The position numbers were made by a program, and so were the translations under genes. Below are positions 1 to 64,000 of a stretch of DNA of 64,000 nucleotides, one piece after another (position 1 is the stretch's first letter; each line of letters opens with the position of its first letter). Source of the stretch: a virus; the IMG/VR virus record IMGVR_UViG_3300022843_000013, positions 13,761 through 77,760 of that record, one strand, 5' to 3'. The notes under the pieces were generated by a model. It saw only the letters and a program-made list of their open reading frames with translations, searched no databases and had not been told where the DNA came from.

Positions 1-1185
1 TACGAGCACCTCGTGGGATTTTGTAGTGAGTGTTTGCAGGGGCATATGGACGCTGCGAGTGTAGTCAACCTGGTGGCCGGCGTCCTTCGGAAGGATGTAG
101 GCCTCAGGGGCCGCCAGCCCTCCAGCTCCATGAGAAGTTACCGTAGGTAGAGGCGCCTCTAGCGAATGCGTGCGAGGCTGCTGCGTGGGGCGCTCACCGA
201 AGTTAGGCGACAGAAACTCCTTGAGCCCATACTTGACTAACCCGATCGCAAGGCGTCGGAACGTATTGTCGGCTAAGGGACGCTTCCTCGTAAATACGCT
301 CTGACCTCGGTGCGACCAGTCAATGACGTGGTCACGCGCGCTAGGCCACGCCCACACCTTACCGGGGACTTCCCCGCCTTTGTCGTGCGTAGGGTCTGGC
401 CAGACGGCGGTCTTTCCGCAGGCGTCTCGGACGGCCTGCACAAACAAACGTCTTCGGATTGTCGGGTCGCCGTAGTCGCACGATCGGAGGATGCGCCACT
501 CCAGCGTGTATCCCTTTTCTGTGAGGGCAGACACCCACGCGGAGAAGTATTCCCCCGCGCGGCTTTTATCGGGGACCATGTAGGGCGCATACCCTAAGCC
601 CTCCATACGGGAAGACCAGGAGGCTTCCGCCTCTCTAGGAGTCCGGCGACGGGCGTGTCCTTTTGGGAGGAGCCGAACCGGCTTGCTACTTTTAGCCCAC
701 ATCAGCTCCCCCTTACCGCGGCGGACTTTCCGACGCTTCTGTAATGTAGGTCCCCACGAGAGCCACTCGGGGACGTTCTCTACGATAAGGCAATCTGGAC
801 GCACGTGGTCGACCCAGTCTAAAACGGAGTGGCCGTGCGAGCGCTCCTGCTCAGAGACGCAGGCAGCCCCCTTAGCTACGCTGAAATGCTGGCAGCTAGG
901 AGACGCCCACATCAGAGAGCACCCGGGGGACGGTGGCGACACAGACTTCGGGTCCAGCTTGAAAAGGTCCTCGCGCATGTGCCTGTGCTCCGGGTGATTC
1001 GCGGTGTGGATGTCGATCGCGGCGTCCCAATGGTTCACGAACGTCCCGGCGACGTCCCTATTCAGGATTTTGTTAGCCTCTAGGAGGCCGCCACCGGAGC
1101 CGCCCGCTCCACAAAATAAATCCACAAGCGTGTCAGGAACGCCACTCCTTGGTTGGTCTAGTAATACTAAATTATCCGGAATCAT
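1..1185 (-). CDS. DNA (cytosine-5) methyltransferase, 3' end runs off the window
   Basis: Not in the ORF track. Manual translation from ATG at 1185 gives MIPDNLVLL...DLFCGAGG (motif I), WASPSCQHFS (catalytic motif IV) and IVENVPE (motif VI). Confidence 0.9.
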   Translation of the reverse strand, partial: MIPDNLVLLDQPRSGVPDTLVDLFCGAGGSGGGLLEANKILNRDVAGTFVNHWDAAIDIHTANHPEHRHMREDLFKLDPKSVSPPSPGCSLMWASPSCQHFSVAKGAACVSEQERSHGHSVLDWVDHVRPDCLIVENVPEWLSWGPTLQKRRKVRRGKGELMWAKSSKPVRLLPKGHARRRTPREAEASWSSRMEGLGYAPYMVPDKSRAGEYFSAWVSALTEKGYTLEWRILRSCDYGDPTIRRRLFVQAVRDACGKTAVWPDPTHDKGGEVPGKVWAWPSARDHVIDWSHRGQSVFTRKRPLADNTFRRLAIGLVKYGLKEFLSPNFGERPTQQPRTHSLEAPLPTVTSHGAGGLAAPEAYILPKDAGHQVDYTRSVHMPLQTLTTKSHEVLV

Positions 1186-1187
1186 AT

Positions 1188-1940
1188 TTACAATGGTGTG
1201 ATGGTTCTTAATTGGCGCGATATCGACGCACCGTGGTGTTTTAGGAAGGCGTCTCCTGCGGCTCTCCAGAATACCTCAAAGGATTTGTCGTCGCGAGGAA
1301 ACGCCGGATCGTGGGGACTCACGCGTGCCCAGGCCTTGCGGGCGGACTCCTTAATGTATTCCTCGGCTGCAGATTTTTCCCAGAAGTAACCGTCGTAGTA
1401 AATCTCAACGTCGCCCATGTTGAGGCGCATCTCAGCTCGATAGACGCTCGCCGGTCGGGTTGCTGCGATCGAGTAATCCCGCAGGTATCCTGAAATGTCG
1501 GAGATGTCGATTTCGTGCGCGTCCTTACCGGAGACGGTGAAGAACTTACCCCTGTGGAGCCACATGTAGACGGAGGACCCAGCGAACTCAGCAACCCACT
1601 CCTGGCTGCCACCTTTGACGTCCGCAGGCCACTCCCCAGTGCTGACGCACATCGACACCACCCCTTGCACTTGCGCGGGGACCTTTCGGTCCGATCTGCC
1701 CGGGGCTATCTTAATGCCGAGCCGATCTCCCAGAGATAGCAGGGCGCTCTTGAGGTCGTGAACTACCCCGCTGCCGCCGTGCGTCTCCACCTCCTCGAGG
1801 CTGTCCGCGACGTCTTCATCGGAATCGAAGGCCTCTAAAACTCCGGAGTCCCAAAGTATGTAGGCCGCCGGCTCATCTCCGAAATCAAGTGTCATTCGGG
1901 AGTCCCCTCTTTTCACTATTTCCATATTCTTGCGGATCAC
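1188..1940 (-). CDS. hypothetical protein
   Basis: 250-aa ORF tightly packed in the minus-strand gene run. Confidence 0.7.
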   Translation of the reverse strand: MIRKNMEIVKRGDSRMTLDFGDEPAAYILWDSGVLEAFDSDEDVADSLEEVETHGGSGVVHDLKSALLSLGDRLGIKIAPGRSDRKVPAQVQGVVSMCVSTGEWPADVKGGSQEWVAEFAGSSVYMWLHRGKFFTVSGKDAHEIDISDISGYLRDYSIAATRPASVYRAEMRLNMGDVEIYYDGYFWEKSAAEEYIKESARKAWARVSPHDPAFPRDDKSFEVFWRAAGDAFLKHHGASISRQLRTITPL

Positions 1941-1941
1941 G

Positions 1942-2190
1942 TTAAACAGGTAGTCCGGATTTAGCGCGGCGTTCAGTCAGCTGAGCATCTTCTTTGCTGC
2001 GCTCCCAGTCATGCCATTGGTCAGGGTATCCTCGCGCGTCGAAGACGGTGAGGGCGTAGTCGACTTCGGCGACCACCTTGGCAGCCTGCGTCGCTTTGTG
2101 CTCTTGGGGCGATCTGGCAAGTGCGTTCTTAGCTCGGGTTAGTCGAGACTTGAGGCGAGAATACTCGCGTTGTGATAATTGTTCGTTCAT
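1942..2190 (-). CDS. hypothetical protein
   Basis: 82-aa ORF with AT-rich upstream region, abutting the next gene. Confidence 0.7.
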   Translation of the reverse strand: MNEQLSQREYSRLKSRLTRAKNALARSPQEHKATQAAKVVAEVDYALTVFDARGYPDQWHDWERSKEDAQLTERRAKSGLPV

Positions 2191-2289
2191 ATTGATTATA
2201 GGTTTAATTGTCTTACTAGTCTGATTGGGTCGTCGATTTTTTAGGTAGGTAGGTGGGGAACTTTCGTCCCTAAGGGCGCTGCGCGTCTC

Positions 2290-2820
2290 TCACTCATAAG
2301 ATAAGGGAGGGCCCGGGATTTCGATGACGCAGGAGTGGACTACCGCGGGAGGGTCTGACTCGTCCGCCCACCCATGCGGCGGGCCTCCCCCGAACAGGAC
2401 CTCTTCTACGAAGTAACTCCAAGCGTCACGCTCTTCGTCCTCGTCGAGCTCCACGACGCACGTGTAATCGTCTTCATGAGGTAAGTGCCCACTCACCACG
2501 TAGTAGCGCGTCTTAATGGGGAACGCCTCGGGATTCACGACGAAAGGCGGCGGGGGAGTATCACCTTCGTGGTTACGCAAGTCGGACTCATACCGCGCGT
2601 GTCCTACTGCCGCCCTCGCAATCCCTAGGATTTCAGACACTCCGGTGGATCGGCTTAGGTGGATTACGTCGGTTAGTAAGTCCGTAATGCAAGCACGCAG
2701 CGTATCAACGCCTACCTCCCGGGCGTAGGCGCTCAGGAGTAGATTGGCGCGGGCGGCTCTCTTTTTTACGGTGACTCCGCCTACTTTCAGGTCTGGGTGG
2801 TATTCTATAATTCTACTCAT
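2290..2820 (-). CDS. hypothetical protein
   Basis: 176-aa ORF with ATGA overlap with the upstream gene. Confidence 0.7.
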   Translation of the reverse strand: MSRIIEYHPDLKVGGVTVKKRAARANLLLSAYAREVGVDTLRACITDLLTDVIHLSRSTGVSEILGIARAAVGHARYESDLRNHEGDTPPPPFVVNPEAFPIKTRYYVVSGHLPHEDDYTCVVELDEDEERDAWSYFVEEVLFGGGPPHGWADESDPPAVVHSCVIEIPGPPLSYE

Positions 2821-3437
2821 TCGTTTATTTGGGGTAGTGTTCGTTCGTCGGCGTTTTTGAGAATCTCCCCGACGTCAAGCCATGCCGGCCGCACGGAATT
2901 GAGGAGGGCTTCGCGCGTCCCTGCGTCCATAGAGGAGTAGAAGTGCGTAATGGGTAGGTAGCGCGCCGACACCTGAAGGGGTGTCCAATACCCCAAGACG
3001 ACGCGTCCCTCGTGCGACTCTATCGTTTCCTGCGCTCTCGAAAAAGGTATGGGATCTTGCAAACCCACGCGCGACTCGTATTCCGCCGCGACTTCGCGCA
3101 GAAGTAGGAAACTCGCGTCGTCGTCGACGTATCCATACAGCATGTTGGTATCAGCACTGACCCCATTGAACCAAAGCATCACGGGGTAGATTTTTCGCGG
3201 CAGTGTCAGCATCGGCATTACCTCCCTCACGTAGACCACAGCAGAGTGGTCAGGCAGGAGTGTGCCCACTTGGTGCTCGACCGAGACGACTTCGAAAAAG
3301 AACTTTTCCGGCGCGGACGGTCCTGCAATCGGGTGCAACGATACTCGCTGACCAACGGCGGGGACTTGGTGCATGTCGACTTTCTGTATGACCGTCTCTA
3401 CGCCGCCCTCCCACTCGGATATGGTGACTTTAATCAT
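2817..3437 (-). CDS. hypothetical protein (probable start MIKVTISEW)
   Basis: ORF 2817..3545; ATG at 3437 overlaps the end of the upstream gene. Confidence 0.6.
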   Translation of the reverse strand: MIKVTISEWEGGVETVIQKVDMHQVPAVGQRVSLHPIAGPSAPEKFFFEVVSVEHQVGTLLPDHSAVVYVREVMPMLTLPRKIYPVMLWFNGVSADTNMLYGYVDDDASFLLLREVAAEYESRVGLQDPIPFSRAQETIESHEGRVVLGYWTPLQVSARYLPITHFYSSMDAGTREALLNSVRPAWLDVGEILKNADERTLPQINE

Positions 3438-3813
3438 GGTTTGCGATGCGCAGTGCTTGTTGGTGATAGTAAGACCCAGCACGAGCGACGCGATTGACGT
3501 GGTCCTCGGCGTCGGAGTCGCACCTGAAATGGGTGGCTTCGTCATCCCTCTCGATTTGCTTGCCGTCCTCGGAACTCATGATACACCAACCCTCCTCCAG
3601 CGCGAGGCCTTGATCGAAAGCGTCATCGTCTGGTGTATCCTCGCAAGATGTAAGGTGCATCGCTAGATCTAAGGTCCACCTCCGTCCCGTGCGGGGGTCG
3701 ACGAATAAAATCACACCCGCGGGTAATTGCTCGCGGATTATCGGTTCGGTCGCTCCCGCCTCTCCAGCGAGGTGCGAGAGATAACCCGAAAAACTTATTT
3801 GGTCGATTTTCAT
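3430..3813 (-). CDS. hypothetical protein
   Basis: 127-aa acidic ORF coupled to the def stop codon. Confidence 0.65.
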   Translation of the reverse strand: MKIDQISFSGYLSHLAGEAGATEPIIREQLPAGVILFVDPRTGRRWTLDLAMHLTSCEDTPDDDAFDQGLALEEGWCIMSSEDGKQIERDDEATHFRCDSDAEDHVNRVARAGSYYHQQALRIANHD

Positions 3814-4301
3814 ATTTCTTTTGTGCTGGATTGTTCGAGAGTGACCCCCCGTAAATGGTCATGCTCATGCTGAAAGATTCGAGCAGATGCCCCGTGCAGG
3901 ACAGCGCCTGATATTCTGTGACCTACCACGTTGGTCCAGCTTGCGACGATGCGGTAGGGACGCTTCACGTAGAACCGGCGGCCCGGCAAGGATAGGCACC
4001 CTTCAATCTCCTCGACCATCTCCGTCTTAGGGAGGGCCTCCCACGTCGGGTTTATGAAGAAATGAGCACTTGGCTTGCTCTGGGCCTTGTATTTGAAATT
4101 GGACCCCTTCACCACGAAGAAGAAATTCTCGCGCATACCTAACTGGTTAGCGGCGATACCGACGCCGCCGTGAATTGCGCAGATGATATCCAGCTGCTCG
4201 GCGTATAATTTCAGCGACGCGTGGGAGGATTTAATACCCGTGAAATCCTCATGGAGGAGGTTCCCTGGAGTTGATTTTGAGTGTAACTTTAAGATTTTCA
4301 T
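3810..4301 (-). CDS. def: peptide deformylase
   Basis: Three PDF motifs: GVGIAANQLG, EGCLS, QHEHDHL. Probable start MKILKL at 4301. Confidence 0.93.
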   Translation of the reverse strand: MKILKLHSKSTPGNLLHEDFTGIKSSHASLKLYAEQLDIICAIHGGVGIAANQLGMRENFFFVVKGSNFKYKAQSKPSAHFFINPTWEALPKTEMVEEIEGCLSLPGRRFYVKRPYRIVASWTNVVGHRISGAVLHGASARIFQHEHDHLRGVTLEQSSTKEI

Positions 4302-4320
4302 ATTTTTTCGTCGAAATAGA

Positions 4321-4353
4321 AAGGGTGCCGGGAGACTCGCTCCCGGCACCCTT
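4321..4353 (-). terminator. GC-rich intergenic hairpin, probable intrinsic terminator
   Basis: aagggtgccgggag...ctcccggcaccctt followed by a T-rich tract on the minus strand. Confidence 0.55.
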
Positions 4354-4376
4354 GGTGTTTGTGTGGCCTGCGCCGT

Positions 4377-4718
4377 TTACCAGTCAGCCTGATACAAGGC
4401 AGACAGGTGCTCATTGATGGCCGTGACGTGCTCCGAAGCCGTTCGTCGTTCCTGCGTTTCGCGCATATCTTGAATATGCGAGGCGGCGGCGACGCCGGCC
4501 GCTAGGTGCGCGTCGTCGTCCAGATCTAGCTGGGCGATGAACGGTATCGTGAATCTGGACAAGACCTCTTCCTGATAATGAACGCTGCCCTGAAGAAGGT
4601 CGGCGAGAAACTCGTGCGCGTTCATAGCTGCCGCGCGAATACGGGAAGGTCCAACAATAGCCTCCAGCTGCGCTATGATGTCTGCTGCGTTGGGGTTGAT
4701 CGATGTGGGAGTTTTCAT
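4377..4718 (-). CDS. hypothetical protein
   Basis: 113-aa ORF in the gene run. Confidence 0.65.
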   Translation of the reverse strand: MKTPTSINPNAADIIAQLEAIVGPSRIRAAAMNAHEFLADLLQGSVHYQEEVLSRFTIPFIAQLDLDDDAHLAAGVAAASHIQDMRETQERRTASEHVTAINEHLSALYQADW

Positions 4719-4727
4719 GGTTGGTAA

Positions 4728-5297
4728 TTATCGTTTGTTGAGTCGGGCCCATTCGGCGATAAGGGCTGCATCAGCGTCTGACGCCTTGGTGTTTCCGAAG
4801 TCCTGCTTAGGGAACAGTCGGCGTCCGATCTCTAGAGACGAGATCTTGGTCTGCTTCTTAACATCCTTACGCCTCGCGTCTAAGGCCTTCTTCTCTGCTG
4901 GCGTGGCCCCCTTGCTAGCTCGAGGGACAGATTTAGGAGGTGGGAGCATAACTTTCTGCCACGTCTTGGAGTCCACATACTCGAACTTAATTCCCAGAAC
5001 CTCCATTACGACGTTCTGAGCCTCGTCGCACCGAACACTACTCTGGATAGCCTTCCACCCCATGTGCGGGCCGGTCGCAGGCCTCTCCAGCACCAATACC
5101 GCGTTACCGACGTAAGGTCGTAGAATCTCGGCAAACTTATGGGGCATGAGGCGCCTGATGGAGTCAGTCGACTTGGTGTAAGTCTGTCGCGGCTCCACGG
5201 GAGTCGGCCCGTAGAAGATCATGCGACCTCTAGAGTCGACGACCGCGATGGATCCGGACACGCCGTTGTCCACGCCGATGTAGTAATATTCTTCCAT
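4728..5297 (-). CDS. RuvC-like Holliday junction resolvase
   Basis: YIGVDNGVSGSIAVVD, VLERP and DADAALIAEW match the RuvC/RNase H-fold acidic motifs; start MEEYYY at 5297. Confidence 0.8.
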   Translation of the reverse strand: MEEYYYIGVDNGVSGSIAVVDSRGRMIFYGPTPVEPRQTYTKSTDSIRRLMPHKFAEILRPYVGNAVLVLERPATGPHMGWKAIQSSVRCDEAQNVVMEVLGIKFEYVDSKTWQKVMLPPPKSVPRASKGATPAEKKALDARRKDVKKQTKISSLEIGRRLFPKQDFGNTKASDADAALIAEWARLNKR

Positions 5298-5373
5298 TTT
5301 ATTATTATTTTTAACGCAAAAAGCGGCCCCCACTTGGAGAGCCGCCTTTGCTTGAATTTGATTATGAGCGAGT

Positions 5374-5580
5374 TTATCCGTTGGAGGATTCCTCGACCAT
5401 GTGTCCGGTAGCGAGGATGCGGCTGAGCTGCGCCTTCTTCGTAAGATTTTCCCCTTCGGAGGGCCAAGTCTTTCCGAGAATGTCGGATTGCTCAGCGTTA
5501 GCGCTGGCCGACTTCTCAAAGACGGCGATTCCAGAGCGGACGGTGGCGCCAACGATGGCTTGAAAATCAGAGTCTGTCAT
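5374..5580 (-). CDS. small hypothetical protein with KxA motif
   Basis: 68-aa ORF containing EKSAS, preceded by a sigma70-like TTGCCT-17-TAACCT. Confidence 0.55.
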   Translation of the reverse strand: MTDSDFQAIVGATVRSGIAVFEKSASANAEQSDILGKTWPSEGENLTKKAQLSRILATGHMVEESSNG

Positions 5581-5616
5581 GTCGTGAGGTTAGCAGGATG
5601 CGCGAACCAGGCAAGT

Positions 5617-7530
5617 CTATTTTTGAGTAGCCTCAGCCAGCCCTAACCTACCAGCGAGGACATCGCCGAGCTGATTCTTAGTCAGGCCTAGCAAGTTACG
5701 CACGGCGTCTTCCATTGCCGGGTTGATCACCGGTCGGGGGAGCTTTATACGACCCCAACTCTCGCCGCTTACGATGCGCTTATCGAAGAGTCCGCCGTCC
5801 ACTGATCCCAAAGTCTTGAGGTCCACGAGTTCCCCGTTCTTTACTTCGATAGGATTGTGCGCGTCGAGGTCTTTGTCGGTAAAGGGTGCCAGGCGAAAGC
5901 GGCCCTTGCTGACCTCCCGGGGGTTTATGCCAGCCCCAGATAGAATCGCCTGGAATTTGTCCCACACGAAAGGAGACCCCGGTGCCTTCGTGGGCTTGCC
6001 GGATCTAAGGTCTCGCCAATACTGGTCATTGCGCTGCCCTCGAAGGGTGGAGTTCTCTCTCAGGAGTGCGTAAGCTCCAGACGACAGTGCCGCAAAGTTC
6101 TCCAGTCCGGAGAATCTCTTAGCTCCTGCGTTCTCACCGCCGCCGCGTGAAGGTTGCTCGTTCGCGTCGTAACTCCCGGAACCCCGCATACTCAACTTAC
6201 CTGCGGAAGTGTGGTGAAGCTTGTTGATGAAGGCGTTACCGACGGTCACGGGGTTAGCCAAAAAGCGCTGCGACTCTGGGTCAAACACGCGCTCTTTTGA
6301 AGTGACACCGTGCTGGTCTTCGAGCTGGGAAATGTAATCGTTCCAAGACTGACCCTTCGGTAAGTAGGACGGGATCTTCAAAGGCTTACCAAGCAGCGCC
6401 GCGATTTTACCGAGGCGTATCTCGTGCTGCGACGCTGGGTTGGCCCTCGAAACCAAAGAGAGCGGGTTTAGGAGGGCGTCTAGAGGCTTCCCGTCCTCAG
6501 TGTGCGGCATCTGGGCGTCTGGTATAATGCGAGACACGGTCGACTTAGCGCCCTGCCGCAGGACCAGCTTGTCACCAACCTCCGTCGGCTTCACGTATCG
6601 CAGGACCACCTTGAGGCCGTTCTTGGTTTTTCGCGCGGAAACAACCTCTGCGGGTTGATGCCCGTCCCACGTCTGAGAAGCGTCACGCCTAGACTGACGC
6701 TGCGCCCGGTTAAGCTTGCCGACGTTCGCTCCAGCGCTGGACATAGTCCGGGGCATGGTGGCTAACATGACTGGGTCCCCGGGGTCCAGGATCGTGCCAG
6801 GCTTTACGAGTCCATCCTCATCGAAGTTGGTGAGCTTGTCCTTCGTAAACCTAGACGCGAAAAGTCCCCGGTAGTGGGTTAGCCCAGTCTTGAGGTTGTC
6901 CGAAAAGTCCTGCTTCATCACCTTGTAGTGCACCCCAGCCATGCGCTTGGCGAAGCTCTCCGAGATGGGGATGGCGTCGTCCATGCTAAAACCCTTCCAA
7001 GGAACGAGGCCGATGCGCGCGTTCAGTCCCATGTTCATGGTGCCGTTGTCGTCGGTGTAGCTAGACGCGGCGATCATCTGCCCAGGTTCGAAGCTGTCAC
7101 CCTCCTTGAGAAGCACTCGAGAAGTGATGCCCGATTTTTGGTTGAACGAGAAATTGTTGTATAGGCCCAACTCTCCCGCCTCCCCGTCATCGTATTGCAC
7201 CGACACGCTGTCAGGAGACACCGCGGTGATCCTACCAGCTCGCTTGGCGCGCTGAATTCCCATCTTTTCCCCGAGTATGTCATCGAAGCTCCGACCTTCT
7301 GGGTCGCTGGGGTCAAGGTTCTGCACGAGCGGTGCCTCCCCTCCCTCGATAGCATGAGCCTGGTTCGCGAATCTCCCTCCGTAAAACAAGCGGGGAGCCT
7401 GCACAGCGGACTGAAGCGGGATACTGTTGGTGTGCGTCCCATACTGACGAGACGGGTCTTCCAACTCGTAGTCGACATCTTCGTCGTCGTCGGGGATTTC
7501 CTCGAGTCTGTTGTTCCTTACTACGTGCAT
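5617..7530 (-). CDS. phage RNA polymerase beta subunit C-terminal part, with a beta'-like N-terminal segment appended
   Basis: RpoB motifs DDAIPISE, VGDKLVLRQGAKSTVSRI (cf. GDKMAGRHGNKG), DALLNPLSLVSR, KLHH and AKRFSGLE. The tail GGLFDKRI...WGRIKLPRPVINP resembles the RpoC N-terminus. Confidence 0.9.
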   Translation of the reverse strand: MHVVRNNRLEEIPDDDEDVDYELEDPSRQYGTHTNSIPLQSAVQAPRLFYGGRFANQAHAIEGGEAPLVQNLDPSDPEGRSFDDILGEKMGIQRAKRAGRITAVSPDSVSVQYDDGEAGELGLYNNFSFNQKSGITSRVLLKEGDSFEPGQMIAASSYTDDNGTMNMGLNARIGLVPWKGFSMDDAIPISESFAKRMAGVHYKVMKQDFSDNLKTGLTHYRGLFASRFTKDKLTNFDEDGLVKPGTILDPGDPVMLATMPRTMSSAGANVGKLNRAQRQSRRDASQTWDGHQPAEVVSARKTKNGLKVVLRYVKPTEVGDKLVLRQGAKSTVSRIIPDAQMPHTEDGKPLDALLNPLSLVSRANPASQHEIRLGKIAALLGKPLKIPSYLPKGQSWNDYISQLEDQHGVTSKERVFDPESQRFLANPVTVGNAFINKLHHTSAGKLSMRGSGSYDANEQPSRGGGENAGAKRFSGLENFAALSSGAYALLRENSTLRGQRNDQYWRDLRSGKPTKAPGSPFVWDKFQAILSGAGINPREVSKGRFRLAPFTDKDLDAHNPIEVKNGELVDLKTLGSVDGGLFDKRIVSGESWGRIKLPRPVINPAMEDAVRNLLGLTKNQLGDVLAGRLGLAEATQK

Positions 7531-7531
7531 G

Positions 7532-9529
7532 TTATCGTGCGTAAAGGGACGACAAAGCTCGAAGCTGATCGGGAGAATTCATGACGTCGACGGCGGTCAT
7601 CGCACTTCCCATCATACCTGGACCCCGGGGTAACGTGGAAGGCTGCGCCTTGGGAGCCATGGCGCCCGTGCGAAACAGCGTGTCGTATATCCAGTCTCCC
7701 ATCTTCCCGTAAGAGGTCCGGTAGGCGCCCGGCGACGCGAATAACTTCGTAACCATCGGGCTATCGTTGACCCGCTGACCAGCGCCTGGCTTAAGAACCT
7801 TTATGCCTGGGGTTGGCGCGAGTCCTGGCGCGGGCGCGGCAGGACTCGCCGACTTGACGCGCTTGTGCAGCCTGTCTAGGCGCGAACTAGTCAGACGCTG
7901 GACAGCTGTCGCTTCGCCCCCTGACGCCTCAGCACTCAGCTCTCCCTTCTGCTTGGCTAGGTCGGCCTCGGCCTTCTGTCGCTCCATCTGGATCTTCAGG
8001 ATCTCGTTTTCCTGCGTCTTTTTTCCGAGCTCCATTTGGAACTTCTGCTGTTGCTCCATTTGCGCCTGCTGAGACTGCTGCTCCATGGCGGCCGCCTGCT
8101 GCGCCCCCTGTTGCTGAGCTTCCGTAGCTGCCTGCTCGGCTTTCATGATCTGCGGATTAGCGCCCGTCGAAGGAGGCATGGAGTTGGCTGTTGCTTGGCG
8201 CATAGCAGGGTTCTGTCCCGGTATGGGAGGAGTGGGGACGCCGGTGTTCGGGGGAGGAGGGGGAGCCATTCCCGCCTTCTCGGCGTAGATCGTCTCGACG
8301 CCGTTTTTGAAGGACGCGACCTTGGAGAGTTGTTGGTGCTCTCGGTCAATGTCCAGGTCCTCCTCTTCCCTCTCGTTAGGGTTGTCGGGGTCCTCGGGTT
8401 TTCGGGTTTTTGTGCGGGCCTTGGTTTCCGAAAGCAAGCGTCGTCGAGTGTCGCGGCCGATGCGCCCGCGAAGTGCGTTGGACAGGTTGATCTCCTCAAT
8501 AGGTATTTCCAGCTGAGTCTCGACGTCCCCCGGGTTCTTGGTTGGGAGGGTCACGCGGACTCTACCTTTACCGCTCTCGGCGATCGCCTTCTCCTGGTTA
8601 TCAGAATTCTTCTTGGCCTTGTAGGCTGCGATGGCGAGAGCTCCCAGGCCTAGGCCGCCCGCACCGAGAAGAAGACCCTTAGGGATTTTGTCCCACAGGT
8701 TGGATTCAGGCAAGGCAGGCGCGGCGTTCGCTTCATCTTTTTTTCTAGCGTCTATGTAGTCGACGAGAGACTCAGACACGTTATCGATCTTGTGCATCGT
8801 GGACTGCCCTTTTATCAGAGCGTCTTTAGCTGGTGCGAGGGCGAATGCTCCCAAGCTCGACAAAATACCGGCCTTGCCGTGCCGCGCAGCTGCGTATCCC
8901 GCGCTTGCGCCGATCGCGGCGTTCAGGCCTCCAATCAAAGATCTCTCTTTATCCCACCCAGAAGGGTCCAAGGTGCTATCAACAGTCCGACTGGCGTCGT
9001 TGGCTTGATCGTAGAATGCGACGGTACCGGCGGCGCCTAACCCGAGCGCCCCTGCTGTCCCCGCGTTATGCCGGGTGCGCGCCCACCCTTTCAAGGCTTT
9101 GGCGGCGCCCCCCGTCATGGCCACCTTCTCGATCACCGGGATCGATAGGGAGGCGGCCAGACTCTTGCTCGGGGCGTTGTGCGCCGCGATCAGCGCGCGG
9201 ACCTCGTCGACCTCGCCCGACTTGCAGCGTAGGACTTGCGCCACGGCCTGCTTAGCGAAGCCCTGCTCTCGGTGTTCCGGCAGAACTCCGATGGCGTAAT
9301 ACCCCACTTTTCTATCCCCCTCTTGTCGGGACTGCCACCCGACGAAGCCTACGGGCTCCGCGCCTGCCGCCTTAGATATCAGGTAGAGACCGCCCGGATC
9401 GAACTGATCCCTCGCAAGTCCGTAGGGCCAGTAAGACGGCTCTTCTCGGTAAATCCTACCCATAATACTCTCCGTAGTTGAGAGATCTTCCGAGCTGCTA
9501 GCCTTCTTGAACATGCATACGTTTAGCAC
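7532..9529 (-). CDS. GNAT acetyltransferase domain fused to a low-complexity, KxA-rich probable virion protein
   Basis: IGVLPEHREQGFAKQ (GNAT motif A) and HNAPS, followed by Gly/Ala/Gln/Pro-rich segments. Confidence 0.75.
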   Translation of the reverse strand: MLNVCMFKKASSSEDLSTTESIMGRIYREEPSYWPYGLARDQFDPGGLYLISKAAGAEPVGFVGWQSRQEGDRKVGYYAIGVLPEHREQGFAKQAVAQVLRCKSGEVDEVRALIAAHNAPSKSLAASLSIPVIEKVAMTGGAAKALKGWARTRHNAGTAGALGLGAAGTVAFYDQANDASRTVDSTLDPSGWDKERSLIGGLNAAIGASAGYAAARHGKAGILSSLGAFALAPAKDALIKGQSTMHKIDNVSESLVDYIDARKKDEANAAPALPESNLWDKIPKGLLLGAGGLGLGALAIAAYKAKKNSDNQEKAIAESGKGRVRVTLPTKNPGDVETQLEIPIEEINLSNALRGRIGRDTRRRLLSETKARTKTRKPEDPDNPNEREEEDLDIDREHQQLSKVASFKNGVETIYAEKAGMAPPPPPNTGVPTPPIPGQNPAMRQATANSMPPSTGANPQIMKAEQAATEAQQQGAQQAAAMEQQSQQAQMEQQQKFQMELGKKTQENEILKIQMERQKAEADLAKQKGELSAEASGGEATAVQRLTSSRLDRLHKRVKSASPAAPAPGLAPTPGIKVLKPGAGQRVNDSPMVTKLFASPGAYRTSYGKMGDWIYDTLFRTGAMAPKAQPSTLPRGPGMMGSAMTAVDVMNSPDQLRALSSLYAR

Positions 9530-9606
9530 TTTACTTGCGCTAGGTAAAGAGGAACACCAGCCGCCGTCAGGTATTCTGACGGCGGCGGTGAAAACTCCTG
9601 CTTTGA

Positions 9607-10791
9607 CTATTTTTCCGGTCCAGATGCGGGAGTCGCCTCCTGCATCTCGGGTGTTTGAGTGGCCGAGATTACGGCGTCTATTTTTTCGACCACTTCAGGG
9701 TCGGGTTGTGGCTCCGGCTTACCGAGCTTACGGCGAGGAGCTGCGGGGGTAACGCGTCTTGCCGCTGTCGGCGTAACTTCGGGGGATCCCTGAGGATTGA
9801 CGTGCGGCGCTGCGGGGGTGACCCGCTGCTCCGCTGCCGGATCAGGTTGCGGAGACTCCTGCGAAACGACGCGAGGAGCCCCGTGGTCCCTAGCTGGGAC
9901 CGAGCGAACCTGACGTCGACGATTTACGCGCTCCTTCTTCTTGGTCTCGCGAGTCTTGAGTTCTCGCACCACGAACGCCATGACCTCTGCGGGAGCGCGG
10001 AGTTCTGGAGTTCTAGGGACGTTCTTGTTGCGCCCCCCGAGGAGGTTCAAGGCCGCCACCGCCAAAGGCCAAGCGGTGGGGACAGCCTGCGCAACTTTCA
10101 CAGCGGTATCGGAGAGTCTAGCGCCGAAATCCCCAGACCCAGACCCCGGTACGTTTGCGACATCAAAGCGCGGACCCCACGTGGAGCTGAGGACATATTT
10201 CTCAGTGTTCTCCGTGTTGAGGTTACCCTTGTGGATAAATCGCCCCGAACGGTTAGGTCCGAATGTGATGACGCCGTAGCACCCTTTGTCCCACTCTTCG
10301 TCCGAGATACCAGACGCTGCGCGGACATACGCGCTGTAATACGGAATCTCACGGATCACGAACCTTGGGTCGTTACGGGGGTCCCCGTCTTTTTCCGATA
10401 TGTGCTCCACCTCGACGTCGGGCTGAATACCCTTCATGACGCCCTCTTTGAATAAGCGCTCCGGGCTCATGCTGTAGATCGTGGAGTTCGTGTAGCCTGG
10501 CCGCACCTCCCGGTCTTCCCGGTTCTCCAGCACGCGCATCGCGCCGCCGACGAAGGCGACGATTTTACTATCCGCGTCGTAGCGGACGAGAAGGAACCCA
10601 GACGTGCGCGACAGATGCAGCGCATGATACCGGGACCCTGGGTTAATGCTCAATCCCGCGCTTGCGGGTCCTTTATTGTCATGCTCAGCTGTGCCGACAT
10701 GGTTCCCGACGTCCTCGCGGACTGAATCGGGGGCTGAGGTTGTTGTTTTGACCTCAGCACACTTTTCGTCTACATTTAATATGTTGTCCAT
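9607..10791 (-). CDS. hypothetical protein with Pro/Ala-rich C-terminus
   Basis: 394-aa ORF with repeated RVTPAAP; shared upstream motif abuts the ATG. Confidence 0.65.
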   Translation of the reverse strand: MDNILNVDEKCAEVKTTTSAPDSVREDVGNHVGTAEHDNKGPASAGLSINPGSRYHALHLSRTSGFLLVRYDADSKIVAFVGGAMRVLENREDREVRPGYTNSTIYSMSPERLFKEGVMKGIQPDVEVEHISEKDGDPRNDPRFVIREIPYYSAYVRAASGISDEEWDKGCYGVITFGPNRSGRFIHKGNLNTENTEKYVLSSTWGPRFDVANVPGSGSGDFGARLSDTAVKVAQAVPTAWPLAVAALNLLGGRNKNVPRTPELRAPAEVMAFVVRELKTRETKKKERVNRRRQVRSVPARDHGAPRVVSQESPQPDPAAEQRVTPAAPHVNPQGSPEVTPTAARRVTPAAPRRKLGKPEPQPDPEVVEKIDAVISATQTPEMQEATPASGPEK

Positions 10792-10810
10792 AGCAAATTA
10801 TTATGACGCA
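10786..10810 (-). promoter_or_regulatory. repeated upstream motif TGCGTCATAATAATTTG(C/A)TATGGAC, copy 1
   Basis: 24/25 identical to 33807..33831; both copies include the start codon of a minus-strand gene. Confidence 0.6.
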
Positions 10811-11196
10811 GAAGAGAGCCTACTTGCATAGATTTCTGTCGGTAATTCTAGGGTTAGCGGCCTGCTTCCCGCGTCGGTCAGGTGGTGCAGAAGGGCCTTG
10901 TCCGCCCGACTTCTAAGCTTGCGGTGCATGACCTCAGGCTCCGTCGTCCATTCCGCTCCTAACGGGTCCGACTTCCAGTTGAGTATGCGAACGTAGAACG
11001 TGACCTTAGTCAATATGTCCACGGCCGCGAATACGCGATCGATCTTGTAGTCGACGGAGAAAACAACGCTCGGCAGGCAGCCGGCCCCAATTAAGAGTGC
11101 GGCGATCTGTCGAGCGCGTAGTTTTCTACCTACTCCGTAGAATGGTATCTTTACGACCTCTGGCGGTCCGCTAGGATCCTGAGTAGACTTTAGCAT
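10801..11196 (-). CDS. hypothetical protein
   Basis: 131-aa ORF in the gene run. Confidence 0.6.
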   Translation of the reverse strand: MLKSTQDPSGPPEVVKIPFYGVGRKLRARQIAALLIGAGCLPSVVFSVDYKIDRVFAAVDILTKVTFYVRILNWKSDPLGAEWTTEPEVMHRKLRSRADKALLHHLTDAGSRPLTLELPTEIYASRLSSAS

Positions 11197-11572
11197 CTAC
11201 CAGAAGTCTCGATAGGTTGATGATAACGTCTCTCCCGGCGAGGTCGGCGGACGCGTCAGTGGGTAGGAATTCGGTGTCGGTAAACCCTAGGGCGAATCTC
11301 TCGTTACCTGTGCCTCTGTTCAGGAGGAGCTGGTTGCCGCTTGTCAGGGTCTCCTCGGATTTTTCCATGACTCGCTTCTTGACGCCTCCGATTCCGAAGT
11401 AGGACTCGAGTGTCCTCTTGAGGTGGTTCTGAGCTGCGTCACTCAAAGATGTCTTCTCGGACTCAGCGACCTTAGCGACCTTAGCCGGAGCGGCCTCAGC
11501 GGGAGCCGGAGCGGCCTCAGCGGTTTTAGGTCTTGCGGACTTTTTGGATCGGCTATTCTTATTACTGGACAT
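11171..11572 (-). CDS. hypothetical protein with basic, Ala-rich N-terminus
   Basis: 133-aa ORF with AEAAPAPAEAAPA repeat. Confidence 0.65.
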   Translation of the reverse strand: MSSNKNSRSKKSARPKTAEAAPAPAEAAPAKVAKVAESEKTSLSDAAQNHLKRTLESYFGIGGVKKRVMEKSEETLTSGNQLLLNRGTGNERFALGFTDTEFLPTDASADLAGRDVIINLSRLLVDAKVYSGS

Positions 11573-11582
11573 GTCGGTTGTT

Positions 11583-12140
11583 TTAAATGGTTATATGCAG
11601 ACCCTCTTGAAAGTCTGACGTCTTAAATAGCATGATATCTTGATTGAAGCATGTAAAGGCGAAAGGATCGTCGGGATCTCCGAGTATCGAGGTTTTGCTG
11701 GATCGTTTCGCGTCCCGCCAGTGCGCGTCGTAGTCTTCGTCCGCCATGGGAATCGCGACCGCTCCGTCGTCCAGCTTAGGGTAGGCATCACGTAAGTCGA
11801 TCGGCTCCTCCCCTTTCATGACGTCCGGCATTGGCCCCTGCTCCCATCGACGCCACATCTTCATAGCTCGGTGGGCAGCTTTACCCGGGTCCATAGGCGC
11901 GTGGACAAAATACTCACGCTGAACAGGCACGATATCAAACTTACTACCATACTTCAGAAGTATAACGCACCAACATGTGTGGGCCCTCACTAGGCGATCC
12001 CCTTCGTCTGTCTTGCCCAAGTGGTGCAGTCTTCGCAAATAGGATGCGCTCAGGATCGCCGGATGCTTGCCGGAGATCGGCACCCCCTTGTCGCTATACA
12101 TCTGAACCCTCTTTTTACCTCGCGCTTCATTGTTTACCAT
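11583..12140 (-). CDS. hypothetical protein
   Basis: 185-aa ORF. Confidence 0.65.
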   Translation of the reverse strand: MVNNEARGKKRVQMYSDKGVPISGKHPAILSASYLRRLHHLGKTDEGDRLVRAHTCWCVILLKYGSKFDIVPVQREYFVHAPMDPGKAAHRAMKMWRRWEQGPMPDVMKGEEPIDLRDAYPKLDDGAVAIPMADEDYDAHWRDAKRSSKTSILGDPDDPFAFTCFNQDIMLFKTSDFQEGLHITI

Positions 12141-12361
12141 GCGTGCAGACTCTCAGGCGCGGCGCGCCAGTCAACAGTATCTTTTCGTCCTTGCGAAGTG
12201 TAGACAGCGCGAAGTCATCTCCTTTGACGGTCCCTGTCTACCCTTGGATAGCTCGATGCCATATGGCGCTTAGGATTACGACGTGCCCAGGGAGGACAAA
12301 TAGTGTCTTTTTCGTTTGTAATCGGGGTAGACAATAATGACGCTAGGTAAGCAAACTTTGT

Positions 12362-12886
12362 CTACGCCTCGGAGATCTCATCGAATCTTCCGTTGGTGAG
12401 TTTTAGAGAATGCACGTAGCGCCTTGACGGCAGCTTCAAGTGGCGCGCCAGTATCTGCTTCGCTCTCGGAACGGATCCCTTGGCTGGGGACGGGTCCCTG
12501 ACGTCTCCCAGATTCTTAGCGCGCAGAATATACACGCTGTCAGGAGACGACTCTAGGTATTTTAGAGAAGACTCCGCATCCCCGACTTCGGTGTAGCCGG
12601 CGTAAGAAGGGTTCGCTTCTTTGACTTTCTCTCGTGCCGTAATGAGCTGCCGGAGAGCAAGCTCAAGGTCGGGGGACGACACCCCCTCGATGTCTTCGGT
12701 AACCGAGAACGCCCGTAGTATTACGAGGTCCTCCTGCTGCATCTCGTGGTATCCTGAGGGTCCCAGTAAAAGCAGGCTTTCGTAGTTGATCGTCAACCCC
12801 GCGGAGCTGACGTAGCCCCTCACGATAAATTTTCGACCTGGTGTGAGCTTCTCTGCGTTTACTAGGATGTCTTTTATTGTTTTCAT
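12362..12886 (-). CDS. hypothetical protein
   Basis: 174-aa ORF. Confidence 0.7.
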   Translation of the reverse strand: MKTIKDILVNAEKLTPGRKFIVRGYVSSAGLTINYESLLLLGPSGYHEMQQEDLVILRAFSVTEDIEGVSSPDLELALRQLITAREKVKEANPSYAGYTEVGDAESSLKYLESSPDSVYILRAKNLGDVRDPSPAKGSVPRAKQILARHLKLPSRRYVHSLKLTNGRFDEISEA

Positions 12887-12900
12887 ATTTTTGGATAAAA

Positions 12901-12930
12901 AAGCCGAGGGAGCGCTAACTCCCTCGGCTT
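12901..12930 (-). terminator. intrinsic terminator
   Basis: aagccgagggag...ctccctcggctt followed by a T-run on the minus strand. Confidence 0.7.
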
Positions 12931-12946
12931 AAGGTAAATTGTTTAT

Positions 12947-14258
12947 CTAATCGGACTCCAGGGTTGGGTTCGGATTATCGAATGCCATAAACTCGTCCAC
13001 TGGGTCGTCTTCGGCGCCTTTGTTTATCTCGCCATCTCCCGCACCGCCAGACTCTTCCGACTCGGATGCCAGCACTCCTCCCGCGTCCGTCTGTAGCGCC
13101 TCCTCAATTTCTTTGGGTTGCTGCGACTTTAAGGTGTCCCGGAGCTGATCGGACGCCACAGAGTAAGACGCACCGGCCTTCACGAGATGAGGCCTGAACA
13201 TAACCGCGTGCATAAGAGCGCCAACACTGGCGAGCTTCTCTATAGCATCGGGGTCCTGCCGGGATACGGTGTCGTAGATATCGGGGGCCATGTCCTGATA
13301 CTCGGACGACGCCAAGACCGACGCGACAGGTCGAAGCTTGGCCGACTTGCATATCAGAGCGGCCGCTACCACTCTCCCTGGCAGGTCGGCGGGGCTATCG
13401 GACGCCCCCTTTACGATCTCAATGAGGGCCTCTAGGCCTCCGGCTTCGTAGGCATGCGCCATACCGCCAGTTCCGTGCTTCGCTGCCGCGTTGAGTAAGT
13501 CGGACGTCAGACTGATGCTGGCGCGCTTTTCTGTGGCCATCTGATCTGTCACGAGTAGAAGAAACTCGTCGCCGCATTCTTCGAAGTCTTTCTTGGCCGC
13601 GGCGGACTTGGGTAAGTATTCGTCGGTGACGTCCTCGATCTCCCCAGGCCCTGACACTTGCCGTATCCGCCTTGGTCCTTTAAGTCCGGGCCTCTTGATT
13701 GTCGGGAAGGTCTTGTTGAGGGCTGCGTAAGCTACGCCCCCGGAAGCCATAGCAGCCAACAACGGAACGGCCACGGGGAAGGCGAGCACCAGATCCGAGA
13801 ACGTCATCTTAGTATCCGCCGACTTTTCTATCTCAGCGTCAGAAAGCGCGATGGTCTCGTTCTGGGCCTCGTCGAGCATACGCTGCCTACGCTTCTTCAT
13901 CGCGAAATTATAAACCATCTGCGTCAGAGCATACGCACCGCCTGCTCCCACGACGCCTGCAGTTAGGCCAACACCGGGCGCCAGCCAATCTTTGGCTGTA
14001 GCAGACTTCTCCTTACCTGACGGCGGGGCTTGAATGTAGAGGGTGTCGTCATTGAGTCGAGACTCGTCATTCAACTCCTCCTCTTTTTTAAGGGACTTGA
14101 GGTAGTTGACCAGAGCGACAGCAGCACTTACTCCACCCCCAAGCATAAGACCGCCGGTGGCCAACTGACTTATGAGCTCGTCGCCCCGGTCAGGGGGCGT
14201 AGCAGGCGTAAAAGTTTTCTTTAGGCTGTCGGCGGCTTGATCGATAAAAGAGGGCATG
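12947..14258 (-). CDS. probable virion protein with multiple KxA motifs and hydrophobic segments (probable start MPSFIDQ)
   Basis: ORF 12947..14308 containing EKSAT, EKSAD, PKSAA, EKRAS and EKLAS. Confidence 0.6.
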
Positions 14259-14259
14259 A

Positions 14260-14721
14260 TTACAGTTTCTGGTATTGGATTTTCTCGTATGTGAGATACA
14301 CCGACCACCCGCCGTTGAATTGCTGGCGCTCGTGTGTGATTATAGAGACCTGAGGGTCTAGCAGTGCGGATTTTTTCTGGATCACGTTTAGCTTCGCGAG
14401 ATCTTCACCGTCTCCTAGATTAAGAACGACAGTGGTCGGTTCAACCCCGCGAAGTGATTCTGGGTATTTTGAGGACTGACCCGGGAAGGATGGCTCGTTT
14501 CCCCACGTGCTGTTAGCGGCGGGGACATCTACGATCGAATCTTCCTTATCGACGGGATCTTCCTCCGCTCTTTCCTCTAGGCGGTTCATGGTGGCAGCAA
14601 CGGAAGAATCTCCCGCTGACAACTCCTTTTTTTTATCGATTACAGACGCGGCCGCCTCATGCTCGTCGAAGGAATTCATAAATTCCTCTTCCTGATTCTG
14701 CGCTACGACACTAGACGTCAT
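14260..14721 (-). CDS. hypothetical protein
   Basis: 153-aa acidic ORF. Confidence 0.65.
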   Translation of the reverse strand: MTSSVVAQNQEEEFMNSFDEHEAAASVIDKKKELSAGDSSVAATMNRLEERAEEDPVDKEDSIVDVPAANSTWGNEPSFPGQSSKYPESLRGVEPTTVVLNLGDGEDLAKLNVIQKKSALLDPQVSIITHERQQFNGGWSVYLTYEKIQYQKL

Positions 14722-15265
14722 AAACCTCCCCTCCCTGCTCCATGATTTTTTCGTTGCCCATGTCCTCTCTTATGTCTCGGCTCAGTTCTTTGTAAGCTCT
14801 GATCTTTTCAAGCATCTGCTCATTGCTAGCGGAAGATTGTTTCGCGTTGCGGGCCAAGAGGAACGCGAGAGCTCCAAGAGTTCCACCCCCGAGAACACCG
14901 GCGGTCATGACGTTCTTCATCATTCCGCCTCCGACCTTGTCGTGGGCGAGCGCCATGAGCGGGACGGCTCCCGCTTGTTTGGCTAGGGCCCGCTTAACGC
15001 AGTCCGTGAAAGCGTTGTATCCGGTGCTCCACTCCGGGGTGGTCGCTAGATTCTTGAACAGGAGGGCCTCCGGTGAGTTACCCGTGCCGGACGCGTCGAA
15101 GGCGGCCGCTGCGATCTTACACAGCTCCCGGTTGAACGGGGCGGCTTCCACACTCTGCATGATAGCCGCTTGCGACACGGACGCCTGAACGTCCGCGGTG
15201 TCCCTCTCGTTTACTACAAAGCCCAGGGCTGTTCCTAATTTGAAAAATGGATCGTTATTATTCAT
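14711..15265 (-). CDS. hypothetical protein, probable virion component
   Basis: 184-aa ORF with KQAG and a Gly-rich hydrophobic segment. Confidence 0.6.
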   Translation of the reverse strand: MNNNDPFFKLGTALGFVVNERDTADVQASVSQAAIMQSVEAAPFNRELCKIAAAAFDASGTGNSPEALLFKNLATTPEWSTGYNAFTDCVKRALAKQAGAVPLMALAHDKVGGGMMKNVMTAGVLGGGTLGALAFLLARNAKQSSASNEQMLEKIRAYKELSRDIREDMGNEKIMEQGGEVYDV

Positions 15266-15269
15266 GTCT

Positions 15270-16079
15270 TTAACGGTAGAGTTGCCCCATACGATTATAA
15301 GATGGGCGGGGCCCTGAGGATCCTCCTCCCATCAAGAATCCTACGATACCACCGGCGATTGCTGGCAGCAAGCCTTTGGACTTAAGGACGCGCCCTATGA
15401 TCGCGCCAGCCCCAGCTCCGATCGACGTCCGTATCATGCGATACAGGGCGTCTCGGTCCTGGGACTGCATCGCCGCCATACCCCGCAACATGGCGGTGCG
15501 CTCTTGCTGCGAGAGCATGAAGTCGTTCTGCACCGCCCGAATTAGAGCCTCAGTGACCTCAGCCGATGCCTTCTTGTTCATCGTCCTCTGGTTGAACTTG
15601 TGCTGACCATAGAGCGTCGCCGCAGCTCCGAGTCCGCCTCCGAGGAGCGCGAACAGCAGACCCCTACCAGTCCCGCTCCCCCCGGCGCGGCGGCCAGACC
15701 ACGCACCCAGACCCCCAGCAGCGAGGGCGGACAGTAGAGCAACCGTACCTGTAGCTTTACCTTGAGACGAAGTCCCCCAGTCGTAGGCGTCGTTCAGACT
15801 TCCCACGACCGAGTCCTGAATCTGCCGGAGACCGGAGACCGGACGCTTGCGCCGATACTGCCCCGCCATAGCTTCAGCCATGTTATTGATGCGGTAGTCT
15901 TTGTCGAAAGTCTGCTTGTATTGTTTAGCCCCCAGCGTGACTCGGGAGCGGTCTGGTGCTAGTCCGAGGTAGCCATCTGGGTGGTCGAAAGACACAGAAC
16001 CGCCCGGTTCGGATCTGAAGTCCGAGACGTCCCCCTCTAGGTGGCGGGGGATGTAAGGGTCAAGCTGCCCCGGGATCAC
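15270..16079 (-). CDS. hypothetical protein with glycine-zipper-like hydrophobic helices
   Basis: 269-aa ORF with GxxxG segments and KKASA. Confidence 0.65.
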   Translation of the reverse strand: MIPGQLDPYIPRHLEGDVSDFRSEPGGSVSFDHPDGYLGLAPDRSRVTLGAKQYKQTFDKDYRINNMAEAMAGQYRRKRPVSGLRQIQDSVVGSLNDAYDWGTSSQGKATGTVALLSALAAGGLGAWSGRRAGGSGTGRGLLFALLGGGLGAAATLYGQHKFNQRTMNKKASAEVTEALIRAVQNDFMLSQQERTAMLRGMAAMQSQDRDALYRMIRTSIGAGAGAIIGRVLKSKGLLPAIAGGIVGFLMGGGSSGPRPSYNRMGQLYR

Positions 16080-16315
16080 TGGGGACCTCCTGACCCGTTA
16101 CCGACGTGCTCGCTGTTCATTCCCGGGTATCTTGCCACCCAATTATCCGACTCACTACCCCCGTCGTCAGGGGCTGGAGTCGAGCCGTGGTGGGCGTCAA
16201 ATTTTAACTCCGGAGCCTTGGACTCGCCAGAAGGTTTGGCGTCCATCTCAGCGATCGCGGACTCCCTAAGTTTTTTAATTTCCGGACTAACTACGCCTGG
16301 TCGAAGAGTGCTCAC
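16076..16315 (-). CDS. small hypothetical protein
   Basis: 79-aa ORF with ATGA coupling. Confidence 0.55.
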   Translation of the reverse strand: MSTLRPGVVSPEIKKLRESAIAEMDAKPSGESKAPELKFDAHHGSTPAPDDGGSESDNWVARYPGMNSEHVGNGSGGPQ

Positions 16316-16339
16316 GCGCGAATGCTACCTTTTTTAAGC

Positions 16340-18190
16340 TTAACCCGCAAGCACTTGCGTGGCTTGGTTGCGACCTGCCGCGCCGCCAGCTGATCGCAAC
16401 TTCTCCAGTTCCTGCTTCGCCGCAGCATACAACGTGGAATTCGTAGCCTCAGCCATCCTCATCTCTTCGCGATGCGAATTCGGCTGCTGCTCGTGCATGG
16501 TCTGCCACTCTACGGCTATTTCCTGCGCACGTTGCTGGATCATTGTAGGATCTGCCTGAGAATCGACAGAGTAGTCTAGACCACCACCACCGCCACCGCC
16601 GCCGCCCTCTGGCGCTCCAGCGATGCTCTGCTCGGCGGACATCATAGCCACGTCGGCCATGGACCCTTGCGCCTTCTCTTTCTCGAAGGCTGCCGATATC
16701 TCGCCGATGTCTCGGGCGATGTTTTGCTGCTCCTCGGCGGCCCTAACGGCGGCGCTAGTGGGATCATTTATTCCGACGTCAGGATAGACGTCACCGCGAG
16801 GAATTTCACCGTTGGCGGCAAGCTGCATACGCAGCTGCATCCACTCGGCGTTATGCGCCATGGCAGGTCTTTTTAGCCTTACGCTGATCGTGTCTGCGTT
16901 AAAAGAGCGTTGAAAAGTATTGGATACAAACTGGAGAAGGCCGTTCAACTGCTGATACATCCAATCGTAGTGACGCTCGAACATTCGGATAGCGTTCGGG
17001 ATAGCTTCCACCGTGAGAGCCCCGCGGTATAACTCTCTCGGAAACCCAAGGCCGTCAAAGAGCGTGTCCAGGTAGACCTCGACGACGTCGTGCATCACCA
17101 TCGTCTTACCATTCCCCCCACTCTCTTGATACTTAGCCTCAAATGGTAGCGCTTGGATAGACGTGGGATCTTTACGGTGCGCGGCGATGGCGCTCTTCAT
17201 CGTGCCGTGCCACTTAGACATGACCGTGGTCATCACCGAGTCTCCCATCTTGTCCCCGAAGCTGGGCGTGAAAAACCGCATGGGGTGTAGAAACTCCTGG
17301 GCGACAGCGAAGTCTGCCTTCCGATATACCTGTAACTGGTAGAGAGAGTCGTAATTCCACAGTATCTCGGGGACGGCCCAGCCACTATCGGAAACACCGG
17401 TAGGGGACGGGGCCCTGAAGTGAAATATCTCACCGCCGTGGAACCTAAAGTCTTTCGACTGGGAGACAGCAGCCAAGAGACCTCGAGGAGTATTGTTCAC
17501 CTCGTGCAGATGACCTCGCTTAATGCGAGACTCCATGTCCGGCGGTATGCGGTAAATGTATTGCACGGACTCTGAGTGGTGCGCCTTATCAAGCTCGCAA
17601 TACCGAGGATCCAAAAATATAACGGAGAATCTATCCGGGGAGGCTGAAGGCTTGTCGCGAAAACCAAGATCCACTGTGGGGGCGCCTCGGAGTGCATCAG
17701 GGGTTCGTGCGCCCTTTTCGAGCTTCGAGATGGCACGCATGTCGGGGACATTATAAGTCATTGCTTTCCAGTCATATTTGACTAGATGCTCCGGAAACAT
17801 GCTGAGGTTGTAGACTTTGAGTTGCCCGTCCCGAGTGTCCCACAACCAGCGGTCGAAGGGCTCTACGCATCTGACGAATCCGTTACCGTAGATGGCCCAC
17901 TCCATCCCTGCCTGCTGCATCTTAGAGAAGATTCCTATCGTCTCGGTTAGGCACTTCTTAAGTTTATCTTGCTCGTCCTTATCCCCGGCTTCCTCAAACT
18001 CAATGTCCGTAACAAAGTAAGAAACCACACGACTACAAATAGCTCCGTAAAGGCGATTTACGCGATACAGGTATAGGCACAGATCCAACGTAGACTTTAT
18101 GTCCGAAGGGAAAGTGGCCGTGGACGGTAACATGAAAGGGTCCCCGTATTTATCGGGCCCCTTCATGAATGCGGAACTTACAATAGACAT
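16340..18190 (-). CDS. probable portal protein
   Basis: 616 aa; EWAIYGNGF, EIFHFR..P.G...GW.VP and LGFPRELY resemble phage portal signatures; lies among structural-type genes. Confidence 0.6.
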   Translation of the reverse strand: MSIVSSAFMKGPDKYGDPFMLPSTATFPSDIKSTLDLCLYLYRVNRLYGAICSRVVSYFVTDIEFEEAGDKDEQDKLKKCLTETIGIFSKMQQAGMEWAIYGNGFVRCVEPFDRWLWDTRDGQLKVYNLSMFPEHLVKYDWKAMTYNVPDMRAISKLEKGARTPDALRGAPTVDLGFRDKPSASPDRFSVIFLDPRYCELDKAHHSESVQYIYRIPPDMESRIKRGHLHEVNNTPRGLLAAVSQSKDFRFHGGEIFHFRAPSPTGVSDSGWAVPEILWNYDSLYQLQVYRKADFAVAQEFLHPMRFFTPSFGDKMGDSVMTTVMSKWHGTMKSAIAAHRKDPTSIQALPFEAKYQESGGNGKTMVMHDVVEVYLDTLFDGLGFPRELYRGALTVEAIPNAIRMFERHYDWMYQQLNGLLQFVSNTFQRSFNADTISVRLKRPAMAHNAEWMQLRMQLAANGEIPRGDVYPDVGINDPTSAAVRAAEEQQNIARDIGEISAAFEKEKAQGSMADVAMMSAEQSIAGAPEGGGGGGGGGLDYSVDSQADPTMIQQRAQEIAVEWQTMHEQQPNSHREEMRMAEATNSTLYAAAKQELEKLRSAGGAAGRNQATQVLAG

Positions 18191-18202
18191 GTCTAATTTG
18201 AA

Positions 18203-18916
18203 TTATACCTGTTCCTTTTCTGCCTCGGCGCGCGCCCTGTCGAAGTCCTCGACACCGGCCGATTTCTCTAGTCCCACCACGGCCTCGCCGTTCTCATCGA
18301 CTCGATCGCTGGTAGAGCCAGACACGGCGGAGGGGGTTCTCTCATTCAGCACGCCAGATTTTTCCATGCGGCTAGTGTGAGGTAGAAAGCAAAGCAAGTC
18401 AACTCCGGGGTACATGGTCAGAGGTGCCTCTAGGCAAGTGACCTGTATACTTCCGGCGTAGCCCAAGAAGCTAATCTTGCATGTTGCGCCAGGGGATGGG
18501 CGGAACGTCACATCTGACGTTCGAACCTTCACGATGATTAACCCCTCCGCTACCAGTATTTTAGACGGCTCGTTGCCCACCCAGTCTACGGCGCATCGAA
18601 CTTCCCCGATAGGGGTGTGGAACACGATGGTGTGCCGCTTTATGTTGTCGGGGTCCAGCAAAGAAGCTATGGCCAGCAACTCCCCTCTAGCCGGCGACGC
18701 GAGGACACGGGAGATGACCGATGGGGCCGCTTGATAAGAGGAGGTAGGTGCGTAGTCGGGGGTGTCGGCGGCGTCATCCTCGTCTAAGGTGGCGTCGTCC
18801 GAGTTGGCTAGGTTTCGTATAAAATCAGACGTAGCGTCACCCGGCGTTCGGGCGCCGCCGTGCGTTTCTTTTTCGACTAAGTCCTTGAGCGATAGAGTTG
18901 TAGAATTTGAAGACAT
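18203..18916 (-). CDS. hypothetical protein
   Basis: 237-aa ORF with EKSAG. Confidence 0.65.
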   Translation of the reverse strand: MSSNSTTLSLKDLVEKETHGGARTPGDATSDFIRNLANSDDATLDEDDAADTPDYAPTSSYQAAPSVISRVLASPARGELLAIASLLDPDNIKRHTIVFHTPIGEVRCAVDWVGNEPSKILVAEGLIIVKVRTSDVTFRPSPGATCKISFLGYAGSIQVTCLEAPLTMYPGVDLLCFLPHTSRMEKSGVLNERTPSAVSGSTSDRVDENGEAVVGLEKSAGVEDFDRARAEAEKEQV

Positions 18917-19544
18917 TTTCTAGGGTTTTTTTTAGGTTGTATTCCGTCATTGCCAAGTTCGATACCTTACCCTTGAGCGGGTGCATGTGCTCTAGCCATA
19001 AGGCGTCGCCCTGCTCGCGGACAGTAAGTCTGTGTGTCGGAGGGTCGGCGGCACTCATCACATAAGAAGCTGCCGGGTGGCGCAAGCCTATACTCACCTT
19101 CTTGACGCGCCCGTCGTGGTGCTCGACCGAGAAAGCCCCGCTAAGGCCGTAACCTACGTGGGACCTTGCGACGACGTAAACTCCTAAACGCGACGCGTTC
19201 TCCAAGGCCCTCGGAAAGAAATCCTCTCCTATCCACGACACGAGGCCTTGACCCATCTGCCGCGTATTGAGTCCGAAGACCTGCTCCAGGGGTATCTGGG
19301 TGTAGGTGCATATGCGACGAACCCACTCAAGGGATATGCGTGCCGTGTAGGGAACGTCGTCGCCTCGCAGTATGCGCGTTGCTGTGCGAGGGGAGCACCC
19401 CAGCACGGACGCTATCTCGCTTCTCTTTTTGGTTTTACCCCTTAACGAAGCGAGAAGCTCTCGAACGGCGGCCGCCGACTGAGACGCCGTGGCCATCTTA
19501 GACTTGTAGTGTCTGGGACGCCTAACTGATGCGGACATACCCAC
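18837..19544 (-). CDS. helix-turn-helix (XRE-like) protein
   Basis: RSEIASVLGCSPRTATRILRG HTH pattern. Confidence 0.6.
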   Translation of the reverse strand: MGMSASVRRPRHYKSKMATASQSAAAVRELLASLRGKTKKRSEIASVLGCSPRTATRILRGDDVPYTARISLEWVRRICTYTQIPLEQVFGLNTRQMGQGLVSWIGEDFFPRALENASRLGVYVVARSHVGYGLSGAFSVEHHDGRVKKVSIGLRHPAASYVMSAADPPTHRLTVREQGDALWLEHMHPLKGKVSNLAMTEYNLKKTLENVFKFYNSIAQGLSRKRNARRRPNAG

Positions 19545-19547
19545 ACA

Positions 19548-19736
19548 CTAGGACCCCCCGCGAATGGCCGAGCGAAATCCCGACACGTTCTTGTCACGGC
19601 GCCCAGACTGGACGCTGTGGCTCTTGATGATCTTATTACGACGAGCCTCCGGCATGTAGGCGACGGAGTCACCGACGCCGCGAGCGCGTGCGGATATGAT
19701 TTGTTCTGCGGTGGGTGCGGTGTTCTCTTTGGACAT
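19548..19736 (-). CDS. small hypothetical protein
   Basis: 62-aa ORF in the gene run. Confidence 0.55.
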   Translation of the reverse strand: MSKENTAPTAEQIISARARGVGDSVAYMPEARRNKIIKSHSVQSGRRDKNVSGFRSAIRGGS

Positions 19737-19739
19737 GAT

Positions 19740-20825
19740 CTAATCTGGTAATTTTAGTGTTTTGCCCTGTAGGTCGGTAGGGCTTACCCAAGATTTCTTA
19801 CCCGTGCGACGGTCGAGAAGCAACTGATAAATTTTACCATCGGACCCGATACGAGTCCCGTAAGCCAGTCGAACATCGATACCGGCCTTCTCAGAGTTGC
19901 CAGTCCAGTAGCATGCCGACTCGCAGCTGTCCCTGACAACCAAACGACCCCCCGGGACTGAAGCGCAGTAAACTAGACCGTCGTGATGCTCAGTGTGCCA
20001 GTCGTCGCCCGACACTCCGACGTGCGACACGCCCGATAGGCGAGGCAGCCACACGGGCAGTCCGTATAGTTTGCTTGCCGCTAGGACCAGCTCCTCTCCG
20101 TCGTTTCGATATAAATTTCCTATGACCCTGTGATTAGGCGTCACGGCCATGCGGACCTCGCTGTTCTCGACCACCAGAAGCTCTCCGGTGTAGTGCTCTC
20201 GCACGACACGCTCCGCGCGGTGCCACTCGATCTTATCGCTGCTCCCGCACGCGAATACTTCCGAGTCCTCAACGTCGCACCAGGGAACCCACCCACGCTC
20301 AGTGAATACCTCACTCTCCCCTGTCAGACACTCCGGTCCGGCAATGGTATCGATGAACCCAAACTGCGAAGCGCTAACAGCCTGCATGTCACCCGTAATA
20401 GCGTTGGGATCCCCGATGCCTCCGGGGCCCATTTTAGTAATTCGACGTTGCTGCTCCAAGATGTGCATCGGGTTAATCTCCTCCAGCGCTGGGACCAGGG
20501 GGTTACTTGTGATGTAGCCGGTCGTGTATTCTCCGAAGGTGTCCGGACCCATCGGATTCAGGTTCTTCGCGCGAGCCACGCGCCCCATCATCTTTCGTAG
20601 GACCTTTCCGTGATCCAACTTAACCCTCTCGGACATCAGTTGATCCACCATGTAGATGCGATCGTTGGGTAGCGAGTCTCGGTCATCAGTCTCCGCCAGT
20701 CCCCGGTTGACCGCTAGTAGCTTCTCCGACGCGGCAAGTAGACCGTCCACGCCGATAGACGAGTATGTTTCAAACTCGTCGTCGTCGGCGATATACTGAT
20801 GTCTCTGTTTTGATTTGGTGGTCAT
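19740..20825 (-). CDS. phage RNA polymerase beta subunit middle part, intein-containing
   Basis: EINPMHILEQQRRITKMGPGGI...QFGFIDTIAGPE (cf. RpoB [21 protein letters not shown]...YGRVCPIETPE); start MTTK at 20825 coupled to the upstream stop. Confidence 0.88.
   Translation of the reverse strand: MTTKSKQRHQYIADDDEFETYSSIGVDGLLAASEKLLAVNRGLAETDDRDSLPNDRIYMVDQLMSERVKLDHGKVLRKMMGRVARAKNLNPMGPDTFGEYTTGYITSNPLVPALEEINPMHILEQQRRITKMGPGGIGDPNAITGDMQAVSASQFGFIDTIAGPECLTGESEVFTERGWVPWCDVEDSEVFACGSSDKIEWHRAERVVREHYTGELLVVENSEVRMAVTPNHRVIGNLYRNDGEELVLAASKLYGLPVWLPRLSGVSHVGVSGDDWHTEHHDGLVYCASVPGGRLVVRDSCESACYWTGNSEKAGIDVRLAYGTRIGSDGKIYQLLLDRRTGKKSWVSPTDLQGKTLKLPD
19896..20330 (-). mobile_element. mini-intein (145 aa) in the RNAP beta middle fragment
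   Basis: PE|CLTGESEV..., block B VTPNH, VYCASVP, WTGN|S; no endonuclease domain. Confidence 0.88.
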
Positions 20826-22312
20826 TTTAAATCTTCGGGCTGTATGTATCCGTCTAGCGCCATCGCCATGAGTGCCCGGGGTGTAGGGACGCCCTCCTGC
20901 ATCTCGGCGCCTCTCTTGCCCGCTTTTAGGGATAGATTGATGGCGGCGTCGTCGTCGAAGTCGTGACGGTTCATGAACCACTTCACGAACTCCCCTCGGC
21001 GATACTTCTCCATCTCTTCTTCCACCTGCAGGGCTTTGTCTCCCGGTAGCATCTTCAGAGGGTCAATGCCCCAATTACGTAGCGCGAAAGCCCGTCGGGG
21101 CGTTGGCTTCGCTACGAATTGGGCACCATGCCGCGCCTTAAAGGACTTCCACCTCTTCTTCTGATGTTCGTCCGTCTCCCCGCGCTGCCCGTCGTGGTAT
21201 TTCTCATACCATTGCAGCCAACCCTTCTGGTTTTCGTCGTCTAGCCAGTGCTTGGGCCACTCGCGCATCGAGGCGAGCTGAGGTCCGTGGTTGCCGTAGA
21301 TTGAGTTGTACACCTCGCGCATCCCGTTCGGCTCAATATCGGGCTCGAATCCCGCAGCTTTTTCGACACCATCAAAAAACCCCACCCAGTCGTCGGATAC
21401 CTCGTCGGGAGACATGTCCGGGGCGAATGTCGCGGACGATCTCTTAATCATGTCCTGCGCTATTTGTATGACGGCTCCGGCCCTCCGCCAACTGGCGGCC
21501 TTCTCCTGGCTATACAGGTTGGGTAGGTTCCTTCGCATGATCGCGTCGGACACCTGCGCCCTGTCCATAGCCGCTCGAATGGCTGCTACCTTTTCGTCAA
21601 AAGGAAGTCCTTCGTCACGCTCCCACTTGGGAACAGACTTGCGGTAGGCCCGCGCGAGTGCGTGCTTTGAATATTTCGACTTGTTGGACGCAAGTATCTC
21701 CGGTCCCCACCTTCGAGAGAGCTCCTCGTCGGTCACTCCCAAGTCTCGAAAGATGGAGTAGGCGTGCAGGTCTGAGGATCCTATCTTTAATCTGTATTGC
21801 GCGGTGGTGGGTTCGAAGGACACTCGCATCGCGGAGCCCGTCCCCGGTCTCGTATTGAAGTGATTCTCGAGTTCCCCGTTGGCGCGCCTCCTGGCGTAGG
21901 TCCCCGGGAGAAGTCTAGACTGCGACACCGGACTAAACTCGCTCCCGTTGTTGATGAAGGTGTTACGCTCCGTTAAGTAGGGCACGCGGGCCAAGGTCAT
22001 GTTCTTCTTCGTGTCGAGGACCTTGTTGGTCTCCTCGTCCACCAACCTGACGGTCCCGCGGAGTCGGCGATGCAACAGGCTGTCAGACGCCTTGGCCTCT
22101 GCCTGATCTTTCAGGGAATACTCCTCCTTGTCGGTATACTTGAGGTCGACCAATTCTAGACGCACTCCGCCGTAGGAAAACCCGTTTGCGTAACGGTCCA
22201 TGGATTTCATTATGCCAGACTCTAAGGCCCTCCGCGTGGCGGTCGAGTCCTCTGGGTCACGTAGAGTCACCCCCGGGGGCGCTGATGGTTCGTCTTCCGG
22301 TATCACACCCAA
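20822..22312 (-). CDS. phage RNA polymerase beta subunit N-terminal part fused to an unrelated C-terminal domain
   Basis: LARVPYLTERNTFINNGSEFSPVSQSRLLPG (cf. RpoB [31 protein letters not shown]); C-terminal Trp-rich GWLQWY..Y..G.R...D..Q..RW..F domain. Confidence 0.85.
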   Translation of the reverse strand: MGVIPEDEPSAPPGVTLRDPEDSTATRRALESGIMKSMDRYANGFSYGGVRLELVDLKYTDKEEYSLKDQAEAKASDSLLHRRLRGTVRLVDEETNKVLDTKKNMTLARVPYLTERNTFINNGSEFSPVSQSRLLPGTYARRRANGELENHFNTRPGTGSAMRVSFEPTTAQYRLKIGSSDLHAYSIFRDLGVTDEELSRRWGPEILASNKSKYSKHALARAYRKSVPKWERDEGLPFDEKVAAIRAAMDRAQVSDAIMRRNLPNLYSQEKAASWRRAGAVIQIAQDMIKRSSATFAPDMSPDEVSDDWVGFFDGVEKAAGFEPDIEPNGMREVYNSIYGNHGPQLASMREWPKHWLDDENQKGWLQWYEKYHDGQRGETDEHQKKRWKSFKARHGAQFVAKPTPRRAFALRNWGIDPLKMLPGDKALQVEEEMEKYRRGEFVKWFMNRHDFDDDAAINLSLKAGKRGAEMQEGVPTPRALMAMALDGYIQPEDLK

Positions 22313-22560
22313 TGTATACCGCGACCCCGAGGGGTTGGCAACACCGATGCGTCATGCGAGCATTTTCTTAAAAAGGTCACCGGCGCCGCCCCCTGAGAGA
22401 ATCCAAGAGACCAAGCCAACACCACCCCCGCCACATATTCCCCCACCGGCGACGACAGTAGGCACAGAGCCAACAGAACCAACACCGCCCAAGAAATGAA
22501 GAAAGAGAGCAAGATTTGGGCGATACGGAATGCTTTTTTAGGTCGTTTTTCTCCGGTCAC
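22303..22560 (-). CDS. small membrane protein
   Basis: 85-aa ORF with two hydrophobic stretches. Confidence 0.55.
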   Translation of the reverse strand: MTGEKRPKKAFRIAQILLSFFISWAVLVLLALCLLSSPVGEYVAGVVLAWSLGFSQGAAPVTFLRKCSHDASVLPTPRGRGIHWV

Positions 22561-22562
22561 TT

Positions 22563-22610
22563 AACCCAGAAAGCCCGGCCAATTCAATGGTCCGAGCGGG
22601 CTTGGGTTGG
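22563..22610 (-). repeat. conserved intergenic hairpin CCGC(C/T)CGGACCATTGA(A/C)TTGG(C/A)CGGGC, copy 1
   Basis: Also at about 24150..24195 and 24420..24458; each copy lies just before a minus-strand start codon. Confidence 0.75.
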
Positions 22611-22616
22611 TATTGG

Positions 22617-22964
22617 CTACAGTCCCCCGTCAGAGTCGGGGACAATCTGCTCCATAATTGAGAGCAATAGATTCTCGGAAATCACTCCGTCTCGATACGC
22701 CTCGGAAATCTTAGCGTCCCCGACGATTATGCAATCTGACTTCTGATCTGGCATCACCATTAATGGGAGCCCGAGCAGAGTTGAAATAACTGGTGATGTT
22801 TCGGTTGTTGTTATTGATTCATATCTCACGACATTCATCGCTGAAGAACTTAAGAAGTAAATTCCTTTACGTTGGGGGATGTCGGCGATTTTTTGAATCA
22901 TGTCCGAAATGATATTCGGAGTAAGTGCGTCACAAGGAGATGAATCCAATTTTGTTTTACTCAT
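22617..22964 (-). CDS. hypothetical cassette-region protein
   Basis: 115-aa ORF starting inside a degenerate attC. Confidence 0.55.
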   Translation of the reverse strand: MSKTKLDSSPCDALTPNIISDMIQKIADIPQRKGIYFLSSSAMNVVRYESITTTETSPVISTLLGLPLMVMPDQKSDCIIVGDAKISEAYRDGVISENLLLSIMEQIVPDSDGGL

Positions 22965-23006
22965 GGTTTATTTTTATCTTTCGGTGGCAGGATGGAGGAG
23001 TTCTCT
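22928..23006 (+). repeat. degenerate attC-like site
   Basis: Left arm tCACaaggagatgaatccaa (AAC mutated); right arm ggcaggatggagga-GTTCTCT with crossover G at 23000. Confidence 0.5.
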
Positions 23007-23245
23007 CTAAGATTCCAGAAGTGCCCCGCTCCTTGTTCATTGGTTTCTAAGGTGCAGTGGCATTTCGTGCATCCAACGATGCAACTGGTGCGACGGTTTC
23101 CCAAGCGTTCAATTTTTGCCTCCCCACCGCAAAACGGACACGGCAGGAGAGAACAAGACGATGCAAAACAATCGCCAAGGCAAACGCTATGTGATCCACA
23201 CGCGGAGGGTGTGGGGCAGTCTTTATGTGGATCGAAGTCACTCAT
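22961..23245 (-). CDS. Lar-like (restriction alleviation) zinc-ribbon protein
   Basis: LLPCPFCGGEA...CTKCHC...WN pattern; ATG at 23245 overlaps the upstream TGA inside an attC. Confidence 0.7.
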   Translation of the reverse strand: MSDFDPHKDCPTPSACGSHSVCLGDCFASSCSLLPCPFCGGEAKIERLGNRRTSCIVGCTKCHCTLETNEQGAGHFWNLRENSSILPPKDKNKP

Positions 23246-23272
23246 GGCGATGTTTGATCTTGGTTGTTCATC
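23148..23272 (+). repeat. attC recombination site
   Basis: AGAGAAC-aagac-GATGCAAAACAATCGCCA ... TGGCGATGTTTGATC-ttggtt-GTTCATC; imperfect palindrome with extra bases in the left arm. Confidence 0.85.
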
Positions 23273-23775
23273 AAAGATGGCCAGTTGTCGGGATTCACAG
23301 CAGCCCACCAGATTACTTCTTCGGGGCACACGCCGGAATCGTCAAACGTGCCATCAAGTAGATTCAGGACCGAGTAGTGTTCATCGCATGACGTATCGAC
23401 GAGGATTGTTTTCTCTCCGTCGCTGTATTTTACGATTACTAAGATCCTTTCGCCGTCGCCCCAGAAGTAGCTTTCAGAATCGAAGTCTTCGTGCGCTGGT
23501 CCTTTACGCCATTCAAGCGGCTTCCTATCTGCTTCGATTGCAACGCTTTTCTCTTCATTCCTAGAATTGAGGAGCGCGGCTACCATAGTCGAGAAATGTG
23601 ACCCTAAAAAGTCAGCTTGAATCTCTTCTCCATTCTCTCCCATGGTAAACGAGAGAAAGCCGGGAATGTGCCCCGTGTCTGTGCAGTGGTCAGTCCAAGC
23701 GTCTTGGAGTGCCTCAGATAAGTCATCCTCGTCAATGAAGAGATCGCTTGATGTAGTCGTGGTTTTCATGTTCAT
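23242..23775 (-). CDS. hypothetical acidic protein
   Basis: 177-aa ORF ending NNQDQTSP* inside the attC right arm. Confidence 0.65.
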   Translation of the reverse strand: MNMKTTTTSSDLFIDEDDLSEALQDAWTDHCTDTGHIPGFLSFTMGENGEEIQADFLGSHFSTMVAALLNSRNEEKSVAIEADRKPLEWRKGPAHEDFDSESYFWGDGERILVIVKYSDGEKTILVDTSCDEHYSVLNLLDGTFDDSGVCPEEVIWWAAVNPDNWPSLMNNQDQTSP

Positions 23776-23829
23776 GATTTGTTAATTTTTTCGATAAAGT
23801 CAATTTGTAATTCTTCAGGCTCGCGCTTA

Positions 23830-24147
23830 TTAATCAGCGTGGAATATAGCAGATGCCAAGCATTGATTGGGGTGAATTCTTCCCTCATGGTCCAGCTCCC
23901 GCATCGGTGGGGTTGGGCTGACTTTGAGCGTCTCTACGGCGTAATGGATCTGGCACCCCGCTATGAACATGGATCCGATTTGAACATACCAATTTGTTGA
24001 CCCGCGGTTAGTTTTTATTCCGAGGGTTTGCTCATCAGACATGACCGCTTTTATGGTTCCAAATACGGCTCGGTAGCTTTCCCCGTCGGGGGCGATAAAC
24101 CATTCGTCTGTGGTTATTAGATATTTTTTTCCTATAGTCGGTTTCAT
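23830..24147 (-). CDS. hypothetical protein (start MKPTIGK)
   Basis: ORF directly downstream of hairpin repeat copy 2. Confidence 0.7.
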   Translation of the reverse strand: MKPTIGKKYLITTDEWFIAPDGESYRAVFGTIKAVMSDEQTLGIKTNRGSTNWYVQIGSMFIAGCQIHYAVETLKVSPTPPMRELDHEGRIHPNQCLASAIFHAD

Positions 24148-24149
24148 TT

Positions 24150-24195
24150 CACCAGCAATGCCCGGCCAAGTCAATGGTCCGGGCGGGTTGGTGGT
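24150..24195 (-). repeat. conserved intergenic hairpin, copy 2
   Basis: caccaccaacccgcccggaccattgacttggccgggcattgctggtg-aaATG. Confidence 0.75.
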
Positions 24196-24206
24196 GTTTC
24201 CTTAAA

Positions 24207-24416
24207 TTAAGTCATGACGTTAGGGTCAATTCCATCTACCCAAAAGGTTCTCGCTTTAGATACCTGGGAAAACCCGACACACATCAGGATTGAAAAAACC
24301 TCTCCTTCATGAGCTGAAGCTAATCGTTCAGCCTCGATCCGAGCACTAATAATCGTTTGGTGGCGGACTTGTGGCGATGTCCCCCCTTCGCGCAAGACGT
24401 AGTAATATGTTGTCAT
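24207..24416 (-). CDS. small hypothetical protein (start MTTYYY)
   Basis: P.VRH.T..SA..EAERLA..H.G..F pattern seen in small phage proteins; follows hairpin copy 3. Confidence 0.65.
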   Translation of the reverse strand: MTTYYYVLREGGTSPQVRHQTIISARIEAERLASAHEGEVFSILMCVGFSQVSKARTFWVDGIDPNVMT

Positions 24417-24419
24417 TTC

Positions 24420-24458
24420 GCCAGCAATGCCCGTCCAATTCAATGGTCCGGGCGGTTG
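24420..24458 (-). repeat. conserved intergenic hairpin, copy 3
   Basis: caaccgcccggaccattgaattggacgggcattgctggcg-aaATG. Confidence 0.75.
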
Positions 24459-24511
24459 TAACTGTCCGACGCTACGGACCCTCTTAGGGCCGAAGGTCAG
24501 GGGAGTTCGCA
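24456..24511 (+). repeat. short attC recombination site
   Basis: TTGTAAC-tgtcc-GACGCTACGGACCCT-ctt-AGGGCCGAAGGTC-agggga-GTTCGCA; two extra left-arm bases as in attC. Confidence 0.75.
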
Positions 24512-24966
24512 TCAGAAACAACGACCTCCGCCTTGAGTAGCTCGACCGTGTTCCTGAATGCGCGCTCCAACATCTCTGGCGTCATCTCCAAATCATAGAC
24601 GCTACCGCTCCGCGCCATCCCTGCCATCACGCAGTCCGATATGTATTCGATCACGTCGAGAAGATTCACATCCTCTGGCACTCCGTCCTCTTGTCCGAGA
24701 TGGTGTCGGTGAATCTTTCTATGATTGTCCCACCATCCAGTTTTCTCGAATCCTGTGATGAAGTCATCATGGAACCAGTCGATTGCCGTTAGCTTGTCGT
24801 AGTCGTGCTCCCCAGCGGCCTCGGTGAGTTTGCCGATGAAGAACGCCATGGCTTTTACTACGTCGCCGATATGGGTGCGACTGGAAGCTAAAAGCGTTTC
24901 CTTGGTGGTGTTGGCGTAGTCGCAGGTCCGTGTGTCTGCGGTGGCGGATTTGGTTATTGGTATCAT
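24484..24966 (-). CDS. HD-like His-rich protein (DUF5662-like)
   Basis: HIGDV, HDYDK, HRKIHRHH, LLDVIEYISDCVMAG; ends NSPDLRP* inside an attC. Confidence 0.65.
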   Translation of the reverse strand: MIPITKSATADTRTCDYANTTKETLLASSRTHIGDVVKAMAFFIGKLTEAAGEHDYDKLTAIDWFHDDFITGFEKTGWWDNHRKIHRHHLGQEDGVPEDVNLLDVIEYISDCVMAGMARSGSVYDLEMTPEMLERAFRNTVELLKAEVVVSDANSPDLRP

Positions 24967-24991
24967 AAAGGGTTTAGGTAATTCGGAAGAA

Positions 24992-25092
24992 TGCGAACAA
25001 GTCGGCGCTGGCAACAGATGCCAGCGGTGAAGTTTGGTTAGGAATCGGAGTCGGCTCCCGCTGGTAGCGGTGCCACACCTTGGACGTTCTCC
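24992..25092 (+). repeat. attC recombination site, apparently chimeric
   Basis: TGCGAAC-aagtc-GGCGCTGGCAACAGATGCCAGCGG ... CCGCTGGTAGCGGTGCCACACC-ttggac-GTTCTCC. Confidence 0.8.
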
Positions 25093-25106
25093 ATAGAAAT
25101 AACACA

Positions 25107-25403
25107 ATGAAAACCACCCAAGAAGTCTACGACGCCCTCGTGGCATACATGAACAAGTTCACCGAACCAGCGAGTTCCTGGTATGCAGGAATTGCAGCCG
25201 ATCCACGGGACAGATTGTTCAGCGATCATAATGTTAATGAAACGAATGGTCAGTGGGCGTTCGATACATGCTCAACAGACACTGACGCCAGAGCTGTCGA
25301 GGCCGCCATGTTGAAGCTCGGCTGCAAGGGCGGCGGCGGTGGCGGCGACCACACGACCAAGAGTTGTTATGTCTATTTTATCACCAACTCGACCGTCGAG
25401 TGA
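25107..25403 (+). CDS. cassette gene, small protein with a remote GIY-YIG-like pattern, copy 1
   Basis: ATG about 20 nt after the attC GTT; WYAGIAADPRDRLFSDH...ARAVE. Confidence 0.7.
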   Translation: MKTTQEVYDALVAYMNKFTEPASSWYAGIAADPRDRLFSDHNVNETNGQWAFDTCSTDTDARAVEAAMLKLGCKGGGGGGDHTTKSCYVYFITNSTVE

Positions 25404-25574
25404 TGGGCACGGAAACTCATGCGGGTGATTTTCGGCTGACATGACCTCGCCTGTCTCGACATCCACTGTCTCGATCCGAACAGATATTCTAGTTTTAATA
25501 TTCATTTTGTTTTTAGCGGTCTTGCATTCCGAACTCACCACTCAAAGGCAGGTGACGCCTAAGAAAATTAAGAA

Positions 25575-25703
25575 GGAGAACAAGACGGTGGTGGACAACC
25601 GCCACCAGCCCCACTGTTTACATGATCCTGCGTAGCCACAACCTCAACCCTGTTTTCGGAGTCGGCTCCCGCTGGTAGCGGTGCCACACCTTGGACGTTC
25701 TCC
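25575..25703 (+). repeat. attC recombination site
   Basis: GGAGAAC-aagac-GGTGGTGGACAACCGCCACCAGC ... GCTGGTAGCGGTGCCACACC-ttggac-GTTCTCC. Confidence 0.85.
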
Positions 25704-25717
25704 ATAGAAATAACACA

Positions 25718-26014
25718 ATGAAAACCACCCAAGAAGTCTACGACGCCCTCGTGGCATACATGAACAAGTTCACCGAACCAGCGAGTTCCTGGTATGCAGG
25801 AATTGCAGCCGATCCACGGGACAGATTGTTCAGCGATCATAATGTTAATGAAACGAATGGTCAGTGGGCGTTCGATACATGCTCAACAGACACTGACGCC
25901 AGAGCTGTCGAGGCCGCCATGTTGAAGCTCGGCTGCAAGGGCGGCGGCGGTGGCGGCGACCACACGACCAAGAGTTGTTATGTCTATTTTATCACCAACT
26001 CGACCGTCGAGTGA
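25718..26014 (+). CDS. cassette gene, identical copy 2
   Basis: Identical to 25107..25403. Confidence 0.7.
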   Translation: MKTTQEVYDALVAYMNKFTEPASSWYAGIAADPRDRLFSDHNVNETNGQWAFDTCSTDTDARAVEAAMLKLGCKGGGGGGDHTTKSCYVYFITNSTVE

Positions 26015-26178
26015 TGGGCACGGAAACTCATGCGGGTGATTTTCGGCTGACATGACCTCGCCTGTCTCGACATCCACTGTCTCGATCCGAACAGATATTC
26101 TAGTTTTAATATTCATTTTGTTTTTAGCGGTCTTGCATTCCGAACTCACCACTCAAAGGCAGGTGACGCCTAAGAAAA

Positions 26179-26574
26179 TTAAGAAGGAGAACAAGACGGT
26201 GGTGGACAACCGCCACCAGCCCCACTGTTTACATGATCCTGCGTAGCCACAACCTCAACCCTGTTTTCGGAGTCGGCTCCCGCTGGTAGCGGTGCCACAC
26301 CTTGGACGTTCTCTGGGGAAAATAAAAGACCTGACATCAAGACCGGAACGTGACCGTTGCCCGAAAATAGCGTCGAGTCCCCGGGTGCGTAATCATCAAA
26401 CCAAACGCACAGACCGCGCTCGGGGTGATCATATATCTCTATTGGTTGCTCGCCGTCGTAATCCCTGCCGTCAGCGTTCGAAACTGTCCAGAAACCAGAG
26501 AACAAGGCATCGCTGCCAATGACTACCGCGTCGGAGTTATTGGCGATTTCGGAGTTATTTTGCGCGGTATTCAT
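26179..26574 (-). CDS. hypothetical protein that starts in one attC and reads through the next
   Basis: MNTAQNNSE...GSDALFS is attC-encoded; C-terminus ENVQGVAP...SCSPS comes from the next attC. Confidence 0.55.
   Translation of the reverse strand: MNTAQNNSEIANNSDAVVIGSDALFSGFWTVSNADGRDYDGEQPIEIYDHPERGLCVWFDDYAPGDSTLFSGNGHVPVLMSGLLFSPENVQGVAPLPAGADSENRVEVVATQDHVNSGAGGGCPPPSCSPS
26186..26314 (+). repeat. attC recombination site
   Basis: Identical to 25575..25703 except that it continues GTTCTCTGG. Confidence 0.85.
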
Positions 26575-26595
26575 GGTAGGATTTAAGCGTTCGCG
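26497..26595 (+). repeat. attC recombination site
   Basis: AGAGAAC-aaggc-ATCGCTGCCAATGACTACCGCG ... CGCGGTATTCATGGTAGGAT-ttaagc-GTTCGCG. Confidence 0.85.
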
Positions 26596-26596
26596 C

Positions 26597-26827
26597 TTAG
26601 AACCAGCGCCAGTTTTGAGGCATCGTTTGCCATTCAAATCTCATTTGCTTTGCCGCACAACCGCTTGGCCGGTATGCTGGGTCTTTTGCGTAAACTGGGT
26701 GGGGTTTAATCGCCAGCCTCCTCACTAAAAGCCAACGGACGGAGCGAACAAGGCGATGATGATACGCCCTTAATCGTTGGAACTTTTGGGGCGTGGCGGT
26801 AGTTGGTGGTGATTCTTGCGTGTTCAT
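26597..26827 (-). CDS. small hypothetical protein
   Basis: 76-aa ORF coupled to the recQ stop; HHRLVR is encoded by an attC left arm. Confidence 0.45.
   Translation of the reverse strand: MNTQESPPTTATPQKFQRLRAYHHRLVRSVRWLLVRRLAIKPHPVYAKDPAYRPSGCAAKQMRFEWQTMPQNWRWF
26743..26770 (+). repeat. truncated attC (left arm only)
   Basis: AGCGAAC-aaggc-GATGATGATACGCCC; no matching right arm before recQ. Confidence 0.55.
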
Positions 26828-28542
26828 CGATTCAAGTGTTGTTCCAGAAACGTGTGCTTCATGTCGTCTGACTGGTTCGCGTAAGTCAAAACCAGCTGCA
26901 GATCGGCCTCGGCGGACCTAGCCTTGTCGTCGAGCCGTCGGAATGCCTCCGCCGGGATGTCATCGGGTGACAGGCCCAGCCTGAGGGGCTTTGAAGTCGA
27001 CGGCCTAACCCACTCGATCTTACCGTCGCTGCTCATCTTACGCAGATGGCCGGCTACCGTCTGGGGCGCCCGACTGAGTTGCTCGGCCAGCTCGTCCAAG
27101 TTTATCTGAACCCACCCGTCATCCCCTTCCAATCCGATATCATAAATGGCGTCTCGCGCTTTCTTGTCCGTAGGAGTGAGGGACGGAATGTTCTCAGCGA
27201 AACGGACGCGTGACTTGCGTGCGGCACTCTCGTCATTAATGAACATGCGTTCGCCGTGGCAGAAAGCCATTATCGACTGCACCGCGAATGTATCGACGCC
27301 AGCTTGTCGGGCTATGTCGTCACGCTTCGCCGTAATAATACCGCTGGATCCCTCGCGCATACTCTTGGCTGCGGCCCAGAATTTCCGTATGTCTTCCTGG
27401 GACGGACTACCGCATCGGATGAAGTGTCGCTGCGTGCGAACGCCCTCCTTGGTCGGAATAATCGTGCAGAAAGAATCCGCACCGTCCCGACCTGCGCGCC
27501 CGAACTCTTGCGTGTAAGCCACTAGCGTCCCTGGTATGTCGAAGTGGACTACGGACCTAATGTCGCCCTTGTCTACGCCCATACCGAAGGCGCACGTGGC
27601 TACGATGATAGCGTCCGGAGACGCCATGAACTTGTCCTGCTGGTAAGTTCGATCTTTCGTGGACATCTTTCCGTGGTAGAACAGGATGTCCCGATCTGTG
27701 TAAGACTGCAGGGTGGACGCGTAGAGCTCCACGCGCTTTGTAGTGGACGCGTAAACAATCGTCGCCCCCGGGCAGTTCTCAAGCAACCATTGATACTGGT
27801 CGGATTGATTTTCGGTGAATAGGGACGACAGGTGCAGGTTAGTCCGTCTCGGGTAGTGGTAGATTAACTCCGCCCCCTCGATACCAAGACCGGCTCGGCA
27901 TTCAGCCTCAGCGTCGGACGAGAGCGTAGCTGAGAAAGCTGCGACAACTTTGGGAGCGACGTCCTGAATCATGAGGCCCGCGGACTTATAGCCGGGACGG
28001 AAGGTGTCGGCCCAGTCCGCGAATGTGTGGCACTCGTCGAGGGCTACGAAATCAGGAGGATACTGTCGCACCACGTTAGCCCACTCCGGGTTGGCGAATC
28101 GCTCCGGGGAGACGAGCATAAACTGCAGGTCGCCCGCCGCCCAATCCCGGAGGACCGAAGCGTTGTGCCCGTCAGTCTCGGCGCTGGATATCGTCGCAGC
28201 GGCCAGTCCTTTGCGCTGCATCGAGGTTGACTGATCCCTCATCAGGGCGATAAGCGGGTATATGATGATAGTCTTCCACCCCATGCACAACGTGGGGACC
28301 ACGAAGCATGCGGACTTACCTAAGGAAGTCGGCAGTATCACCACGGAATCTCGGCCCGTCATGATGGATTTGACCGCGCGGTCCTGACCTGGTCGGAGGC
28401 TTTCGAACCCGAGTTGATTCAGGACGTAGGGCATCTTCTTCATACCCTCTGCATATGCTTTCACTTGACCCATGGTAGCGACTTCTTTTCTAGATTCGAT
28501 CTTGATGTCTTTCGACGATGTTTTTTTTACAGCTGGTGGCAT
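26824..28542 (-). CDS. recQ: RecQ-family DNA helicase
   Basis: LRPGQ, LPTSLGKS, PLIALMRDQ, SPER, DECH..W...FRP.Y, SAT, AFGMGVDK, QEFGRAGRDG. Confidence 0.93.
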   Translation of the reverse strand: MPPAVKKTSSKDIKIESRKEVATMGQVKAYAEGMKKMPYVLNQLGFESLRPGQDRAVKSIMTGRDSVVILPTSLGKSACFVVPTLCMGWKTIIIYPLIALMRDQSTSMQRKGLAAATISSAETDGHNASVLRDWAAGDLQFMLVSPERFANPEWANVVRQYPPDFVALDECHTFADWADTFRPGYKSAGLMIQDVAPKVVAAFSATLSSDAEAECRAGLGIEGAELIYHYPRRTNLHLSSLFTENQSDQYQWLLENCPGATIVYASTTKRVELYASTLQSYTDRDILFYHGKMSTKDRTYQQDKFMASPDAIIVATCAFGMGVDKGDIRSVVHFDIPGTLVAYTQEFGRAGRDGADSFCTIIPTKEGVRTQRHFIRCGSPSQEDIRKFWAAAKSMREGSSGIITAKRDDIARQAGVDTFAVQSIMAFCHGERMFINDESAARKSRVRFAENIPSLTPTDKKARDAIYDIGLEGDDGWVQINLDELAEQLSRAPQTVAGHLRKMSSDGKIEWVRPSTSKPLRLGLSPDDIPAEAFRRLDDKARSAEADLQLVLTYANQSDDMKHTFLEQHLNR

Positions 28543-29006
28543 GATGATAATTGGACTGCGGTTACGACGCTAGTTCTTCCGTCTTCGGTGACTACGGTGT
28601 GGAATATCCCGCGTATGGGGAGATTCCACACCGACCTGATGAACGGTGTGTCTCGTTGGCTCGAAGCGGCAACGAGCCATATGGCGTCTTTGCCGCTTCG
28701 CTGCGTGTCTTTTACGACCCACACTTCCCCGGACGAGCACAGCATCTCGTCAACGAACTCGGAAACCATTCCCGGCTTAGAGTTCATGATGCTGTTGGCG
28801 ACATCCACTTCCCAGGCATACAGGCCGACAACTTCGGACACGAGCATACTTTGATACGGGGGAATTCCGTCCATTTCTGAGTAGCGCTCGCATACTTCTT
28901 CAACGGTCTCTAGAGGGGACACGCCGAGTATGGAGGCTAGAGTGCGGGCTACTCCGGTTCCGGAGGCCTTCACTACCTTGGGTGTTATTTTCTTACGTGG
29001 TGGCAT
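28527..29006 (-). CDS. hypothetical protein
   Basis: 159-aa ORF between recA and recQ. Confidence 0.65.
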   Translation of the reverse strand: MPPRKKITPKVVKASGTGVARTLASILGVSPLETVEEVCERYSEMDGIPPYQSMLVSEVVGLYAWEVDVANSIMNSKPGMVSEFVDEMLCSSGEVWVVKDTQRSGKDAIWLVAASSQRDTPFIRSVWNLPIRGIFHTVVTEDGRTSVVTAVQLSSCHQL

Positions 29007-30643
29007 TACTGTATTGTTGGTGGCTTCTCCTCTGCCTCTCCCTGCTCGTCTGCGGTCGCCTCAACTAGCCCCTCGACCATACCGGCAATCTCGTCGAGAT
29101 CGTCGTCATCTTCATCCGGTGGCTTTTCCTCGTCTACCGGCTCCTCGTAGCCTTCAATGCCGAGCGCTGCACCGACGAATTCCAACTCGTTCGGGTTTGC
29201 GTATAGAGCGGCGTACAACGCCTCGTCGGTGACGGCTACGCATCCAAGCACGTCGCACGTGTAGCGGGGACCTGCGGACATGTTGGCGGTGTTGACGGTC
29301 GTCCCGAGAAGTCCGCGCTTGACCATAAACGAGGCAAACCCGGGGGCGTAGGACAACGGGCGCCCGTAGGTTTCCTTGGTGTCTTCGTATTTGTCATAGT
29401 AAAGCGCGAAGTCGCACTGTCGGAGCTTTGCCCCGTAGCTATTCTTGATCATCGTCAGGCGGACGTTCTGCCCGTATGTGAGTTTATCTCCTGACTTTTC
29501 CTTAATGTCCCCGACGCCCATCAGCGTGAACCTGTAGGCGCAGAACTGACGGAACGCCCGCCCGCCGATGCGCGTGTCGTTTTTAGTCTCGGAAGGTGTC
29601 ATGAATGAAGGTAGGGATTTCTTCATATCGACGCGCTCGTTCTGGTGGTTTACGTAGATCATGACGCAGTTATACTCATCCATGAACTCTCCCATCTCTC
29701 GCTTAGTGACCTGAGCGTGTTTTGAGTGCCCCATATTGGACCCAGAGAGGGCGTCTTTCGGCGCCTCTTTCTTAGCGTTCGCCGGTAAGCCCCAGCTTGA
29801 TCGACCCACGGCCTCCGCGGAAGACTTAAGGCTGGACCAAGGGTCGACCACCACGAATATGGGGTTGCCCTTCGTCTCCGGGTTCTCGTCGCATCTCTTG
29901 CGAAGCTCGGGAACGGTTTGCTTGATCGTGTTGTCACACTCGACAAGCTGTCGGGCGCTGGAGAACTCGATAGTATTCAGGAGAAGCGCGGCCGTCTTCT
30001 TGTTTTTGTGCAGGATCCTGGAGATGTGCTCCGGCTTCATCTGTTTGTTCTCGCACTCGATATAGAGGGAGTAGCAGCCCATCATGGACGCCCTCCCCAA
30101 GAAGTCGAATATCCATGTGGTCTTCCCTACGGAGTCTGGGGCTACCATCTCGATGGCGGTAGGCGTGCGCAGACCGATGCATCCGATGACGTTCTGCATG
30201 CCGATCTCCTCGAACGGAAAAAGTGTCTTACGTAGCATTGAGGGCGTGTATAAGCGGACGGGCCGCTTGGCGGACCTCTCGTTCAAGATGTCCATCGTTT
30301 TGTTCACGTTCTCCGCCATGCTGTGCAGAACTTTTCCTTGGTTATCGGACGTTATGCGACGCTTGATGGTTTGATTCTTGGAACTCAAAAGGTCGGGTTT
30401 GTAGGACGGTCTTTTCTTGGCTGCCTTTTTGGCTGCCTTTTTAGCGACCTTCTTGGCTGCGACCTTTTTAGCGGCTTTCTTAGCGGCTTTCTTGGCGGGC
30501 ACCCTCTTGGCTACCTTATCGTTGGCTGTCTTATCGTTGGCTGCCTTAATGGTTTCGTATATCTTCAATGAGATTTCCGCTGATGTGGCGGTGGTTTTAT
30601 TTTCCTCCGGCTCCTTTTCTGAAGTCTTTTCGTTTTCGTTCAT
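29006..30643 (-). CDS. RecA/UvsX-like recombinase with a histone H1-like N-terminal extension
   Basis: Walker A APDSVGKTT, YIECE, VVVDPWS, YVNHQ, IGGRAF, IKNSYG; KKAAKK repeats at the N-terminus. Confidence 0.8.
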   Translation of the reverse strand: MNENEKTSEKEPEENKTTATSAEISLKIYETIKAANDKTANDKVAKRVPAKKAAKKAAKKVAAKKVAKKAAKKAAKKRPSYKPDLLSSKNQTIKRRITSDNQGKVLHSMAENVNKTMDILNERSAKRPVRLYTPSMLRKTLFPFEEIGMQNVIGCIGLRTPTAIEMVAPDSVGKTTWIFDFLGRASMMGCYSLYIECENKQMKPEHISRILHKNKKTAALLLNTIEFSSARQLVECDNTIKQTVPELRKRCDENPETKGNPIFVVVDPWSSLKSSAEAVGRSSWGLPANAKKEAPKDALSGSNMGHSKHAQVTKREMGEFMDEYNCVMIYVNHQNERVDMKKSLPSFMTPSETKNDTRIGGRAFRQFCAYRFTLMGVGDIKEKSGDKLTYGQNVRLTMIKNSYGAKLRQCDFALYYDKYEDTKETYGRPLSYAPGFASFMVKRGLLGTTVNTANMSAGPRYTCDVLGCVAVTDEALYAALYANPNELEFVGAALGIEGYEEPVDEEKPPDEDDDDLDEIAGMVEGLVEATADEQGEAEEKPPTIQ

Positions 30644-30670
30644 AGTAATTTGAGATGGGTAAAAGTTAGA

Positions 30671-30701
30671 AAAGGCCGAGCAGCGGGGCTGCTCGGCCTT
30701 T
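30671..30701 (-). terminator. intrinsic terminator
   Basis: aaaggccgagcagc...gctgctcggccttt with a T-tract on the minus strand. Confidence 0.65.
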
Positions 30702-30731
30702 GGTAGTAGAGTGCGTGTGCGCTCTCTTGTG

Positions 30732-32345
30732 TTAGTCCAGGAGTAGGATCACCTCATCAAGGAGAGGCTGCGGGACTTGGACGGATGCGTCTCCTCCGGT
30801 TACTTCGTAGACACGGCGTGCCCAGCTATCAACGGACGCCTTCACGTCCTCGGAGAGTGCGGCGTAAGCGTCGTCGTCAAACGGGTTGCGGCGGATCTTA
30901 AGGATAGCATCCTCCGGGCTTTCCTGGTCGGACCCGCCCATAGGCGGCGGTGTGTCCTCCATAGCAGGTGGCGTGTCCTCCATGGGCGGCGGTGCATCCT
31001 CCGTAGGGCGTGCGATCTCAAACAGACCACACACAGCGATACCTACCCAAGTGGACCCGTCGACGCAAACTTTGTAGTTGTCGGCTTTCCCGGATTCGTA
31101 GACTTGCTGTAGCTCAGCGCAGGTGCGCTTCTTGGGGGCCTCACCTTTAACGCCGGACCAATACTTTTCGCCGCTTTCCTTAGCCGGGCCAGGATCTGGG
31201 GATCTCTCTACAGGAGCTGACGCAGGCGCTTTGTCCACGGGGGCCCCTTGCGCGGGGACGAAGGATTCGGACGCCCCGCCTGTAACAGCGGAAAGCGGAT
31301 CCACGAAGCTCGCCGCGGGCTTAGACGCCGCGGGAGAGTTAGAGATCAACGAGCGCTTGCGGCGCTCAGGAATTTCACAGCGATGCCCGCACGCCTCTCG
31401 GATCATCTCCGTAGTGACCTCCTCCGCGTAGCTGTTCACCATGTATTCCACTTGTTCCTCGTAGGTGGGGAAGTTCCAGTTGTTCGGGTCGCACAGCGGG
31501 AAACGCTTCGCGAGGACATCATCCGTGATGGTCGTCTCCTTTGGACGATCGTCGAGGTATCCCCGAGACTCGGTCAGGCACAGCACGTTTGTCTCCGTGT
31601 TATCCTTGGCGTCAACCTTGAATTTGGAGACGTGAAACGGAAGCGCCTTCTTAGGGTTGGTGGGGTCTCCGATGAGATAGCGCGGGTAGTTCGGATCACG
31701 AGGCTGCGCGTTACCCTCGTGAAGCCATCTGAGCTGCTCCACGACGTAGGAGTGCGCCGTGCCGGTGTAGAGAAGGACCTGCATACGCTTTTCCTTGTTC
31801 TTGTTGTCGCTCCCGTAACCGAGAGAAACGTATCGCGACGATCGGTTGGGAACGAGAGCGTCGGTGCGAGCGTCAGGCTTGGACAAGAAGAAATCTTTCT
31901 GGTCTTTGGTGAACTCTTTGTGAAACCTGACCCAGGTTTTGAGATCGTCGAATGCGTCCGCCAACTGATCGCGACCGCATTCGCCTCCGCCGATCATGTT
32001 TCCTCGGTTCTGAGGGGACAGCCAGTGCTCCTTTTTCTCACCCAAGAACGGGTAGACGATGAGGGGGACCGCCCAAGAAGACGGAGCGAAGTGCCTGCCG
32101 TCGTGCGCATCGGTGACATCAGTCCAGCACGGAGCGACGGATGTAGGGAAGGCCTGGTCCTCGGTGTCTAGGTTGTAGTAGTCGTGCGAAGGGAGGATGA
32201 TAGTGTCAAGCTGTTCCTTTACGGAGCCGGCGCCGATCATCTCGATGCTGTAGCCGAGTCCACGAAGTTTCTTTGAGAGCAGCGGGCGATAGTCGCCCTC
32301 TCCCCAGATCTTAGTTTCGTCGGTGATTGGAATAAATTTAGCCAT
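30732..32345 (-). CDS. hypothetical protein, possibly ssDNA-binding or recombination-associated
   Basis: 537 aa with globular N-terminus and acidic/Pro-rich tail (MEDTPP repeats), upstream of recA; function inferred from context only. Confidence 0.5.
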   Translation of the reverse strand: MAKFIPITDETKIWGEGDYRPLLSKKLRGLGYSIEMIGAGSVKEQLDTIILPSHDYYNLDTEDQAFPTSVAPCWTDVTDAHDGRHFAPSSWAVPLIVYPFLGEKKEHWLSPQNRGNMIGGGECGRDQLADAFDDLKTWVRFHKEFTKDQKDFFLSKPDARTDALVPNRSSRYVSLGYGSDNKNKEKRMQVLLYTGTAHSYVVEQLRWLHEGNAQPRDPNYPRYLIGDPTNPKKALPFHVSKFKVDAKDNTETNVLCLTESRGYLDDRPKETTITDDVLAKRFPLCDPNNWNFPTYEEQVEYMVNSYAEEVTTEMIREACGHRCEIPERRKRSLISNSPAASKPAASFVDPLSAVTGGASESFVPAQGAPVDKAPASAPVERSPDPGPAKESGEKYWSGVKGEAPKKRTCAELQQVYESGKADNYKVCVDGSTWVGIAVCGLFEIARPTEDAPPPMEDTPPAMEDTPPPMGGSDQESPEDAILKIRRNPFDDDAYAALSEDVKASVDSWARRVYEVTGGDASVQVPQPLLDEVILLLD

Positions 32346-32406
32346 AGTAGTATTTTTTTTAGATGGAAAGGGCAGACGTGAATGTCCGCCCTTTCCGGTT
32401 GTTTTG

Positions 32407-33033
32407 TTAGTCTGATTCTGAAGCGATTGCCTGGGCGTCGACTGCCTGCGAAGAGACCGAAGCAGCCTTAGCTCCGGGCTTTATGCGAACCTCCATTGTG
32501 TTCACGCCTACGCTTACGACAGTTCCGGATGATCCGATCTTTGTTCCGGCCGCGAATTCGGTCTCGGCGTTGATCAAAGCGTCCAGGTCTAACACGAGCT
32601 TTTGCAGTAAAGACGCGGTCGTGTTAGGTGGGGTTTTAGTGATGCGACAGACCGCACCGTCTAAGAGCCACTCGACGACTACGGTCTTGTTTTCGACCTG
32701 CGACAAGGCCACCATTTTGTGCGCTAGGACATTCTTGGGTATGATATCGATACCGATGGCCCTGGCTTTATCGTTGTCGTTGTTGTTGAGGTGCACGTTA
32801 AACTGGTGCTTCAGCAAAATGTCCAGACCGTCGGGGGCCTCCCCTTCTTCAGCACTACCCGCCGCATACAAGAAGAGCTCTTTTGTAGTCGGGTAGTGAC
32901 ACTGGTCGCTTCGAACGTTCGCAAAAGACAGGAGCAGGGTCACAGCTCCGGTTTTGCGATTCTCTCTGAATTCAGGAGCGGTGATGCGCTGAGCTAGCAT
33001 GCGCTGCGCTGTCTTTCTTGGTTTAATGATCAT
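32407..33033 (-). CDS. hypothetical protein (start MIIKPRK)
   Basis: ORF 32407..33090. Confidence 0.65.
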   Translation of the reverse strand: MIIKPRKTAQRMLAQRITAPEFRENRKTGAVTLLLSFANVRSDQCHYPTTKELFLYAAGSAEEGEAPDGLDILLKHQFNVHLNNNDNDKARAIGIDIIPKNVLAHKMVALSQVENKTVVVEWLLDGAVCRITKTPPNTTASLLQKLVLDLDALINAETEFAAGTKIGSSGTVVSVGVNTMEVRIKPGAKAASVSSQAVDAQAIASESD

Positions 33034-33517
33034 TACGATGAGAGTCCTTTTCGAACTCGGATCGTAGATTGTCAGCTTCCTTAGAAGCATTCAAGTGTTT
33101 TTGTTGAATTTCCTCAACTAAATCTAAGTTACGACGAGTGGGTATGCGACCATCCCGACAAAACCTCTCATGCTCAAGGATAGGAGTAGACACTGCGGCC
33201 GAGTTGCACTTCGGGCAGTCTGCTATGTGGTAGTGACGCATTCTCTCAAACACGAAGCCAGTTTTCTGCCTGCCGGGGGTCATGAAACCCATGAGAGACT
33301 TGCACCCAACGCACACTATGCGAGGCATGTTCTCAAACTCGACTCGGCATTCCAAGCACATGAGCTCCGGGTAGTTCACGATCCCGCTGTACCAAGGCCT
33401 AGTGCTCTCGGTCACGTTCAGCTGCTTACCGCACAAGCACGAAGAGTAGCTAGACAGGTTATTCTGGGGGGTGCTCAGCTGCTTAAGCATCTCGGGCGTT
33501 ACTGCGGGGAGGTCCAT
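33023..33517 (-). CDS. Cys-rich zinc-binding protein
   Basis: CLCG, CLEC, CVGC, CPKC. Confidence 0.65.
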   Translation of the reverse strand: MDLPAVTPEMLKQLSTPQNNLSSYSSCLCGKQLNVTESTRPWYSGIVNYPELMCLECRVEFENMPRIVCVGCKSLMGFMTPGRQKTGFVFERMRHYHIADCPKCNSAAVSTPILEHERFCRDGRIPTRRNLDLVEEIQQKHLNASKEADNLRSEFEKDSHRNDH

Positions 33518-33614
33518 GCGTGCACCTTAATTCGCGCTAGGTAAAGAAGTCAACAGCGGGAGAGTTGTAAGCTCTCCCGATGTTGGATATATTTGGTTGG
33601 TTGGTTGGTTGCGC

Positions 33615-33812
33615 CTAACTGTAACCAGTCAGGCTCGCTACGAAGGCAACGCCTCCGAGACACGCAATGGTTGGTAGCCAGGATACGGCCACGGAAGCGA
33701 TACCGCCAAGAGAGGCGGCGACGGCGGTGGCCGCGAAGGAGACTGCGCATACAAGGAAGGCCGCAAAAGCAACCGCCGAGAGCGCACAGACGAGCATCAT
33801 AAGAATGTCCAT
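33615..33812 (-). CDS. small hydrophobic membrane protein
   Basis: 65-aa almost fully hydrophobic ORF preceded by the repeated upstream motif. Confidence 0.55.
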   Translation of the reverse strand: MDILMMLVCALSAVAFAAFLVCAVSFAATAVAASLGGIASVAVSWLPTIACLGGVAFVASLTGYS

Positions 33813-33831
33813 ATCAAATTATTATGACGCA
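33807..33831 (-). promoter_or_regulatory. repeated upstream motif, copy 2
   Basis: 24/25 identical to 10786..10810. Confidence 0.6.
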
Positions 33832-33852
33832 GTCGTAGTCGTAATTGCACGT

Positions 33853-35535
33853 CTACCTTCCGGCGAACATCGTGATGTCCGCGCAGTTCTCCAGCATGTT
33901 GTGCTTAGCCGACGCCGGGCGGTAATCCCGGGACTCGAGTTCTTTCTTCTCTGCGCCCTTTGGTGGGGTGGACCATTTGTAGACGATGTCCGTGTCGATG
34001 GAGAACTTCAATAGCCGCCCATCGTAGTCCCACGTGTTGTGATCGCACATGTAAACCTGGTGCAGCCTGGCTACTAGAAAGCGCTCTTCCGGCGGGCACA
34101 TCGTAACCACAGAGTCATACAGGCACGTCATGCCGCGCGCTTGTAGACCAAGACGCCGGTAAGCCTCCCCCAGCATGCGGCAGGCCCTAGCGGCGGTAGC
34201 TCCAACTGACTCCTGCAAAGGGTAGTTACGGAGCTCGCGACCCATCGACGACTCTAGTGAGTTTCTCACCCTCCAGTTAACACCAGACCCAGCGCTATGC
34301 GTGAGGCAGTGGCGTATGCGTCCCGACTTCGCACGATACATTCCGTGCGTCTTAGGTATGGCTGCCATCTCTTGCATGAACTCCGTAGCCCTAGGCTGCC
34401 GGGCCTCAATCATGTCGAGCCCCTTATCGCCAGTTCCTGGTTCAGGTTTGATGCCCGTGTCGGACTCGATCTTTCTTTCGATAGACCCGGCCGACGCGCC
34501 GTAAGCGGCGCTGTTCGAAACAAGAACTCCGGAACACGTAAACCTGTGTCGCGGTCCAGCATCTAGGATATCATACGTTTGCGCTTTCCCGCAGATGAAC
34601 GCGCGACACGCCGCGTCAAGGTCTCCGCGCCCGACAACCTGCGCCTTTTTGGAATTTCTGGAAACATCGGGCAAGATGCTGAGCGGGCCAGCGGACCTGA
34701 CAAGCGTAAGCGATCTGGCGCAAGCCTCTTCTAGCCTGCACTTACCGATTTCTTCCGTCCAGACTTCGTGCAGCCTTGTTGCTCGAAGTCCTTGATACTT
34801 GATGATTTCTTTGACTCCTGTATTGACGACGCCCCCATGACTTACCCACTCGACGCCGTCCCATAACAGATCGTCAAGAGAGACCGACTGCAAAGCTACG
34901 ACGCCACGGTCGCGGGTCAGGACTTCAGAGTCCTCCGCGACGCAAAACCCAATAGCCTTGGCCCCGGTCCTCTGCACCTTCTCGTTCATCATCTCGCGAC
35001 CTTTATCGAAAGTCGCTTCGGCAAGAGACCAGTGGGTGTCATACTTGGCTTTCTTCAGATTGCCAAGTGAGTCGCGAGCCAGCATGTCTTCAGTGACAGG
35101 TCCCAGCTTCTCCCCGTCTTTCCAGACGTTCATGATGAAGTCTGGGTCCCGCGCCTCGACGGGAACGGGAGACTTTTCAGAAAACCCCACGCGTACCGAC
35201 GACGCGCCGTAAGGGTTGTCGCTGTTCAGGTAAGCCCAGTCCGGGTCAGGCTCATACAGGATGCGCATCAAATCCGCGTCACCAGATATGATAGCGAGCG
35301 CGAAGCTCTCCGCAGCGCTGTAGTCGCTCTCCACAAAGACCATACCATCCGGTGCCGTAACAACGGACCGTATAGAAGGTAAATCCTCAGGATCTTTATC
35401 CACCCATTGTAGTAGGTCTTCTGGGAGGTCACCCTCCTCGTGTGCTTCTTTTATAACTGCTCCTATAGACTTTGATATTCTCTTGTTTACATATGCGGGC
35501 CAGTTCAGCGTGTTAGGCATCCATGACCGGGTTCT
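33853..35535 (-). CDS. polA: family A DNA polymerase, exon 2 (polymerase domain, intein-containing)
   Basis: RTRSWMPNTLNWP, motif A ESDYSAAE, motif B R.GAKAIGF[intein]SAAYG, NYPLQES, motif C LYDS. Confidence 0.9.
   Translation of the reverse strand, partial: RTRSWMPNTLNWPAYVNKRISKSIGAVIKEAHEEGDLPEDLLQWVDKDPEDLPSIRSVVTAPDGMVFVESDYSAAESFALAIISGDADLMRILYEPDPDWAYLNSDNPYGASSVRVGFSEKSPVPVEARDPDFIMNVWKDGEKLGPVTEDMLARDSLGNLKKAKYDTHWSLAEATFDKGREMMNEKVQRTGAKAIGFCVAEDSEVLTRDRGVVALQSVSLDDLLWDGVEWVSHGGVVNTGVKEIIKYQGLRATRLHEVWTEEIGKCRLEEACARSLTLVRSAGPLSILPDVSRNSKKAQVVGRGDLDAACRAFICGKAQTYDILDAGPRHRFTCSGVLVSNSAAYGASAGSIERKIESDTGIKPEPGTGDKGLDMIEARQPRATEFMQEMAAIPKTHGMYRAKSGRIRHCLTHSAGSGVNWRVRNSLESSMGRELRNYPLQESVGATAARACRMLGEAYRRLGLQARGMTCLYDSVVTMCPPEERFLVARLHQVYMCDHNTWDYDGRLLKFSIDTDIVYKWSTPPKGAEKKELESRDYRPASAKHNMLENCADITMFAGR
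34513..34944 (-). mobile_element. mini-intein (144 aa) in DNA polymerase motif B
   Basis: F|CVAEDSEV..., ATRLH, TYDILDAG, VLVSN|S. Confidence 0.9.
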
Positions 35536-36224
35536 CGTTGTGTTCAGCCTAGCTCGTTAAGCTAAGCCCGCCACGTTTGGTGACAGCTGCAGTTTATTTA
35601 TTATGTCTGCAGACCAGACTATATCATGACCCGACGCGTGCCGGGTCCCTACTATTTCGAACCACTTGGTTCTACTCCCTTTCGGGATAGTCGTTGCACG
35701 TTCCGCCATGCGGCGGCTTCGCTCAGGATTGCCTTCGAAAAGGGTTCCCCTGAATTAAATAGGTTTGCTTTAATCATTACTGATTAAAGGGGCGAGTTTT
35801 AGACAAACTAATTCGCGGACCTCGGCAAAGGTGGCGCGATAACGGATTCGGATAAGTTTTAAGCCGTTCTCCTTGGCGTATTCATTCTTTCTTCGGTCGT
35901 GCTCTTTCAAGTTCTTAGTGTCGAAGTATGTGTCAGGTCCTTCTTGGTAATGCTGCTCCCCGTCTGCCTCTACCAAGGTTTGACAACCTGCGATGTAGAA
36001 GTCGTAGCGTAGAGGTAGGCGCTCGGACGCGCCTAGCAGTCCTCTAAGTTTAGGTTATTCACCTTACCCCGCTCTGCGGGCGTGCACACCCCGCAATAGC
36101 GCTTCTGCCGCATGACAGCGGCACTTACTTCTGTGAATGTGTTGCCGCACATCTCACAATCTTTCTCTAATACTTCCATTACAGCACCCTAAGCGGATGC
36201 TTTTGTTTGTCTACGAAAATTTTC
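35536..36224 (-). mobile_element. group I intron (689 nt) in the DNA polymerase gene
   Basis: Exon 1 ends in U (ACG GGT|) and the intron ends in G (|AGA). Core-like elements GGCAATCCTGAGCGAAGC, GTGCAACGACTATC and ATGATATAGTCTGG. Splicing restores TETG-RTRSWMPN in frame. Confidence 0.88.
35770..36179 (-). pseudogene. degenerate intron-encoded endonuclease (Vsr/DUF559-like)
   Basis: LRYDFY...LVEADGEQHY...HDRRKNEYAKENGLKLIRIRY; the upstream Cys-rich start (MEVLEKDCEMCG) is separated by a frameshift or stop. Confidence 0.7.
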
Positions 36225-38648
36225 ACCCGTTTCCGTTGTTGATAGCTGACCGTGTATCCTGCCGTCACTGGCAAGCCACGAGTGCAGTCCGTGCTCCTCT
36301 GTTGTCGTATCTCCCGTCTCCGGGTCCTCGTGGCTCGACGCCTCCTTCAGGAAGGCCTTAGCGATGTTACCGACGGCGTTGAGGTCCAGCAGTTGATCCA
36401 GCGCCGACAACTGCTCCGATAGGATCGACAGCGTCTGCTTGTCTACCGCGGGGGTGTAGACCTTCTGACGTTCTGGGGGAAGCTCCAGCACCTTGTCCCA
36501 CGCCATACTTGGCAGGCCCGCCGCTTTCTGGTTCGTCGACTTGATGGGTTCGAGACCTTCGACGGTAAACAACCACCTGCGCATCTGGTCCGGACTTCGG
36601 ATGTTGAACTTCTGAGAGTCCACGAAATGCCGCAGCAAAGACAACCAACTGGACATACCTTTGGAGTCTCCCCCTGCGAACAGGAGCTCCTTTACTTTCT
36701 GAGCGATGGCATTCTCATCTTTTCTGGTGATGTCTCCCTTCATGTTCTGCAGCGCCTTGAAGCCCAACTCTCGAACAATGCGGTTCTGTAGCTTGTTGGC
36801 GGCCTCCTCGTGGATTCGCCTCTGTAGTTTGACCTCAAGCTTATCTCTTGCGAAGGCAAACAGAACCCTCAGGTCGTCCAGCATGGGGACGTCCACTGGT
36901 AGACCCAGCATCGTGAAGTCTGTGAAGACGTCAGTCACGAACGGGTTAAACAGGTTCACGTAGTAGTCCCATAGCGTTTGCGCCTCTAGTTGGCGCCTGA
37001 TAAGCGGGTAGGCCCGAAGGGGGGCGATGACGTCCCGAGCCCCGTAAGGGTGCAGGATCGCGCTAGGGACGAAGCCGTAGCCGCCTTTTACGAGGTCTTT
37101 GTTCTTACGCTTCCACATCACGAGCGCTTGATCATACCGACCGAGGGTCGTGTATTTCATCCCGATGCCGCGCTCTAACCCTAACTCGCTCGATTCGTCA
37201 CACGTCTGCTGGGCGAACTCGGTGTCCATCTCGCAGCGCTGATACACCGTGATGCCTAGCTTGTGATGCATCCACGGGGAGTCGGCAGCGTAGTGGTGCC
37301 CGATGTACTTGGCGTTGATACGAGAGAGCATGTCCGCGAGAGGAGCCCCTACAGCCTTGTAAGCTTTGGCCTCTACCTCGTGGCGACTCTCGTTTCTCCC
37401 TCGAACCGCGCGCACTAGAGCGTCCGTGCGCGACATGGCACGCCGGACGTGCTCGGCGGGAGAACAGTCATCGGCGTTTTCCGAGTGCTTGTCTATCATA
37501 CGACTGAAAAAGTCACCCGTCTCCAGAAGCTGAGGTGCCGGCGTTTCTCTAGTCCAACTATGCTCGTCTCGTCTCACCCACCCCTCCTCGCCCTCCGGAG
37601 GGTCGCCGTCGGCCCAATTCTCGATTATCGCTTTCGAGATTGAAGGTTCGACATTTTTAGGAAAGGGAGGTGACAGGTCCGGCGGTAGATCCGGCGGCGC
37701 GTCCGGGTGGTCGAAGCTCCACTCGTTCTTCTCGTTACGGAACTCAATTACGACCGCGTCCCTTTCAGACCAGGCGAACTGTATTGTTCGCAGCTGCCCG
37801 TCGATGTGCGTGCGGCCGTGCCACTCGCAGTCAACGGCGAGCAGAGGGCAGCCATCGTCCGACCTTATACCGGGCCACTCGTCGGCACCCTGGGACTCGG
37901 GGCAACCGTTGGCAAGGTCCTCGATGCGCGCGATCCAGTCCTCGAGGTCTTGCTCGTTACGCAGGACCTCGTAGTTGACCTGGTCGTTTGGTATGACTCC
38001 GGTCCTCAGGATGTCTACGCGCCGAGCAATCTCCTTAAAGTCCACCCGGAACGTCTCGTAGAAGTCTGGCTTAGTGACCAGCGTGAACGGCGCGTGCATC
38101 AAATAGACGTGCGCTTGATGGTCTTCGGACCAGAACCAGCAACCGTGACCGTCTTTGAATCCGATCTTTTGATCCGACACCATGTCGTAAGCCGGCTTGC
38201 CCATGCAGACGATAATCTTCGGCTTAACGCGTCGGATTTCGTCCTCTAGGACGGGGAGGCCCCACTTCAGTATCTTGGTGGCTGGCTTTGCTCTCCTGGC
38301 CTTAGGGAGGAGCCACTTGCACACGGCAGTGAAGTAGCACGTGTCCATGTCAATCCCGGCGCGTAAGGCTACGTCCCGGATAAGCCCGGTGGACCCTTTC
38401 AAGTATTCCGCCGGCTGGTTAATGCGAAACCCGAATTTGGTCTCGGCTTGATTAGTCGCTTCGTCGTCCTCCACGGAGGCCGTCACGAACATGACGTCGT
38501 ATTGCTCCTGCCCCAATACGGGGGACCGACCGGCGACGTAAAACACGTCATCGATGTGGCGGCTTACCTTCAGTGTCTTCGGGGGCGCACCGTCGTCATA
38601 CGGGGGTTCGACTTCGTCCTGCGCGAACCCCCTTCGTCTGTCGCTCAT
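36225..38648 (-). CDS. polA: family A DNA polymerase, exon 1 (UDG-like domain, 3'-5' exonuclease, start of polymerase)
   Basis: YFTAVCKW...EDEIRRVKPKIIVCMGK (UDG family 4-like), AVDCEW (Exo I), GHHYAAD, YGARDV, FNIRSPDQ, DGRIHG. Confidence 0.9.
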
Positions 38649-39289
38649 GATTCAGTCTTACTCGAATTATCCCGCATGACGTTTTCCGACTTGGGGAGTT
38701 CCTCGTTTCTAGCCCGCACATACGCGCTCATAAAATTACGAGGGGGCGGGCACCCCGCGCGCAAGTATTCAAGCTCCTCCTCCTCAAATGATGAGAAGTC
38801 GAACTTCGCCACGTCGTTCTCCGCCTCTGAGTTGTTAAGCCGTTGCAGCTCGTCCTCCACCACTGAGTTGTTAAGCCGTCGCAGCTCGTCCGCGGCAGCC
38901 AACAAGCAGTGAGCGCCCTTTCGAAGGTCGCCCTCTAGGTCAGACTTGACGCGGAAGGCATATTTCATACCGTCGCATCGCCTGGCATCAACGAAGGCGT
39001 TGCCGCTCGACTCCATTTTCTTCTGGGCGTCCCAAGGAACTCCTACGCCGCTCCCGTAATGCTGGGGCGTTTCCGAGGAGGGCGCGCACTCCCCGTATTC
39101 TTCCGGGGCGACCTTTTGGACATTCTCATCAGCTAATTTCGACGAGGGCGGATGCGAGCAAGAATCGAAAATGGCTTTAATTTCGCGGCTCTTGGCCTGC
39201 TCTAACCGCTTTTGTACAGCGCGGCGGTGGTCGATGAATGCCTGGAAGATGACGTCTTCTGACGCTGACTTAATTTGTTCTTTGTTCAT
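38645..39289 (-). CDS. hypothetical protein
   Basis: 214-aa ORF with an internal DELxRLNNS repeat. Confidence 0.6.
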   Translation of the reverse strand: MNKEQIKSASEDVIFQAFIDHRRAVQKRLEQAKSREIKAIFDSCSHPPSSKLADENVQKVAPEEYGECAPSSETPQHYGSGVGVPWDAQKKMESSGNAFVDARRCDGMKYAFRVKSDLEGDLRKGAHCLLAAADELRRLNNSVVEDELQRLNNSEAENDVAKFDFSSFEEEELEYLRAGCPPPRNFMSAYVRARNEELPKSENVMRDNSSKTES

Positions 39290-39293
39290 TATA

Positions 39294-40934
39294 TTATTTT
39301 TTTTGTTGGCGCACTTTCCGATAGAAATCGACAGCGTGCGGATCTGTTTTCACTTCAAAGTTAGAGCTCGTAAGGACAAGTCCCCGAGCCGTTCGCAGCC
39401 TAGACATGCCGACGTAAGCCTGACCAGCTGCAAAAACAGAATCTAGGTGCACGATCGCCCTGTCCAGCGACATACCTTGAGACTTGTGGAGGGTGATAGA
39501 ACTCGCTGGTATTAATGGGAACTGCTTCAGCACCGGGTAGCGGTGCGTCAGGGATTGCTTGCCGTCGATAACCACAGACATCATTTCGTCCCGGTCTTCC
39601 TTGTCGTTTCGAGTGTATACGAACCTTGGGAGGTAGATCAGGCGCGTCCCGCTTGGTTTATCTTTGTCCGGCACCTCAACATAGACGCAGTATTTGTCGT
39701 CGTCCTCTCGCATCGCCGCTGGCGGACCTTCCTGCGGCGAGCTGTCTGGTGGCGGCCCGTAGCCCTTGATGACGCCTCGGGTTCCGTTGAAATACAATCC
39801 CTTGCTATGGTTGACAGTGAAGAGCACTGGGGTCCCGATTCGAAGGTCTAAACTGTCCCATAGGTGGGAACGACTACCGACCAGCTTGCTTCTAGCCTTT
39901 GAGACCGTATCGTCCGCCCACCTCATCTGCTGCTCTAAGACAACGAAATTCGGAGGGAAGGACTTGGTCGGTGCCGGGAACCTCCCCAGGGCCTGCGCGT
40001 TAAGATCCTTGCACTGCGCGTTGTGGGAAACCAGGAAAGAGTAGTCCGGGACCTCCTCCATCGTTAGTGTCCGCACAAAGCTCTGAACGTAGGCAGGATC
40101 GACCGGATCGCCCATGCGCACCTTGTTGAGAAACTCCGCAAACTCCCTGTCGGCTTGTCGGAATATCTTCGTGAGCTCTATGGTTTGCACGTTGGCGTCA
40201 GACCACACCGGAGCGAGGAAGGCCCAGTCTGGGGCGTGGCGCGGTTCGCCCTTTTCCACGGGAGGCGCCTGACAAAAGTCGCCCACATGGATTAGCTGCA
40301 CGCCGCCGTAAGGAAGGTCCTTTTCTCGAACTCGACGAAGCATGAAGTCGATGTAGCCGAGTAGGCCAACGCCGGCAGCCTGAGATACTTCGTCTAGGAT
40401 CAGAACCTCCAGACTACGGAGACGCTTAAAGAGCGGCGTTCTGATTCTCGGCTTAGTCGCCAGATTGTCCGCCCAGCTATCGTAGGAAGTCTCGTAGACT
40501 TTGAGTATTCTCTCCGGTGTCAGATCTTGCGGGTGCGGCTCCATCGGAGAAAACCGAATCGTCGAGGGGAAGATTCCGAGGTATGAGTGCACTGTCCGAC
40601 CTCCCATGTGACTACCGGCGATGCCGGTGGTGGCGCAGACCCCAAACATCAGACCTCGGTGGTCAAGCTCAGGTATGATGACGTTGTTGATAAGTGCCGT
40701 CTTACCGGTCCCGGCTCCTCCGGTAATAAACACGTTTTCGTGATTCTGGAATATTCGAATCATCGCGTCTCGGTGCTCATCGGTTATCTCAAAGTCCTCG
40801 GTCTGGGATCCGTAGGCCTTGAGCCTGTTCTCTAACTCCGGTGTCGATACGTTGACGCGGGTCTTTTCTCTTGCTGCGCCTGATGAACCAGCATCACGCT
40901 GGCTATCAAGGAATTTTTTTACTTCTGGGCTCAT
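39294..40934 (-). CDS. PIF1/RecD-like SF1B helicase
   Basis: ITGGAGTGKT, ATTGIA, ILDEVS, GDFCQAPPV, IFRQ, NGTRG, ITLHKSQGMSL, YVGMSR. Confidence 0.92.
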   Translation of the reverse strand: MSPEVKKFLDSQRDAGSSGAAREKTRVNVSTPELENRLKAYGSQTEDFEITDEHRDAMIRIFQNHENVFITGGAGTGKTALINNVIIPELDHRGLMFGVCATTGIAGSHMGGRTVHSYLGIFPSTIRFSPMEPHPQDLTPERILKVYETSYDSWADNLATKPRIRTPLFKRLRSLEVLILDEVSQAAGVGLLGYIDFMLRRVREKDLPYGGVQLIHVGDFCQAPPVEKGEPRHAPDWAFLAPVWSDANVQTIELTKIFRQADREFAEFLNKVRMGDPVDPAYVQSFVRTLTMEEVPDYSFLVSHNAQCKDLNAQALGRFPAPTKSFPPNFVVLEQQMRWADDTVSKARSKLVGSRSHLWDSLDLRIGTPVLFTVNHSKGLYFNGTRGVIKGYGPPPDSSPQEGPPAAMREDDDKYCVYVEVPDKDKPSGTRLIYLPRFVYTRNDKEDRDEMMSVVIDGKQSLTHRYPVLKQFPLIPASSITLHKSQGMSLDRAIVHLDSVFAAGQAYVGMSRLRTARGLVLTSSNFEVKTDPHAVDFYRKVRQQKK

Positions 40935-40935
40935 G

Positions 40936-41733
40936 TTATTTTGTAATGACTGTGTGTTTCGATCCTACTTTTCCATAGGTGTGCTTGACTCCTTCTTCTC
41001 GCATCCTCTTCATGGCGGAGCTCCCCTCGGACCCCTTAGGCTGCATTCCGTGAATCAAAAGAGCGAAAGATCGACCGTTACCGCGAGCGAGAGAGTCGTC
41101 GTGATCAATCTCCAGTCCGAGAGCGTCGGCCTCATCCGGGTGGTAGACGACTTTAGCGCTTCTGAGGTTGTTCCCCTCGATCATGGCGTCCCACTTTCCT
41201 CCGAGGGATGCCGTTAGAATGAGGTTCTCAGGAACAACGTCCCGGTTCTTGACCCACACGGGAAGGTTCTTGGTATAGGCGTAGAACAGACGCGTCGGAT
41301 TCATCTCGGCTGCTCTTACCCAGGCTAGGAAATAAGCTTGGCTGTAGAAGTCCCCGTCCGCGTGAATGCGGATGTTCTTGAACTTTTCCTTCGGTAGGGA
41401 TTTGCTAATAAGCGCGGCCATGCCCACGGTGGTTTTGGCCTTCTTTAGTCGGGCCAGGTTAAGGTCGACCGATCTTCGAACGCCGGGGAACGCGGCCTCT
41501 AGGGAAGCTGCGAAGCATCTGAACTTGGCCTTAGGACCGTCGACGAGTTTATTTGCGTCGCGGTCGAAGTGCGCCAGGCAGTCGCAAGCCCCGGGGCACG
41601 TGTAGCCGGCGGGGAGGGAGAAGGCCGCCGTGTTGCTCTTGATGAGCTTAGCGTTCTTCAGGTTAAAATAGAGGTTCTCAGGATCAGTAGGTTTGATTTC
41701 TGGGAGGTTTAGTTTGTTGAATGGATTTGACAT
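40936..41733 (-). CDS. Gp88-like protein
   Basis: FSLPAGYTCPGA..C, CFAA, RIHADGDF, FYAYTK. Confidence 0.7.
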   Translation of the reverse strand: MSNPFNKLNLPEIKPTDPENLYFNLKNAKLIKSNTAAFSLPAGYTCPGACDCLAHFDRDANKLVDGPKAKFRCFAASLEAAFPGVRRSVDLNLARLKKAKTTVGMAALISKSLPKEKFKNIRIHADGDFYSQAYFLAWVRAAEMNPTRLFYAYTKNLPVWVKNRDVVPENLILTASLGGKWDAMIEGNNLRSAKVVYHPDEADALGLEIDHDDSLARGNGRSFALLIHGMQPKGSEGSSAMKRMREEGVKHTYGKVGSKHTVITK

Positions 41734-41746
41734 GGTATTTTTGTTT

Positions 41747-43201
41747 TTATGATCCGCGCAAGAATGCTTTCTTTGCGCGGGAAAGGGTTATTTGAAATTG
41801 CGCCGGAGTCATTGACCCCAGGTCTTTACCCGCGGGTATTTGAAGCTGCAGCACTCCCAGGAGAACTGGGGCGCGATGCTTTGCTTCCATAAGAGTCTTA
41901 TTAATCTTGGCGGTAGCCTCCCGTCCCGCCCTATCCGAGTCGAACGCGGAAAAGACAATGTGGAAGTTTGACGCGATCTTTGCGGCGTTGTCTTGGCTAA
42001 GGGATGAGCCTAGGATTGCTAACCCCCCGGGTCCTACGCGTGCGGCGTCGAGCGGTCCCTCGCAAAGGACAACCCAAGGGTGATCTTCCCCCGAACTTAC
42101 AGTTTTCTGCATCGCGGCGTCCCACCCCATGATGCTACGGGCTGAGTGTTTAGCCGTCCGGTATTTGGAGGGTTTAAATTTAGCACCTCCCGTGGATGTA
42201 AGCTCGTCGAACGGGGCGATAGGCATCCACGGAGAAGATGGATTAGCACGCGTGTGCGTCCGGCTCCACAGGTATCCCCACGATCCTTCCCCGTCCGGTA
42301 TGCACTGGAATTCTCCCGATAAACCCCCGCGCCTGGTGTCCCTCTCGACTCGCGCGGCGTCCTTGGTGGGGAAGTAACCTCCCGCGTAAGGGTGCAGCAT
42401 GTATTTGATGTAATCGTTCTCTTTTTCTATGACTCGGGCCTGCCAGGTCATAGGTACCCCATCTATGATGCTGTAGAAGATGACCCGGTTCTGCGGCGTG
42501 TCTCTCCACCCACCCGGCATCCTGCGATAAAAGATATTCTTCTCGCCGTGCGGAAATTCCTTAGTGCAAAATATGCAACGAAACTGTTTCTCCAGGTCCT
42601 TGATGTCGTAGTTTCGACGCCTCAAATAATCGATAGCGGGGTGGTCGTCGGGAAGGTCCGACAACTTGATGCCTTCTCCGGGAGGTGGCGGGCACATCAC
42701 TCCGGTCTTTTCGTCCTCTATCCAAAAAGATTCTCGATCAGCCCCGCCTACCTTACCTGAGACTCCGGCGTTGGTTCGAATATCTGGGTGCCTAGATTCG
42801 ACCGTGCTCATGTTCAGAAGATCTTGTATCGGGAACCGGTGCGGCGACCGGCTGGACCTGGTTCGCATACAGATCGACGACCCATACTCGTTCTTCTTGC
42901 CTTGATTCAGGGCGTCCATGATCGTCGTCGGTAAGAATATGTTCTTTTTGACCTTCTGGAACTGCTCACCGACACCGGCGAGCATACTGAGATTGATAGA
43001 ATACTTAGGTTCGTCTACCTCTCTCTGCTTGTGGGTGTGCAGGCATTCCGGGCACGGGATGGCCAGGTGGTAACCGTTCGCCTCCCGCGACAGAACTCCA
43101 GCGCACCCCTGCGCTTCTGTTATTCTCTTGGCCCATGACTTAATTTCGGGCGGGGCGTGCAACGCGCTTTCGTTTGTTTTTACTCCTACTTCGTCGCTCA
43201 T
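41747..43201 (-). CDS. DNA primase (zinc finger plus TOPRIM)
   Basis: CPEC, YLRRR, LCEGPLDA, AILGS, FDSDRAG, KDLG; start MSDEV coupled to the upstream stop. Confidence 0.85.
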   Translation of the reverse strand: MSDEVGVKTNESALHAPPEIKSWAKRITEAQGCAGVLSREANGYHLAIPCPECLHTHKQREVDEPKYSINLSMLAGVGEQFQKVKKNIFLPTTIMDALNQGKKNEYGSSICMRTRSSRSPHRFPIQDLLNMSTVESRHPDIRTNAGVSGKVGGADRESFWIEDEKTGVMCPPPPGEGIKLSDLPDDHPAIDYLRRRNYDIKDLEKQFRCIFCTKEFPHGEKNIFYRRMPGGWRDTPQNRVIFYSIIDGVPMTWQARVIEKENDYIKYMLHPYAGGYFPTKDAARVERDTRRGGLSGEFQCIPDGEGSWGYLWSRTHTRANPSSPWMPIAPFDELTSTGGAKFKPSKYRTAKHSARSIMGWDAAMQKTVSSGEDHPWVVLCEGPLDAARVGPGGLAILGSSLSQDNAAKIASNFHIVFSAFDSDRAGREATAKINKTLMEAKHRAPVLLGVLQLQIPAGKDLGSMTPAQFQITLSRAKKAFLRGS

Positions 43202-43512
43202 GGTGCCTCGGGGGTTTTGTCGCTCATTTTTTCCCTGACATATCCCCAGATGCTGCGCCTGTAGTAATCCGCGCGCTCCGCCCCCTGCGTGCGTGCTAGG
43301 ATCCACCTGCCGCGCCTCGCGCTTATGGTTTTTATTCTTCGGAATCCGTTACCGCGAAAGTTTTTACCCTCCGTGTCTACCACGTCGTATCTCGGCGGGT
43401 CGTAGTGCGGGGCTGTTACGCCTGCGTAGAATCCCACGGCCCAGTGGTCCTGCGGGTTTCCGTCTCTGTATTTTGTGGCGATAACGTAGTCGCCTATTTT
43501 TATTTCTTTCAT
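43198..43512 (-). CDS. hypothetical protein
   Basis: 104-aa ORF. Confidence 0.7.
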   Translation of the reverse strand: MKEIKIGDYVIATKYRDGNPQDHWAVGFYAGVTAPHYDPPRYDVVDTEGKNFRGNGFRRIKTISARRGRWILARTQGAERADYYRRSIWGYVREKMSDKTPEAP

Positions 43513-43516
43513 GTTT

Positions 43517-45301
43517 TCAGTGTTTGCAGGTTTCGCCCCACGTGTTTGCGAAGCCGAGCGCGTCGGCGTTTACCCAGTTCCTAGCTTCTGATCCGTCTCT
43601 GCGCCTGCGCACCCAAAGGTTTATACCTCCATGATTCGCCGGACAGTCCGGGTCGCTGGTGATGCTCTCAATCTCATCCGCAAAGGGCCCCCCGCGAAGC
43701 TCAAGTTCTTCGCCGTGCGTCTCCATGAGTCTAGGGACGTGTTTAATCTCCTCGGGCGTGAGCATGTGCAGCGGTATTAGCGGCAGATAGGATCCATCGG
43801 AGTCGAACTGCTCAGCCTTTTCCTTGATCACGCAGTAGACCTTGTAGGCGTCCGTCGGAGAGATAAGACTCGGCGCTTCCGCGTGAGACTCTGCTGCCTC
43901 CTCATACTCGCTCACGGCCTCCTCGGCGCTGAGCGGCTCCGGCTCCGTAGCCACACTGTAAGCGCGCGTGGCGTTACCGATCTGGCACTGAGCCACTCCT
44001 ACCATCTCCACCAATTGTCCTCGCTCTACCAACCTGTCGACCAACCCATTAGTCAGACCGGGCGTCGCTCGGATAGCGCCCCTTGAAAACTTACCTCCGC
44101 GGTCCCCAGCAAGTTTAAGCGCCGCAGCCAATGCGCCCTCCATTTTGGCTTCGCTCCAGAAGGCCTCCGTGGCTTTCACGGCGTTGGCCGCCCTATTCTC
44201 TAGGAGGTGCAACCCGCTGGAGAGTTCGAAGATCACACGGGCGAACTTCTTGGCCGCCTCGAGGTGATACTTGTTCAGCTCAATAGACGGGGGGCACGTG
44301 TCACCCGTCATTAGCTCAAGGAACGCCAGCGTCATAGCGGCGCGACTGCCAAACAGTACGCAGACCTCAGCTGACGCCGGTGCGTCCTCGCATGAAAATA
44401 CTTGGTTATCGGTTAGGCCGCCCTCGCGGTCCGCCAGATCCTCGACTCCCCACGACATCATGCTGTCCCACTCCTCCCGGCAGTCCGGGTGTATCGTCAC
44501 CTTGATGCGGTCCTCAACGGGATCCTTACCCCGCACGAAGACGCGGTCCATCAGTGACAGGATCTTGCGGGGCTCGGTCACGTAAGCTTTACGAACCTTC
44601 CGCGTCGGGATAATCACGGCGCTGCCTGCTATCACGCTCCCCGACGTCGTCGTATTTACGCGATCTATTAGCTTTTCCGCAGTGCTGTGATGGCAGCTGC
44701 AGAAGTGGTTGAAAGCGGACGACTCCCCGTTGAGGGTGTAAATTAACGCACCACCGGTATTATTTGATCGTATGAGTGCCTCGTCGGTCGTCCCCTCGGT
44801 GAGTGTGACCCAAGAAAAATCGTCCGCTAGCCGAGCGCTCGCGCACATGGACGCAGAAAGTCGACTGCCGACTTGATCCACGTAAGTAAAGGCACCGTAA
44901 GTCGATCTCTTCAGCAGCTCAACTAGCGTGGATTTACTAGTGTTCTCGGCTTTCCACGTCACGCTTTGAAAACTACCCGCAGACTCCTTCAACTCATTGA
45001 TCGACTTAACAAGAGTTGGGTCCGGGGAGTCGAAAGGGTTGCTCTTAAGAAACCCCTTGAGCTTGGCCTCCATCGACGCAAGTTGCTCTTTTATCTGAGC
45101 GTTTTGCTCGTTGTGAGCAAGTCGAAACTTAGACTCGGCCTCTTTGAATGTGCCCATCGAGCTGGACGGTAAAGCGGACGTGAAAACCATACCCCGCGCA
45201 GCCGGGAACGGTGATACATACCCACGCCCTAACGCCGAATGGACGAGAAGAAGCTCGGAAAGTAGCGACGCCTCTGCGTCGAGATTGTGGTTGTTTTTCA
45301 T
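43517..45301 (-). CDS. hypothetical protein
   Basis: 594-aa ORF with no motif recognised. Confidence 0.75.
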   Translation of the reverse strand: MKNNHNLDAEASLLSELLLVHSALGRGYVSPFPAARGMVFTSALPSSSMGTFKEAESKFRLAHNEQNAQIKEQLASMEAKLKGFLKSNPFDSPDPTLVKSINELKESAGSFQSVTWKAENTSKSTLVELLKRSTYGAFTYVDQVGSRLSASMCASARLADDFSWVTLTEGTTDEALIRSNNTGGALIYTLNGESSAFNHFCSCHHSTAEKLIDRVNTTTSGSVIAGSAVIIPTRKVRKAYVTEPRKILSLMDRVFVRGKDPVEDRIKVTIHPDCREEWDSMMSWGVEDLADREGGLTDNQVFSCEDAPASAEVCVLFGSRAAMTLAFLELMTGDTCPPSIELNKYHLEAAKKFARVIFELSSGLHLLENRAANAVKATEAFWSEAKMEGALAAALKLAGDRGGKFSRGAIRATPGLTNGLVDRLVERGQLVEMVGVAQCQIGNATRAYSVATEPEPLSAEEAVSEYEEAAESHAEAPSLISPTDAYKVYCVIKEKAEQFDSDGSYLPLIPLHMLTPEEIKHVPRLMETHGEELELRGGPFADEIESITSDPDCPANHGGINLWVRRRRDGSEARNWVNADALGFANTWGETCKH

Positions 45302-45583
45302 TTTTGGTGTTTGAGCGTTAGCTCCCGTGGTTTGTTAATCTAAAGCATGATACGAACGCACCCCACGCGGGTTTTTATCATGTTGCTGAGTAATCCTTAA
45401 TCCACACCACTGGGGAGCGTCAAACTAAAACTCACAAAGTGTCATTACTTGTTGACCGGTCGTCGATCGCGGGACTATAGTCCGCCCAGAAGGTGCAGCG
45501 CTTTACTGGTTAGTGGTTTGTTACAACTTTTTGGTTTCACGCGCCACCTTCACCCCACCTTGAAACGCCGACTTGGATAATAC

Positions 45584-46740
45584 CGAGTCGGCGTTTCTGT
45601 TTAAAAGAAGAACGAACCGGGGCGATCGTTGCACAACGCAAAACCGCGTTATTGGTGAAGCAACGGCTGTTGCATTTACGTAAGTCCATAGTAATCAAGG
45701 TCTTAAACGTTGTAAAACCACAAAACCCGATCCCTACGTGCGTGTATGCGTATTATTGTTTTTCTACGCGGAGGATCGGGTTTTGTGGTTTTACAACGTT
45801 TAAAGAACTACACGACAGTGCGTTATGAAGATGTAATATCCGTTGCTAACGCGTTTACGTGAAAACGCACCTACAAACATTACCCCGGAATCGACTACTT
45901 TGTAATGTCTGTGTGATTACTTTGTAAATATTCTTTGCGCATCCGGTAGACTAGGGACCGAGACACCCCGGGCAGTTCCGTCTTGCTACGCCCCTATCTA
46001 GGTCGAAGTCCGTGAAGCTGAATGCCCGGCAACCCTTGCGATGCGGTTTAATGCTCCCAGCAGCCTCTGCACGGAGCCGCGCGGCTACATTGCTACAAAC
46101 TCCGGTCTCAGCCATGATCTCTGCGTGTGGGCGCCCTCACTACTCCCGGGAAGTATGTCAGTTCGAGACTCGTCGATCTCGTGAGATTTGCGAGTCGGCG
46201 TTTCTGTTTAAAAGAAGAACGAACCGGGGCGATCGTTGCACAACGCAAAACCGCGTTATTGGTGAAGCAACGGCTGTTGCATTTACGTAAGTCCATAGTA
46301 ATCAAGGTCTTAAACGTTGTAAAACCACAAAACCCGATCCCTACGTGCGTGTATGCGTATTATTGTTTTTCTACGCGGAGGATCGGGTTTTGTGGTTTTA
46401 CAACGTTTAAAGAACTACACGACAGTGCGTTATGAAGATGTAATATCCGTTGCTAACGCGTTTACGTGAAAACGCACCTACAAACATTACCCCGGAATCG
46501 ACTACTTTGTAATGTCTGTGTGATTACTTTGTAAATATTCTTTGCGCATCCGGTAGACTAGGGGCCGAGACACCCCGGTCAATTCCATGATCTTTTTAGT
46601 GCTCAGGGACTTCCAGTCTAGGTCGAAGTCCGTGAAGCTGAATGCCCGGCGACCCTTGCGGTGCGGTTTAATGCTCGCAGCAGCCTCTGCACGGAGCCGC
46701 ACGGCTACATTGCTACAAACTCCGGTCTCAGTCATGATCG
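45584..46740. repeat. 607-bp-period tandem duplication containing a perfect 31-bp inverted repeat; candidate origin or regulatory region
   Basis: 45584-45955 repeats at 46191-46562, then the copies diverge; IR arms at 45703-45733 and 45773-45803, repeated at +607. Confidence 0.85.
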
Positions 46741-46969
46741 ACCTGTATGAGGCCGTCCAGTCCGCTCCCGGAAAGTCTGTCAACCGAAGCCGCGACGCTC
46801 GCTCCAGTTTGGTAGGGCGCATGCCGTTAAAGCTGTGCCGTATGCCTATGCGCCTCCTCTGAGATTTTATAGAATCAGTGTCGCGCCCACGCAACGCAGA
46901 GAAGGCAAGAACGATAGCCGGCACCGGGCACGTAAGGAACTTGATTTCCGATGCTGCCCAATTATTCAT
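46502..46969 (-). CDS. small basic HTH-repeat protein
   Basis: SYRSIMTETGVCSNVAVRLR and STKKIMELTGVSRPLVYRMR. Confidence 0.6.
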   Translation of the reverse strand: MNNWAASEIKFLTCPVPAIVLAFSALRGRDTDSIKSQRRRIGIRHSFNGMRPTKLERASRLRLTDFPGADWTASYRSIMTETGVCSNVAVRLRAEAAASIKPHRKGRRAFSFTDFDLDWKSLSTKKIMELTGVSRPLVYRMRKEYLQSNHTDITK

Positions 46970-48411
46970 ACCGCCGAGCGTTTTGCGACCACTTCAAATC
47001 TTTGATACCTGAAGTTCCGGGTTAGCTCTACGTAATCTCCTTCGCCCTTGCGAGCTTTGCACACGCAGAAGAACTGCTTGTCAGGAGTCATCTTCTTCGG
47101 CATGTCAGCGGTCCCGGCTAGCGCTGCTTTTACGCCTTCTTTGTCGAGCGTGTTGGTCAGTCCTATAACGGCGACCATGTTCTTTCCGATGCCCTTTGAT
47201 ATTCCGATGTCGCTAATACCCAGCGTAGACTTTAGCTGTGCGTCGTTAACGGCCTGCGCCAATACCAGAACGGGTATCCCGGTGTTGTAGGCGAACTGCA
47301 CGCACCCGTTGGCGCTAATTTCCCAAGCCATAGCCCTTTCTGACGTTCCTCCCTGTCCGCCGAGGTCGGCGACAGATCCTAGCCAGTCGAGGCACAGCCA
47401 CGTCGGAAGTTTTCCGATTTGATTTTCATATCGGAGAGCTTCACGCTCCATTACGGATCGGGCCGACATACCGTCGTCTGCGTTTATTTTCTTGATGCGT
47501 ATGCGATCCTTTACTATCTGAAGTATCCTGTCGACTTCCTTGAGTCGGAACATGGATTTAGGAGATGAGGCTACCGCGGCGCGTATCTGCGCGAAGTTCT
47601 CGCAGTCTTGTATGACGTCAATCGACACCGACGCACCAGCTGAAACGATCCTCACGACGTATTCGCGCGGACTGAGCTCCGTTGACAGTATGAGAGGGTA
47701 ACCTCCTGAGATCGCCTCGTGGAGGGCGCACTGACCCGCCGCAATAGACTTGCCGCCGCCTGTGCCGCTGAATAGTAGGTAGCACTCTTGGGGGCCCCAC
47801 CCGCCGTTAAGGCAGGAGTCTAATCCAATGATCCCGGTTGGTCGCCTTTGCACGACCGTCATGTCTTCGCTCTCTATGACCATCAGCATCTCGTCCTCTT
47901 CGTCTGTGGACGCGGCCTGCGCGGCGTTTGCTAGGTCGGACTGCATCTGACCAAGCTCTAGCGCTACGTCCGGAACGTCTGCCGCTTGTATTCGCCTAGC
48001 GGATCTCTTGGCTCGGACGCCGCCATACCAGGCCTCGAAGTAGGGGCTTATGGTGTAATGCTCTTCCTTAAAGGACGGGTTTTGTAGCGACGCGACGACG
48101 GACATGGCGGCCCTTATTGATTCCTCCTCTGCTCCTTCTTGGTTTGCTGCCGTCTCTACGTAAGTGCGCAGCCACTCCGCCGTCGGAGGGGCCGGGACTA
48201 CCCCGCCGATGACTTGCATCACTTTTACAGCTTTGATCATACCTCCCATCACGAGACCAAACTCCTCCTTTCGGAAGTCCTCCGGTATCAGGGGCGCGGA
48301 CATTAGAGACGCCCGCCGCAGCGGGTCGTGCAGTATGGCGTGGAGTAGGTAGAACTCGTAGGAATCCCGGTTGTCTGACAACCATTGTGACATTTCTGGA
48401 TTAAAAGGCAT
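46966..48411 (-). CDS. DnaB-like replicative helicase
   Basis: PTGIIGLDSCLNGG, SGTGGGKS, LSTE, LDWL, LVLAQ, KARKG. Confidence 0.85.
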   Translation of the reverse strand: MPFNPEMSQWLSDNRDSYEFYLLHAILHDPLRRASLMSAPLIPEDFRKEEFGLVMGGMIKAVKVMQVIGGVVPAPPTAEWLRTYVETAANQEGAEEESIRAAMSVVASLQNPSFKEEHYTISPYFEAWYGGVRAKRSARRIQAADVPDVALELGQMQSDLANAAQAASTDEEDEMLMVIESEDMTVVQRRPTGIIGLDSCLNGGWGPQECYLLFSGTGGGKSIAAGQCALHEAISGGYPLILSTELSPREYVVRIVSAGASVSIDVIQDCENFAQIRAAVASSPKSMFRLKEVDRILQIVKDRIRIKKINADDGMSARSVMEREALRYENQIGKLPTWLCLDWLGSVADLGGQGGTSERAMAWEISANGCVQFAYNTGIPVLVLAQAVNDAQLKSTLGISDIGISKGIGKNMVAVIGLTNTLDKEGVKAALAGTADMPKKMTPDKQFFCVCKARKGEGDYVELTRNFRYQRFEVVAKRSAV

Positions 48412-49012
48412 GTTTTCTGTCGTTGAATATTTTAGCGGCGCGCTGGTAGGTAATGTTCCGCATCTCCATCCACAAGGTCAGGAGCCGGCTCTTCTCCATG
48501 TTTTCTAAAAGTTGAGGTGACAGCTGCACGACAACTCGAAAATCAAGCCGATTAAGGCCTAGGAGGTATCTGTGCTCCACGGGAAAACTGGAAGCAAAGA
48601 CAAGGTCTAAACCTGAGTCAACGTTTTGAATGAGGAAATCTTTGTAGGACGCGTCCATGTCATCGAACATGAAGCTTTTGTCCCGGCGATCCAAGATAGA
48701 CTCGTAGGGAACTCCGAGGCGGTAGCCCAGGGCTTTCGTGAGATACGGCACGGAGTAGAGCATGTTCACGAGAGGACCGTCGGCGTGTCCGTTTTTGCGG
48801 GCGTAAGCAAACACGGACTCCATTATCAAAGATCCGTCTATGTCCCAGTCCTCTATGATCTTCGCCATTTTCACCATCCGGGGAGTCAGTGAACTCATTA
48901 GTCGGTCTTGGTCCAGATTGCGACGCACCTTGTGCCGCTCCATAATAAGAACCTTCTGATGCACGAAATGTCGCGCCAAGTTGACGGCCTCAGCTTCTGT
49001 TCTTTTTTCCAT
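48401..49012 (-). CDS. hypothetical protein (start MEKRTE)
   Basis: ORF 48401..49069. Confidence 0.65.
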   Translation of the reverse strand: MEKRTEAEAVNLARHFVHQKVLIMERHKVRRNLDQDRLMSSLTPRMVKMAKIIEDWDIDGSLIMESVFAYARKNGHADGPLVNMLYSVPYLTKALGYRLGVPYESILDRRDKSFMFDDMDASYKDFLIQNVDSGLDLVFASSFPVEHRYLLGLNRLDFRVVVQLSPQLLENMEKSRLLTLWMEMRNITYQRAAKIFNDRKHAF

Positions 49013-49373
49013 TTCGGTGTGCGTGTGTAGAGATAGCTCTCCGGAAGTCGCTATCTGAAAATCCCGCAAGGCGGTAAGCCCGGCGGTACTCGCGCCATAG
49101 ACTGGTCGAGTGTTTTACAGATTTAATCCGGGCGTCTCTCCAAGACTCCATGGACATTTCGTTAATTTTATCTAGCCCCAGGGACTTATCAAACTCGTCG
49201 GTGGCTACGTGGTATGCGAGCGCCAGAGCCTTGACTACCGCTAGGTTGTCAGAAAACGCCCCCGTAAACTCACACCGCCACTCAACGAAGCATTCTTGTT
49301 CGGAGTCGGAAAACGAGAATTGATTTTCGCCCCACATGTCTCCGCCGTCTGATTCTTTGTTCTTATTGCTCAT
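48990..49373 (-). CDS. hypothetical protein
   Basis: 127-aa ORF. Confidence 0.6.
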   Translation of the reverse strand: MSNKNKESDGGDMWGENQFSFSDSEQECFVEWRCEFTGAFSDNLAVVKALALAYHVATDEFDKSLGLDKINEMSMESWRDARIKSVKHSTSLWREYRRAYRLAGFSDSDFRRAISTHAHRNGKKNRS

Positions 49374-49375
49374 AA

Positions 49376-50884
49376 TTATTTACCCTCCGCGTAAGCCCCC
49401 ATTACAATGTCGCGCGCCTCTGCGGCGTTCTCGACCATGATGACGTCGTAACCTATGTTCTCATACGCCTTTATTCGGGCCTCGCACTCTCCGCACACCC
49501 CTTTGTAGGGCGGCCAAGACCTGTTGTCTGTGTGCTCATCCCGGCAAACCAGCATGAAGTCAAACATCACGCCGTAGTTCTTGTGGGGTCGCGTCTGTAG
49601 TAACCGACCAGGCTTTTGGATAGCCGTGGTGTTCGCTCCCCCTCCCGCTAGATTTAGGACAACCCTCAGATCCGGAAAGGTTACGCCTTGGACGTAAATG
49701 TTCGACGCCAGGACGCGCTTTGTTTCACCGGAGGCGATGCCCGCGGTTATAGCCTTGCGGTCCGCCACCTTTGGCATCCGCTTCGCCATAGCGATCGTGC
49801 CGTTCACCGGCATAGCGTGCTCCATGTAATATTCGGCCTGCTTCTCGTCTTGGATGAACGCCATTGTTTGCCAGTCCAGGGGGATAACCTCGTGGATTAT
49901 CTTTCGGACTAGCGCCGCGGCTCTAGAAGACCGGGTCAGTAACCGCTGGTATACGATGTTACGCTCGAGCTTAGGACCCGGGACGGTATCTTTAGAGAAC
50001 GGTATCTTGATGATGATAACTTTGAGGGGAGCTATCGCGCGCTTGTCCACCGCTTCTCTGTAGGTGATGTTGGCTATGACCGGACCGATGACGCCCTCAA
50101 TGAGCCTGTCCTTCTTGTCGAATCTCCCGGTGAGTGTGGCCCCGAACCCGTATTTACGAGTTCGGTTAAACTTGGCTAGCCGCGGTAGGCGAGTTTCGGA
50201 AACTGAGGCGTGCGGCTCGTCAATTATCAGGATGTCAGTGTCGTCGTGGTCCATTTTGTCGAGAGAGTCCATGGAGCATATCGTGATTTCGGGGGACTGC
50301 GTGTGATTACGAGACCCTGAGTAGACCCCCTTTACGTCCCTGTGAGGTAGGGTATCTTTGAAGTGGTCGTAAAGCTGTGAGCATAGATCCACTCCCGGCG
50401 CCGTCACCACAATCCTAGCGTCGGGCCAAGCGCGGCATATGGCGGTCATGCCGTAAGATTTACCTACGCGTGTCGGTCCGCCTATTAACCCTGAGTCTCC
50501 TCGCATTAGGGCCTGCATTATCCAGGGCTTCTGAATAGGCCTAAGGCCGACCATGGCGGCCCGTAGGTTCGGCATCGGTAATATCGCGATCCTGGCGTCT
50601 CGAAGATCGAACCGGTGACCCTTGGATATCATCTCCTCCCTTAGTTTATACCAGAACCCTTGGTAGGTTATAAGTCCGGTCTTCCCCTCTACTGTCGTCG
50701 CGCCGAACATCGGCGTCTTTCTATTTTCGAACGTTGTTTTACCCTTCTCTTTTACCATCTCTCGATGGTGAAGCGTGAGAAACTCACGCAAGTCGGGATG
50801 GTCGGGTATGATGGTCATCGTCCCCTCGTCCCTAGCGGCTTTAAAATTCATAATTAGTTTTTCATGTGATTGGTTTGTGCGCAC
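49376..50884 (-). CDS. SF2 (UvsW/XPB-like) helicase
   Basis: LRPIQ, PTRVGKS, IIDEPH, FGAT, QGVTFP, IQKPGR. Confidence 0.85.
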   Translation of the reverse strand: MRTNQSHEKLIMNFKAARDEGTMTIIPDHPDLREFLTLHHREMVKEKGKTTFENRKTPMFGATTVEGKTGLITYQGFWYKLREEMISKGHRFDLRDARIAILPMPNLRAAMVGLRPIQKPWIMQALMRGDSGLIGGPTRVGKSYGMTAICRAWPDARIVVTAPGVDLCSQLYDHFKDTLPHRDVKGVYSGSRNHTQSPEITICSMDSLDKMDHDDTDILIIDEPHASVSETRLPRLAKFNRTRKYGFGATLTGRFDKKDRLIEGVIGPVIANITYREAVDKRAIAPLKVIIIKIPFSKDTVPGPKLERNIVYQRLLTRSSRAAALVRKIIHEVIPLDWQTMAFIQDEKQAEYYMEHAMPVNGTIAMAKRMPKVADRKAITAGIASGETKRVLASNIYVQGVTFPDLRVVLNLAGGGANTTAIQKPGRLLQTRPHKNYGVMFDFMLVCRDEHTDNRSWPPYKGVCGECEARIKAYENIGYDVIMVENAAEARDIVMGAYAEGK

Positions 50885-50921
50885 CCGGAAGCTGGGGGTC
50901 GGACCCAGCTTCCGGGTGGCT

Positions 50922-51473
50922 CTATATCTTAGGCGCGGCCTTGTTTTCGTCGAGATCGTAAGATTCGTTTTTTATTTCGAACCTCCCGTATAAAAACTTA
51001 CCTCCCCACTCAGACATGCCGAGGCATTCCCCGATGTGACTAAGCATCTCGTCAAACTCTTCTTCGTCCGGCGCTCTCGTAAACCTTCCCATCCCGTCAC
51101 CCCCTGGGGGAATGTGTTGGGACAGCGTGAACATCATCGAGAACACCTGCCCCGACGGTAGGGACTCGAATTTGTCGATCATCTGATGTCCTCGATCTTT
51201 GTATCGACGGTTGTAGGAAGAAGTCTTAGAGACCGAGAAGTAGTGAAGAGGCTGTATGGCGGACGTGGCTACGTCGGCGTATCCGCATGCGTCTCTAGCT
51301 TCCAGGAAAGCCCACTCCCACCTATGGAGAGGGGAGCGTATGTGGATTTTTCCGTCGTCAGCCCCCCGGGGTCCCTTCTCGCGTAAGAAGACCCTCTTCG
51401 GGTTGCTCCTGTCATTATTCCTGCGCTCGGCAAGCAGTGGGGACAGCAACTTTAGCCTTCTCTCGATTAACAT
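50922..51473 (-). CDS. hypothetical protein with RAMP/Cas7-like sequence pattern
   Basis: N-terminal RLKLLSPLL and C-terminal Gly-rich HIGECLGMSEWGGKFLYGRFEI. Confidence 0.5.
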   Translation of the reverse strand: MLIERRLKLLSPLLAERRNNDRSNPKRVFLREKGPRGADDGKIHIRSPLHRWEWAFLEARDACGYADVATSAIQPLHYFSVSKTSSYNRRYKDRGHQMIDKFESLPSGQVFSMMFTLSQHIPPGGDGMGRFTRAPDEEEFDEMLSHIGECLGMSEWGGKFLYGRFEIKNESYDLDENKAAPKI

Positions 51474-51575
51474 GACGCATCCTTGTGCGGGTCGGTATTT
51501 TTAACAAGAGGCAATACGTGCTAGTTAAAACACTCAACCAGCGGGCCCTGGCTAGGGCCCGCTGGTGCGAGATGC

Positions 51576-54068
51576 CTATTCTTGAATTTTTATTTCGTCC
51601 CCGAAGGCGTCTACGAGTTCGGGTGCGTGGTCGCACACAATAATCTGAAGCGTTCCTTCCTCGCCTATCGTTCTGAGCATGTCCGCCATGGACTTTTTAG
51701 ATTCCTCGTCCAAGTGCGTAGTAGGCTCGTCCAACGCCAGCAGGCCTACGTTCGGCATAACCATAGCGTGGATGGCCCTGAGTGTGGCGACGGCGAGTCT
51801 AACCTTCTGGCCCCCGGACATGCGGTTTTGCGGCAACCATACCTCGTCCGGACGGTCTGTCCGAATAAAGTCGTAAGCCATCGCTATGTCGGTCGACGGG
51901 GACACCATGAAGTCAGCTCGTGACGCAGCCAGATATCCTGACGCTAGTTGCGCGATCTGTCCAAACTTGTAGTCGATATAGTCAAGTGACGCGCCCTGCG
52001 GCTTGAATGTGTCTCGCAAGCGTCCCAGGTCGTCAGCTAGAATGCTCCGTCCCTTCTGCTCCTCAATGCGCAGGTCCATCTCGGATACCTTGGCGTCCGC
52101 GTCCTTTACGGCCTTATATGCCGCATCTTTTCGACCCACGGAGGCGTCGTATTCTCTTTGCTGATTTTCTTGATCAGCGACGGCTATGTCGGTGTCGGCC
52201 ATCGTAATCACGTCGACATCTTGGCCAAACCAAGATCTATCTGTCATTCCAATCTGATTGTCTTGCGCGCTCTCGATGGTGCTAAGTCGATCGTTGGCGC
52301 TCTTGAGGTCGGCTGCGGCGTGCCCAAGCCTGTCGATGTCTCTCTCGTAGCTTACCGCGAGGACGGAGGCCTCCGTCATCTTGGACTCGTCGCTGGAGCA
52401 CCAGACTGAGGCGTTAAGGAGATCCTGCGCGTCTGCGAGCTCCCCCTTAAGATCGGATATCTCGCCGTCGGCTGGTCTCGAAAAGCCTCTAACTTTGTCG
52501 GTGCAGCCCAGCAGGACCTGACGCAACCGGGAGTCCTCGTATTGACGGGCGCTCCACTTTTGTTTTGCGGCCAAGAGGGACTCCAGCTTAGACACGCCGG
52601 TGGCCTTGTCGAACATCAAGAGAAGCTTCCGCAGCTGTTTGAGGTCTTCGTCAATACGTAACAAATCTCGGGTAGATTCTTTCCACCGCGCCGACGATTC
52701 TACCAAGGCTGCGCTGGCCGAACGGAATTTATCACCAGCGAGTCCGCCCTCGTTATTGAGGGCGGCCGCAGACTCCTTTAGATTTTCAATCTCGGTCGTC
52801 AAGTAATCCACGCTTGCGTTGTCCGACCCGCACGCCGGGCAGCAAGAGAAAGTCTTTCCGCTCAGTTCTCCCTTTATCTTGGACATCATAGCGAGCTTAG
52901 AGTCGACTCGTGAGTAGTCGGATCTAAAGCCCTGATACGACACCTCCAACTCCGCAACTTCCGGGGTGAGCTTGTCTACATTTTCTTTAGCTTCGTCCAG
53001 GGACTTCACGGCCTCCGCCCTGCTTAGCATAAGCGACGACTTACGTTCAAGCCCAGCCAGCTTAGCGCTAATGGAATCAATCTCCGGTCCCGGGTCTTCC
53101 GTCTCCTCCTGAATTTCCCGCACGGCCTGCTCGGCCTTGTCCAGCTCGTCGTAAACGGCGGACGCTTTCTCGTGTCTGAGTATGGAGTTCTGAGCGTCGC
53201 TGTGCTTCTGTCTGGCTTCACGAGCGCGGTCTCGAAGTTCGGAAAGTCTAGACACGTCGATCCTAGTAACCTCCAGCTTGGACTGAAGGTCCGATACCCG
53301 CTCCCCTGGTCGCAAATTTGCAATGACTTGCTCAGCTTTCTCGGCATCTCTTTCGGCGGACGCCTGATCGACAAACAAAGAAGATAGTTTGCGCAAGATA
53401 ATCAGTTCGGCCTCTCTTCGGCTCTTACCTAGAAGTTCACGCTCGCACTCTTCGAAGTAGGAGACGGCCTCCTCGTAGGTTAATCTTGCCGCGTCCTTAG
53501 CCGGGCCCAGTTCCTGAATAGTCCCTGAAATCTGTTTGCGGTGGTTCTCTACGACGTCACCGATCTTTTCCAGATGTCCCAGCATAAGAAGCCTAGTATA
53601 GAAATCCCGACGATCGGTGTCCTTACCAAACATTGACGCCATCTCGCCCTGTCGTATAAACACCGTGGAATTGATGGCCCGCTTGTCAACGCCCAGAATA
53701 TTAAACAAGGCCTCCTGGACGCCCTTGTCGGAAGTAATCTCTTTGTCTAAGCCCAGCCCGGACAGGGTGCGCGCGCTGGACGTTGCGGTGATCTTGCGGT
53801 AGATCTTACCGGGCTTACCGTCAGCGACAAAGTCTAGTGTGACTTCGGCGCGCTTAGGGGGCTCCTCCTCCCCAGACCTCCGGACGAATGCCTTGAGAGG
53901 GTCAGGGTGGTCGATGGTGCCGGTGAGTGCGAATTGTATCGCCTGCAGGACTGTCGACTTGCCAGACCCGTTAGGTCCGGTGAGTCCGATGACGTTGCTG
54001 TCGAATTCGCTTTGGATGCTTCGGTGGCGTCCGAAGTCTTTGATTTTGATGCCTGTAATTTTAATCAT
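51576..54068 (-). CDS. SbcC/Rad50-like ATPase
   Basis: GPNGSGKST, Q-loop IRQGE, coiled coil with CPAC zinc hook, MSGGQ, LALDEPT, H-loop. Confidence 0.93.
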   Translation of the reverse strand: MIKITGIKIKDFGRHRSIQSEFDSNVIGLTGPNGSGKSTVLQAIQFALTGTIDHPDPLKAFVRRSGEEEPPKRAEVTLDFVADGKPGKIYRKITATSSARTLSGLGLDKEITSDKGVQEALFNILGVDKRAINSTVFIRQGEMASMFGKDTDRRDFYTRLLMLGHLEKIGDVVENHRKQISGTIQELGPAKDAARLTYEEAVSYFEECERELLGKSRREAELIILRKLSSLFVDQASAERDAEKAEQVIANLRPGERVSDLQSKLEVTRIDVSRLSELRDRAREARQKHSDAQNSILRHEKASAVYDELDKAEQAVREIQEETEDPGPEIDSISAKLAGLERKSSLMLSRAEAVKSLDEAKENVDKLTPEVAELEVSYQGFRSDYSRVDSKLAMMSKIKGELSGKTFSCCPACGSDNASVDYLTTEIENLKESAAALNNEGGLAGDKFRSASAALVESSARWKESTRDLLRIDEDLKQLRKLLLMFDKATGVSKLESLLAAKQKWSARQYEDSRLRQVLLGCTDKVRGFSRPADGEISDLKGELADAQDLLNASVWCSSDESKMTEASVLAVSYERDIDRLGHAAADLKSANDRLSTIESAQDNQIGMTDRSWFGQDVDVITMADTDIAVADQENQQREYDASVGRKDAAYKAVKDADAKVSEMDLRIEEQKGRSILADDLGRLRDTFKPQGASLDYIDYKFGQIAQLASGYLAASRADFMVSPSTDIAMAYDFIRTDRPDEVWLPQNRMSGGQKVRLAVATLRAIHAMVMPNVGLLALDEPTTHLDEESKKSMADMLRTIGEEGTLQIIVCDHAPELVDAFGDEIKIQE

Positions 54069-54100
54069 GGTTTTTAGAAAGCGCAGAGCGCTGTATTTGT

Positions 54101-55276
54101 TTAGGTGAGAGTGCGGACTTCGGCGATGAGTGCGAGCCTGCGCTCTACAAACTCGGACACGACATTGTTGCCATCGCGGTCTCCGCGGTTGAATAGGTCG
54201 AGCGCCGTGTCCTGTAGATCAGCGTCGATGTCGGCCTCGAAGCGCTTGCATACAAAATGCTCAACACCAAGATCCTCCCCGTCGATTTTATCAGCTCGGA
54301 GCGTGTGGACTTTGACATCCGCAAGTGGGAAGCATTTGATGACGCACCGATGCGCATCGAGGATGGAGTAAACACGGTTTGTGGTCCCAGGAACTTCGCG
54401 GCTGAACTCTATGTAAGCCAGGGGATACTCATCCTTGCGAGACTCGAGCTTCTCCGTCAGGGCATCGAGGTCGTCCTCCGTCTTTACGATCGCCTTGATA
54501 AACGACCTAGTCGTCAGCGGTATATTGTTATCCAGAGTCATATGCTCGGAGCTGAGACAATACACCGGTAGGGATTTATCTTGAGGCTCGTTGGAGCTGC
54601 ACATCTCCAGAGATCCCGGGTAGGCGACTGTCGTCAACCCGCCCCCGGGGCGATCTATCTGAACTGCTCCCTGAACGTGAATATCCCCGAGCAACCAGGC
54701 CTTGTTCTTTTTTGAGATCGGGAACTCGTCGACTCGTAGTGGGTCAGACTTACCAGCGTAAAACGGCACAACACCATCAACGAAACCGTGATAGAGAACG
54801 ACGTCCGCCCCTCGGGCGCTTGCTTCGATCTCCGCTATGTTGTGCCGGAACTTGCCAGCGTTGTAGGCGGGAATACCGACGAAAGTGAAACCTTCGTATA
54901 CTTCGGAACGATCGTCCATCGGTATAATTCCGTCGCTATTTTCCGTGCTGCGGTCTGGGAATAGGGTAGCCAGCCACGTAGGAGTGGAGTAATCGTGGTT
55001 ACCGGTTATCGCTAGCATCTTCTTTCCTAGCTTTCGTAGTAGGGAGTCTGCGCGTATCAACTGCTTGATCATCTTGGCCGACGGCCTGGAGTTGTCGAAG
55101 TTGTCCCCGCATAATACGAAGATGTCGACTACCGGAGCTCCGGCTTTGATCGCACGCAAAAACGCAGTGAAGAAGTCTTCGCTGCGTTTTGGTGTTGCGT
55201 ATTGGGTGTCGCGCAAGTGCACGTCACCGATGTGTCCGATTAGAATTGAGCTTTTTGTGGTCTTTTGTTGTTCCAT
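54101..55276 (-). CDS. SbcD/Mre11-like nuclease
   Basis: HIGDVHL, GDNFD, GNHD, GDIH, YPGS. Confidence 0.92.
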   Translation of the reverse strand: MEQQKTTKSSILIGHIGDVHLRDTQYATPKRSEDFFTAFLRAIKAGAPVVDIFVLCGDNFDNSRPSAKMIKQLIRADSLLRKLGKKMLAITGNHDYSTPTWLATLFPDRSTENSDGIIPMDDRSEVYEGFTFVGIPAYNAGKFRHNIAEIEASARGADVVLYHGFVDGVVPFYAGKSDPLRVDEFPISKKNKAWLLGDIHVQGAVQIDRPGGGLTTVAYPGSLEMCSSNEPQDKSLPVYCLSSEHMTLDNNIPLTTRSFIKAIVKTEDDLDALTEKLESRKDEYPLAYIEFSREVPGTTNRVYSILDAHRCVIKCFPLADVKVHTLRADKIDGEDLGVEHFVCKRFEADIDADLQDTALDLFNRGDRDGNNVVSEFVERRLALIAEVRTLT

Positions 55277-55995
55277 GATTGTTGGTCTTTGAATTTGTGA
55301 GATACGGCGGCCATCTCGTCTTGGGCCGCCATGATTGTTTTGCGTGCGACTCCGCACACGGCGTCGCACACGGCTTGTCCCTCGACTGAGTTGCGAGGGA
55401 TCGACACTGGGGTGATGCATAAATGGCGAGCTATAGTGGAATAGCGCATCCATAGATCCACCTCAGAGTTTCTATTCATGAGGGGGTCTCCGTCTTCGTT
55501 GAACAGGATCGATTTGGCGATGTTAGCGCGGTCCGTGAACCATAATACGGAGACGCGCTCGTCATTTACGAGAGATCGAAGGACGCCACCAGCCTGGCTG
55601 GCCTCATACTTCTCGAGTTCGTCCATCTCTTCCTTTTTGATTTCGCATCGAATGCGAAGTATTTCGTGAAGGCCGTCGAGGAACGCGCGCATTTCTGAAC
55701 GAGCCACCGTAGACCCGTATGTCGCTCCGAATACGACGTCGTGGCTCAAGACTCCCCGGACGTCACTTTCCGATAGGGAGTCTGGAGGGAGACCCACACG
55801 TTCTATGACGGCGGCGTAGGCGCCCCACCCTTTAGTGCACCCACTGCCGTCGGTGTACATGATGAAGTCGTGCTCTTGCGGGGCGGGAGCGTTAAACATC
55901 AGGAACTCTTCAGCAGTCGTATCTCTTGGTATCGTCAGGTTGTCCCACCAAGATTTCTCCCGGGGCCACCTGTAACCTTTAGGATCGGTGATCAT
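55240..55995 (-). CDS. RNase H-like protein
   Basis: MYTDGSG..GWGAY, T...SEMRA, FTD, DLW, CDAVC. Confidence 0.75.
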   Translation of the reverse strand: MITDPKGYRWPREKSWWDNLTIPRDTTAEEFLMFNAPAPQEHDFIMYTDGSGCTKGWGAYAAVIERVGLPPDSLSESDVRGVLSHDVVFGATYGSTVARSEMRAFLDGLHEILRIRCEIKKEEMDELEKYEASQAGGVLRSLVNDERVSVLWFTDRANIAKSILFNEDGDPLMNRNSEVDLWMRYSTIARHLCITPVSIPRNSVEGQAVCDAVCGVARKTIMAAQDEMAAVSHKFKDQQSWNNKRPQKAQF

Positions 55996-56576
55996 TGGTT
56001 GTCTGACTCCTCCTCGTCTTCTTCGTATTGCTCAGACGAGTCTTCTCCGCTCTCCATAGCCTGAGCGTCAAGGTCTTCCTCGACATCGTCTTTTGTCTTA
56101 GCCTTGTCCGGTATCGTGTCGAACTGCATATCACCAAGTTCCTGACCTGACTGCGCCTCAGCTTCGCGCTGGAACTTGTAGGCTAGAGGGCCAGCGATTT
56201 TCTGAGCGATCTCGTCTTGGATGATGGTGGATGCGTTGCGCAGCTGGCCGTCCGTAAGCAGGCCGGGTAGCGATGCGCTTCCCGTTGTGCCGGCCATCTT
56301 GGTGCTCGCACCTTTCACGAGCCTTATGTCCCAAAATATTCTGACGTCTTTGCTGTCGGCGTCCACTACCGGCTCGTGGAACTCAGCCATGGGCGCCATC
56401 ATGGCCATCACCTTCTTGATGATGTCTTCATGCTCCTCGGTCTTAGCTGTTGAATCTTTCTTCGACGCTTTCTCTGTTTTCTGTTTCTGCGACAATGGCG
56501 TCGCGTTCTTCTGTGCTTTGTTTTTCATTGGTAATTTGTTTGATTTTTTCTCCTTGTTCTCGGGTCCACACGACAT
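55992..56576 (-). CDS. hypothetical protein with basic N-terminus and acidic C-terminus
   Basis: 194-aa ORF. Confidence 0.65.
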   Translation of the reverse strand: MSCGPENKEKKSNKLPMKNKAQKNATPLSQKQKTEKASKKDSTAKTEEHEDIIKKVMAMMAPMAEFHEPVVDADSKDVRIFWDIRLVKGASTKMAGTTGSASLPGLLTDGQLRNASTIIQDEIAQKIAGPLAYKFQREAEAQSGQELGDMQFDTIPDKAKTKDDVEEDLDAQAMESGEDSSEQYEEDEEESDNQ

Positions 56577-56647
56577 AGCCTGACGACCGCGCCTTGGAGA
56601 AACGATCCGCTTTCTCTTTTTCGACCTGCTTTGTAGATTTTGATGAC

Positions 56648-57097
56648 ATGGATGACTATTCTAATTCTTTCGTTTACGACCTTATCAGCGAGCTTCGTAG
56701 AGACCCAAGGCGAAGAGCCGCCGTAAGTAAAGCTCTGCGCAACCTTGACAGCGTAAACAAAGCGCTGCGGGAAGGCAAGGCTTCGCGGTCTGATCTGAGC
56801 AAGGCCCAGGCCGAGATAATCCCAGCGTCGGGGTTTAATTTTGGATTCCTGATGGGGTCTTATTTCAAAACTTACCCGGAAGACAAGCCCCTGAGTTTCG
56901 TGGACCGCCCGTTTATGTTCGCCATGACCTCTCTAGCGCCCAACAGCGTGGTAACACTGATGGCCGGACGTCAGGTCGGTAAGTGCGCACGCGGAGACAC
57001 TGAGGTTGATACGAACCGGGGGCGTATGTCTTTGCTGCATATATTCGAGTCAGGGGTCAGTCTTGACTATCCAGGGCCGACCTTAACACGTCAATGA
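56648..57097 (+). CDS. terminase large subunit N-terminal fragment plus short N-intein
   Basis: Walker A MAGRQVGK followed immediately by CARGDTEV (intein block A); stop 37 aa later. Confidence 0.82.
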   Translation: MDDYSNSFVYDLISELRRDPRRRAAVSKALRNLDSVNKALREGKASRSDLSKAQAEIIPASGFNFGFLMGSYFKTYPEDKPLSFVDRPFMFAMTSLAPNSVVTLMAGRQVGKCARGDTEVDTNRGRMSLLHIFESGVSLDYPGPTLTRQ

Positions 57098-57974
57098 TTT
57101 CCAAGGACCTGACCAGAACGGCTGATTCCTCAAATTCCTCAGGCTCTCCTTTTTTGAATACGATTGCATCCTTCAGGATAGCCACGAGAGACTTACAGAA
57201 CGCATGCCTCACCACATCATTGGCCAAGTGCCAGCGAACACGGAGAGACTCGGAGTCTCCTTTGCGGTCACAGCAGGCGTTAACTAGGCTCGTCGTGTAG
57301 CTCGTCCTGGATATTGCTAGCCTGGTGGCCAGCGTATTCAAGAAATGATCGGTCTCTAGGGGGAAGCCATTGTCCAGAGTCCTGCGCATGTCGAGGTAGG
57401 CGTCCTGCAGCGCGGGGCTTACACGGGATACGTTCACGAACATAGCAAAAGTCCGGCATTCGAAAGACCGACTATCTAGGAAATACATGTGCTCCAGGTC
57501 TTTGTCGTCTGAATCCATGACGAAGACCGATAGAACCTTCGCTAGGTTTGCGTGGTTCCCGGCGCTGCAACCGGGACGACTTTCGCTGCTGACTACGAGA
57601 ACTATATTCTCGTCCATCACTGCGTCCTTGGCTTCCTTGATCAGCTCCTCCCTGTCTACACTTACGTCGTCCTCTAGCTCGCGCGGCATCGGCCCCGATA
57701 GAATATCGTTGCAGTAGTATTCGACGAGTCCGTCGGGTCCGTAGACGTCCCACGCATCGACTCCGTGCCGCAGCATGAACTTTTTGTATTTTCCGGAGTG
57801 CGCCGCTTGGTCTTTCCACTTTACAGCGGCTTTTGCGGTCTCCCTGTAAACGGTGACGTCGGGACCTTTTGGGTCCGCACTGACCGCTTGAAGAGCGTAA
57901 AGCCCCGGAAGGTAAGGCGCGGGACGATCTGTGATATGTTTCTTAACTCTGTTTTTATTTTTTCTTGAAGTCAT
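57057..57974 (-). CDS. hypothetical protein lying between the terminase halves
   Basis: 305-aa ORF on the opposite strand; no endonuclease motif recognised. Confidence 0.7.
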   Translation of the reverse strand: MTSRKNKNRVKKHITDRPAPYLPGLYALQAVSADPKGPDVTVYRETAKAAVKWKDQAAHSGKYKKFMLRHGVDAWDVYGPDGLVEYYCNDILSGPMPRELEDDVSVDREELIKEAKDAVMDENIVLVVSSESRPGCSAGNHANLAKVLSVFVMDSDDKDLEHMYFLDSRSFECRTFAMFVNVSRVSPALQDAYLDMRRTLDNGFPLETDHFLNTLATRLAISRTSYTTSLVNACCDRKGDSESLRVRWHLANDVVRHAFCKSLVAILKDAIVFKKGEPEEFEESAVLVRSLEIIDVLRSALDSQD

Positions 57975-58172
57975 TAATTAGTTTTGAGGCAGCCCTACAA
58001 AAATCAACACACAAAGAAAAATACTTCGTGTGGGATGCGTGATTTTTGCCCAAATCTGCCGAAATGGGGTGTGTCGCAAACAGGGGCCCCTCGCGGAGCG
58101 GCCCTGCGTATCCTTGCATATTCATCCGTTAGGATGTGGGGGCCCTCGCCGCCGTAGCTTGCGAGGGTTTTC

Positions 58173-60116
58173 TTGACGAGTGACAATAACGAAGCTACGA
58201 GTTATCTCGTGCTTAAAGAAAGTGAAATCGCGGAAGAGAGGTCGGTGGAGCATATGGACTTAAAGGTGTCCGCCCCGGGTGGCGCAGTCCGCGTCACGCA
58301 CGTTTGTAAGACTGTCGCAATGACCGTGTGGGAAATTAAGACAGCCCATCACGTCTTACGATGCGCTGGTAAGCATCTGGTGATCGGAGTCAACGGTCCC
58401 ACGCCTGTTGACCAAATCAGGGTGGGAAGTTTCATAAAAACTGATGCCGGCTACGCGCCGGTCTTGAGCGCCAGGAACACTGGCACCTCCGAAGAGCTGT
58501 ATGATCTCCGCGTTGATAGCGACGACCACATCTACTACACGGGAGGCATCGCCAGCCACAACTCCACCGGCCTGGGGGCCGCCGAGCTATTTAAGGCGAA
58601 CGTATTACCGGGGTATAAGTCGCTCTACATAACCCCCCTACGGGAGCAGTTAAAGACGATCGCTGATAAGCTGATGGACATGCAGCGGGGATCTATATTC
58701 CCCCCGGACTACGTCACTTCGCGCGGGTATAAGAACAACCTCTATTACAAAGAGACGCCTGCCGGTGGATCAATTAAGCTCCTCAACATCCTGACAGACG
58801 TTTCGAAAGTTAGGGGAAACAGCTGTCCCGTAGTGTGCTACGACGAATGCCAAGATCTCGACCCGGACCACATCCACGAGGTGGCGCAGGTCCAGAAAGC
58901 ATACCCAGATTCTCGCGCTACGATCTTTGCGGGGACTTCTAAGGACCTCGACACATGTCTAGAGGCTCAGTATCAGATCGGGTCTCAGGGAGTGTGGCAC
59001 ATCCCGTGCGGATGTAAGGATAAGTTCCACGCGCTAAACGACGTGAAGGCGATACCCAAGATGATCAGCGTGCACGGTCTACGCTGCCCGAACAATGGGA
59101 CGTTGCTCAACCCACTTTTGGGGGAGTTCGTGCACGCGGACAGGTCGAAGCTGGCATTAAACCGAGTGAGTTTTCACCTACCTCAGGTTATCGTTCCTGC
59201 CTACTCGGGGCCCGCTTTTCTCGATATTTACAACGACTTCAAGAGTTACCCCGAGAAGAAGTTTATGATGGAGGTCATGGGCATCGCCGTCGACGCTGGA
59301 ATGGCCGAGCTCACGGAGACGGACCTCAAGAGGTGCTGCGACCCCGATAAGACGTTCGAGCAGCTGCAGAAGGATTACTTCAGCGGCGAGACGCGTTACG
59401 TCAAGCTATTCTCTGGCGTCGACTGGGGCGGGTCCGACTGGAACCCTGCAACGCGAACCAAGCAATCCTACACTGTGCACACTATTTACGGCATGCGGGG
59501 CGACGGTAAGATGGTCCTCCTCTACGCGAATCGTTACGCCGGTATGAACTATCAAGATATCGCCGGGACGATTGTTGAGGCTCATAACGAGTATCATACA
59601 TTCGCGATGGGGACAGATAACGGAGGCGGCGCTTACTACAACGCCTACATGCGGGACTGCGGACGACTCCCTACGGATAAGCTGATTCACTTCAACTACT
59701 CCGACACGAAAATGTTCATCGACAGAATACCGCACCCGGAAGCGAATATTATGTCGCTTCACCGATCAGATTCTATATCTGCCCTAATATCGGACATCAA
59801 AGCCCAGAACATTATATTCCCGAGGTGGAGCAGCTGCTACGGTTTCGTGAGCGACTGCCTCAACATGCGCCGCAACATCACGGAGGCGCCGTCCGGCCGG
59901 TCTGTCATGCGGTATGTGCGGCACGGATCCAAAGCTGACGACTTTATGCAGGCGACCAATTACGCTCTCATGATGAAGAGGATCACAACCAAGGAGCCGA
60001 CGATACCTAACAAGCAGATTCTTGACGAGCTGGCGAGTATGTTCGGGACCTCCACGGTGACTACTACGACACAGCAGTTTTCGGACTACATGGACGACGG
60101 AATCGTGAGCGGGTAG
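58173..60116 (+). CDS. C-intein plus terminase large subunit C-terminal fragment
   Basis: LRCAGKH (block B-like), LYDLRV, IASHN|ST; then KVRG, YDECQD (Walker B), AGT, SGVDWGG (nuclease) and ADDFMQA. Confidence 0.85.
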   Translation: MTSDNNEATSYLVLKESEIAEERSVEHMDLKVSAPGGAVRVTHVCKTVAMTVWEIKTAHHVLRCAGKHLVIGVNGPTPVDQIRVGSFIKTDAGYAPVLSARNTGTSEELYDLRVDSDDHIYYTGGIASHNSTGLGAAELFKANVLPGYKSLYITPLREQLKTIADKLMDMQRGSIFPPDYVTSRGYKNNLYYKETPAGGSIKLLNILTDVSKVRGNSCPVVCYDECQDLDPDHIHEVAQVQKAYPDSRATIFAGTSKDLDTCLEAQYQIGSQGVWHIPCGCKDKFHALNDVKAIPKMISVHGLRCPNNGTLLNPLLGEFVHADRSKLALNRVSFHLPQVIVPAYSGPAFLDIYNDFKSYPEKKFMMEVMGIAVDAGMAELTETDLKRCCDPDKTFEQLQKDYFSGETRYVKLFSGVDWGGSDWNPATRTKQSYTVHTIYGMRGDGKMVLLYANRYAGMNYQDIAGTIVEAHNEYHTFAMGTDNGGGAYYNAYMRDCGRLPTDKLIHFNYSDTKMFIDRIPHPEANIMSLHRSDSISALISDIKAQNIIFPRWSSCYGFVSDCLNMRRNITEAPSGRSVMRYVRHGSKADDFMQATNYALMMKRITTKEPTIPNKQILDELASMFGTSTVTTTTQQFSDYMDDGIVSG

Positions 60117-60694
60117 TCGGATCGCCACTCCCTAAGAAGGAGGGCGAGGTGGGGTCCCTTTCCGCTTTCTTTCGTCGACAGCGAGACTACGTGAGGTTCC
60201 CCGTTGACTAGCTGCACGTGCGCTTTACCGCTGTCTCCGCTTTCTAACCTGCCGTCTGCGCGAGAGTAAGACCACCCCTCGTGCGCGCCCTTTGAGTAAG
60301 TCCCGAAGGGCTCGCGGCGTAGTCGGAAGATTGTGATGGGCGAGTCCTTCTGCGGATCGGCTATTGGTAGGACGGTGTGGTTGCCCAGGTCAACAGGTCG
60401 ATCAAGAGTTAGAACGCTCAAGTCGTTCCTGATGGTCTTGATAGCCTTGATGCGTCGGTAGGTCGCCTTACCGTCTTTACCGTCCAGTCTTACCTTCTGT
60501 CCCACTTTCGTAGGCCAGTGCGTAACGTGCGCTACGTGAATGTTGTCCAGGAGAGTTCCGCCGAGCTGATCTACGAAACCGGACGTGTCTACGTCTATGA
60601 CGTCGGACACTGTCGGCCTGGCGGACTTTCGCTTTATGAAAAAGGCGGCGGCGACGCACACCAACACGAGGATTGATACAAGCACGTGGTTCAT
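60086..60694 (-). CDS. membrane-anchored trypsin-like serine protease
   Basis: N-terminal hydrophobic helix; putative triad VTHW, NDLSVLTL, SGDSG. Confidence 0.65.
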   Translation of the reverse strand: MNHVLVSILVLVCVAAAFFIKRKSARPTVSDVIDVDTSGFVDQLGGTLLDNIHVAHVTHWPTKVGQKVRLDGKDGKATYRRIKAIKTIRNDLSVLTLDRPVDLGNHTVLPIADPQKDSPITIFRLRREPFGTYSKGAHEGWSYSRADGRLESGDSGKAHVQLVNGEPHVVSLSTKESGKGPHLALLLREWRSDYPLTIPSSM

Positions 60695-60739
60695 GAGACG
60701 TAGGATCTCATAAAAACCAGCGAGTTGCAAGCCGACAGG

Positions 60740-61315
60740 TTAGAACTTTTTACCGCCCTTCTTGGCTCGGTTCTCCAGCTTGTGGTCGGCACGCTGCTCG
60801 TTAAACTTAATCTTCGCGTCGATTGTAGTCCACAGGAAGAACCCGCGAGCCTTAGCGTGAGCTAGGCAGTGTGCGACGACTCGCAGTAGTCCTAGCTGCT
60901 CCTCTCGCTCGTTTCCGCGACGTAAACCTTCTACGGCCCGCGAGATGGCCTGGCATATCGTCAGGAGGTTGCTGCGTCGCTGGTCGACGCCGGGTTGGTC
61001 GAACTCGAACTCTGGGGCGCCGATCGTCTTGTATCCATCAGCGTTGAACCCGCGACGTCCTAGGTAATCCAAAGCTCTGATGGAGATGTCGGCTAGTTCC
61101 GCCTCCTCCATGAGGACGCTCGTAAGCTTGTCGTCGTAGATGTCTCCGCCGTCGATACCGTCCGCGGCCTCGGTCACCTCGGTGTACATAAGCAGGAGCT
61201 TGCACGGTAAATCTCTATCTTCTTGGCCCTCCCACCATCCTAAATCGTGGTGGACTCTGTGGCATTTGTAAATATACGACTCGACGGTTTCCGATGTGTT
61301 GAATTGTTCTGACAT
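60740..61315 (-). CDS. MazG-like nucleotide pyrophosphohydrolase
   Basis: LMYTEVTEAAD...EEAELADISIRALD; C-terminal KIKFNEQR..HK. Confidence 0.75.
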   Translation of the reverse strand: MSEQFNTSETVESYIYKCHRVHHDLGWWEGQEDRDLPCKLLLMYTEVTEAADGIDGGDIYDDKLTSVLMEEAELADISIRALDYLGRRGFNADGYKTIGAPEFEFDQPGVDQRRSNLLTICQAISRAVEGLRRGNEREEQLGLLRVVAHCLAHAKARGFFLWTTIDAKIKFNEQRADHKLENRAKKGGKKF

Positions 61316-61403
61316 AGTTTTTAATAGGTTTGTTGTGGTAGGTAACGAACGTGCCCTGGCGCCTCCGCGTGAGAGGCGCTAGGGCACGTTCGTTTAAATA
61401 AAA

Positions 61404-61436
61404 GGGCGGCAGGACCCTATCCTTGGTCCTGCCGCT
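61404..61436 (-). terminator. intrinsic terminator downstream of the tRNA-like RNA
   Basis: gcggcaggacc-loop-ggtcctgccgc then ccttttattt on the minus strand; a second long hairpin lies at 61344-61394. Confidence 0.65.
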
Positions 61437-61449
61437 AATGATTGCGATG

Positions 61450-61610
61450 CTGCATGTGTCGCTCGCGCGTCTTCCCCCAGATTGAGGTTAAGGGTGTAAC
61501 GTCTTACCATTGGACGACGAGCCCATATTTAAAGTTGGAGGGCTCGAGGGGAATTGAACCCCTATTTCTACATAGTGTTTGTCTGGGTCTTATGCGCTTA
61601 CCACATGTTC
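61450..61610 (-). ncRNA. circularly permuted tRNA-like structured RNA
   Basis: Order on minus strand: TGTAG-AAAT, T arm (AGGGG TTCAATT CCCCT), CGAGCCC-T-CCA, 11-nt linker, GGGCTCG-TC, D arm (GTC CAATGGTAA GAC), G-TTACA; further nested pairings CCCAGA/TCTGGG and CATGTG/CACATG. Confidence 0.75.
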
Positions 61611-61740
61611 GCGGTTTAACTTGGTTCCCGATACTTTGACATTTGACGCTGCGATTGAGAGCCGCAGCGATGTAAGTTAAGTTTGAGTTTCAAGTTTATC
61701 TTGGGGATCTGGTTTCCCGCTCGCGGCGGGTAAAAGTTTT

Positions 61741-62511
61741 CTAATTTGGCGCGATACTACCTTGTAGCACGTAGTCGATGATCGGGCTCGATACCTCGAC
61801 TTGCCGCACCGGCGCGCAGTTGGCTCTCTGGCGAGCCTGCTTCACCGCAGCCAGGATATCCTGAGTCCGGGTGATCAGGTCAGACTTGGCGGCAGGGCTA
61901 ATCATACCGGACCACTGAGTCTCTGTGATGCTACCTACGACGGCGTCCTCTGACCATTTCTCCACCTGCGCAGGGTGAAACTGAGTGGCCTCTACTAGGA
62001 TCTTGTGAGCGACGATTTTCTTGGTCCTCGTTTTGACGTGCGGGTGCGAGTCCCGGAAGATTCCCTGACCGCGGTCGGCGTCAGGAACCCACGAGCGTCC
62101 CGGGGCTAGTGTGGGGACACTACGGAAGAGCTCAACCCACCGTCCCAGCTGAGACTCCAGCGTAAGAAGCGTTACTGCTGGTACGCCCTCGAGGATGACC
62201 ACGCCGTCAATGACGACGTCAGCGACCGCCGTTTGATTTGTGGCGTCTTTCGTTGCCGACACGTCTAGGGAGCGTCCGATCACGCCCAAGCAGTAGGCAA
62301 GCTTGTCCGGCACTGTAGTAACGATCTCGGTGATCTCGTCCGGAGGTGGTAATTCGGCTTCGCTAAGGGGCGCGTAGGCCGAGTGACGACCGTGGAACAG
62401 GTTCGGCTTCTTGTCGAAGACGGTTTTGGTTTCGGCGAATACGCCGTCGGATTCTTTGCGTCGGCTTTTTTCGACGGCGAGAACTTCGTGTAGTTGGGCT
62501 GTTACTTTCAT
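61741..62511 (-). CDS. helical phage protein of unknown function (start MKVTAQ)
   Basis: LHEVLAVE, KDATNQTAVADV, VPAVTLLTLE, ATQFHPAQV, WSGMI, AVKQARQRAN. Confidence 0.75.
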   Translation of the reverse strand: MKVTAQLHEVLAVEKSRRKESDGVFAETKTVFDKKPNLFHGRHSAYAPLSEAELPPPDEITEIVTTVPDKLAYCLGVIGRSLDVSATKDATNQTAVADVVIDGVVILEGVPAVTLLTLESQLGRWVELFRSVPTLAPGRSWVPDADRGQGIFRDSHPHVKTRTKKIVAHKILVEATQFHPAQVEKWSEDAVVGSITETQWSGMISPAAKSDLITRTQDILAAVKQARQRANCAPVRQVEVSSPIIDYVLQGSIAPN

Positions 62512-62723
62512 GGTTTTAAAGTTGTGGCCAGCCCCCTCGAGTAACAAGAGGGCTGGCGGTTTATCAGAAGCCTCCATTTAGGCACCTCTAAGGGGTGTCA
62601 TAGCATGACGCCGGTTCGGGTTACAATAAACCGAGGTCCGGCAGAAGCAAAGCGACATGGTGGGCTCGTCGTTACTCTCTACTCCTAAGGCTGTGAAGGG
62701 GACGTTACACCCCCTTAGAAAAT

Positions 62724-62800
62724 TGGATGCGCGAGTCGGATTTGAACCGACGACCTTCAGTTTATGAGACTGACGAGCTACCTGGCTGCTCCATCACGCT
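62724..62800 (-). tRNA. tRNA-Met(CAT), initiator-like
   Basis: Full cloverleaf, anticodon loop CTCATAA, TTCAAAT T-loop, encoded CCA, 1:72 mismatch, A11-U24. Confidence 0.9.
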
Positions 62801-62865
62801 GAGGTGAAACTACCCAGAGCGTGTCGGTTGTCTACATAAACTTTTGCGTTTTTATCGGATTACAC

Positions 62866-63375
62866 TTACGCCTGTGTAATCTCGCGGAGGTATTCCTTGC
62901 GGATGGAGACGTTACCACCCTCAGCGCACCGCCTACCGTTAGCATCTTGCTCGGGCTGCGCTAGGACGTAATCCCCGGAGACTAACTTACTCTCCAACAA
63001 ACCGTCGCCGTATTGTTGGAGTATCTGACCCGTGAAATCTAGGCCAAATCCAACACTCGCACCATCCAGCACTAAGAATCTCCGGCGTTGATTATCTGTT
63101 CGGTATGATTTTTGAAAGAGAGAAAGGAACTTCGTCAGCTCTCCGACTCGCCTTTTGATTTCCCTCCTGAGGAAATCTTCAAGATCCTCGTGCTCTTGAG
63201 TGCGGGCATCGAAGGCGCGCGCGTCATTTGCGGAGTGCCACAGCGTTAATCCGCTCATGTCGACCCACGTATCGTAGCCGTCGCACCCAGCGGTGAGTAT
63301 AGAGCCTGTCCCGCCATTCGCGCGGTAGGCCTGGTTTACCTCTCCCGCGAGAGTTTCGATTTGATCGATTGTCAT
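62866..63375 (-). CDS. hypothetical protein
   Basis: 169-aa ORF. Confidence 0.65.
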   Translation of the reverse strand: MTIDQIETLAGEVNQAYRANGGTGSILTAGCDGYDTWVDMSGLTLWHSANDARAFDARTQEHEDLEDFLRREIKRRVGELTKFLSLFQKSYRTDNQRRRFLVLDGASVGFGLDFTGQILQQYGDGLLESKLVSGDYVLAQPEQDANGRRCAEGGNVSIRKEYLREITQA

Positions 63376-63394
63376 AATTTTTATTGTCTCGTCG

Positions 63395-64000
63395 TTAGAG
63401 GAACCACCCGACGACGGCGAAGAGTTCTTCGTCTACGAAGTCATGAGAGAAATCACCAAGCGCTTGCTTGATGTCGTCACGGTCGTAATAGGACTCGCCG
63501 TTGTCGAAAGTGAACCATTTTTTACTCTTCTCCATGGTGTCCGCGTAATCGTTTGATACCTGGCGAAGGGATGGCTTGTCGGTGTCGTCGAACGCTACAC
63601 CAAGTGACGTAAGTATGCCTAGGTAGTACACGAGAGGATCAATGGGGCGTGTAAGTAGGTCGATGAACTGCTCCGTGGGAGTTTTTATCGGAGGTGTGAC
63701 CCTGGGGTATGTGTGGGGACCGAACTCGCCGAATAGGAATGTGACGCCCCTTTGAGTCACCCACGTCACGGCTTGGTAACGAGTCATGCCACTCTTGCTG
63801 CAATAAAAAGACGACTGCTTTACCTCAAATAATCCTCGATTTTTGTATTTCTGCGTCGGGTAGTTTTTGCGTGCCCCTGATTTAATGAGTATACCCGCGT
63901 CGCGCATCGCCGCGAAAAGTTTGTTAGGGCCTAAACCTTTTACGTCGATCATTTTCGCGACAGCTCCTATCTGGAATAGCTCGCCGCTTTCTATGATCGT
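63395..64000 (-). CDS. phage antirepressor KilAC-domain protein, 5' partial
   Basis: IGAVAK...LGPNKLF..MR..GIL...N.PTQKY..RGLFEVK...VTQRG. Confidence 0.75.
   Translation of the reverse strand, partial: TIIESGELFQIGAVAKMIDVKGLGPNKLFAAMRDAGILIKSGARKNYPTQKYKNRGLFEVKQSSFYCSKSGMTRYQAVTWVTQRGVTFLFGEFGPHTYPRVTPPIKTPTEQFIDLLTRPIDPLVYYLGILTSLGVAFDDTDKPSLRQVSNDYADTMEKSKKWFTFDNGESYYDRDDIKQALGDFSHDFVDEELFAVVGWFL

Follow-up and report, generated by a model that had tools for sequence, protein, structure and literature searches.

In our estimate (probability about 0.8), positions 22931-26790 of the window, by which we mean the whole 64,000-nucleotide stretch of DNA analysed, form an integron cassette array without an integrase (a CALIN) within a variable accessory region of a large phage. 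The phage is uncultivated and comes from a salt lake (record IMGVR_UViG_3300022843_000013, 77.7 kb, 42% complete); its whole genome is estimated at ~185 kb and includes an RNA polymerase gene of its own. Integrons are usually seen as devices with which bacteria capture genes, and to our knowledge evidence for cassettes actually moving in and between phages is thin. The preliminary description of this DNA as an integron-type attC cassette array in a large phage genome is confirmed by matches to a covariance model, by the rule that the cassette boundaries obey and by the exchange of cassettes. The term CALIN denotes a close group of two or more attC sites that has no integron integrase in its vicinity, and here several model-detected sites are clustered in a 77.7-kb record with no PF00589 match. 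The label CALIN-like is right because this record holds no tyrosine recombinase. Neither an intI gene with the IntI-specific domain nor the attI site and Pc promoter that would complete an integron beside the array was found in the same record, which is 42% complete.

attC sites and cassette boundaries

Rfam contains no attC family. Sites were sought with a covariance model (R2) trained solely on 95 bacterial attC sites from Verrucomicrobiota arrays. Five hairpins are detected, every one on the + strand, with E values from 1e-11 to 5e-6: s1 (23152-23268, AAC to GTT, 29.5 bits, E 1.2e-6), s3 (24996-25088, 27.6 bits, E 4.7e-6), s4 (25579-25699, 45.6 bits, E 1.3e-11), s5 (26190-26310, 45.3 bits) and s6 (26501-26591, 30.0 bits, E 8.4e-7). 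The degenerate half site s7 (26747-26782, +) scores 12.2 bits at E 0.27, after which the best match elsewhere in the window reaches only E 0.52. Two further + strand sites have no R2 match. The short hairpin s2 (24460-24507, outer box GTTCGCAT) folds with three extra left-arm bases, has an 8-base match to the s3 inner box and coincides with population-variant breakpoints at 24505-24509, so that it counts as attC by shape and boundary only; the degenerate terminal site s0 (22931-23002) has CAC instead of AAC and no stable fold, and is supported by an 8-base match between its outer box (GTTCTCTC at 23000, which bounds cassette C1 on the left) and the s1 inner box. The preliminary description had counted six complete sites, one degenerate and one half site, and had proposed a covariance-model search and strand folding. 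The search, made with our own model, bears out five of the six, leaves s2 on its shape and boundary, and agrees that s0 and s7 are degenerate; on folding, s2 displays its extra bases and s0 is unstable, and the DNA folding energies improve modestly on those of shuffled sequences (z -0.5 to -3.3). A scan by strict geometry (AAC, then 5 nt, 3 bp, one extra base in the left arm and 4 bp or more, followed by 6 nt and GTT) found s1, s4, s5 and s6, all on one strand, where the shuffled 77.7-kb record gave 3.65 +/- 2.1 matches with both strands summed.

The anatomy of the sites agrees with the original account of + strand sites laid out as AAC, 5 nt, 6 nt and GTT with extra left-arm bases. Six are imperfect palindromes whose inner box ends in AAC and whose outer box starts with GTT; the L boxes are paired, the spacers of 5 and 6 nt are unpaired, and three extra left-arm bases lie on the + strand, the feature that sets polarity. 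On the bottom strand the first extrahelical base is C in place of the usual G, in the bacterial family as well. The textbook outer box GTTRRRY is not found, every outer box being GTTC, which is a lineage trait because the consensus of the bacterial family is GTTC-like too.

A crossover at G|TT gives a cassette a start that complements the inner box of the attC site at its end. Along the array, the complementarity between the box that follows one site and the inner box of the next extends over 8, 3, 8, 7, 7, 9 and 6 bases, and in every row but the 3-base one no other pair surpasses the cognate one; the complementarity reported at the outset, with the interval 23267-24505 as its sole exception, is thus upheld. 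In C1 (23001-23266, with s1), the first + strand cassette, the - strand encodes a zinc-ribbon protein of the Lar family (22961-23246). The exceptional interval that follows holds three - strand genes (23242-23775, 23830-24147, which is phrog_22562, and 24207-24416) and two copies of a stem-loop repeat of family D3 (24144-24196 and 24413-24465). Then come, on the + strand, cassette C3 (24506-25086, with s3), carrying a DUF5662-like phage gene on the - strand (24484-24966), and cassette X (25087-25697, with s4), whose conserved 98-aa gene lies on the + strand in canonical orientation (25107-25403). An exact second copy of X follows (25698-26308, with s5; gene 25718-26014), then C6 (26309-26589, with s6 and the 9-base match; - strand ORF 26179-26574) and the last unit with the half site s7 (26590-26790, the 6-base match; - strand ORF 26597-26827). 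The tandem duplication is real and spans 611 bp, in copies at 25045-25655 and 25656-26266 plus 47 nt (repeat families D1 and D2). The right 47 nt of s3 are identical in s4 and s5, which points to homologous exchange as a further process.

Exchange within the population and between phages

Copies of this phage differ from one another by whole cassettes, and an unrelated phage has one cassette in common with it. L052, an independent JGI contig from the same phage, matches the window at 100% identity between 29411 and 26306, and both it and run X22 depart from the window exactly at 26306-26308; past this point L052 has two other cassettes, which are of the IS91-transposase type and obey the same boundary rule. 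Cassette 24504-25090 (587 bp) is 85% identical to 16825-17411 of G410, a complete and unrelated phage of 43.6 kb, and is the only DNA the two phages have in common, homology ending at G|TT on both sides. The suggestion that the phage gains and shuffles accessory genes cassette by cassette is therefore seen at work both in the population (L052, X22) and with G410. Homology with L052 and G410 breaks at G|TT. The AAC of the inner box is a further breakpoint in population variants (following 24998, 26192 and 26503) and in P0166. These inner-box breaks are not predicted by a simple G|TT model, or by bottom-strand IntI recombination alone.

The breaks at both conserved boxes would be accommodated if the array were a fossil taken once from a host integron and varied since by homologous or microhomology recombination of the phage at short conserved boxes and other repeats, with no site-specific enzyme acting. 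This we consider unlikely. The phage does have genes for RecA-like and SbcC-like proteins and for helicases, repeats of 47 nt border the 611-bp duplication, conversion has given s3 a right arm of the s4 type, and one population variant lacks 24186-24453, a deletion between two stem-loop repeats unrelated to attC. However, the conserved boxes are merely ~4-10 bases long, and the cassette common to the window phage and G410 has no flanking homology whatever, similarity running from AGTTCGCAT to GTTCT. Moreover, arrays of ten cassettes that follow the boundary rule are found again in other phages, with matches of 7-10 bases in G408.

The IS91-type transposase of L052 raises a different reading, in which the enzyme at work on the hairpins is a rolling-circle (Y2 HUH) transposase of the IS91 family that cuts single-stranded DNA at GTTC beside the hairpin, on either strand. 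The target of this family next to oriIS is GTTC/CTTG; in the window all seven outer boxes are GTTC and the inner boxes mostly GAAC. Cutting at GTTC on both strands would fit breakpoints at both boxes. IS91 ends bear subterminal palindromes and the element moves via single-stranded circles (PMC13181058). L052 carries an apparently intact Y2_Tnp and Zn_Tnp_IS91 gene plus a deleted copy, each with cassette-like bounds, and IS91-like genes recur within integron arrays. Yet the shape and sequence of the sites match those of arrays adjoining integron integrases, and the transposase cassette of the G375 array, a bacterial one, is surrounded by attC sites with outer boxes GTTAG, GTTAT and GTTGT, its copies having ordinary G|TT boundaries after different upstream sites. 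The present array resembles IS91 and ISCR elements in GTTC beside a subterminal hairpin, in putative single-stranded circular intermediates and in a transposase gene in the variant L052; in contrast to those elements it has no conserved ori or ter ends, its hairpins varying as attC sites do and its cassette left ends having nothing in common but the 6-9 bases that complement the inner box of the same cassette, which make no terIS-like palindrome. The window contains no transposase and no homologue was found in the other phage loci compared. Action by such an enzyme is, in our judgement, quite improbable.

That the stretch is a bacterial integron fragment misassembled onto phage sequence, as its lower GC content (0.507 against 0.558 in the flanks) might have suggested, is already contradicted and can be dismissed, as the junctions at both array edges are bridged by Logan contigs from other samples, L052 independently joins the array to its right anchor, a RecQ-like DEAD/Helicase_C helicase gene (26824-28542, -) identical in both contigs, the cargo consists of phage gene families, and complete phages with terminal repeats bear arrays of the same site family; the chimeric insert named in the preliminary description as a possible refutation is thereby answered.

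Bacterial relatives of the sites and the source of the integrase

Judged on sequence, the phage sites are members of an attC family found in the arrays of a subset of Verrucomicrobiota, with which they have in common the 5-nt spacer, the 3 bp followed by an extra top-strand G, and outer boxes that are often GTTC. A TIGR02249 match over the curated cut-off is present in 10 of 10 array genomes tested (six of which had contributed sites to R2) and in none of 14 controls, and the integrase adjoins the array in G059, G062, G143 and G146, the genomes whose positions were compared. On the phage side, the window lacks an integron integrase, as first stated, and no tyrosine recombinase is present in the whole 77.7-kb record either, nor does the integron-integrase model match in G408 or G410, bona fide complete phages with terminal repeats that both carry arrays of the same site family. 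Given that neither the record nor these complete phages encode one, we infer that the integrase is supplied by the host; one borne by the remainder of the phage genome is conceivable, as the record is only 42% complete.

In our reading each unit is a gene segment with an attC hairpin after it on the + strand. From the AAC of the inner box the hairpin continues through an unpaired spacer of 5 nt, a stem whose left arm has three extra bases, a variable loop and a 6-nt spacer to the GTT outer box. Units join at G|TT, so that the start of every cassette complements the inner box of the attC belonging to it. The exchange would be catalysed by an integron integrase working on the single strand in its folded form, and this enzyme would be provided in trans by the infected host, probably a member of the Verrucomicrobiota with an integron of its own.

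Reversed polarity and relation to known systems

Most of the cassette genes are antisense to the attC sites and read through the hairpins. The antisense orientation applies to the Lar-like, DUF5662-like, phrog_22562 and C6 ORFs and likewise to the putative ORF of the last unit (C7), which overlaps the helicase gene at its stop. An integron cassette usually has its gene on the attC top strand and upstream of the site, an orientation found here for the 98-aa gene and the L052 transposase only; in the G059 array, a bacterial one, the genes lie on the attC top strand. In the Lar-like gene, residues 1-31 are encoded antisense by s1. Its homologues carry PF14354, one canonical homologue beginning just upstream of CPFCGG, and in P0166 the same leader is fused to a different protein. 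At the other end, the last 6 codons of the DUF5662-like gene lie beyond the boundary of C3, and in this family (3641 matches) the protein tails diverge after ..SDAN, exactly at the 24505 boundary. The C6 ORF begins within s6 and extends into the neighbouring site, and its C-terminal tail differs in L052. Reversed polarity with hairpin read-through recurs in at least one, and probably two, other phages. Most genes thus run in the direction of phage transcription, and the hairpins supply leader peptides, tails and overlapping stop and start codons. It is possible, although we put this forward only tentatively, that phages of Verrucomicrobiota-type hosts share a pool of such 'reverse-polarity' cassettes, in which the hairpins would be portable start, leader, tail and stop modules chaining any combination of cassettes into a single phage transcript and translation unit, both strands would recombine, and segments and hairpins would reassort at both boxes, an undescribed, phage-adapted form of integron.

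The repeated intergenic hairpins of module shuffling mediated by promoter-stem-loops (PeSL) accompany gene gain and loss in a hyperplastic region of T4-type phages. The separate stem-loop repeats at 22557, 24144 and 24413 behave similarly; the attC sites, in contrast, show site-specific boundaries in the absence of flanking homology. Sedentary chromosomal integrons, such as the Verrucomicrobiota arrays of G059 and G375 and the Vibrio superintegron, have the same site anatomy, boundary rule, tandem duplicated cassettes and IS91-type transposase cassettes, and differ in that here no intI, attI or Pc promoter was found, most genes are reversed and the array lies within a phage transcription unit. 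Phage arrays without an integrase have been known since 2023, when 17 phage CALINs were reported by Qi et al. (PMC9892861), and the present array is a well-supported further example. Those arrays are likewise clusters of attC without an integrase, with accessory cargo including anti-restriction genes and a proposed host integrase, and five of six phage attC sites tried were recombined with attI1 by IntI1 (PMC9892861). The array described here, known from its sequence, differs in having 6-8 sites in a ~185-kb uncultivated phage with its own RNA polymerase, an attC family tied to Verrucomicrobiota integrons, exchange seen directly in a population and between unrelated phages, and genes that are mostly antisense to the sites and read through them.

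Two versions of an array in one population, and one cassette in two unrelated phages with homology ending at the recombination points, provide sequence-level evidence for cassette turnover. The tie between phage sites and a definable bacterial attC family offers a route to predict both host and integrase donor. With an anti-restriction protein of the Lar type among its cargo, the array may serve as a counter-defence kit whose parts can be swapped, and the reversed polarity with read-through of the hairpins would, if confirmed, be a new way of using integron cassettes.

An attC family common to phage and bacteria

The integron-type array that the preliminary description proposed for this phage is confirmed as an observation and supported in its interpretation. 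All sites lie on the + strand: six imperfect palindromes located by sequence reading and geometric scan, s1 (23152-23268), s2 (24460-24507), s3 (24996-25088), s4 (25579-25699), s5 (26190-26310, identical to s4) and s6 (26501-26591), together with a degenerate site, s0, ending at 23002, and a half site, s7, starting at 26747. Each reads from the left as AAC, five unpaired bases, three paired bases, an extra G and a continued stem that includes one or two extra A, followed by a variable loop, the complementary arm, six unpaired bases and GTT. Every outer box in the window is GTTC, against the textbook GTTRRRY. The geometric scan bears out the co-orientation of these attC-shaped palindromes, its strict pattern finding four sites within 3.5 kb on a single strand, versus 3.65 matches, both strands summed, in shuffles of the whole record. 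Folding showed the extra left-arm bases that had been described, but DNA folding energies only modestly better than shuffles, and z-scores were kept out of the main evidence. Rfam, which has no attC family, gave no match over 20000-30000.

Membership of the attC class was assessed with covariance models built from bacterial sites only, with no phage sites. Verrucomicrobiota genomes with classical arrays were reached by following an IS91-type transposase, and 10 of 10 array genomes tested pass the curated cut-off for TIGR02249, the integron-integrase model, against 0 of 14 control genomes. A first model, R1, was built on six sites of the array in a single genome (G059); alone it gave E values of 0.2-0.9 on the window sites and was replaced. 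The R1 search revealed the attC family in 11 of 151 Verrucomicrobiota genomes, with a maximum of 33 copies per genome, grouped in arrays, and 95 of the sites so found trained the second model, R2. An integrase is present in all six contributing genomes tested and adjoins the array in all four in which positions were compared (G059, G062, G143 and G146); repeat searches around the integrases of G065 and G144 yielded no usable attC set.

Run on the window without filters, R2 matches five sites on the + strand with the predicted ends: s4 (45.6 bits, E 1.3e-11), s5 (45.3 bits), s6 (30.0 bits, E 8e-7), s1 (29.5 bits, E 1e-6) and s3 (27.6 bits, E 5e-6). The expectation that a covariance model would recover the sites thus holds for these five and not for s2 and s0, which go undetected in the window, while s7 scores 12.2 bits (E 0.27, + strand, predicted end) and the best match elsewhere in the window has E 0.52. 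One spacer sequence, an additional top-strand G following 3 bp and an outer box resembling GTTC are common to the bacterial consensus and the phage sites, so the non-GTTRRRY box and the missing extrahelical bottom-strand G are traits of this attC lineage.

Cassette boundaries and turnover

Comparison of the 12 bases following each site with all inner boxes in reverse complement gave matches to the cognate next site over 8, 8, 7, 7, 9 and 6 bases, and in each of these rows no other inner box matched better. The sole exception is the 23267-24505 interval, with a 3-base match, just as had been described from the sequence. This interval holds three genes on the - strand and two copies of a stem-loop repeat that is not attC, one of which overlaps the s2 inner box, and its signature was probably erased by homologous exchange at these repeats. 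The repeat family, a GC-rich stem-loop (GCCCGGCC..GGTCCGGGCGG), occurs at 22557-22609, 24144-24196 and 24413-24465, directly 5' of - strand start codons. A population variant, run X24, joins 24185 to 24454 and so deletes a 69-aa gene between two copies, which looks like homologous module loss at regulatory hairpins.

The proposal that cassettes are exchanged as units is upheld by sequence comparison. In an independent JGI contig of the same phage, L052, 100% identity to the window extends from 29411 down to 26306 and breaks off at the s5 outer box; in place of the duplicated cassette X this contig carries two tandem units, which start with GTTGGAC, have the inner box GTCCAAC in obedience to the boundary rule, and end in attC sites scoring 38-39 bits with R2. 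One unit encodes an IS91-family Y2 transposase (L052:3109-5046) and the other is an internally deleted copy. Between phages, the whole of cassette C3 (24504-25090) is 85% identical to 16825-17411 of the complete phage G410, the similarity starting at AGTTCGCAT and stopping at GTTCT, the two recombination points; the rest of the 77.7-kb record has no similarity to G410 by blastn or tblastx. Close homologues of the C3 protein likewise have a common ..VVVSDAN followed by three different tails, split exactly at the 24505 boundary. A chimeric bacterial insert is contradicted by Logan contigs from four other samples, in which both array edges are bridged into phage genes. These contigs also hold further alternative junctions, whose sequences are absent from the window. 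In IMG/VR, exact-pattern searches gave no match to the right arm of s4, to the attC of the IS91 cassette or to the alternative junction sequence.

In variant contigs divergence also sets in immediately behind the inner AAC, at s3 (24998), s5 (26192) and s6 (26503), two of these variants having the same foreign sequence after the inner box. In the bacterial genome G059 an inverted IS91-type unit with its own attC-like hairpin is present in three copies, each ending at the inner box (GTTCAAC) of a different resident hairpin; we read this unit, which also carries a tyrosine recombinase, as inserted at the inner box by recombination on the top strand of the resident site. The phage inner-box breaks may reflect top-strand recombination or inverted insertions. 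They could instead stem from homologous exchange at the short conserved boxes, and the s3 right arm, converted to s4 type, shows that exchange of this homologous type occurs.

Genes read through the hairpins

The + strand is taken to be the attC top strand, with each attC assigned to the segment to its left, because the left arm is the one with extra bases, the L052 units are followed by the same site but preceded by different ones, s4 and s5 are identical, and the cassette in common with G410 has an extent that fits; the - strand as top strand was rejected on the same four grounds. Genes in the bacterial G059 array lie on the attC top strand. The only top-strand genes in the phage are the L052 transposase and a 98-aa gene of a conserved family (25107-25403, copy at 25718-26014). 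On the - strand are a Lar-family zinc-ribbon gene (22961-23246, homologues of which carry PF14354), the DUF5662-like gene of C3 (3641 homologues, viral) and the C6 and C7 ORFs, antisense to the sites. These cassette genes are packed together with flanking genes of the phage and extend through the hairpins; the ORFs of C3 and C6 terminate inside the neighbouring site, and their tails vary with that neighbour. In G410 the C3 gene is also antisense to its attC, and in both G410 and a second complete phage, G408, the sites are on the strand opposite to the phage genes. G408 has a chain of bottom-strand ORFs with 4-base overlaps inside hairpins. Five bacterial genomes carrying the attC family gave no match to the DUF5662-like protein.

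The Lar-like protein begins with a 31-residue leader encoded antisense by s1, and the same leader is fused to an unrelated protein, P0166, on another metagenome contig; for this reason the attC hairpin may serve as a portable translation start. P0166 implies an inner-box break for s1 too.

The 98-aa protein has an invariant WYAGIA..RLF..H..GGG..Y.Y, is found across MAGs from many phyla and matches no Pfam family; our impression is of a possibly degenerate GIY-YIG-like motif. An identical protein is encoded on a ~160-kb contig, and among 51 bacterial MAG loci with homologues no attC adjoins the six inspected.

Integrase, host and relation to known arrays

The IMG/VR virus record, of which the window is bases 13761-77760, is linear, 77,760 bases long and 42% complete by CheckV. 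Almost all genes are on the - strand. The record encodes phage-type RNA polymerase beta pieces, Dda-like and DnaB-like helicases, an SbcC-like protein and a large terminase, and, beside the array, a RecQ-like helicase, a RecA-like protein and polymerase A pieces. Two identical 95-nt perfect palindromes (45706-45800 and 46313-46407, starting AACGTTGTAAAACCACAAAACCCGAT, 607 bases apart) are unrelated to the attC family. The phage DNA originates from salt-lake metagenomes and is present in 24 public runs. GenBank phages include no close relative (helicase query, ~30% identity only), and the same query found no related phage in IMG/VR and one 5-kb contig in JGI metagenomes.

That the window lacks an integrase was stated at the outset, and the search for a tyrosine recombinase found none in the whole 77.7-kb record, which lacks over half of the genome. 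Scanning IMG/VR with a degenerate pattern and then with R2 located same-family arrays in at least six other viral contigs (L166:8494-11806 of G408, L169:15569-17413 of G410, L133, L139, L144 and L165). G408 (41.6 kb, terminal repeats, ten sites, boundary matches of 7-10 bases) and G410 (43.6 kb) are complete by CheckV; both have terminases, G410 portal, head and tail genes and G408 a DnaB-like helicase. Neither matches TIGR02249 at E 0.001, a threshold at which 14 of 14 control genomes give matches and which should therefore catch ordinary tyrosine recombinases. Since these complete phages carry same-family arrays and gave no integrase match, the most economical reading is that the integrase would be supplied by the host. 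A Verrucomicrobiota host is suggested, short of proof, by the attC family and by the best matches to the 98-aa protein; these, at 74% identity, are a sequence in a Verrucomicrobiota-labelled MAG and a protein labelled Kiritimatiellia.

An IS91-type transposase as catalyst of cassette exchange is a minor rival. IS91-family elements target GTTC/CTTG beside a hairpin end and use single-stranded circles (PMC13181058), GTTC is the outer box of all window sites, and IS91-like transposase genes are common in these integrons. However, hairpin sequences differ between cassettes, conserved end sequences are absent and the same attC family is found in arrays adjoining integron integrases, so that the evidence favours the integron reading. 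A transposase homologue is present in 24 of 401 Verrucomicrobiota genomes, and in G375 its gene is an ordinary cassette, in at least four copies after different upstream sites. At L061, L097 (G375) and L099 (G059), IS91-family Y2 transposase genes, several per genome, lie in Verrucomicrobiota integron arrays either as cassettes or as units bearing a hairpin. No close relative of the L052 transposase was found in IMG/VR.

Phage CALINs have already been published, with IntI1 assays (PMC9892861), and the array is of this known kind. Added here are an array with solid statistical support in a large uncultivated phage, direct evidence that cassettes turn over both within and between phages, the link of phage sites to a bacterial attC family, and a reversed gene polarity that recurs, with genes read through the hairpins.

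Follow-up and report, generated by a model that had tools for sequence, protein, structure and literature searches.

Integron-type cassettes with mostly antisense cargo between two conserved genes of a jumbo-type salt-lake phage

Results

The window is a 64,000-nucleotide stretch of IMG/VR record IMGVR_UViG_3300022843_000013, which represents a jumbo-type salt-lake phage whose RNA polymerase is of the split phage type; the record measures 77.7 kb and is 42% complete, and the complete relatives of the phage are 184-200 kb. A 4.5-kb insert (22306-26823) separates a RecQ-like helicase gene from an RNA-polymerase beta gene (Table 1). These two genes are neighbours in ten related phages, in which the gap between them is 50-900 nt and the helicase gene is 59-65% identical, with the polymerase gene adjoining it; the insert is lineage-specific and lies between two conserved genes. 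Nearly all ORFs in 22300-26830 are on the minus strand together with the flanking phage genes, as an earlier note on this DNA had read from the sequence, and the peptides that it quoted are also correct. The polymerase piece is coupled via GTGA to an 85-aa ORF at 22303-22560, and ATGA stop/start overlaps occur in the insert region at 22961-22964, 23242-23245, 23772-23775 and 26824-26827. Such overlaps are frequent throughout the phage genome, for example at 20822-20825 between polymerase genes, and are therefore not special to attC sites.

Table 1. Features of the insert and its flanks, in window coordinates.
Feature	Position	Strand	Details
RNA-polymerase beta piece	20822..22312	-	left flank of insert
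115-aa gene	22617..22964	-	codon score +0.10; ATG in unconfirmed site e
putative eroded attC e	22926..23006	+	contains ATGA 22961-22964
Lar-like gene, 94 aa	22961..23245	-	Pfam Lar_restr_allev, E 2.7e-7, residues 33-80; PHROG 599
attC a	23148..23272	+	R1 29.5 bits, E 2e-6, + strand only
177-aa gene	23242..23775	-	codon score +0.20
small genes, 105 aa (PHROG 22562) and 69 aa	23830..24416	-	each headed by 53-nt hairpin repeat
HD-like gene, 160 aa	24484..24966	-	codon score +0.32, best of the region
R'-type crossover box GTTCGCA	24505..24511	+	left end of HD-like cassette
attC b0	24992..25092	+	attC of HD-like cassette; R1 46.5 bits, E 1e-10
one 611-bp cassette in two tandem copies	25087..26308	+	repeat spacing 611, crossover to crossover
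98-aa gene, two copies	25107-25403 and 25718-26014	+	each with its own attC b
attC b1	25575..25703	+	attC of first 98-aa gene cassette copy; R1 134 bits
131-aa gene	26179..26574	-	leader from attC c, body, tail from attC b2
attC b2	26186..26314	+	second copy; R1 133.5 bits
attC c	26497..26595	+	attC of 131-aa gene cassette; R1 12.9 bits, E 0.037
76-aa ORF	26597..26827	-	codon score -0.13
attC fragment	26743..26782	+	R'' AGCGAAC, spacer AAGGC, 5' arm only; RecQ end of array
RecQ-like helicase gene	26824..28542	-	right flank of insert

attC sites were sought with a covariance model, R1, built from bacterial homologues and one window copy, and its matches place at least five integron attC sites in the insert, every one on the + strand. 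Site b1 has the boxes R'' GGAGAAC and R' GTTCTCC, about 86% column identity with sites in four bacterial MAG contigs, and a consensus stem of 20+6 pairs with three unpaired bases on the AAC arm. Site b0 (R'' TGCGAAC) is chimeric, as its left half has diverged and its right 47 nt match the b copies exactly, an identity that points to homologous recombination rather than integrase action. Site a (R'' AGAGAAC, spacer AAGAC; R' GTTCATC, spacer TTGGTT) contains an inverted repeat and forms a 15-bp stem with three extra bases on the AAC arm (DNA fold z = -2.3). Site c, marginal by R1 (R'' AGAGAAC, spacer AAGGC; R' GTTCGCG, spacer TTAAGC), has an imperfect 18-bp stem with two extra bases on the AAC arm and an inverted repeat at 26519-26530 / 26563-26574 (z = -2.6).

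The earlier note had proposed that four genes start inside attC sites. Two of these starts, 23245 and 26574, do lie within R1 matches (sites a and c). The start at 22964 does not, as the stretch 22926-23006 gave no R1 match and did not fold (z +1.2), and site e is supported as a crossover only for its terminal R' box GTTCTCT (23000-23006), which is 7/7 complementary to the R'' at 23148. The start at 26827 adjoins only the 5' fragment, whose R1 score (5.9 bits, E 2.2) is below significance and which carries a copy of the 11-mer GAGAACAAGRC with one mismatch; no coding-like frame and no Pfam or PHROG match was found in 26597..26827, and the 76-aa ORF is probably not a gene. Likewise, both ATGA overlaps said to fall inside attC sites are present, that at 23242-23245 in site a and that at 22961-22964 in the unconfirmed site e. 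The box at 24505-24511 complements the R'' at 24992 at 7/7 positions, with no attC detected to its left; the stretch left of it and sites e and d are unconfirmed as attC.

Several further properties support the identification of these sites as integron-type attC, as the earlier note had called them. The 11-mer occurs four times in the 77.7-kb record, always in this region, and in five cassettes the seven bases at the left crossover are 7/7 complementary to the cassette's own R''. Nine stem pairs are compensatory, having changed on both sides, compared with 2.4 +/- 1.2 in shuffles (0/500 as high). In bacteria, homologues of site b immediately follow Glyoxalase, RibD_C and MerC genes and also flank a 198-aa ORF on either side; the cargo there is encoded on the strand of the model, and the R' boxes are GTTAGGC and GTTAGAA. 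Unpaired extra bases are found on the AAC-bearing arm of the window sites, the arm that carries them by the strand rule (Nivina 2016, PMC5027507), and the + strand is supported as the attC top strand, antisense to the phage genes. Counting against an integron reading, the window R boxes (GTTCTCC and GGAGAAC types) deviate from the GTTRRRY/RYYYAAC consensus; GAAC/GTTC-type boxes are also present in another array, at bacterial locus L035. Single-strand folds of the sites (z -0.9 to -2.9) are weaker than those of class 1 attC (z -3.1 to -5.5). The array is a CALIN, i.e. integron-type cassettes without an integrase, and no tyrosine recombinase was found in the 77.7-kb record (42% complete) or in two complete relatives.

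The 98-aa gene is the sole canonical cargo, being on the top strand and followed by an attC known from bacterial arrays; its duplication unit is exactly one cassette (crossovers 611 nt apart), and contig depth over this cassette is about twice that of its neighbours. The protein has a GIY-YIG-like fold (atlas neighbours with a GIY-YIG fold, TM 0.80-0.95). Relative to the + strand as attC top strand, the Lar-like, 131-aa and HD-like genes run antisense, unlike cargo in the textbook layout; like the adjoining 177-aa gene they are co-directional with phage transcription, which puts each attC in front of its gene. The identity of the cargo was assigned from minus-strand homology. The antisense orientation described by the earlier note holds for these three genes, but not for the canonical 98-aa gene.

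The Lar-like gene combines a 32-aa leader from attC a (codon score -0.49, non-coding usage), a zinc-ribbon core that is the 141-nt cargo, and a 12-aa tail past the crossover, and no in-frame start other than the ATG in attC a was found. The 131-aa gene has a 26-aa leader, a body of about 62 aa from a family with a conserved YDHPxxGLCVW, and a 45-aa tail that is the entire bottom strand of attC b2. Its homologues (66-86 aa) stop at about query residue 86, and the tail, with non-coding usage (-0.45), matches solely ORFs traversing attC sites of bacteria. The HD-like gene, whose DUF5662 match is weak (E 0.009, below cut-off), starts 26 nt outside attC b0 and stops six codons past the 24505 crossover. 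A protein search with the 177-aa gene, whose final seven codons and stop lie within attC a, returned itself alone; for the 115-aa gene no relatives and no Pfam or PHROG match were found. The 53-nt hairpin repeat (22557-22609, 24144-24196, 24413-24465) is a separate element and not an attC; in a contig from run X24, 24185 is joined to 24454 and the 69-aa gene is deleted.

Neither the Lar-like nor the 131-aa body contains a start; each relies instead on an ATG within the inner 3' arm of the attC of its cassette. No stop precedes the crossover in any of the four bottom-strand genes (Lar-like, 131-aa, HD-like, 177-aa); all end in the neighbouring cassette. The AAC of the crossover AA|C is an in-frame Asn codon in 4/4 crossing genes, for which the chance of identical phase is about 1 in 27, and three sites have a CCATGA motif, in the phase of this codon, that provides the stop of the upstream gene and the start of the next. 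The earlier note had listed four C-termini as ending in attC sites: NNQDQTSP* ends in the attC at 23148-23272 and ENVQGVAP... traverses the whole of that at 26186-26314, and ENSSILPP... and NSPDLRP* pass the 23000 and 24505 crossovers, respectively, where there is no model-confirmed attC.

Mosaic homologues from other assemblies break at the boxes, in agreement with the predicted C-terminus swaps and in-frame fusions. P0122 shares the leader and the Lar core and diverges exactly at box 23000-23006, continuing after ...REN with a different 59-aa tail; in P0124 this attC-encoded leader precedes a different body; P0123 is a further homologue of the Lar-like gene. In P0144 a 131-aa-type body is fused to the next gene, whereas typical family members end 3-8 residues past the body, and in three members (54-58% identity) the leader likewise ends in the LF[SA]G that the box encodes. 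Meanwhile, contigs of four salt-lake metagenome runs diverge from the window at 24509 (X24), immediately after 24998 (X19 and X24), after 26192 (X21), before 26306 (X22) and, in attC c, at 26500 and 26503 (three runs). Several of these breaks fall at the R'' box, which is not expected for integron recombination and counts against an integron reading.

Discussion

The observations of the earlier note are confirmed in part and its interpretation is supported in part. The locus is probably a phage-borne integron-type array in which bottom-strand genes start and end in attC sites in a fixed phase, with exchange by a host integrase. That it is an ordinary block of phage accessory genes, free of recombination sites and with inverted repeats due to chance, was the initial reading, and it now appears highly improbable. 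The strict RYYYAAC...GTTRRRY pair is absent from the region, loose AAC...GTT pairs are not enriched (8 vs 5.6 +/- 2.5 in shuffles), and windows centred on start codons fold no better than shuffles; however, those windows halved the sites, which fold when given correct ends, and the strict test recovered just 2/4 attC sites in the plasmid R46 control. Model matches, bacterial homologues, covariation and cassette complementarity overturned this reading. Scarcely more credible is a non-integron system, in which a phage or host enzyme, or an integrase acting on the top strand, would use the GAAC/GTTC cores in either orientation and gene bodies and hairpin elements would assort independently. In runs X21, X22, X19 and X24 identical cargo and R'' are followed by differing sequence (26192, 26503, 24998), the same new sequence stands behind two different cassettes, the boxes are off consensus, and no integrase was found in the record or the two complete relatives; recombination of the top strand at R'' has been described as possible, though rare. 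Against this, the site b family occurs in ordinary cassette arrays of bacteria, where the R' boxes fit the consensus, the 5- and 6-nt spacers, unpaired bases and R'/R'' complementarity are of the integron cassette type, the boxes of locus L035 are similar, and the metagenome contigs are too short to show whole alternative arrays.

A more serious, albeit still unlikely, alternative is that the phage passively carries a stretch captured from a bacterial cassette array, the ORF/attC overlaps being by-products of compaction and missing stops, with leaders and tails dispensable or untranslated and no phage adaptation. The non-coding codon usage of the Lar-like leader and the 45-aa tail fits this, as do tail homologues that are gene-caller ORFs through bacterial attC, overlapping real genes on the opposite strand; ATGA overlaps are a genome-wide habit, and identical phase in four crossings could be fortuitous at the odds given above. 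Yet the Lar core has its sole possible start in attC, P0124 places the same leader on an unrelated body, and three relatives of the 131-aa gene keep the leader end. Furthermore, three out of four cargo genes point the same way as the phage operon, whereas antisense cargo is not a feature of textbook cassettes, and the bacterial homologues of site b are without the ATGA motif.

In T4-type phages, small genes are shuffled by PeSLs (promoter/stem-loop cassettes), near-identical direct repeats that are used by homologous recombination. The insert resembles these as a hyperplastic site whose small accessory genes are flanked by repeated hairpin elements, and the 53-nt repeat (22557, 24144, 24413) is itself PeSL-like, one run being without the gene between two copies; the attC sites, by contrast, differ in sequence and have structure and short boxes in common.

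Classical class 1 and chromosomal cassettes (PMC5027507) share with the window sites the order R''-spacer-L''...L'-spacer-R' with conserved AAC and GTT, unpaired bases on one arm, the crossover AA|C and first bases complementary to the cassette's own R''. The window array differs in that most of its cargo occupies the bottom strand, integrase and attI are absent and the boxes are not GTTRRRY; it is the cargo within the cassette that is reversed, not the cassette. CALINs in phage genomes were described by Qi, Rajabal, Ghaly, Tetu and Gillings in 2023 (PMC9892861), similarly as attC sites and cassettes in virulent-type phage genomes without an integron integrase and with anti-restriction cargo (methyltransferases there, a Lar-like protein here). 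Their genes have the usual direction or divergent sites, and that paper gives no account of cargo antisense to attC, attC-internal starts or a fixed crossover phase; the present array also differs in its jumbo-type salt-lake phage and GTTC-type R boxes. The antisense layout in phage attC arrays is apparently unpublished, whereas phage attC clusters are published.

Transcription of the array would occur within the phage operon. In class 1 integrons, ribosomes translating short ORFs in attC or attI (ORF-11 and attC-internal ORFs) stay on the message, melt the hairpin and allow the next cassette to re-initiate (PMC8876359); there the reading frame inside the recombination site encodes a separate top-strand short peptide, whereas here it lies on the bottom strand and forms the tail of one gene and the head of the next. 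By analogy, ribosomes entering the hairpin may melt the attC and re-initiate at the overlapping ATG, and cassettes could be swapped at AA|C by an integron integrase of the host that acts on the bottom strand in its folded form. Since the phase is fixed, exchange would alter only the C-terminal tail or yield an in-frame fusion, and a cassette swap would thus change protein ends and leave the phage operon intact.

Genomic setting of the insert

The source record (77,760 bp, of which the window is bases 13761-77760) has an estimated completeness of 42%. Nearly all long ORFs of the window are carried on the minus strand, and among its features are phage RNA-polymerase beta pieces, one tRNA and a group I intron. 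Relatives of the polymerase piece at 20822-22312, 50-67% identical, are found on contigs of up to 200 kb, and in 10 related viral loci a RecQ-like helicase gene lies 50-900 nt from the polymerase gene. As the two genes are adjacent in the relatives but 4.5 kb apart here, and none of the genes between them (22306-26823) is present in the flanks of the relatives' loci, this region is a lineage-specific insert; the same insertion place carries other small inserts in two relatives. No DNA relatives of the stretch were found among deposited phages, protein searches against these returned distant helicase and polymerase matches only, and a helicase scan of viral contigs gave nothing useful.

Several other features of the phage were noted. 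In relatives (loci L002-L008) the intergenic region before the polymerase gene, e.g. L003:9930-10020, shares a promoter-like motif, ATTGCAA-N17-TA(A/G)(A/G)A(G/A), with 6-10 nt between the end of its second hexamer and the polymerase GTG/ATG, a position that suggests nearly leaderless polymerase messages; at the same place the window has the 53-nt hairpin repeat and an 85-aa ORF coupled by GTGA. The helicase gene of some relatives (loci L008-L011, ~7814-8718) is split by ~900 nt of sequence similar to the intein-like insert that is found in the window's second polymerase piece (19740-20981). A low-GC region outside the insert holds the window's second exact tandem duplication, with a spacing of 607 nt, a perfect 31-bp inverted repeat in each copy and a further 123-nt repeat nearby. 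Very strong perfect intergenic hairpins, with stems of 13-22 bp and mostly without a T run, are probably the terminators of this phage.

Coordinates of the insert's sites, cassettes and genes and of other repeats and hairpins in the window
Feature	Coordinates	Strand	Details
attC b1, b2	25575-25703; 26186-26314	+	covariance model 134 bits each
attC b0	24992-25092	+	covariance model 46.5 bits
attC a	23148-23272	+	covariance model 29.5 bits, E 2e-6
attC c	26497-26595	+	covariance model 12.9 bits, E 0.04
Lar cassette	left crossover 23000; own R'' 23148		266 nt
HD-like cassette	left crossover 24505; own R'' 24992		581 nt
98-aa gene cassettes, two copies	left crossover 25086, own R'' 25575; left crossover 25697, own R'' 26186		611 nt each
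131-aa gene cassette	left crossover 26308; own R'' 26497		281 nt
Lar-like gene	22961-23245	-	
177-aa gene	23242-23775	-	
HD-like gene	24484-24966	-	
131-aa gene	26179-26574	-	
98-aa gene, duplicated	within 25087-26308	+	
Short ORF MNIKTRISV...	25404-25505; 26015-26116	-	within 98-aa gene cassette
53-nt hairpin repeat	22557-22609; 24144-24196; 24413-24465		core CGGACCATTGAMTTGGNCGGGC on minus strand
Group I intron	35597-35815		
Second tandem duplication	45584-46490		spacing 607 nt
31-bp inverted repeats	45703-45733 / 45773-45803; 46310-46340 / 46380-46410		one per copy of second duplication
123-nt repeat	45997; 46617		
Strong intergenic hairpins	61344-61395; 50879-50921; 51505-51585; 9541-9610		

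The insert carries attC sites

By sequence and predicted fold, the five sites in the insert (a, b0, b1, b2 and c) are integron attC sites. A covariance model built on the site-b family (bacterial homologues and one window copy) aligns end to end with each of them, and all five of its matches in the window are on the plus strand. The attC architecture, with a 5-nt spacer after the R'' end box (..AAC) and a 6-nt spacer before the R' end box (GTT..), is present at all five sites, as in the sites of R46. The family alignment forms a stem of 26 pairs, in which the AAC-bearing arm has three unpaired bases, and the strand with extra bases on that arm is the attC top strand (Nivina et al. 2016, PMC5027507). 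In site a the stem is retained by compensatory changes and the unpaired bases are at the same places as in the family. Over all model matches, in an alignment that was fitted to the model and so favours the structure, nine pairs are changed on both sides versus 2.4 +/- 1.2 in shuffles, and 94.6% of cells are paired versus 24-58% when the partners are slid.

The site b element shares 86% column identity with sites in four bacterial MAG contigs, assigned to Pirellulaceae, Planctomycetaceae, Blastochloridaceae and Spartobacteria. These homologues lie 5-17 nt behind Glyoxalase-family, RibD_C and MerC genes, and also flank a 198-aa ORF on both sides; the neighbouring cargo is always on the strand equal to the window's plus strand, and their R' boxes, GTTAGGC and GTTAGAA, are of the published consensus. 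Arms of this attC family, identical over more than 20 nt, occur in loci L033-L036 from Planctomycetota, Verrucomicrobiota and Alphaproteobacteria bins, each time behind another cargo gene, which suggests wide cassette traffic or may be a hint to the phage's host. In the window an 11-mer, GAGAACAAGRC, has four copies, all on the plus strand within the insert region and none elsewhere in the record, with the minus-strand ORFs reading through them in three different frames. Rfam has no family matching the region, even at E 1, and scans of viral contigs with the attC-b arm and the attC-b peptide gave nothing useful.

The insert was initially taken for an ordinary accessory block, with a true array thought very improbable: no pair fitting the strict box consensus RYYYAAC / GTTRRRY occurs in the region, loose AAC...GTT pairs are not enriched there and 131-nt windows centred on the claimed starts fold no better than shuffles. 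That reading was overturned by the site-level evidence. The initial tests were too blunt, since the strict search recovers just 2 of the 4 attC sites in the class 1 integron of plasmid R46, used as a control, and the start-centred windows had bisected the sites; a fixed-geometry attC finder recovered one of the four control sites. The boxes of the window (GGAGAAC, AGAGAAC and TGCGAAC; GTTCTCC, GTTCGCG and GTTCATC) are outside the strict consensus, of which only AAC and GTT are invariant in attC boxes (Nivina et al. 2016, PMC5027507). MITE-like elements were also considered for these repeated structures and rejected, as the copies are unlike one another: sites a, b and c share boxes and structure only, with a scoring 29 bits against the b model, and no target duplications were seen. 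Weak terminators were considered as an explanation of the boxes and discarded, the clear terminators of this phage being different in appearance.

Cassette boundaries and signs of recombination

In attC-mediated exchange the crossover falls at AA|C of R'. Five cassettes bear the hallmark of such units, with seven of seven bases at the left crossover complementary to the cassette's own R'', against a background of 42 such complementary pairs among 6666 in the window and with both boxes pre-fixed by the model for three of the five. The tandem duplication is therefore exactly one cassette, its crossovers lying 611 nt apart. The last 47 nt of site b0 are common to site b, which suggests that this step was a homologous exchange and not the work of an integrase.

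Where the stretch has metagenome contig cover, contigs of four salt-lake runs leave the window sequence at 24509, 24998, 26192, 26306 and 26500/26503, each at a box, and two different cassettes are continued by one and the same foreign sequence. None of the sequencing runs that contain the stretch is an RNA run. The break points at 23000, 24509 and 26306, seen in homologue or contig variants, are indirect evidence that the sites may have been recombined by an integron integrase at AA|C. The others are at R'' and not R', and could stem from top-strand events, from distinct attC sites within one family or from some other process, the contigs being short. The loose-end sequences of these contigs are absent from both the window and the retrieved loci. 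No PF00589 (tyrosine recombinase) match is present in the 77.7-kb record; as this is only 42% complete, an integrase may lie elsewhere in the genome. Two complete relatives have neither an integrase nor such attC sites. The record thus combines at least two attC sites with no integron integrase nearby, which separates a CALIN from a complete integron, and the array is filed as a CALIN-type integron array with a reversed and frame-locked cargo format.

Stretch 22926-23006 (putative eroded site e) ends in a true crossover box, yet has no model match and no fold. At the helicase end of the array a 5' fragment (26743-82) is all that is found of an attC, and codon usage gives no sign that the 76-aa ORF with its start at 26827 is coding; the starts at 22964 and 26827, which the earlier note had placed within attC sites, were therefore not upheld. 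A second box at 26875 lies within conserved helicase sequence and is discounted as coincidence.

Block 23273-24504 has no detectable attC and contains four small ORFs, three of them headed by a separate 53-nt hairpin repeat. All copies of this repeat stand ahead of a small gene and terminate in an (A/G)TGA start, whose relative position is the same in each; the outer stems of copies 1 and 2 differ in sequence with pairing kept. One metagenome run joins 24185 to 24454, so that the 69-aa gene between copies 2 and 3 is gone. A scan with the repeat gave nothing useful.

Cargo direction, starts and codon phase

The canonical layout, in which top-strand cargo lies ahead of its own attC, is seen only for the duplicated 98-aa gene, whose product has a GIY-YIG-like fold by Atlas neighbours. 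This cassette also has a short minus-strand ORF whose codon usage is mildly coding; it is flanked by a terminator-like hairpin on one side and by the 3' end of the 98-aa gene, which it overlaps, on the other. The cargo on the bottom strand comprises the Lar-like gene (Pfam E 2.7e-7; many Lar relatives), the 131-aa gene, which is backed by its protein family, and the HD-like gene, which has the best codon score of the region. The antisense reading of cassette genes thus holds for these three; the 98-aa gene is read in the usual direction.

Typical Lar proteins begin 3-8 residues ahead of the CPFCGG motif. Here the 141-nt Lar cargo has no in-frame start, and the sole start is ATG 23245, which lies within site a, in its inner 3' arm; the 131-aa gene likewise begins at ATG 26574 in site c, so that for both genes a start inside their own attC, as the earlier note proposed, is borne out. 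The HD-like gene starts outside site b0, at a distance of 26 nt. Codon usage is non-coding in the Lar leader and in the 45-aa tail of the 131-aa protein.

Four genes (177-aa, Lar-like, HD-like and 131-aa) pass a crossover, and all four read the crossover AAC in frame, as Asn, which puts the exchange point between the second and third codon bases; four equal phases would arise by chance about 1 time in 27. A CCATGA motif, in phase with the crossover codon, is found in site a, in site c and in the unconfirmed e, and at this motif the incoming frame ends on TGA where the next gene begins. It is absent from site b and from the bacterial homologues of b, hence the 131-aa gene reads through all of site b2. 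Stop/start overlaps (ATGA) occur at 22961-22964 and 23242-23245, and also between core genes of this phage; of the two that were claimed to fall inside attC sites, the latter is in site a and the former in the unconfirmed e. Translation of a downstream gene is predicted to be coupled to that of the upstream gene via ATGA in attC.

Mosaic homologues

Homologues of the Lar-like protein are mosaics broken at the boxes. The box sequences of P0122, P0124, P0128, P0131 and P0144, proteins from other assemblies, are deduced from peptides only. P0122 shares the 32-aa leader and the Lar core as far as ...FWNLREN and continues with 59 other residues, and in P0124 the same leader (91% identity) to ...ASSCS is followed by an unrelated cysteine-rich body. 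In a full-sensitivity search the relatives of the 131-aa protein split in two: proteins 66-86 aa long align to residues 18-86 and stop 3-8 residues past the body, and other ORFs match in the 45-aa tail only. In P0144 a body of the 131-aa family is fused in frame to the next small gene. The variable termini expected among Lar-like homologues are therefore found, and the swapped C-termini and in-frame fusions predicted from reshuffling exist in nature, as the P0122 tail and the P0144 fusion respectively.

The Lar matches found in viral contigs lack leader and boxes and are ordinary Lar genes. On metagenome contigs (L037-L044) distant members of the 131-aa family stand alone, each with a start and stop of its own, outside arrays and with no attC model matches. 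Scans of viral contigs for the 131-aa family and of metagenome contigs for the leader gave nothing useful, and a protein search with the 177-aa protein found no relatives.

Discussion

The observation from which this analysis started is largely right, well beyond chance, and the interpretation put on it is supported in structure and by natural mosaics, the function it proposes being a prediction. Phage-borne attC clusters without an integrase have already been published, and such sites work with IntI1 (Qi et al. 2023, PMC9892861). In class 1 integrons short ORFs in attC sites couple translation (review PMC8876359), and cassettes facing the promoter are stated not to have been observed (Nivina et al. 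2016, PMC5027507). No description was found in the literature of antisense cargo, starts in the gene's own attC and a fixed crossover codon phase in combination.

A tentative model, to which we give rather less than even weight, is that phages carry mirror-image cassettes. Gene bodies lacking a start and stop of their own would sit behind an attC. The bottom strand of this site would bear a universal stop/start motif, CCATGA, whose phase is fixed relative to AA|C, the crossover that is read as Asn. Cassettes might then follow one another in any order in the phage operon and stay translated, and the swapping would be done by the integron integrase of the host.

Integrons are seen as bacterial devices in which a single promoter drives promoterless cassettes in one direction. 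The present array puts genuine cassettes, read the opposite way, into a virulent-type jumbo phage, with the heads and tails of genes coming from recombination sites and the crossover in a fixed codon phase. If functional, the format would make small accessory genes exchangeable with bacterial cassette pools and among phages with operons left unbroken, and it would add a route for cassette traffic between distant bacteria, the attC family being present in Planctomycetota, Verrucomicrobiota and Alphaproteobacteria contigs. The only gene here with a predicted function belongs to the Lar family of restriction-alleviation proteins, and the mirror-image format, if true, would be a general means for virulent phages to reshuffle anti-defence genes.
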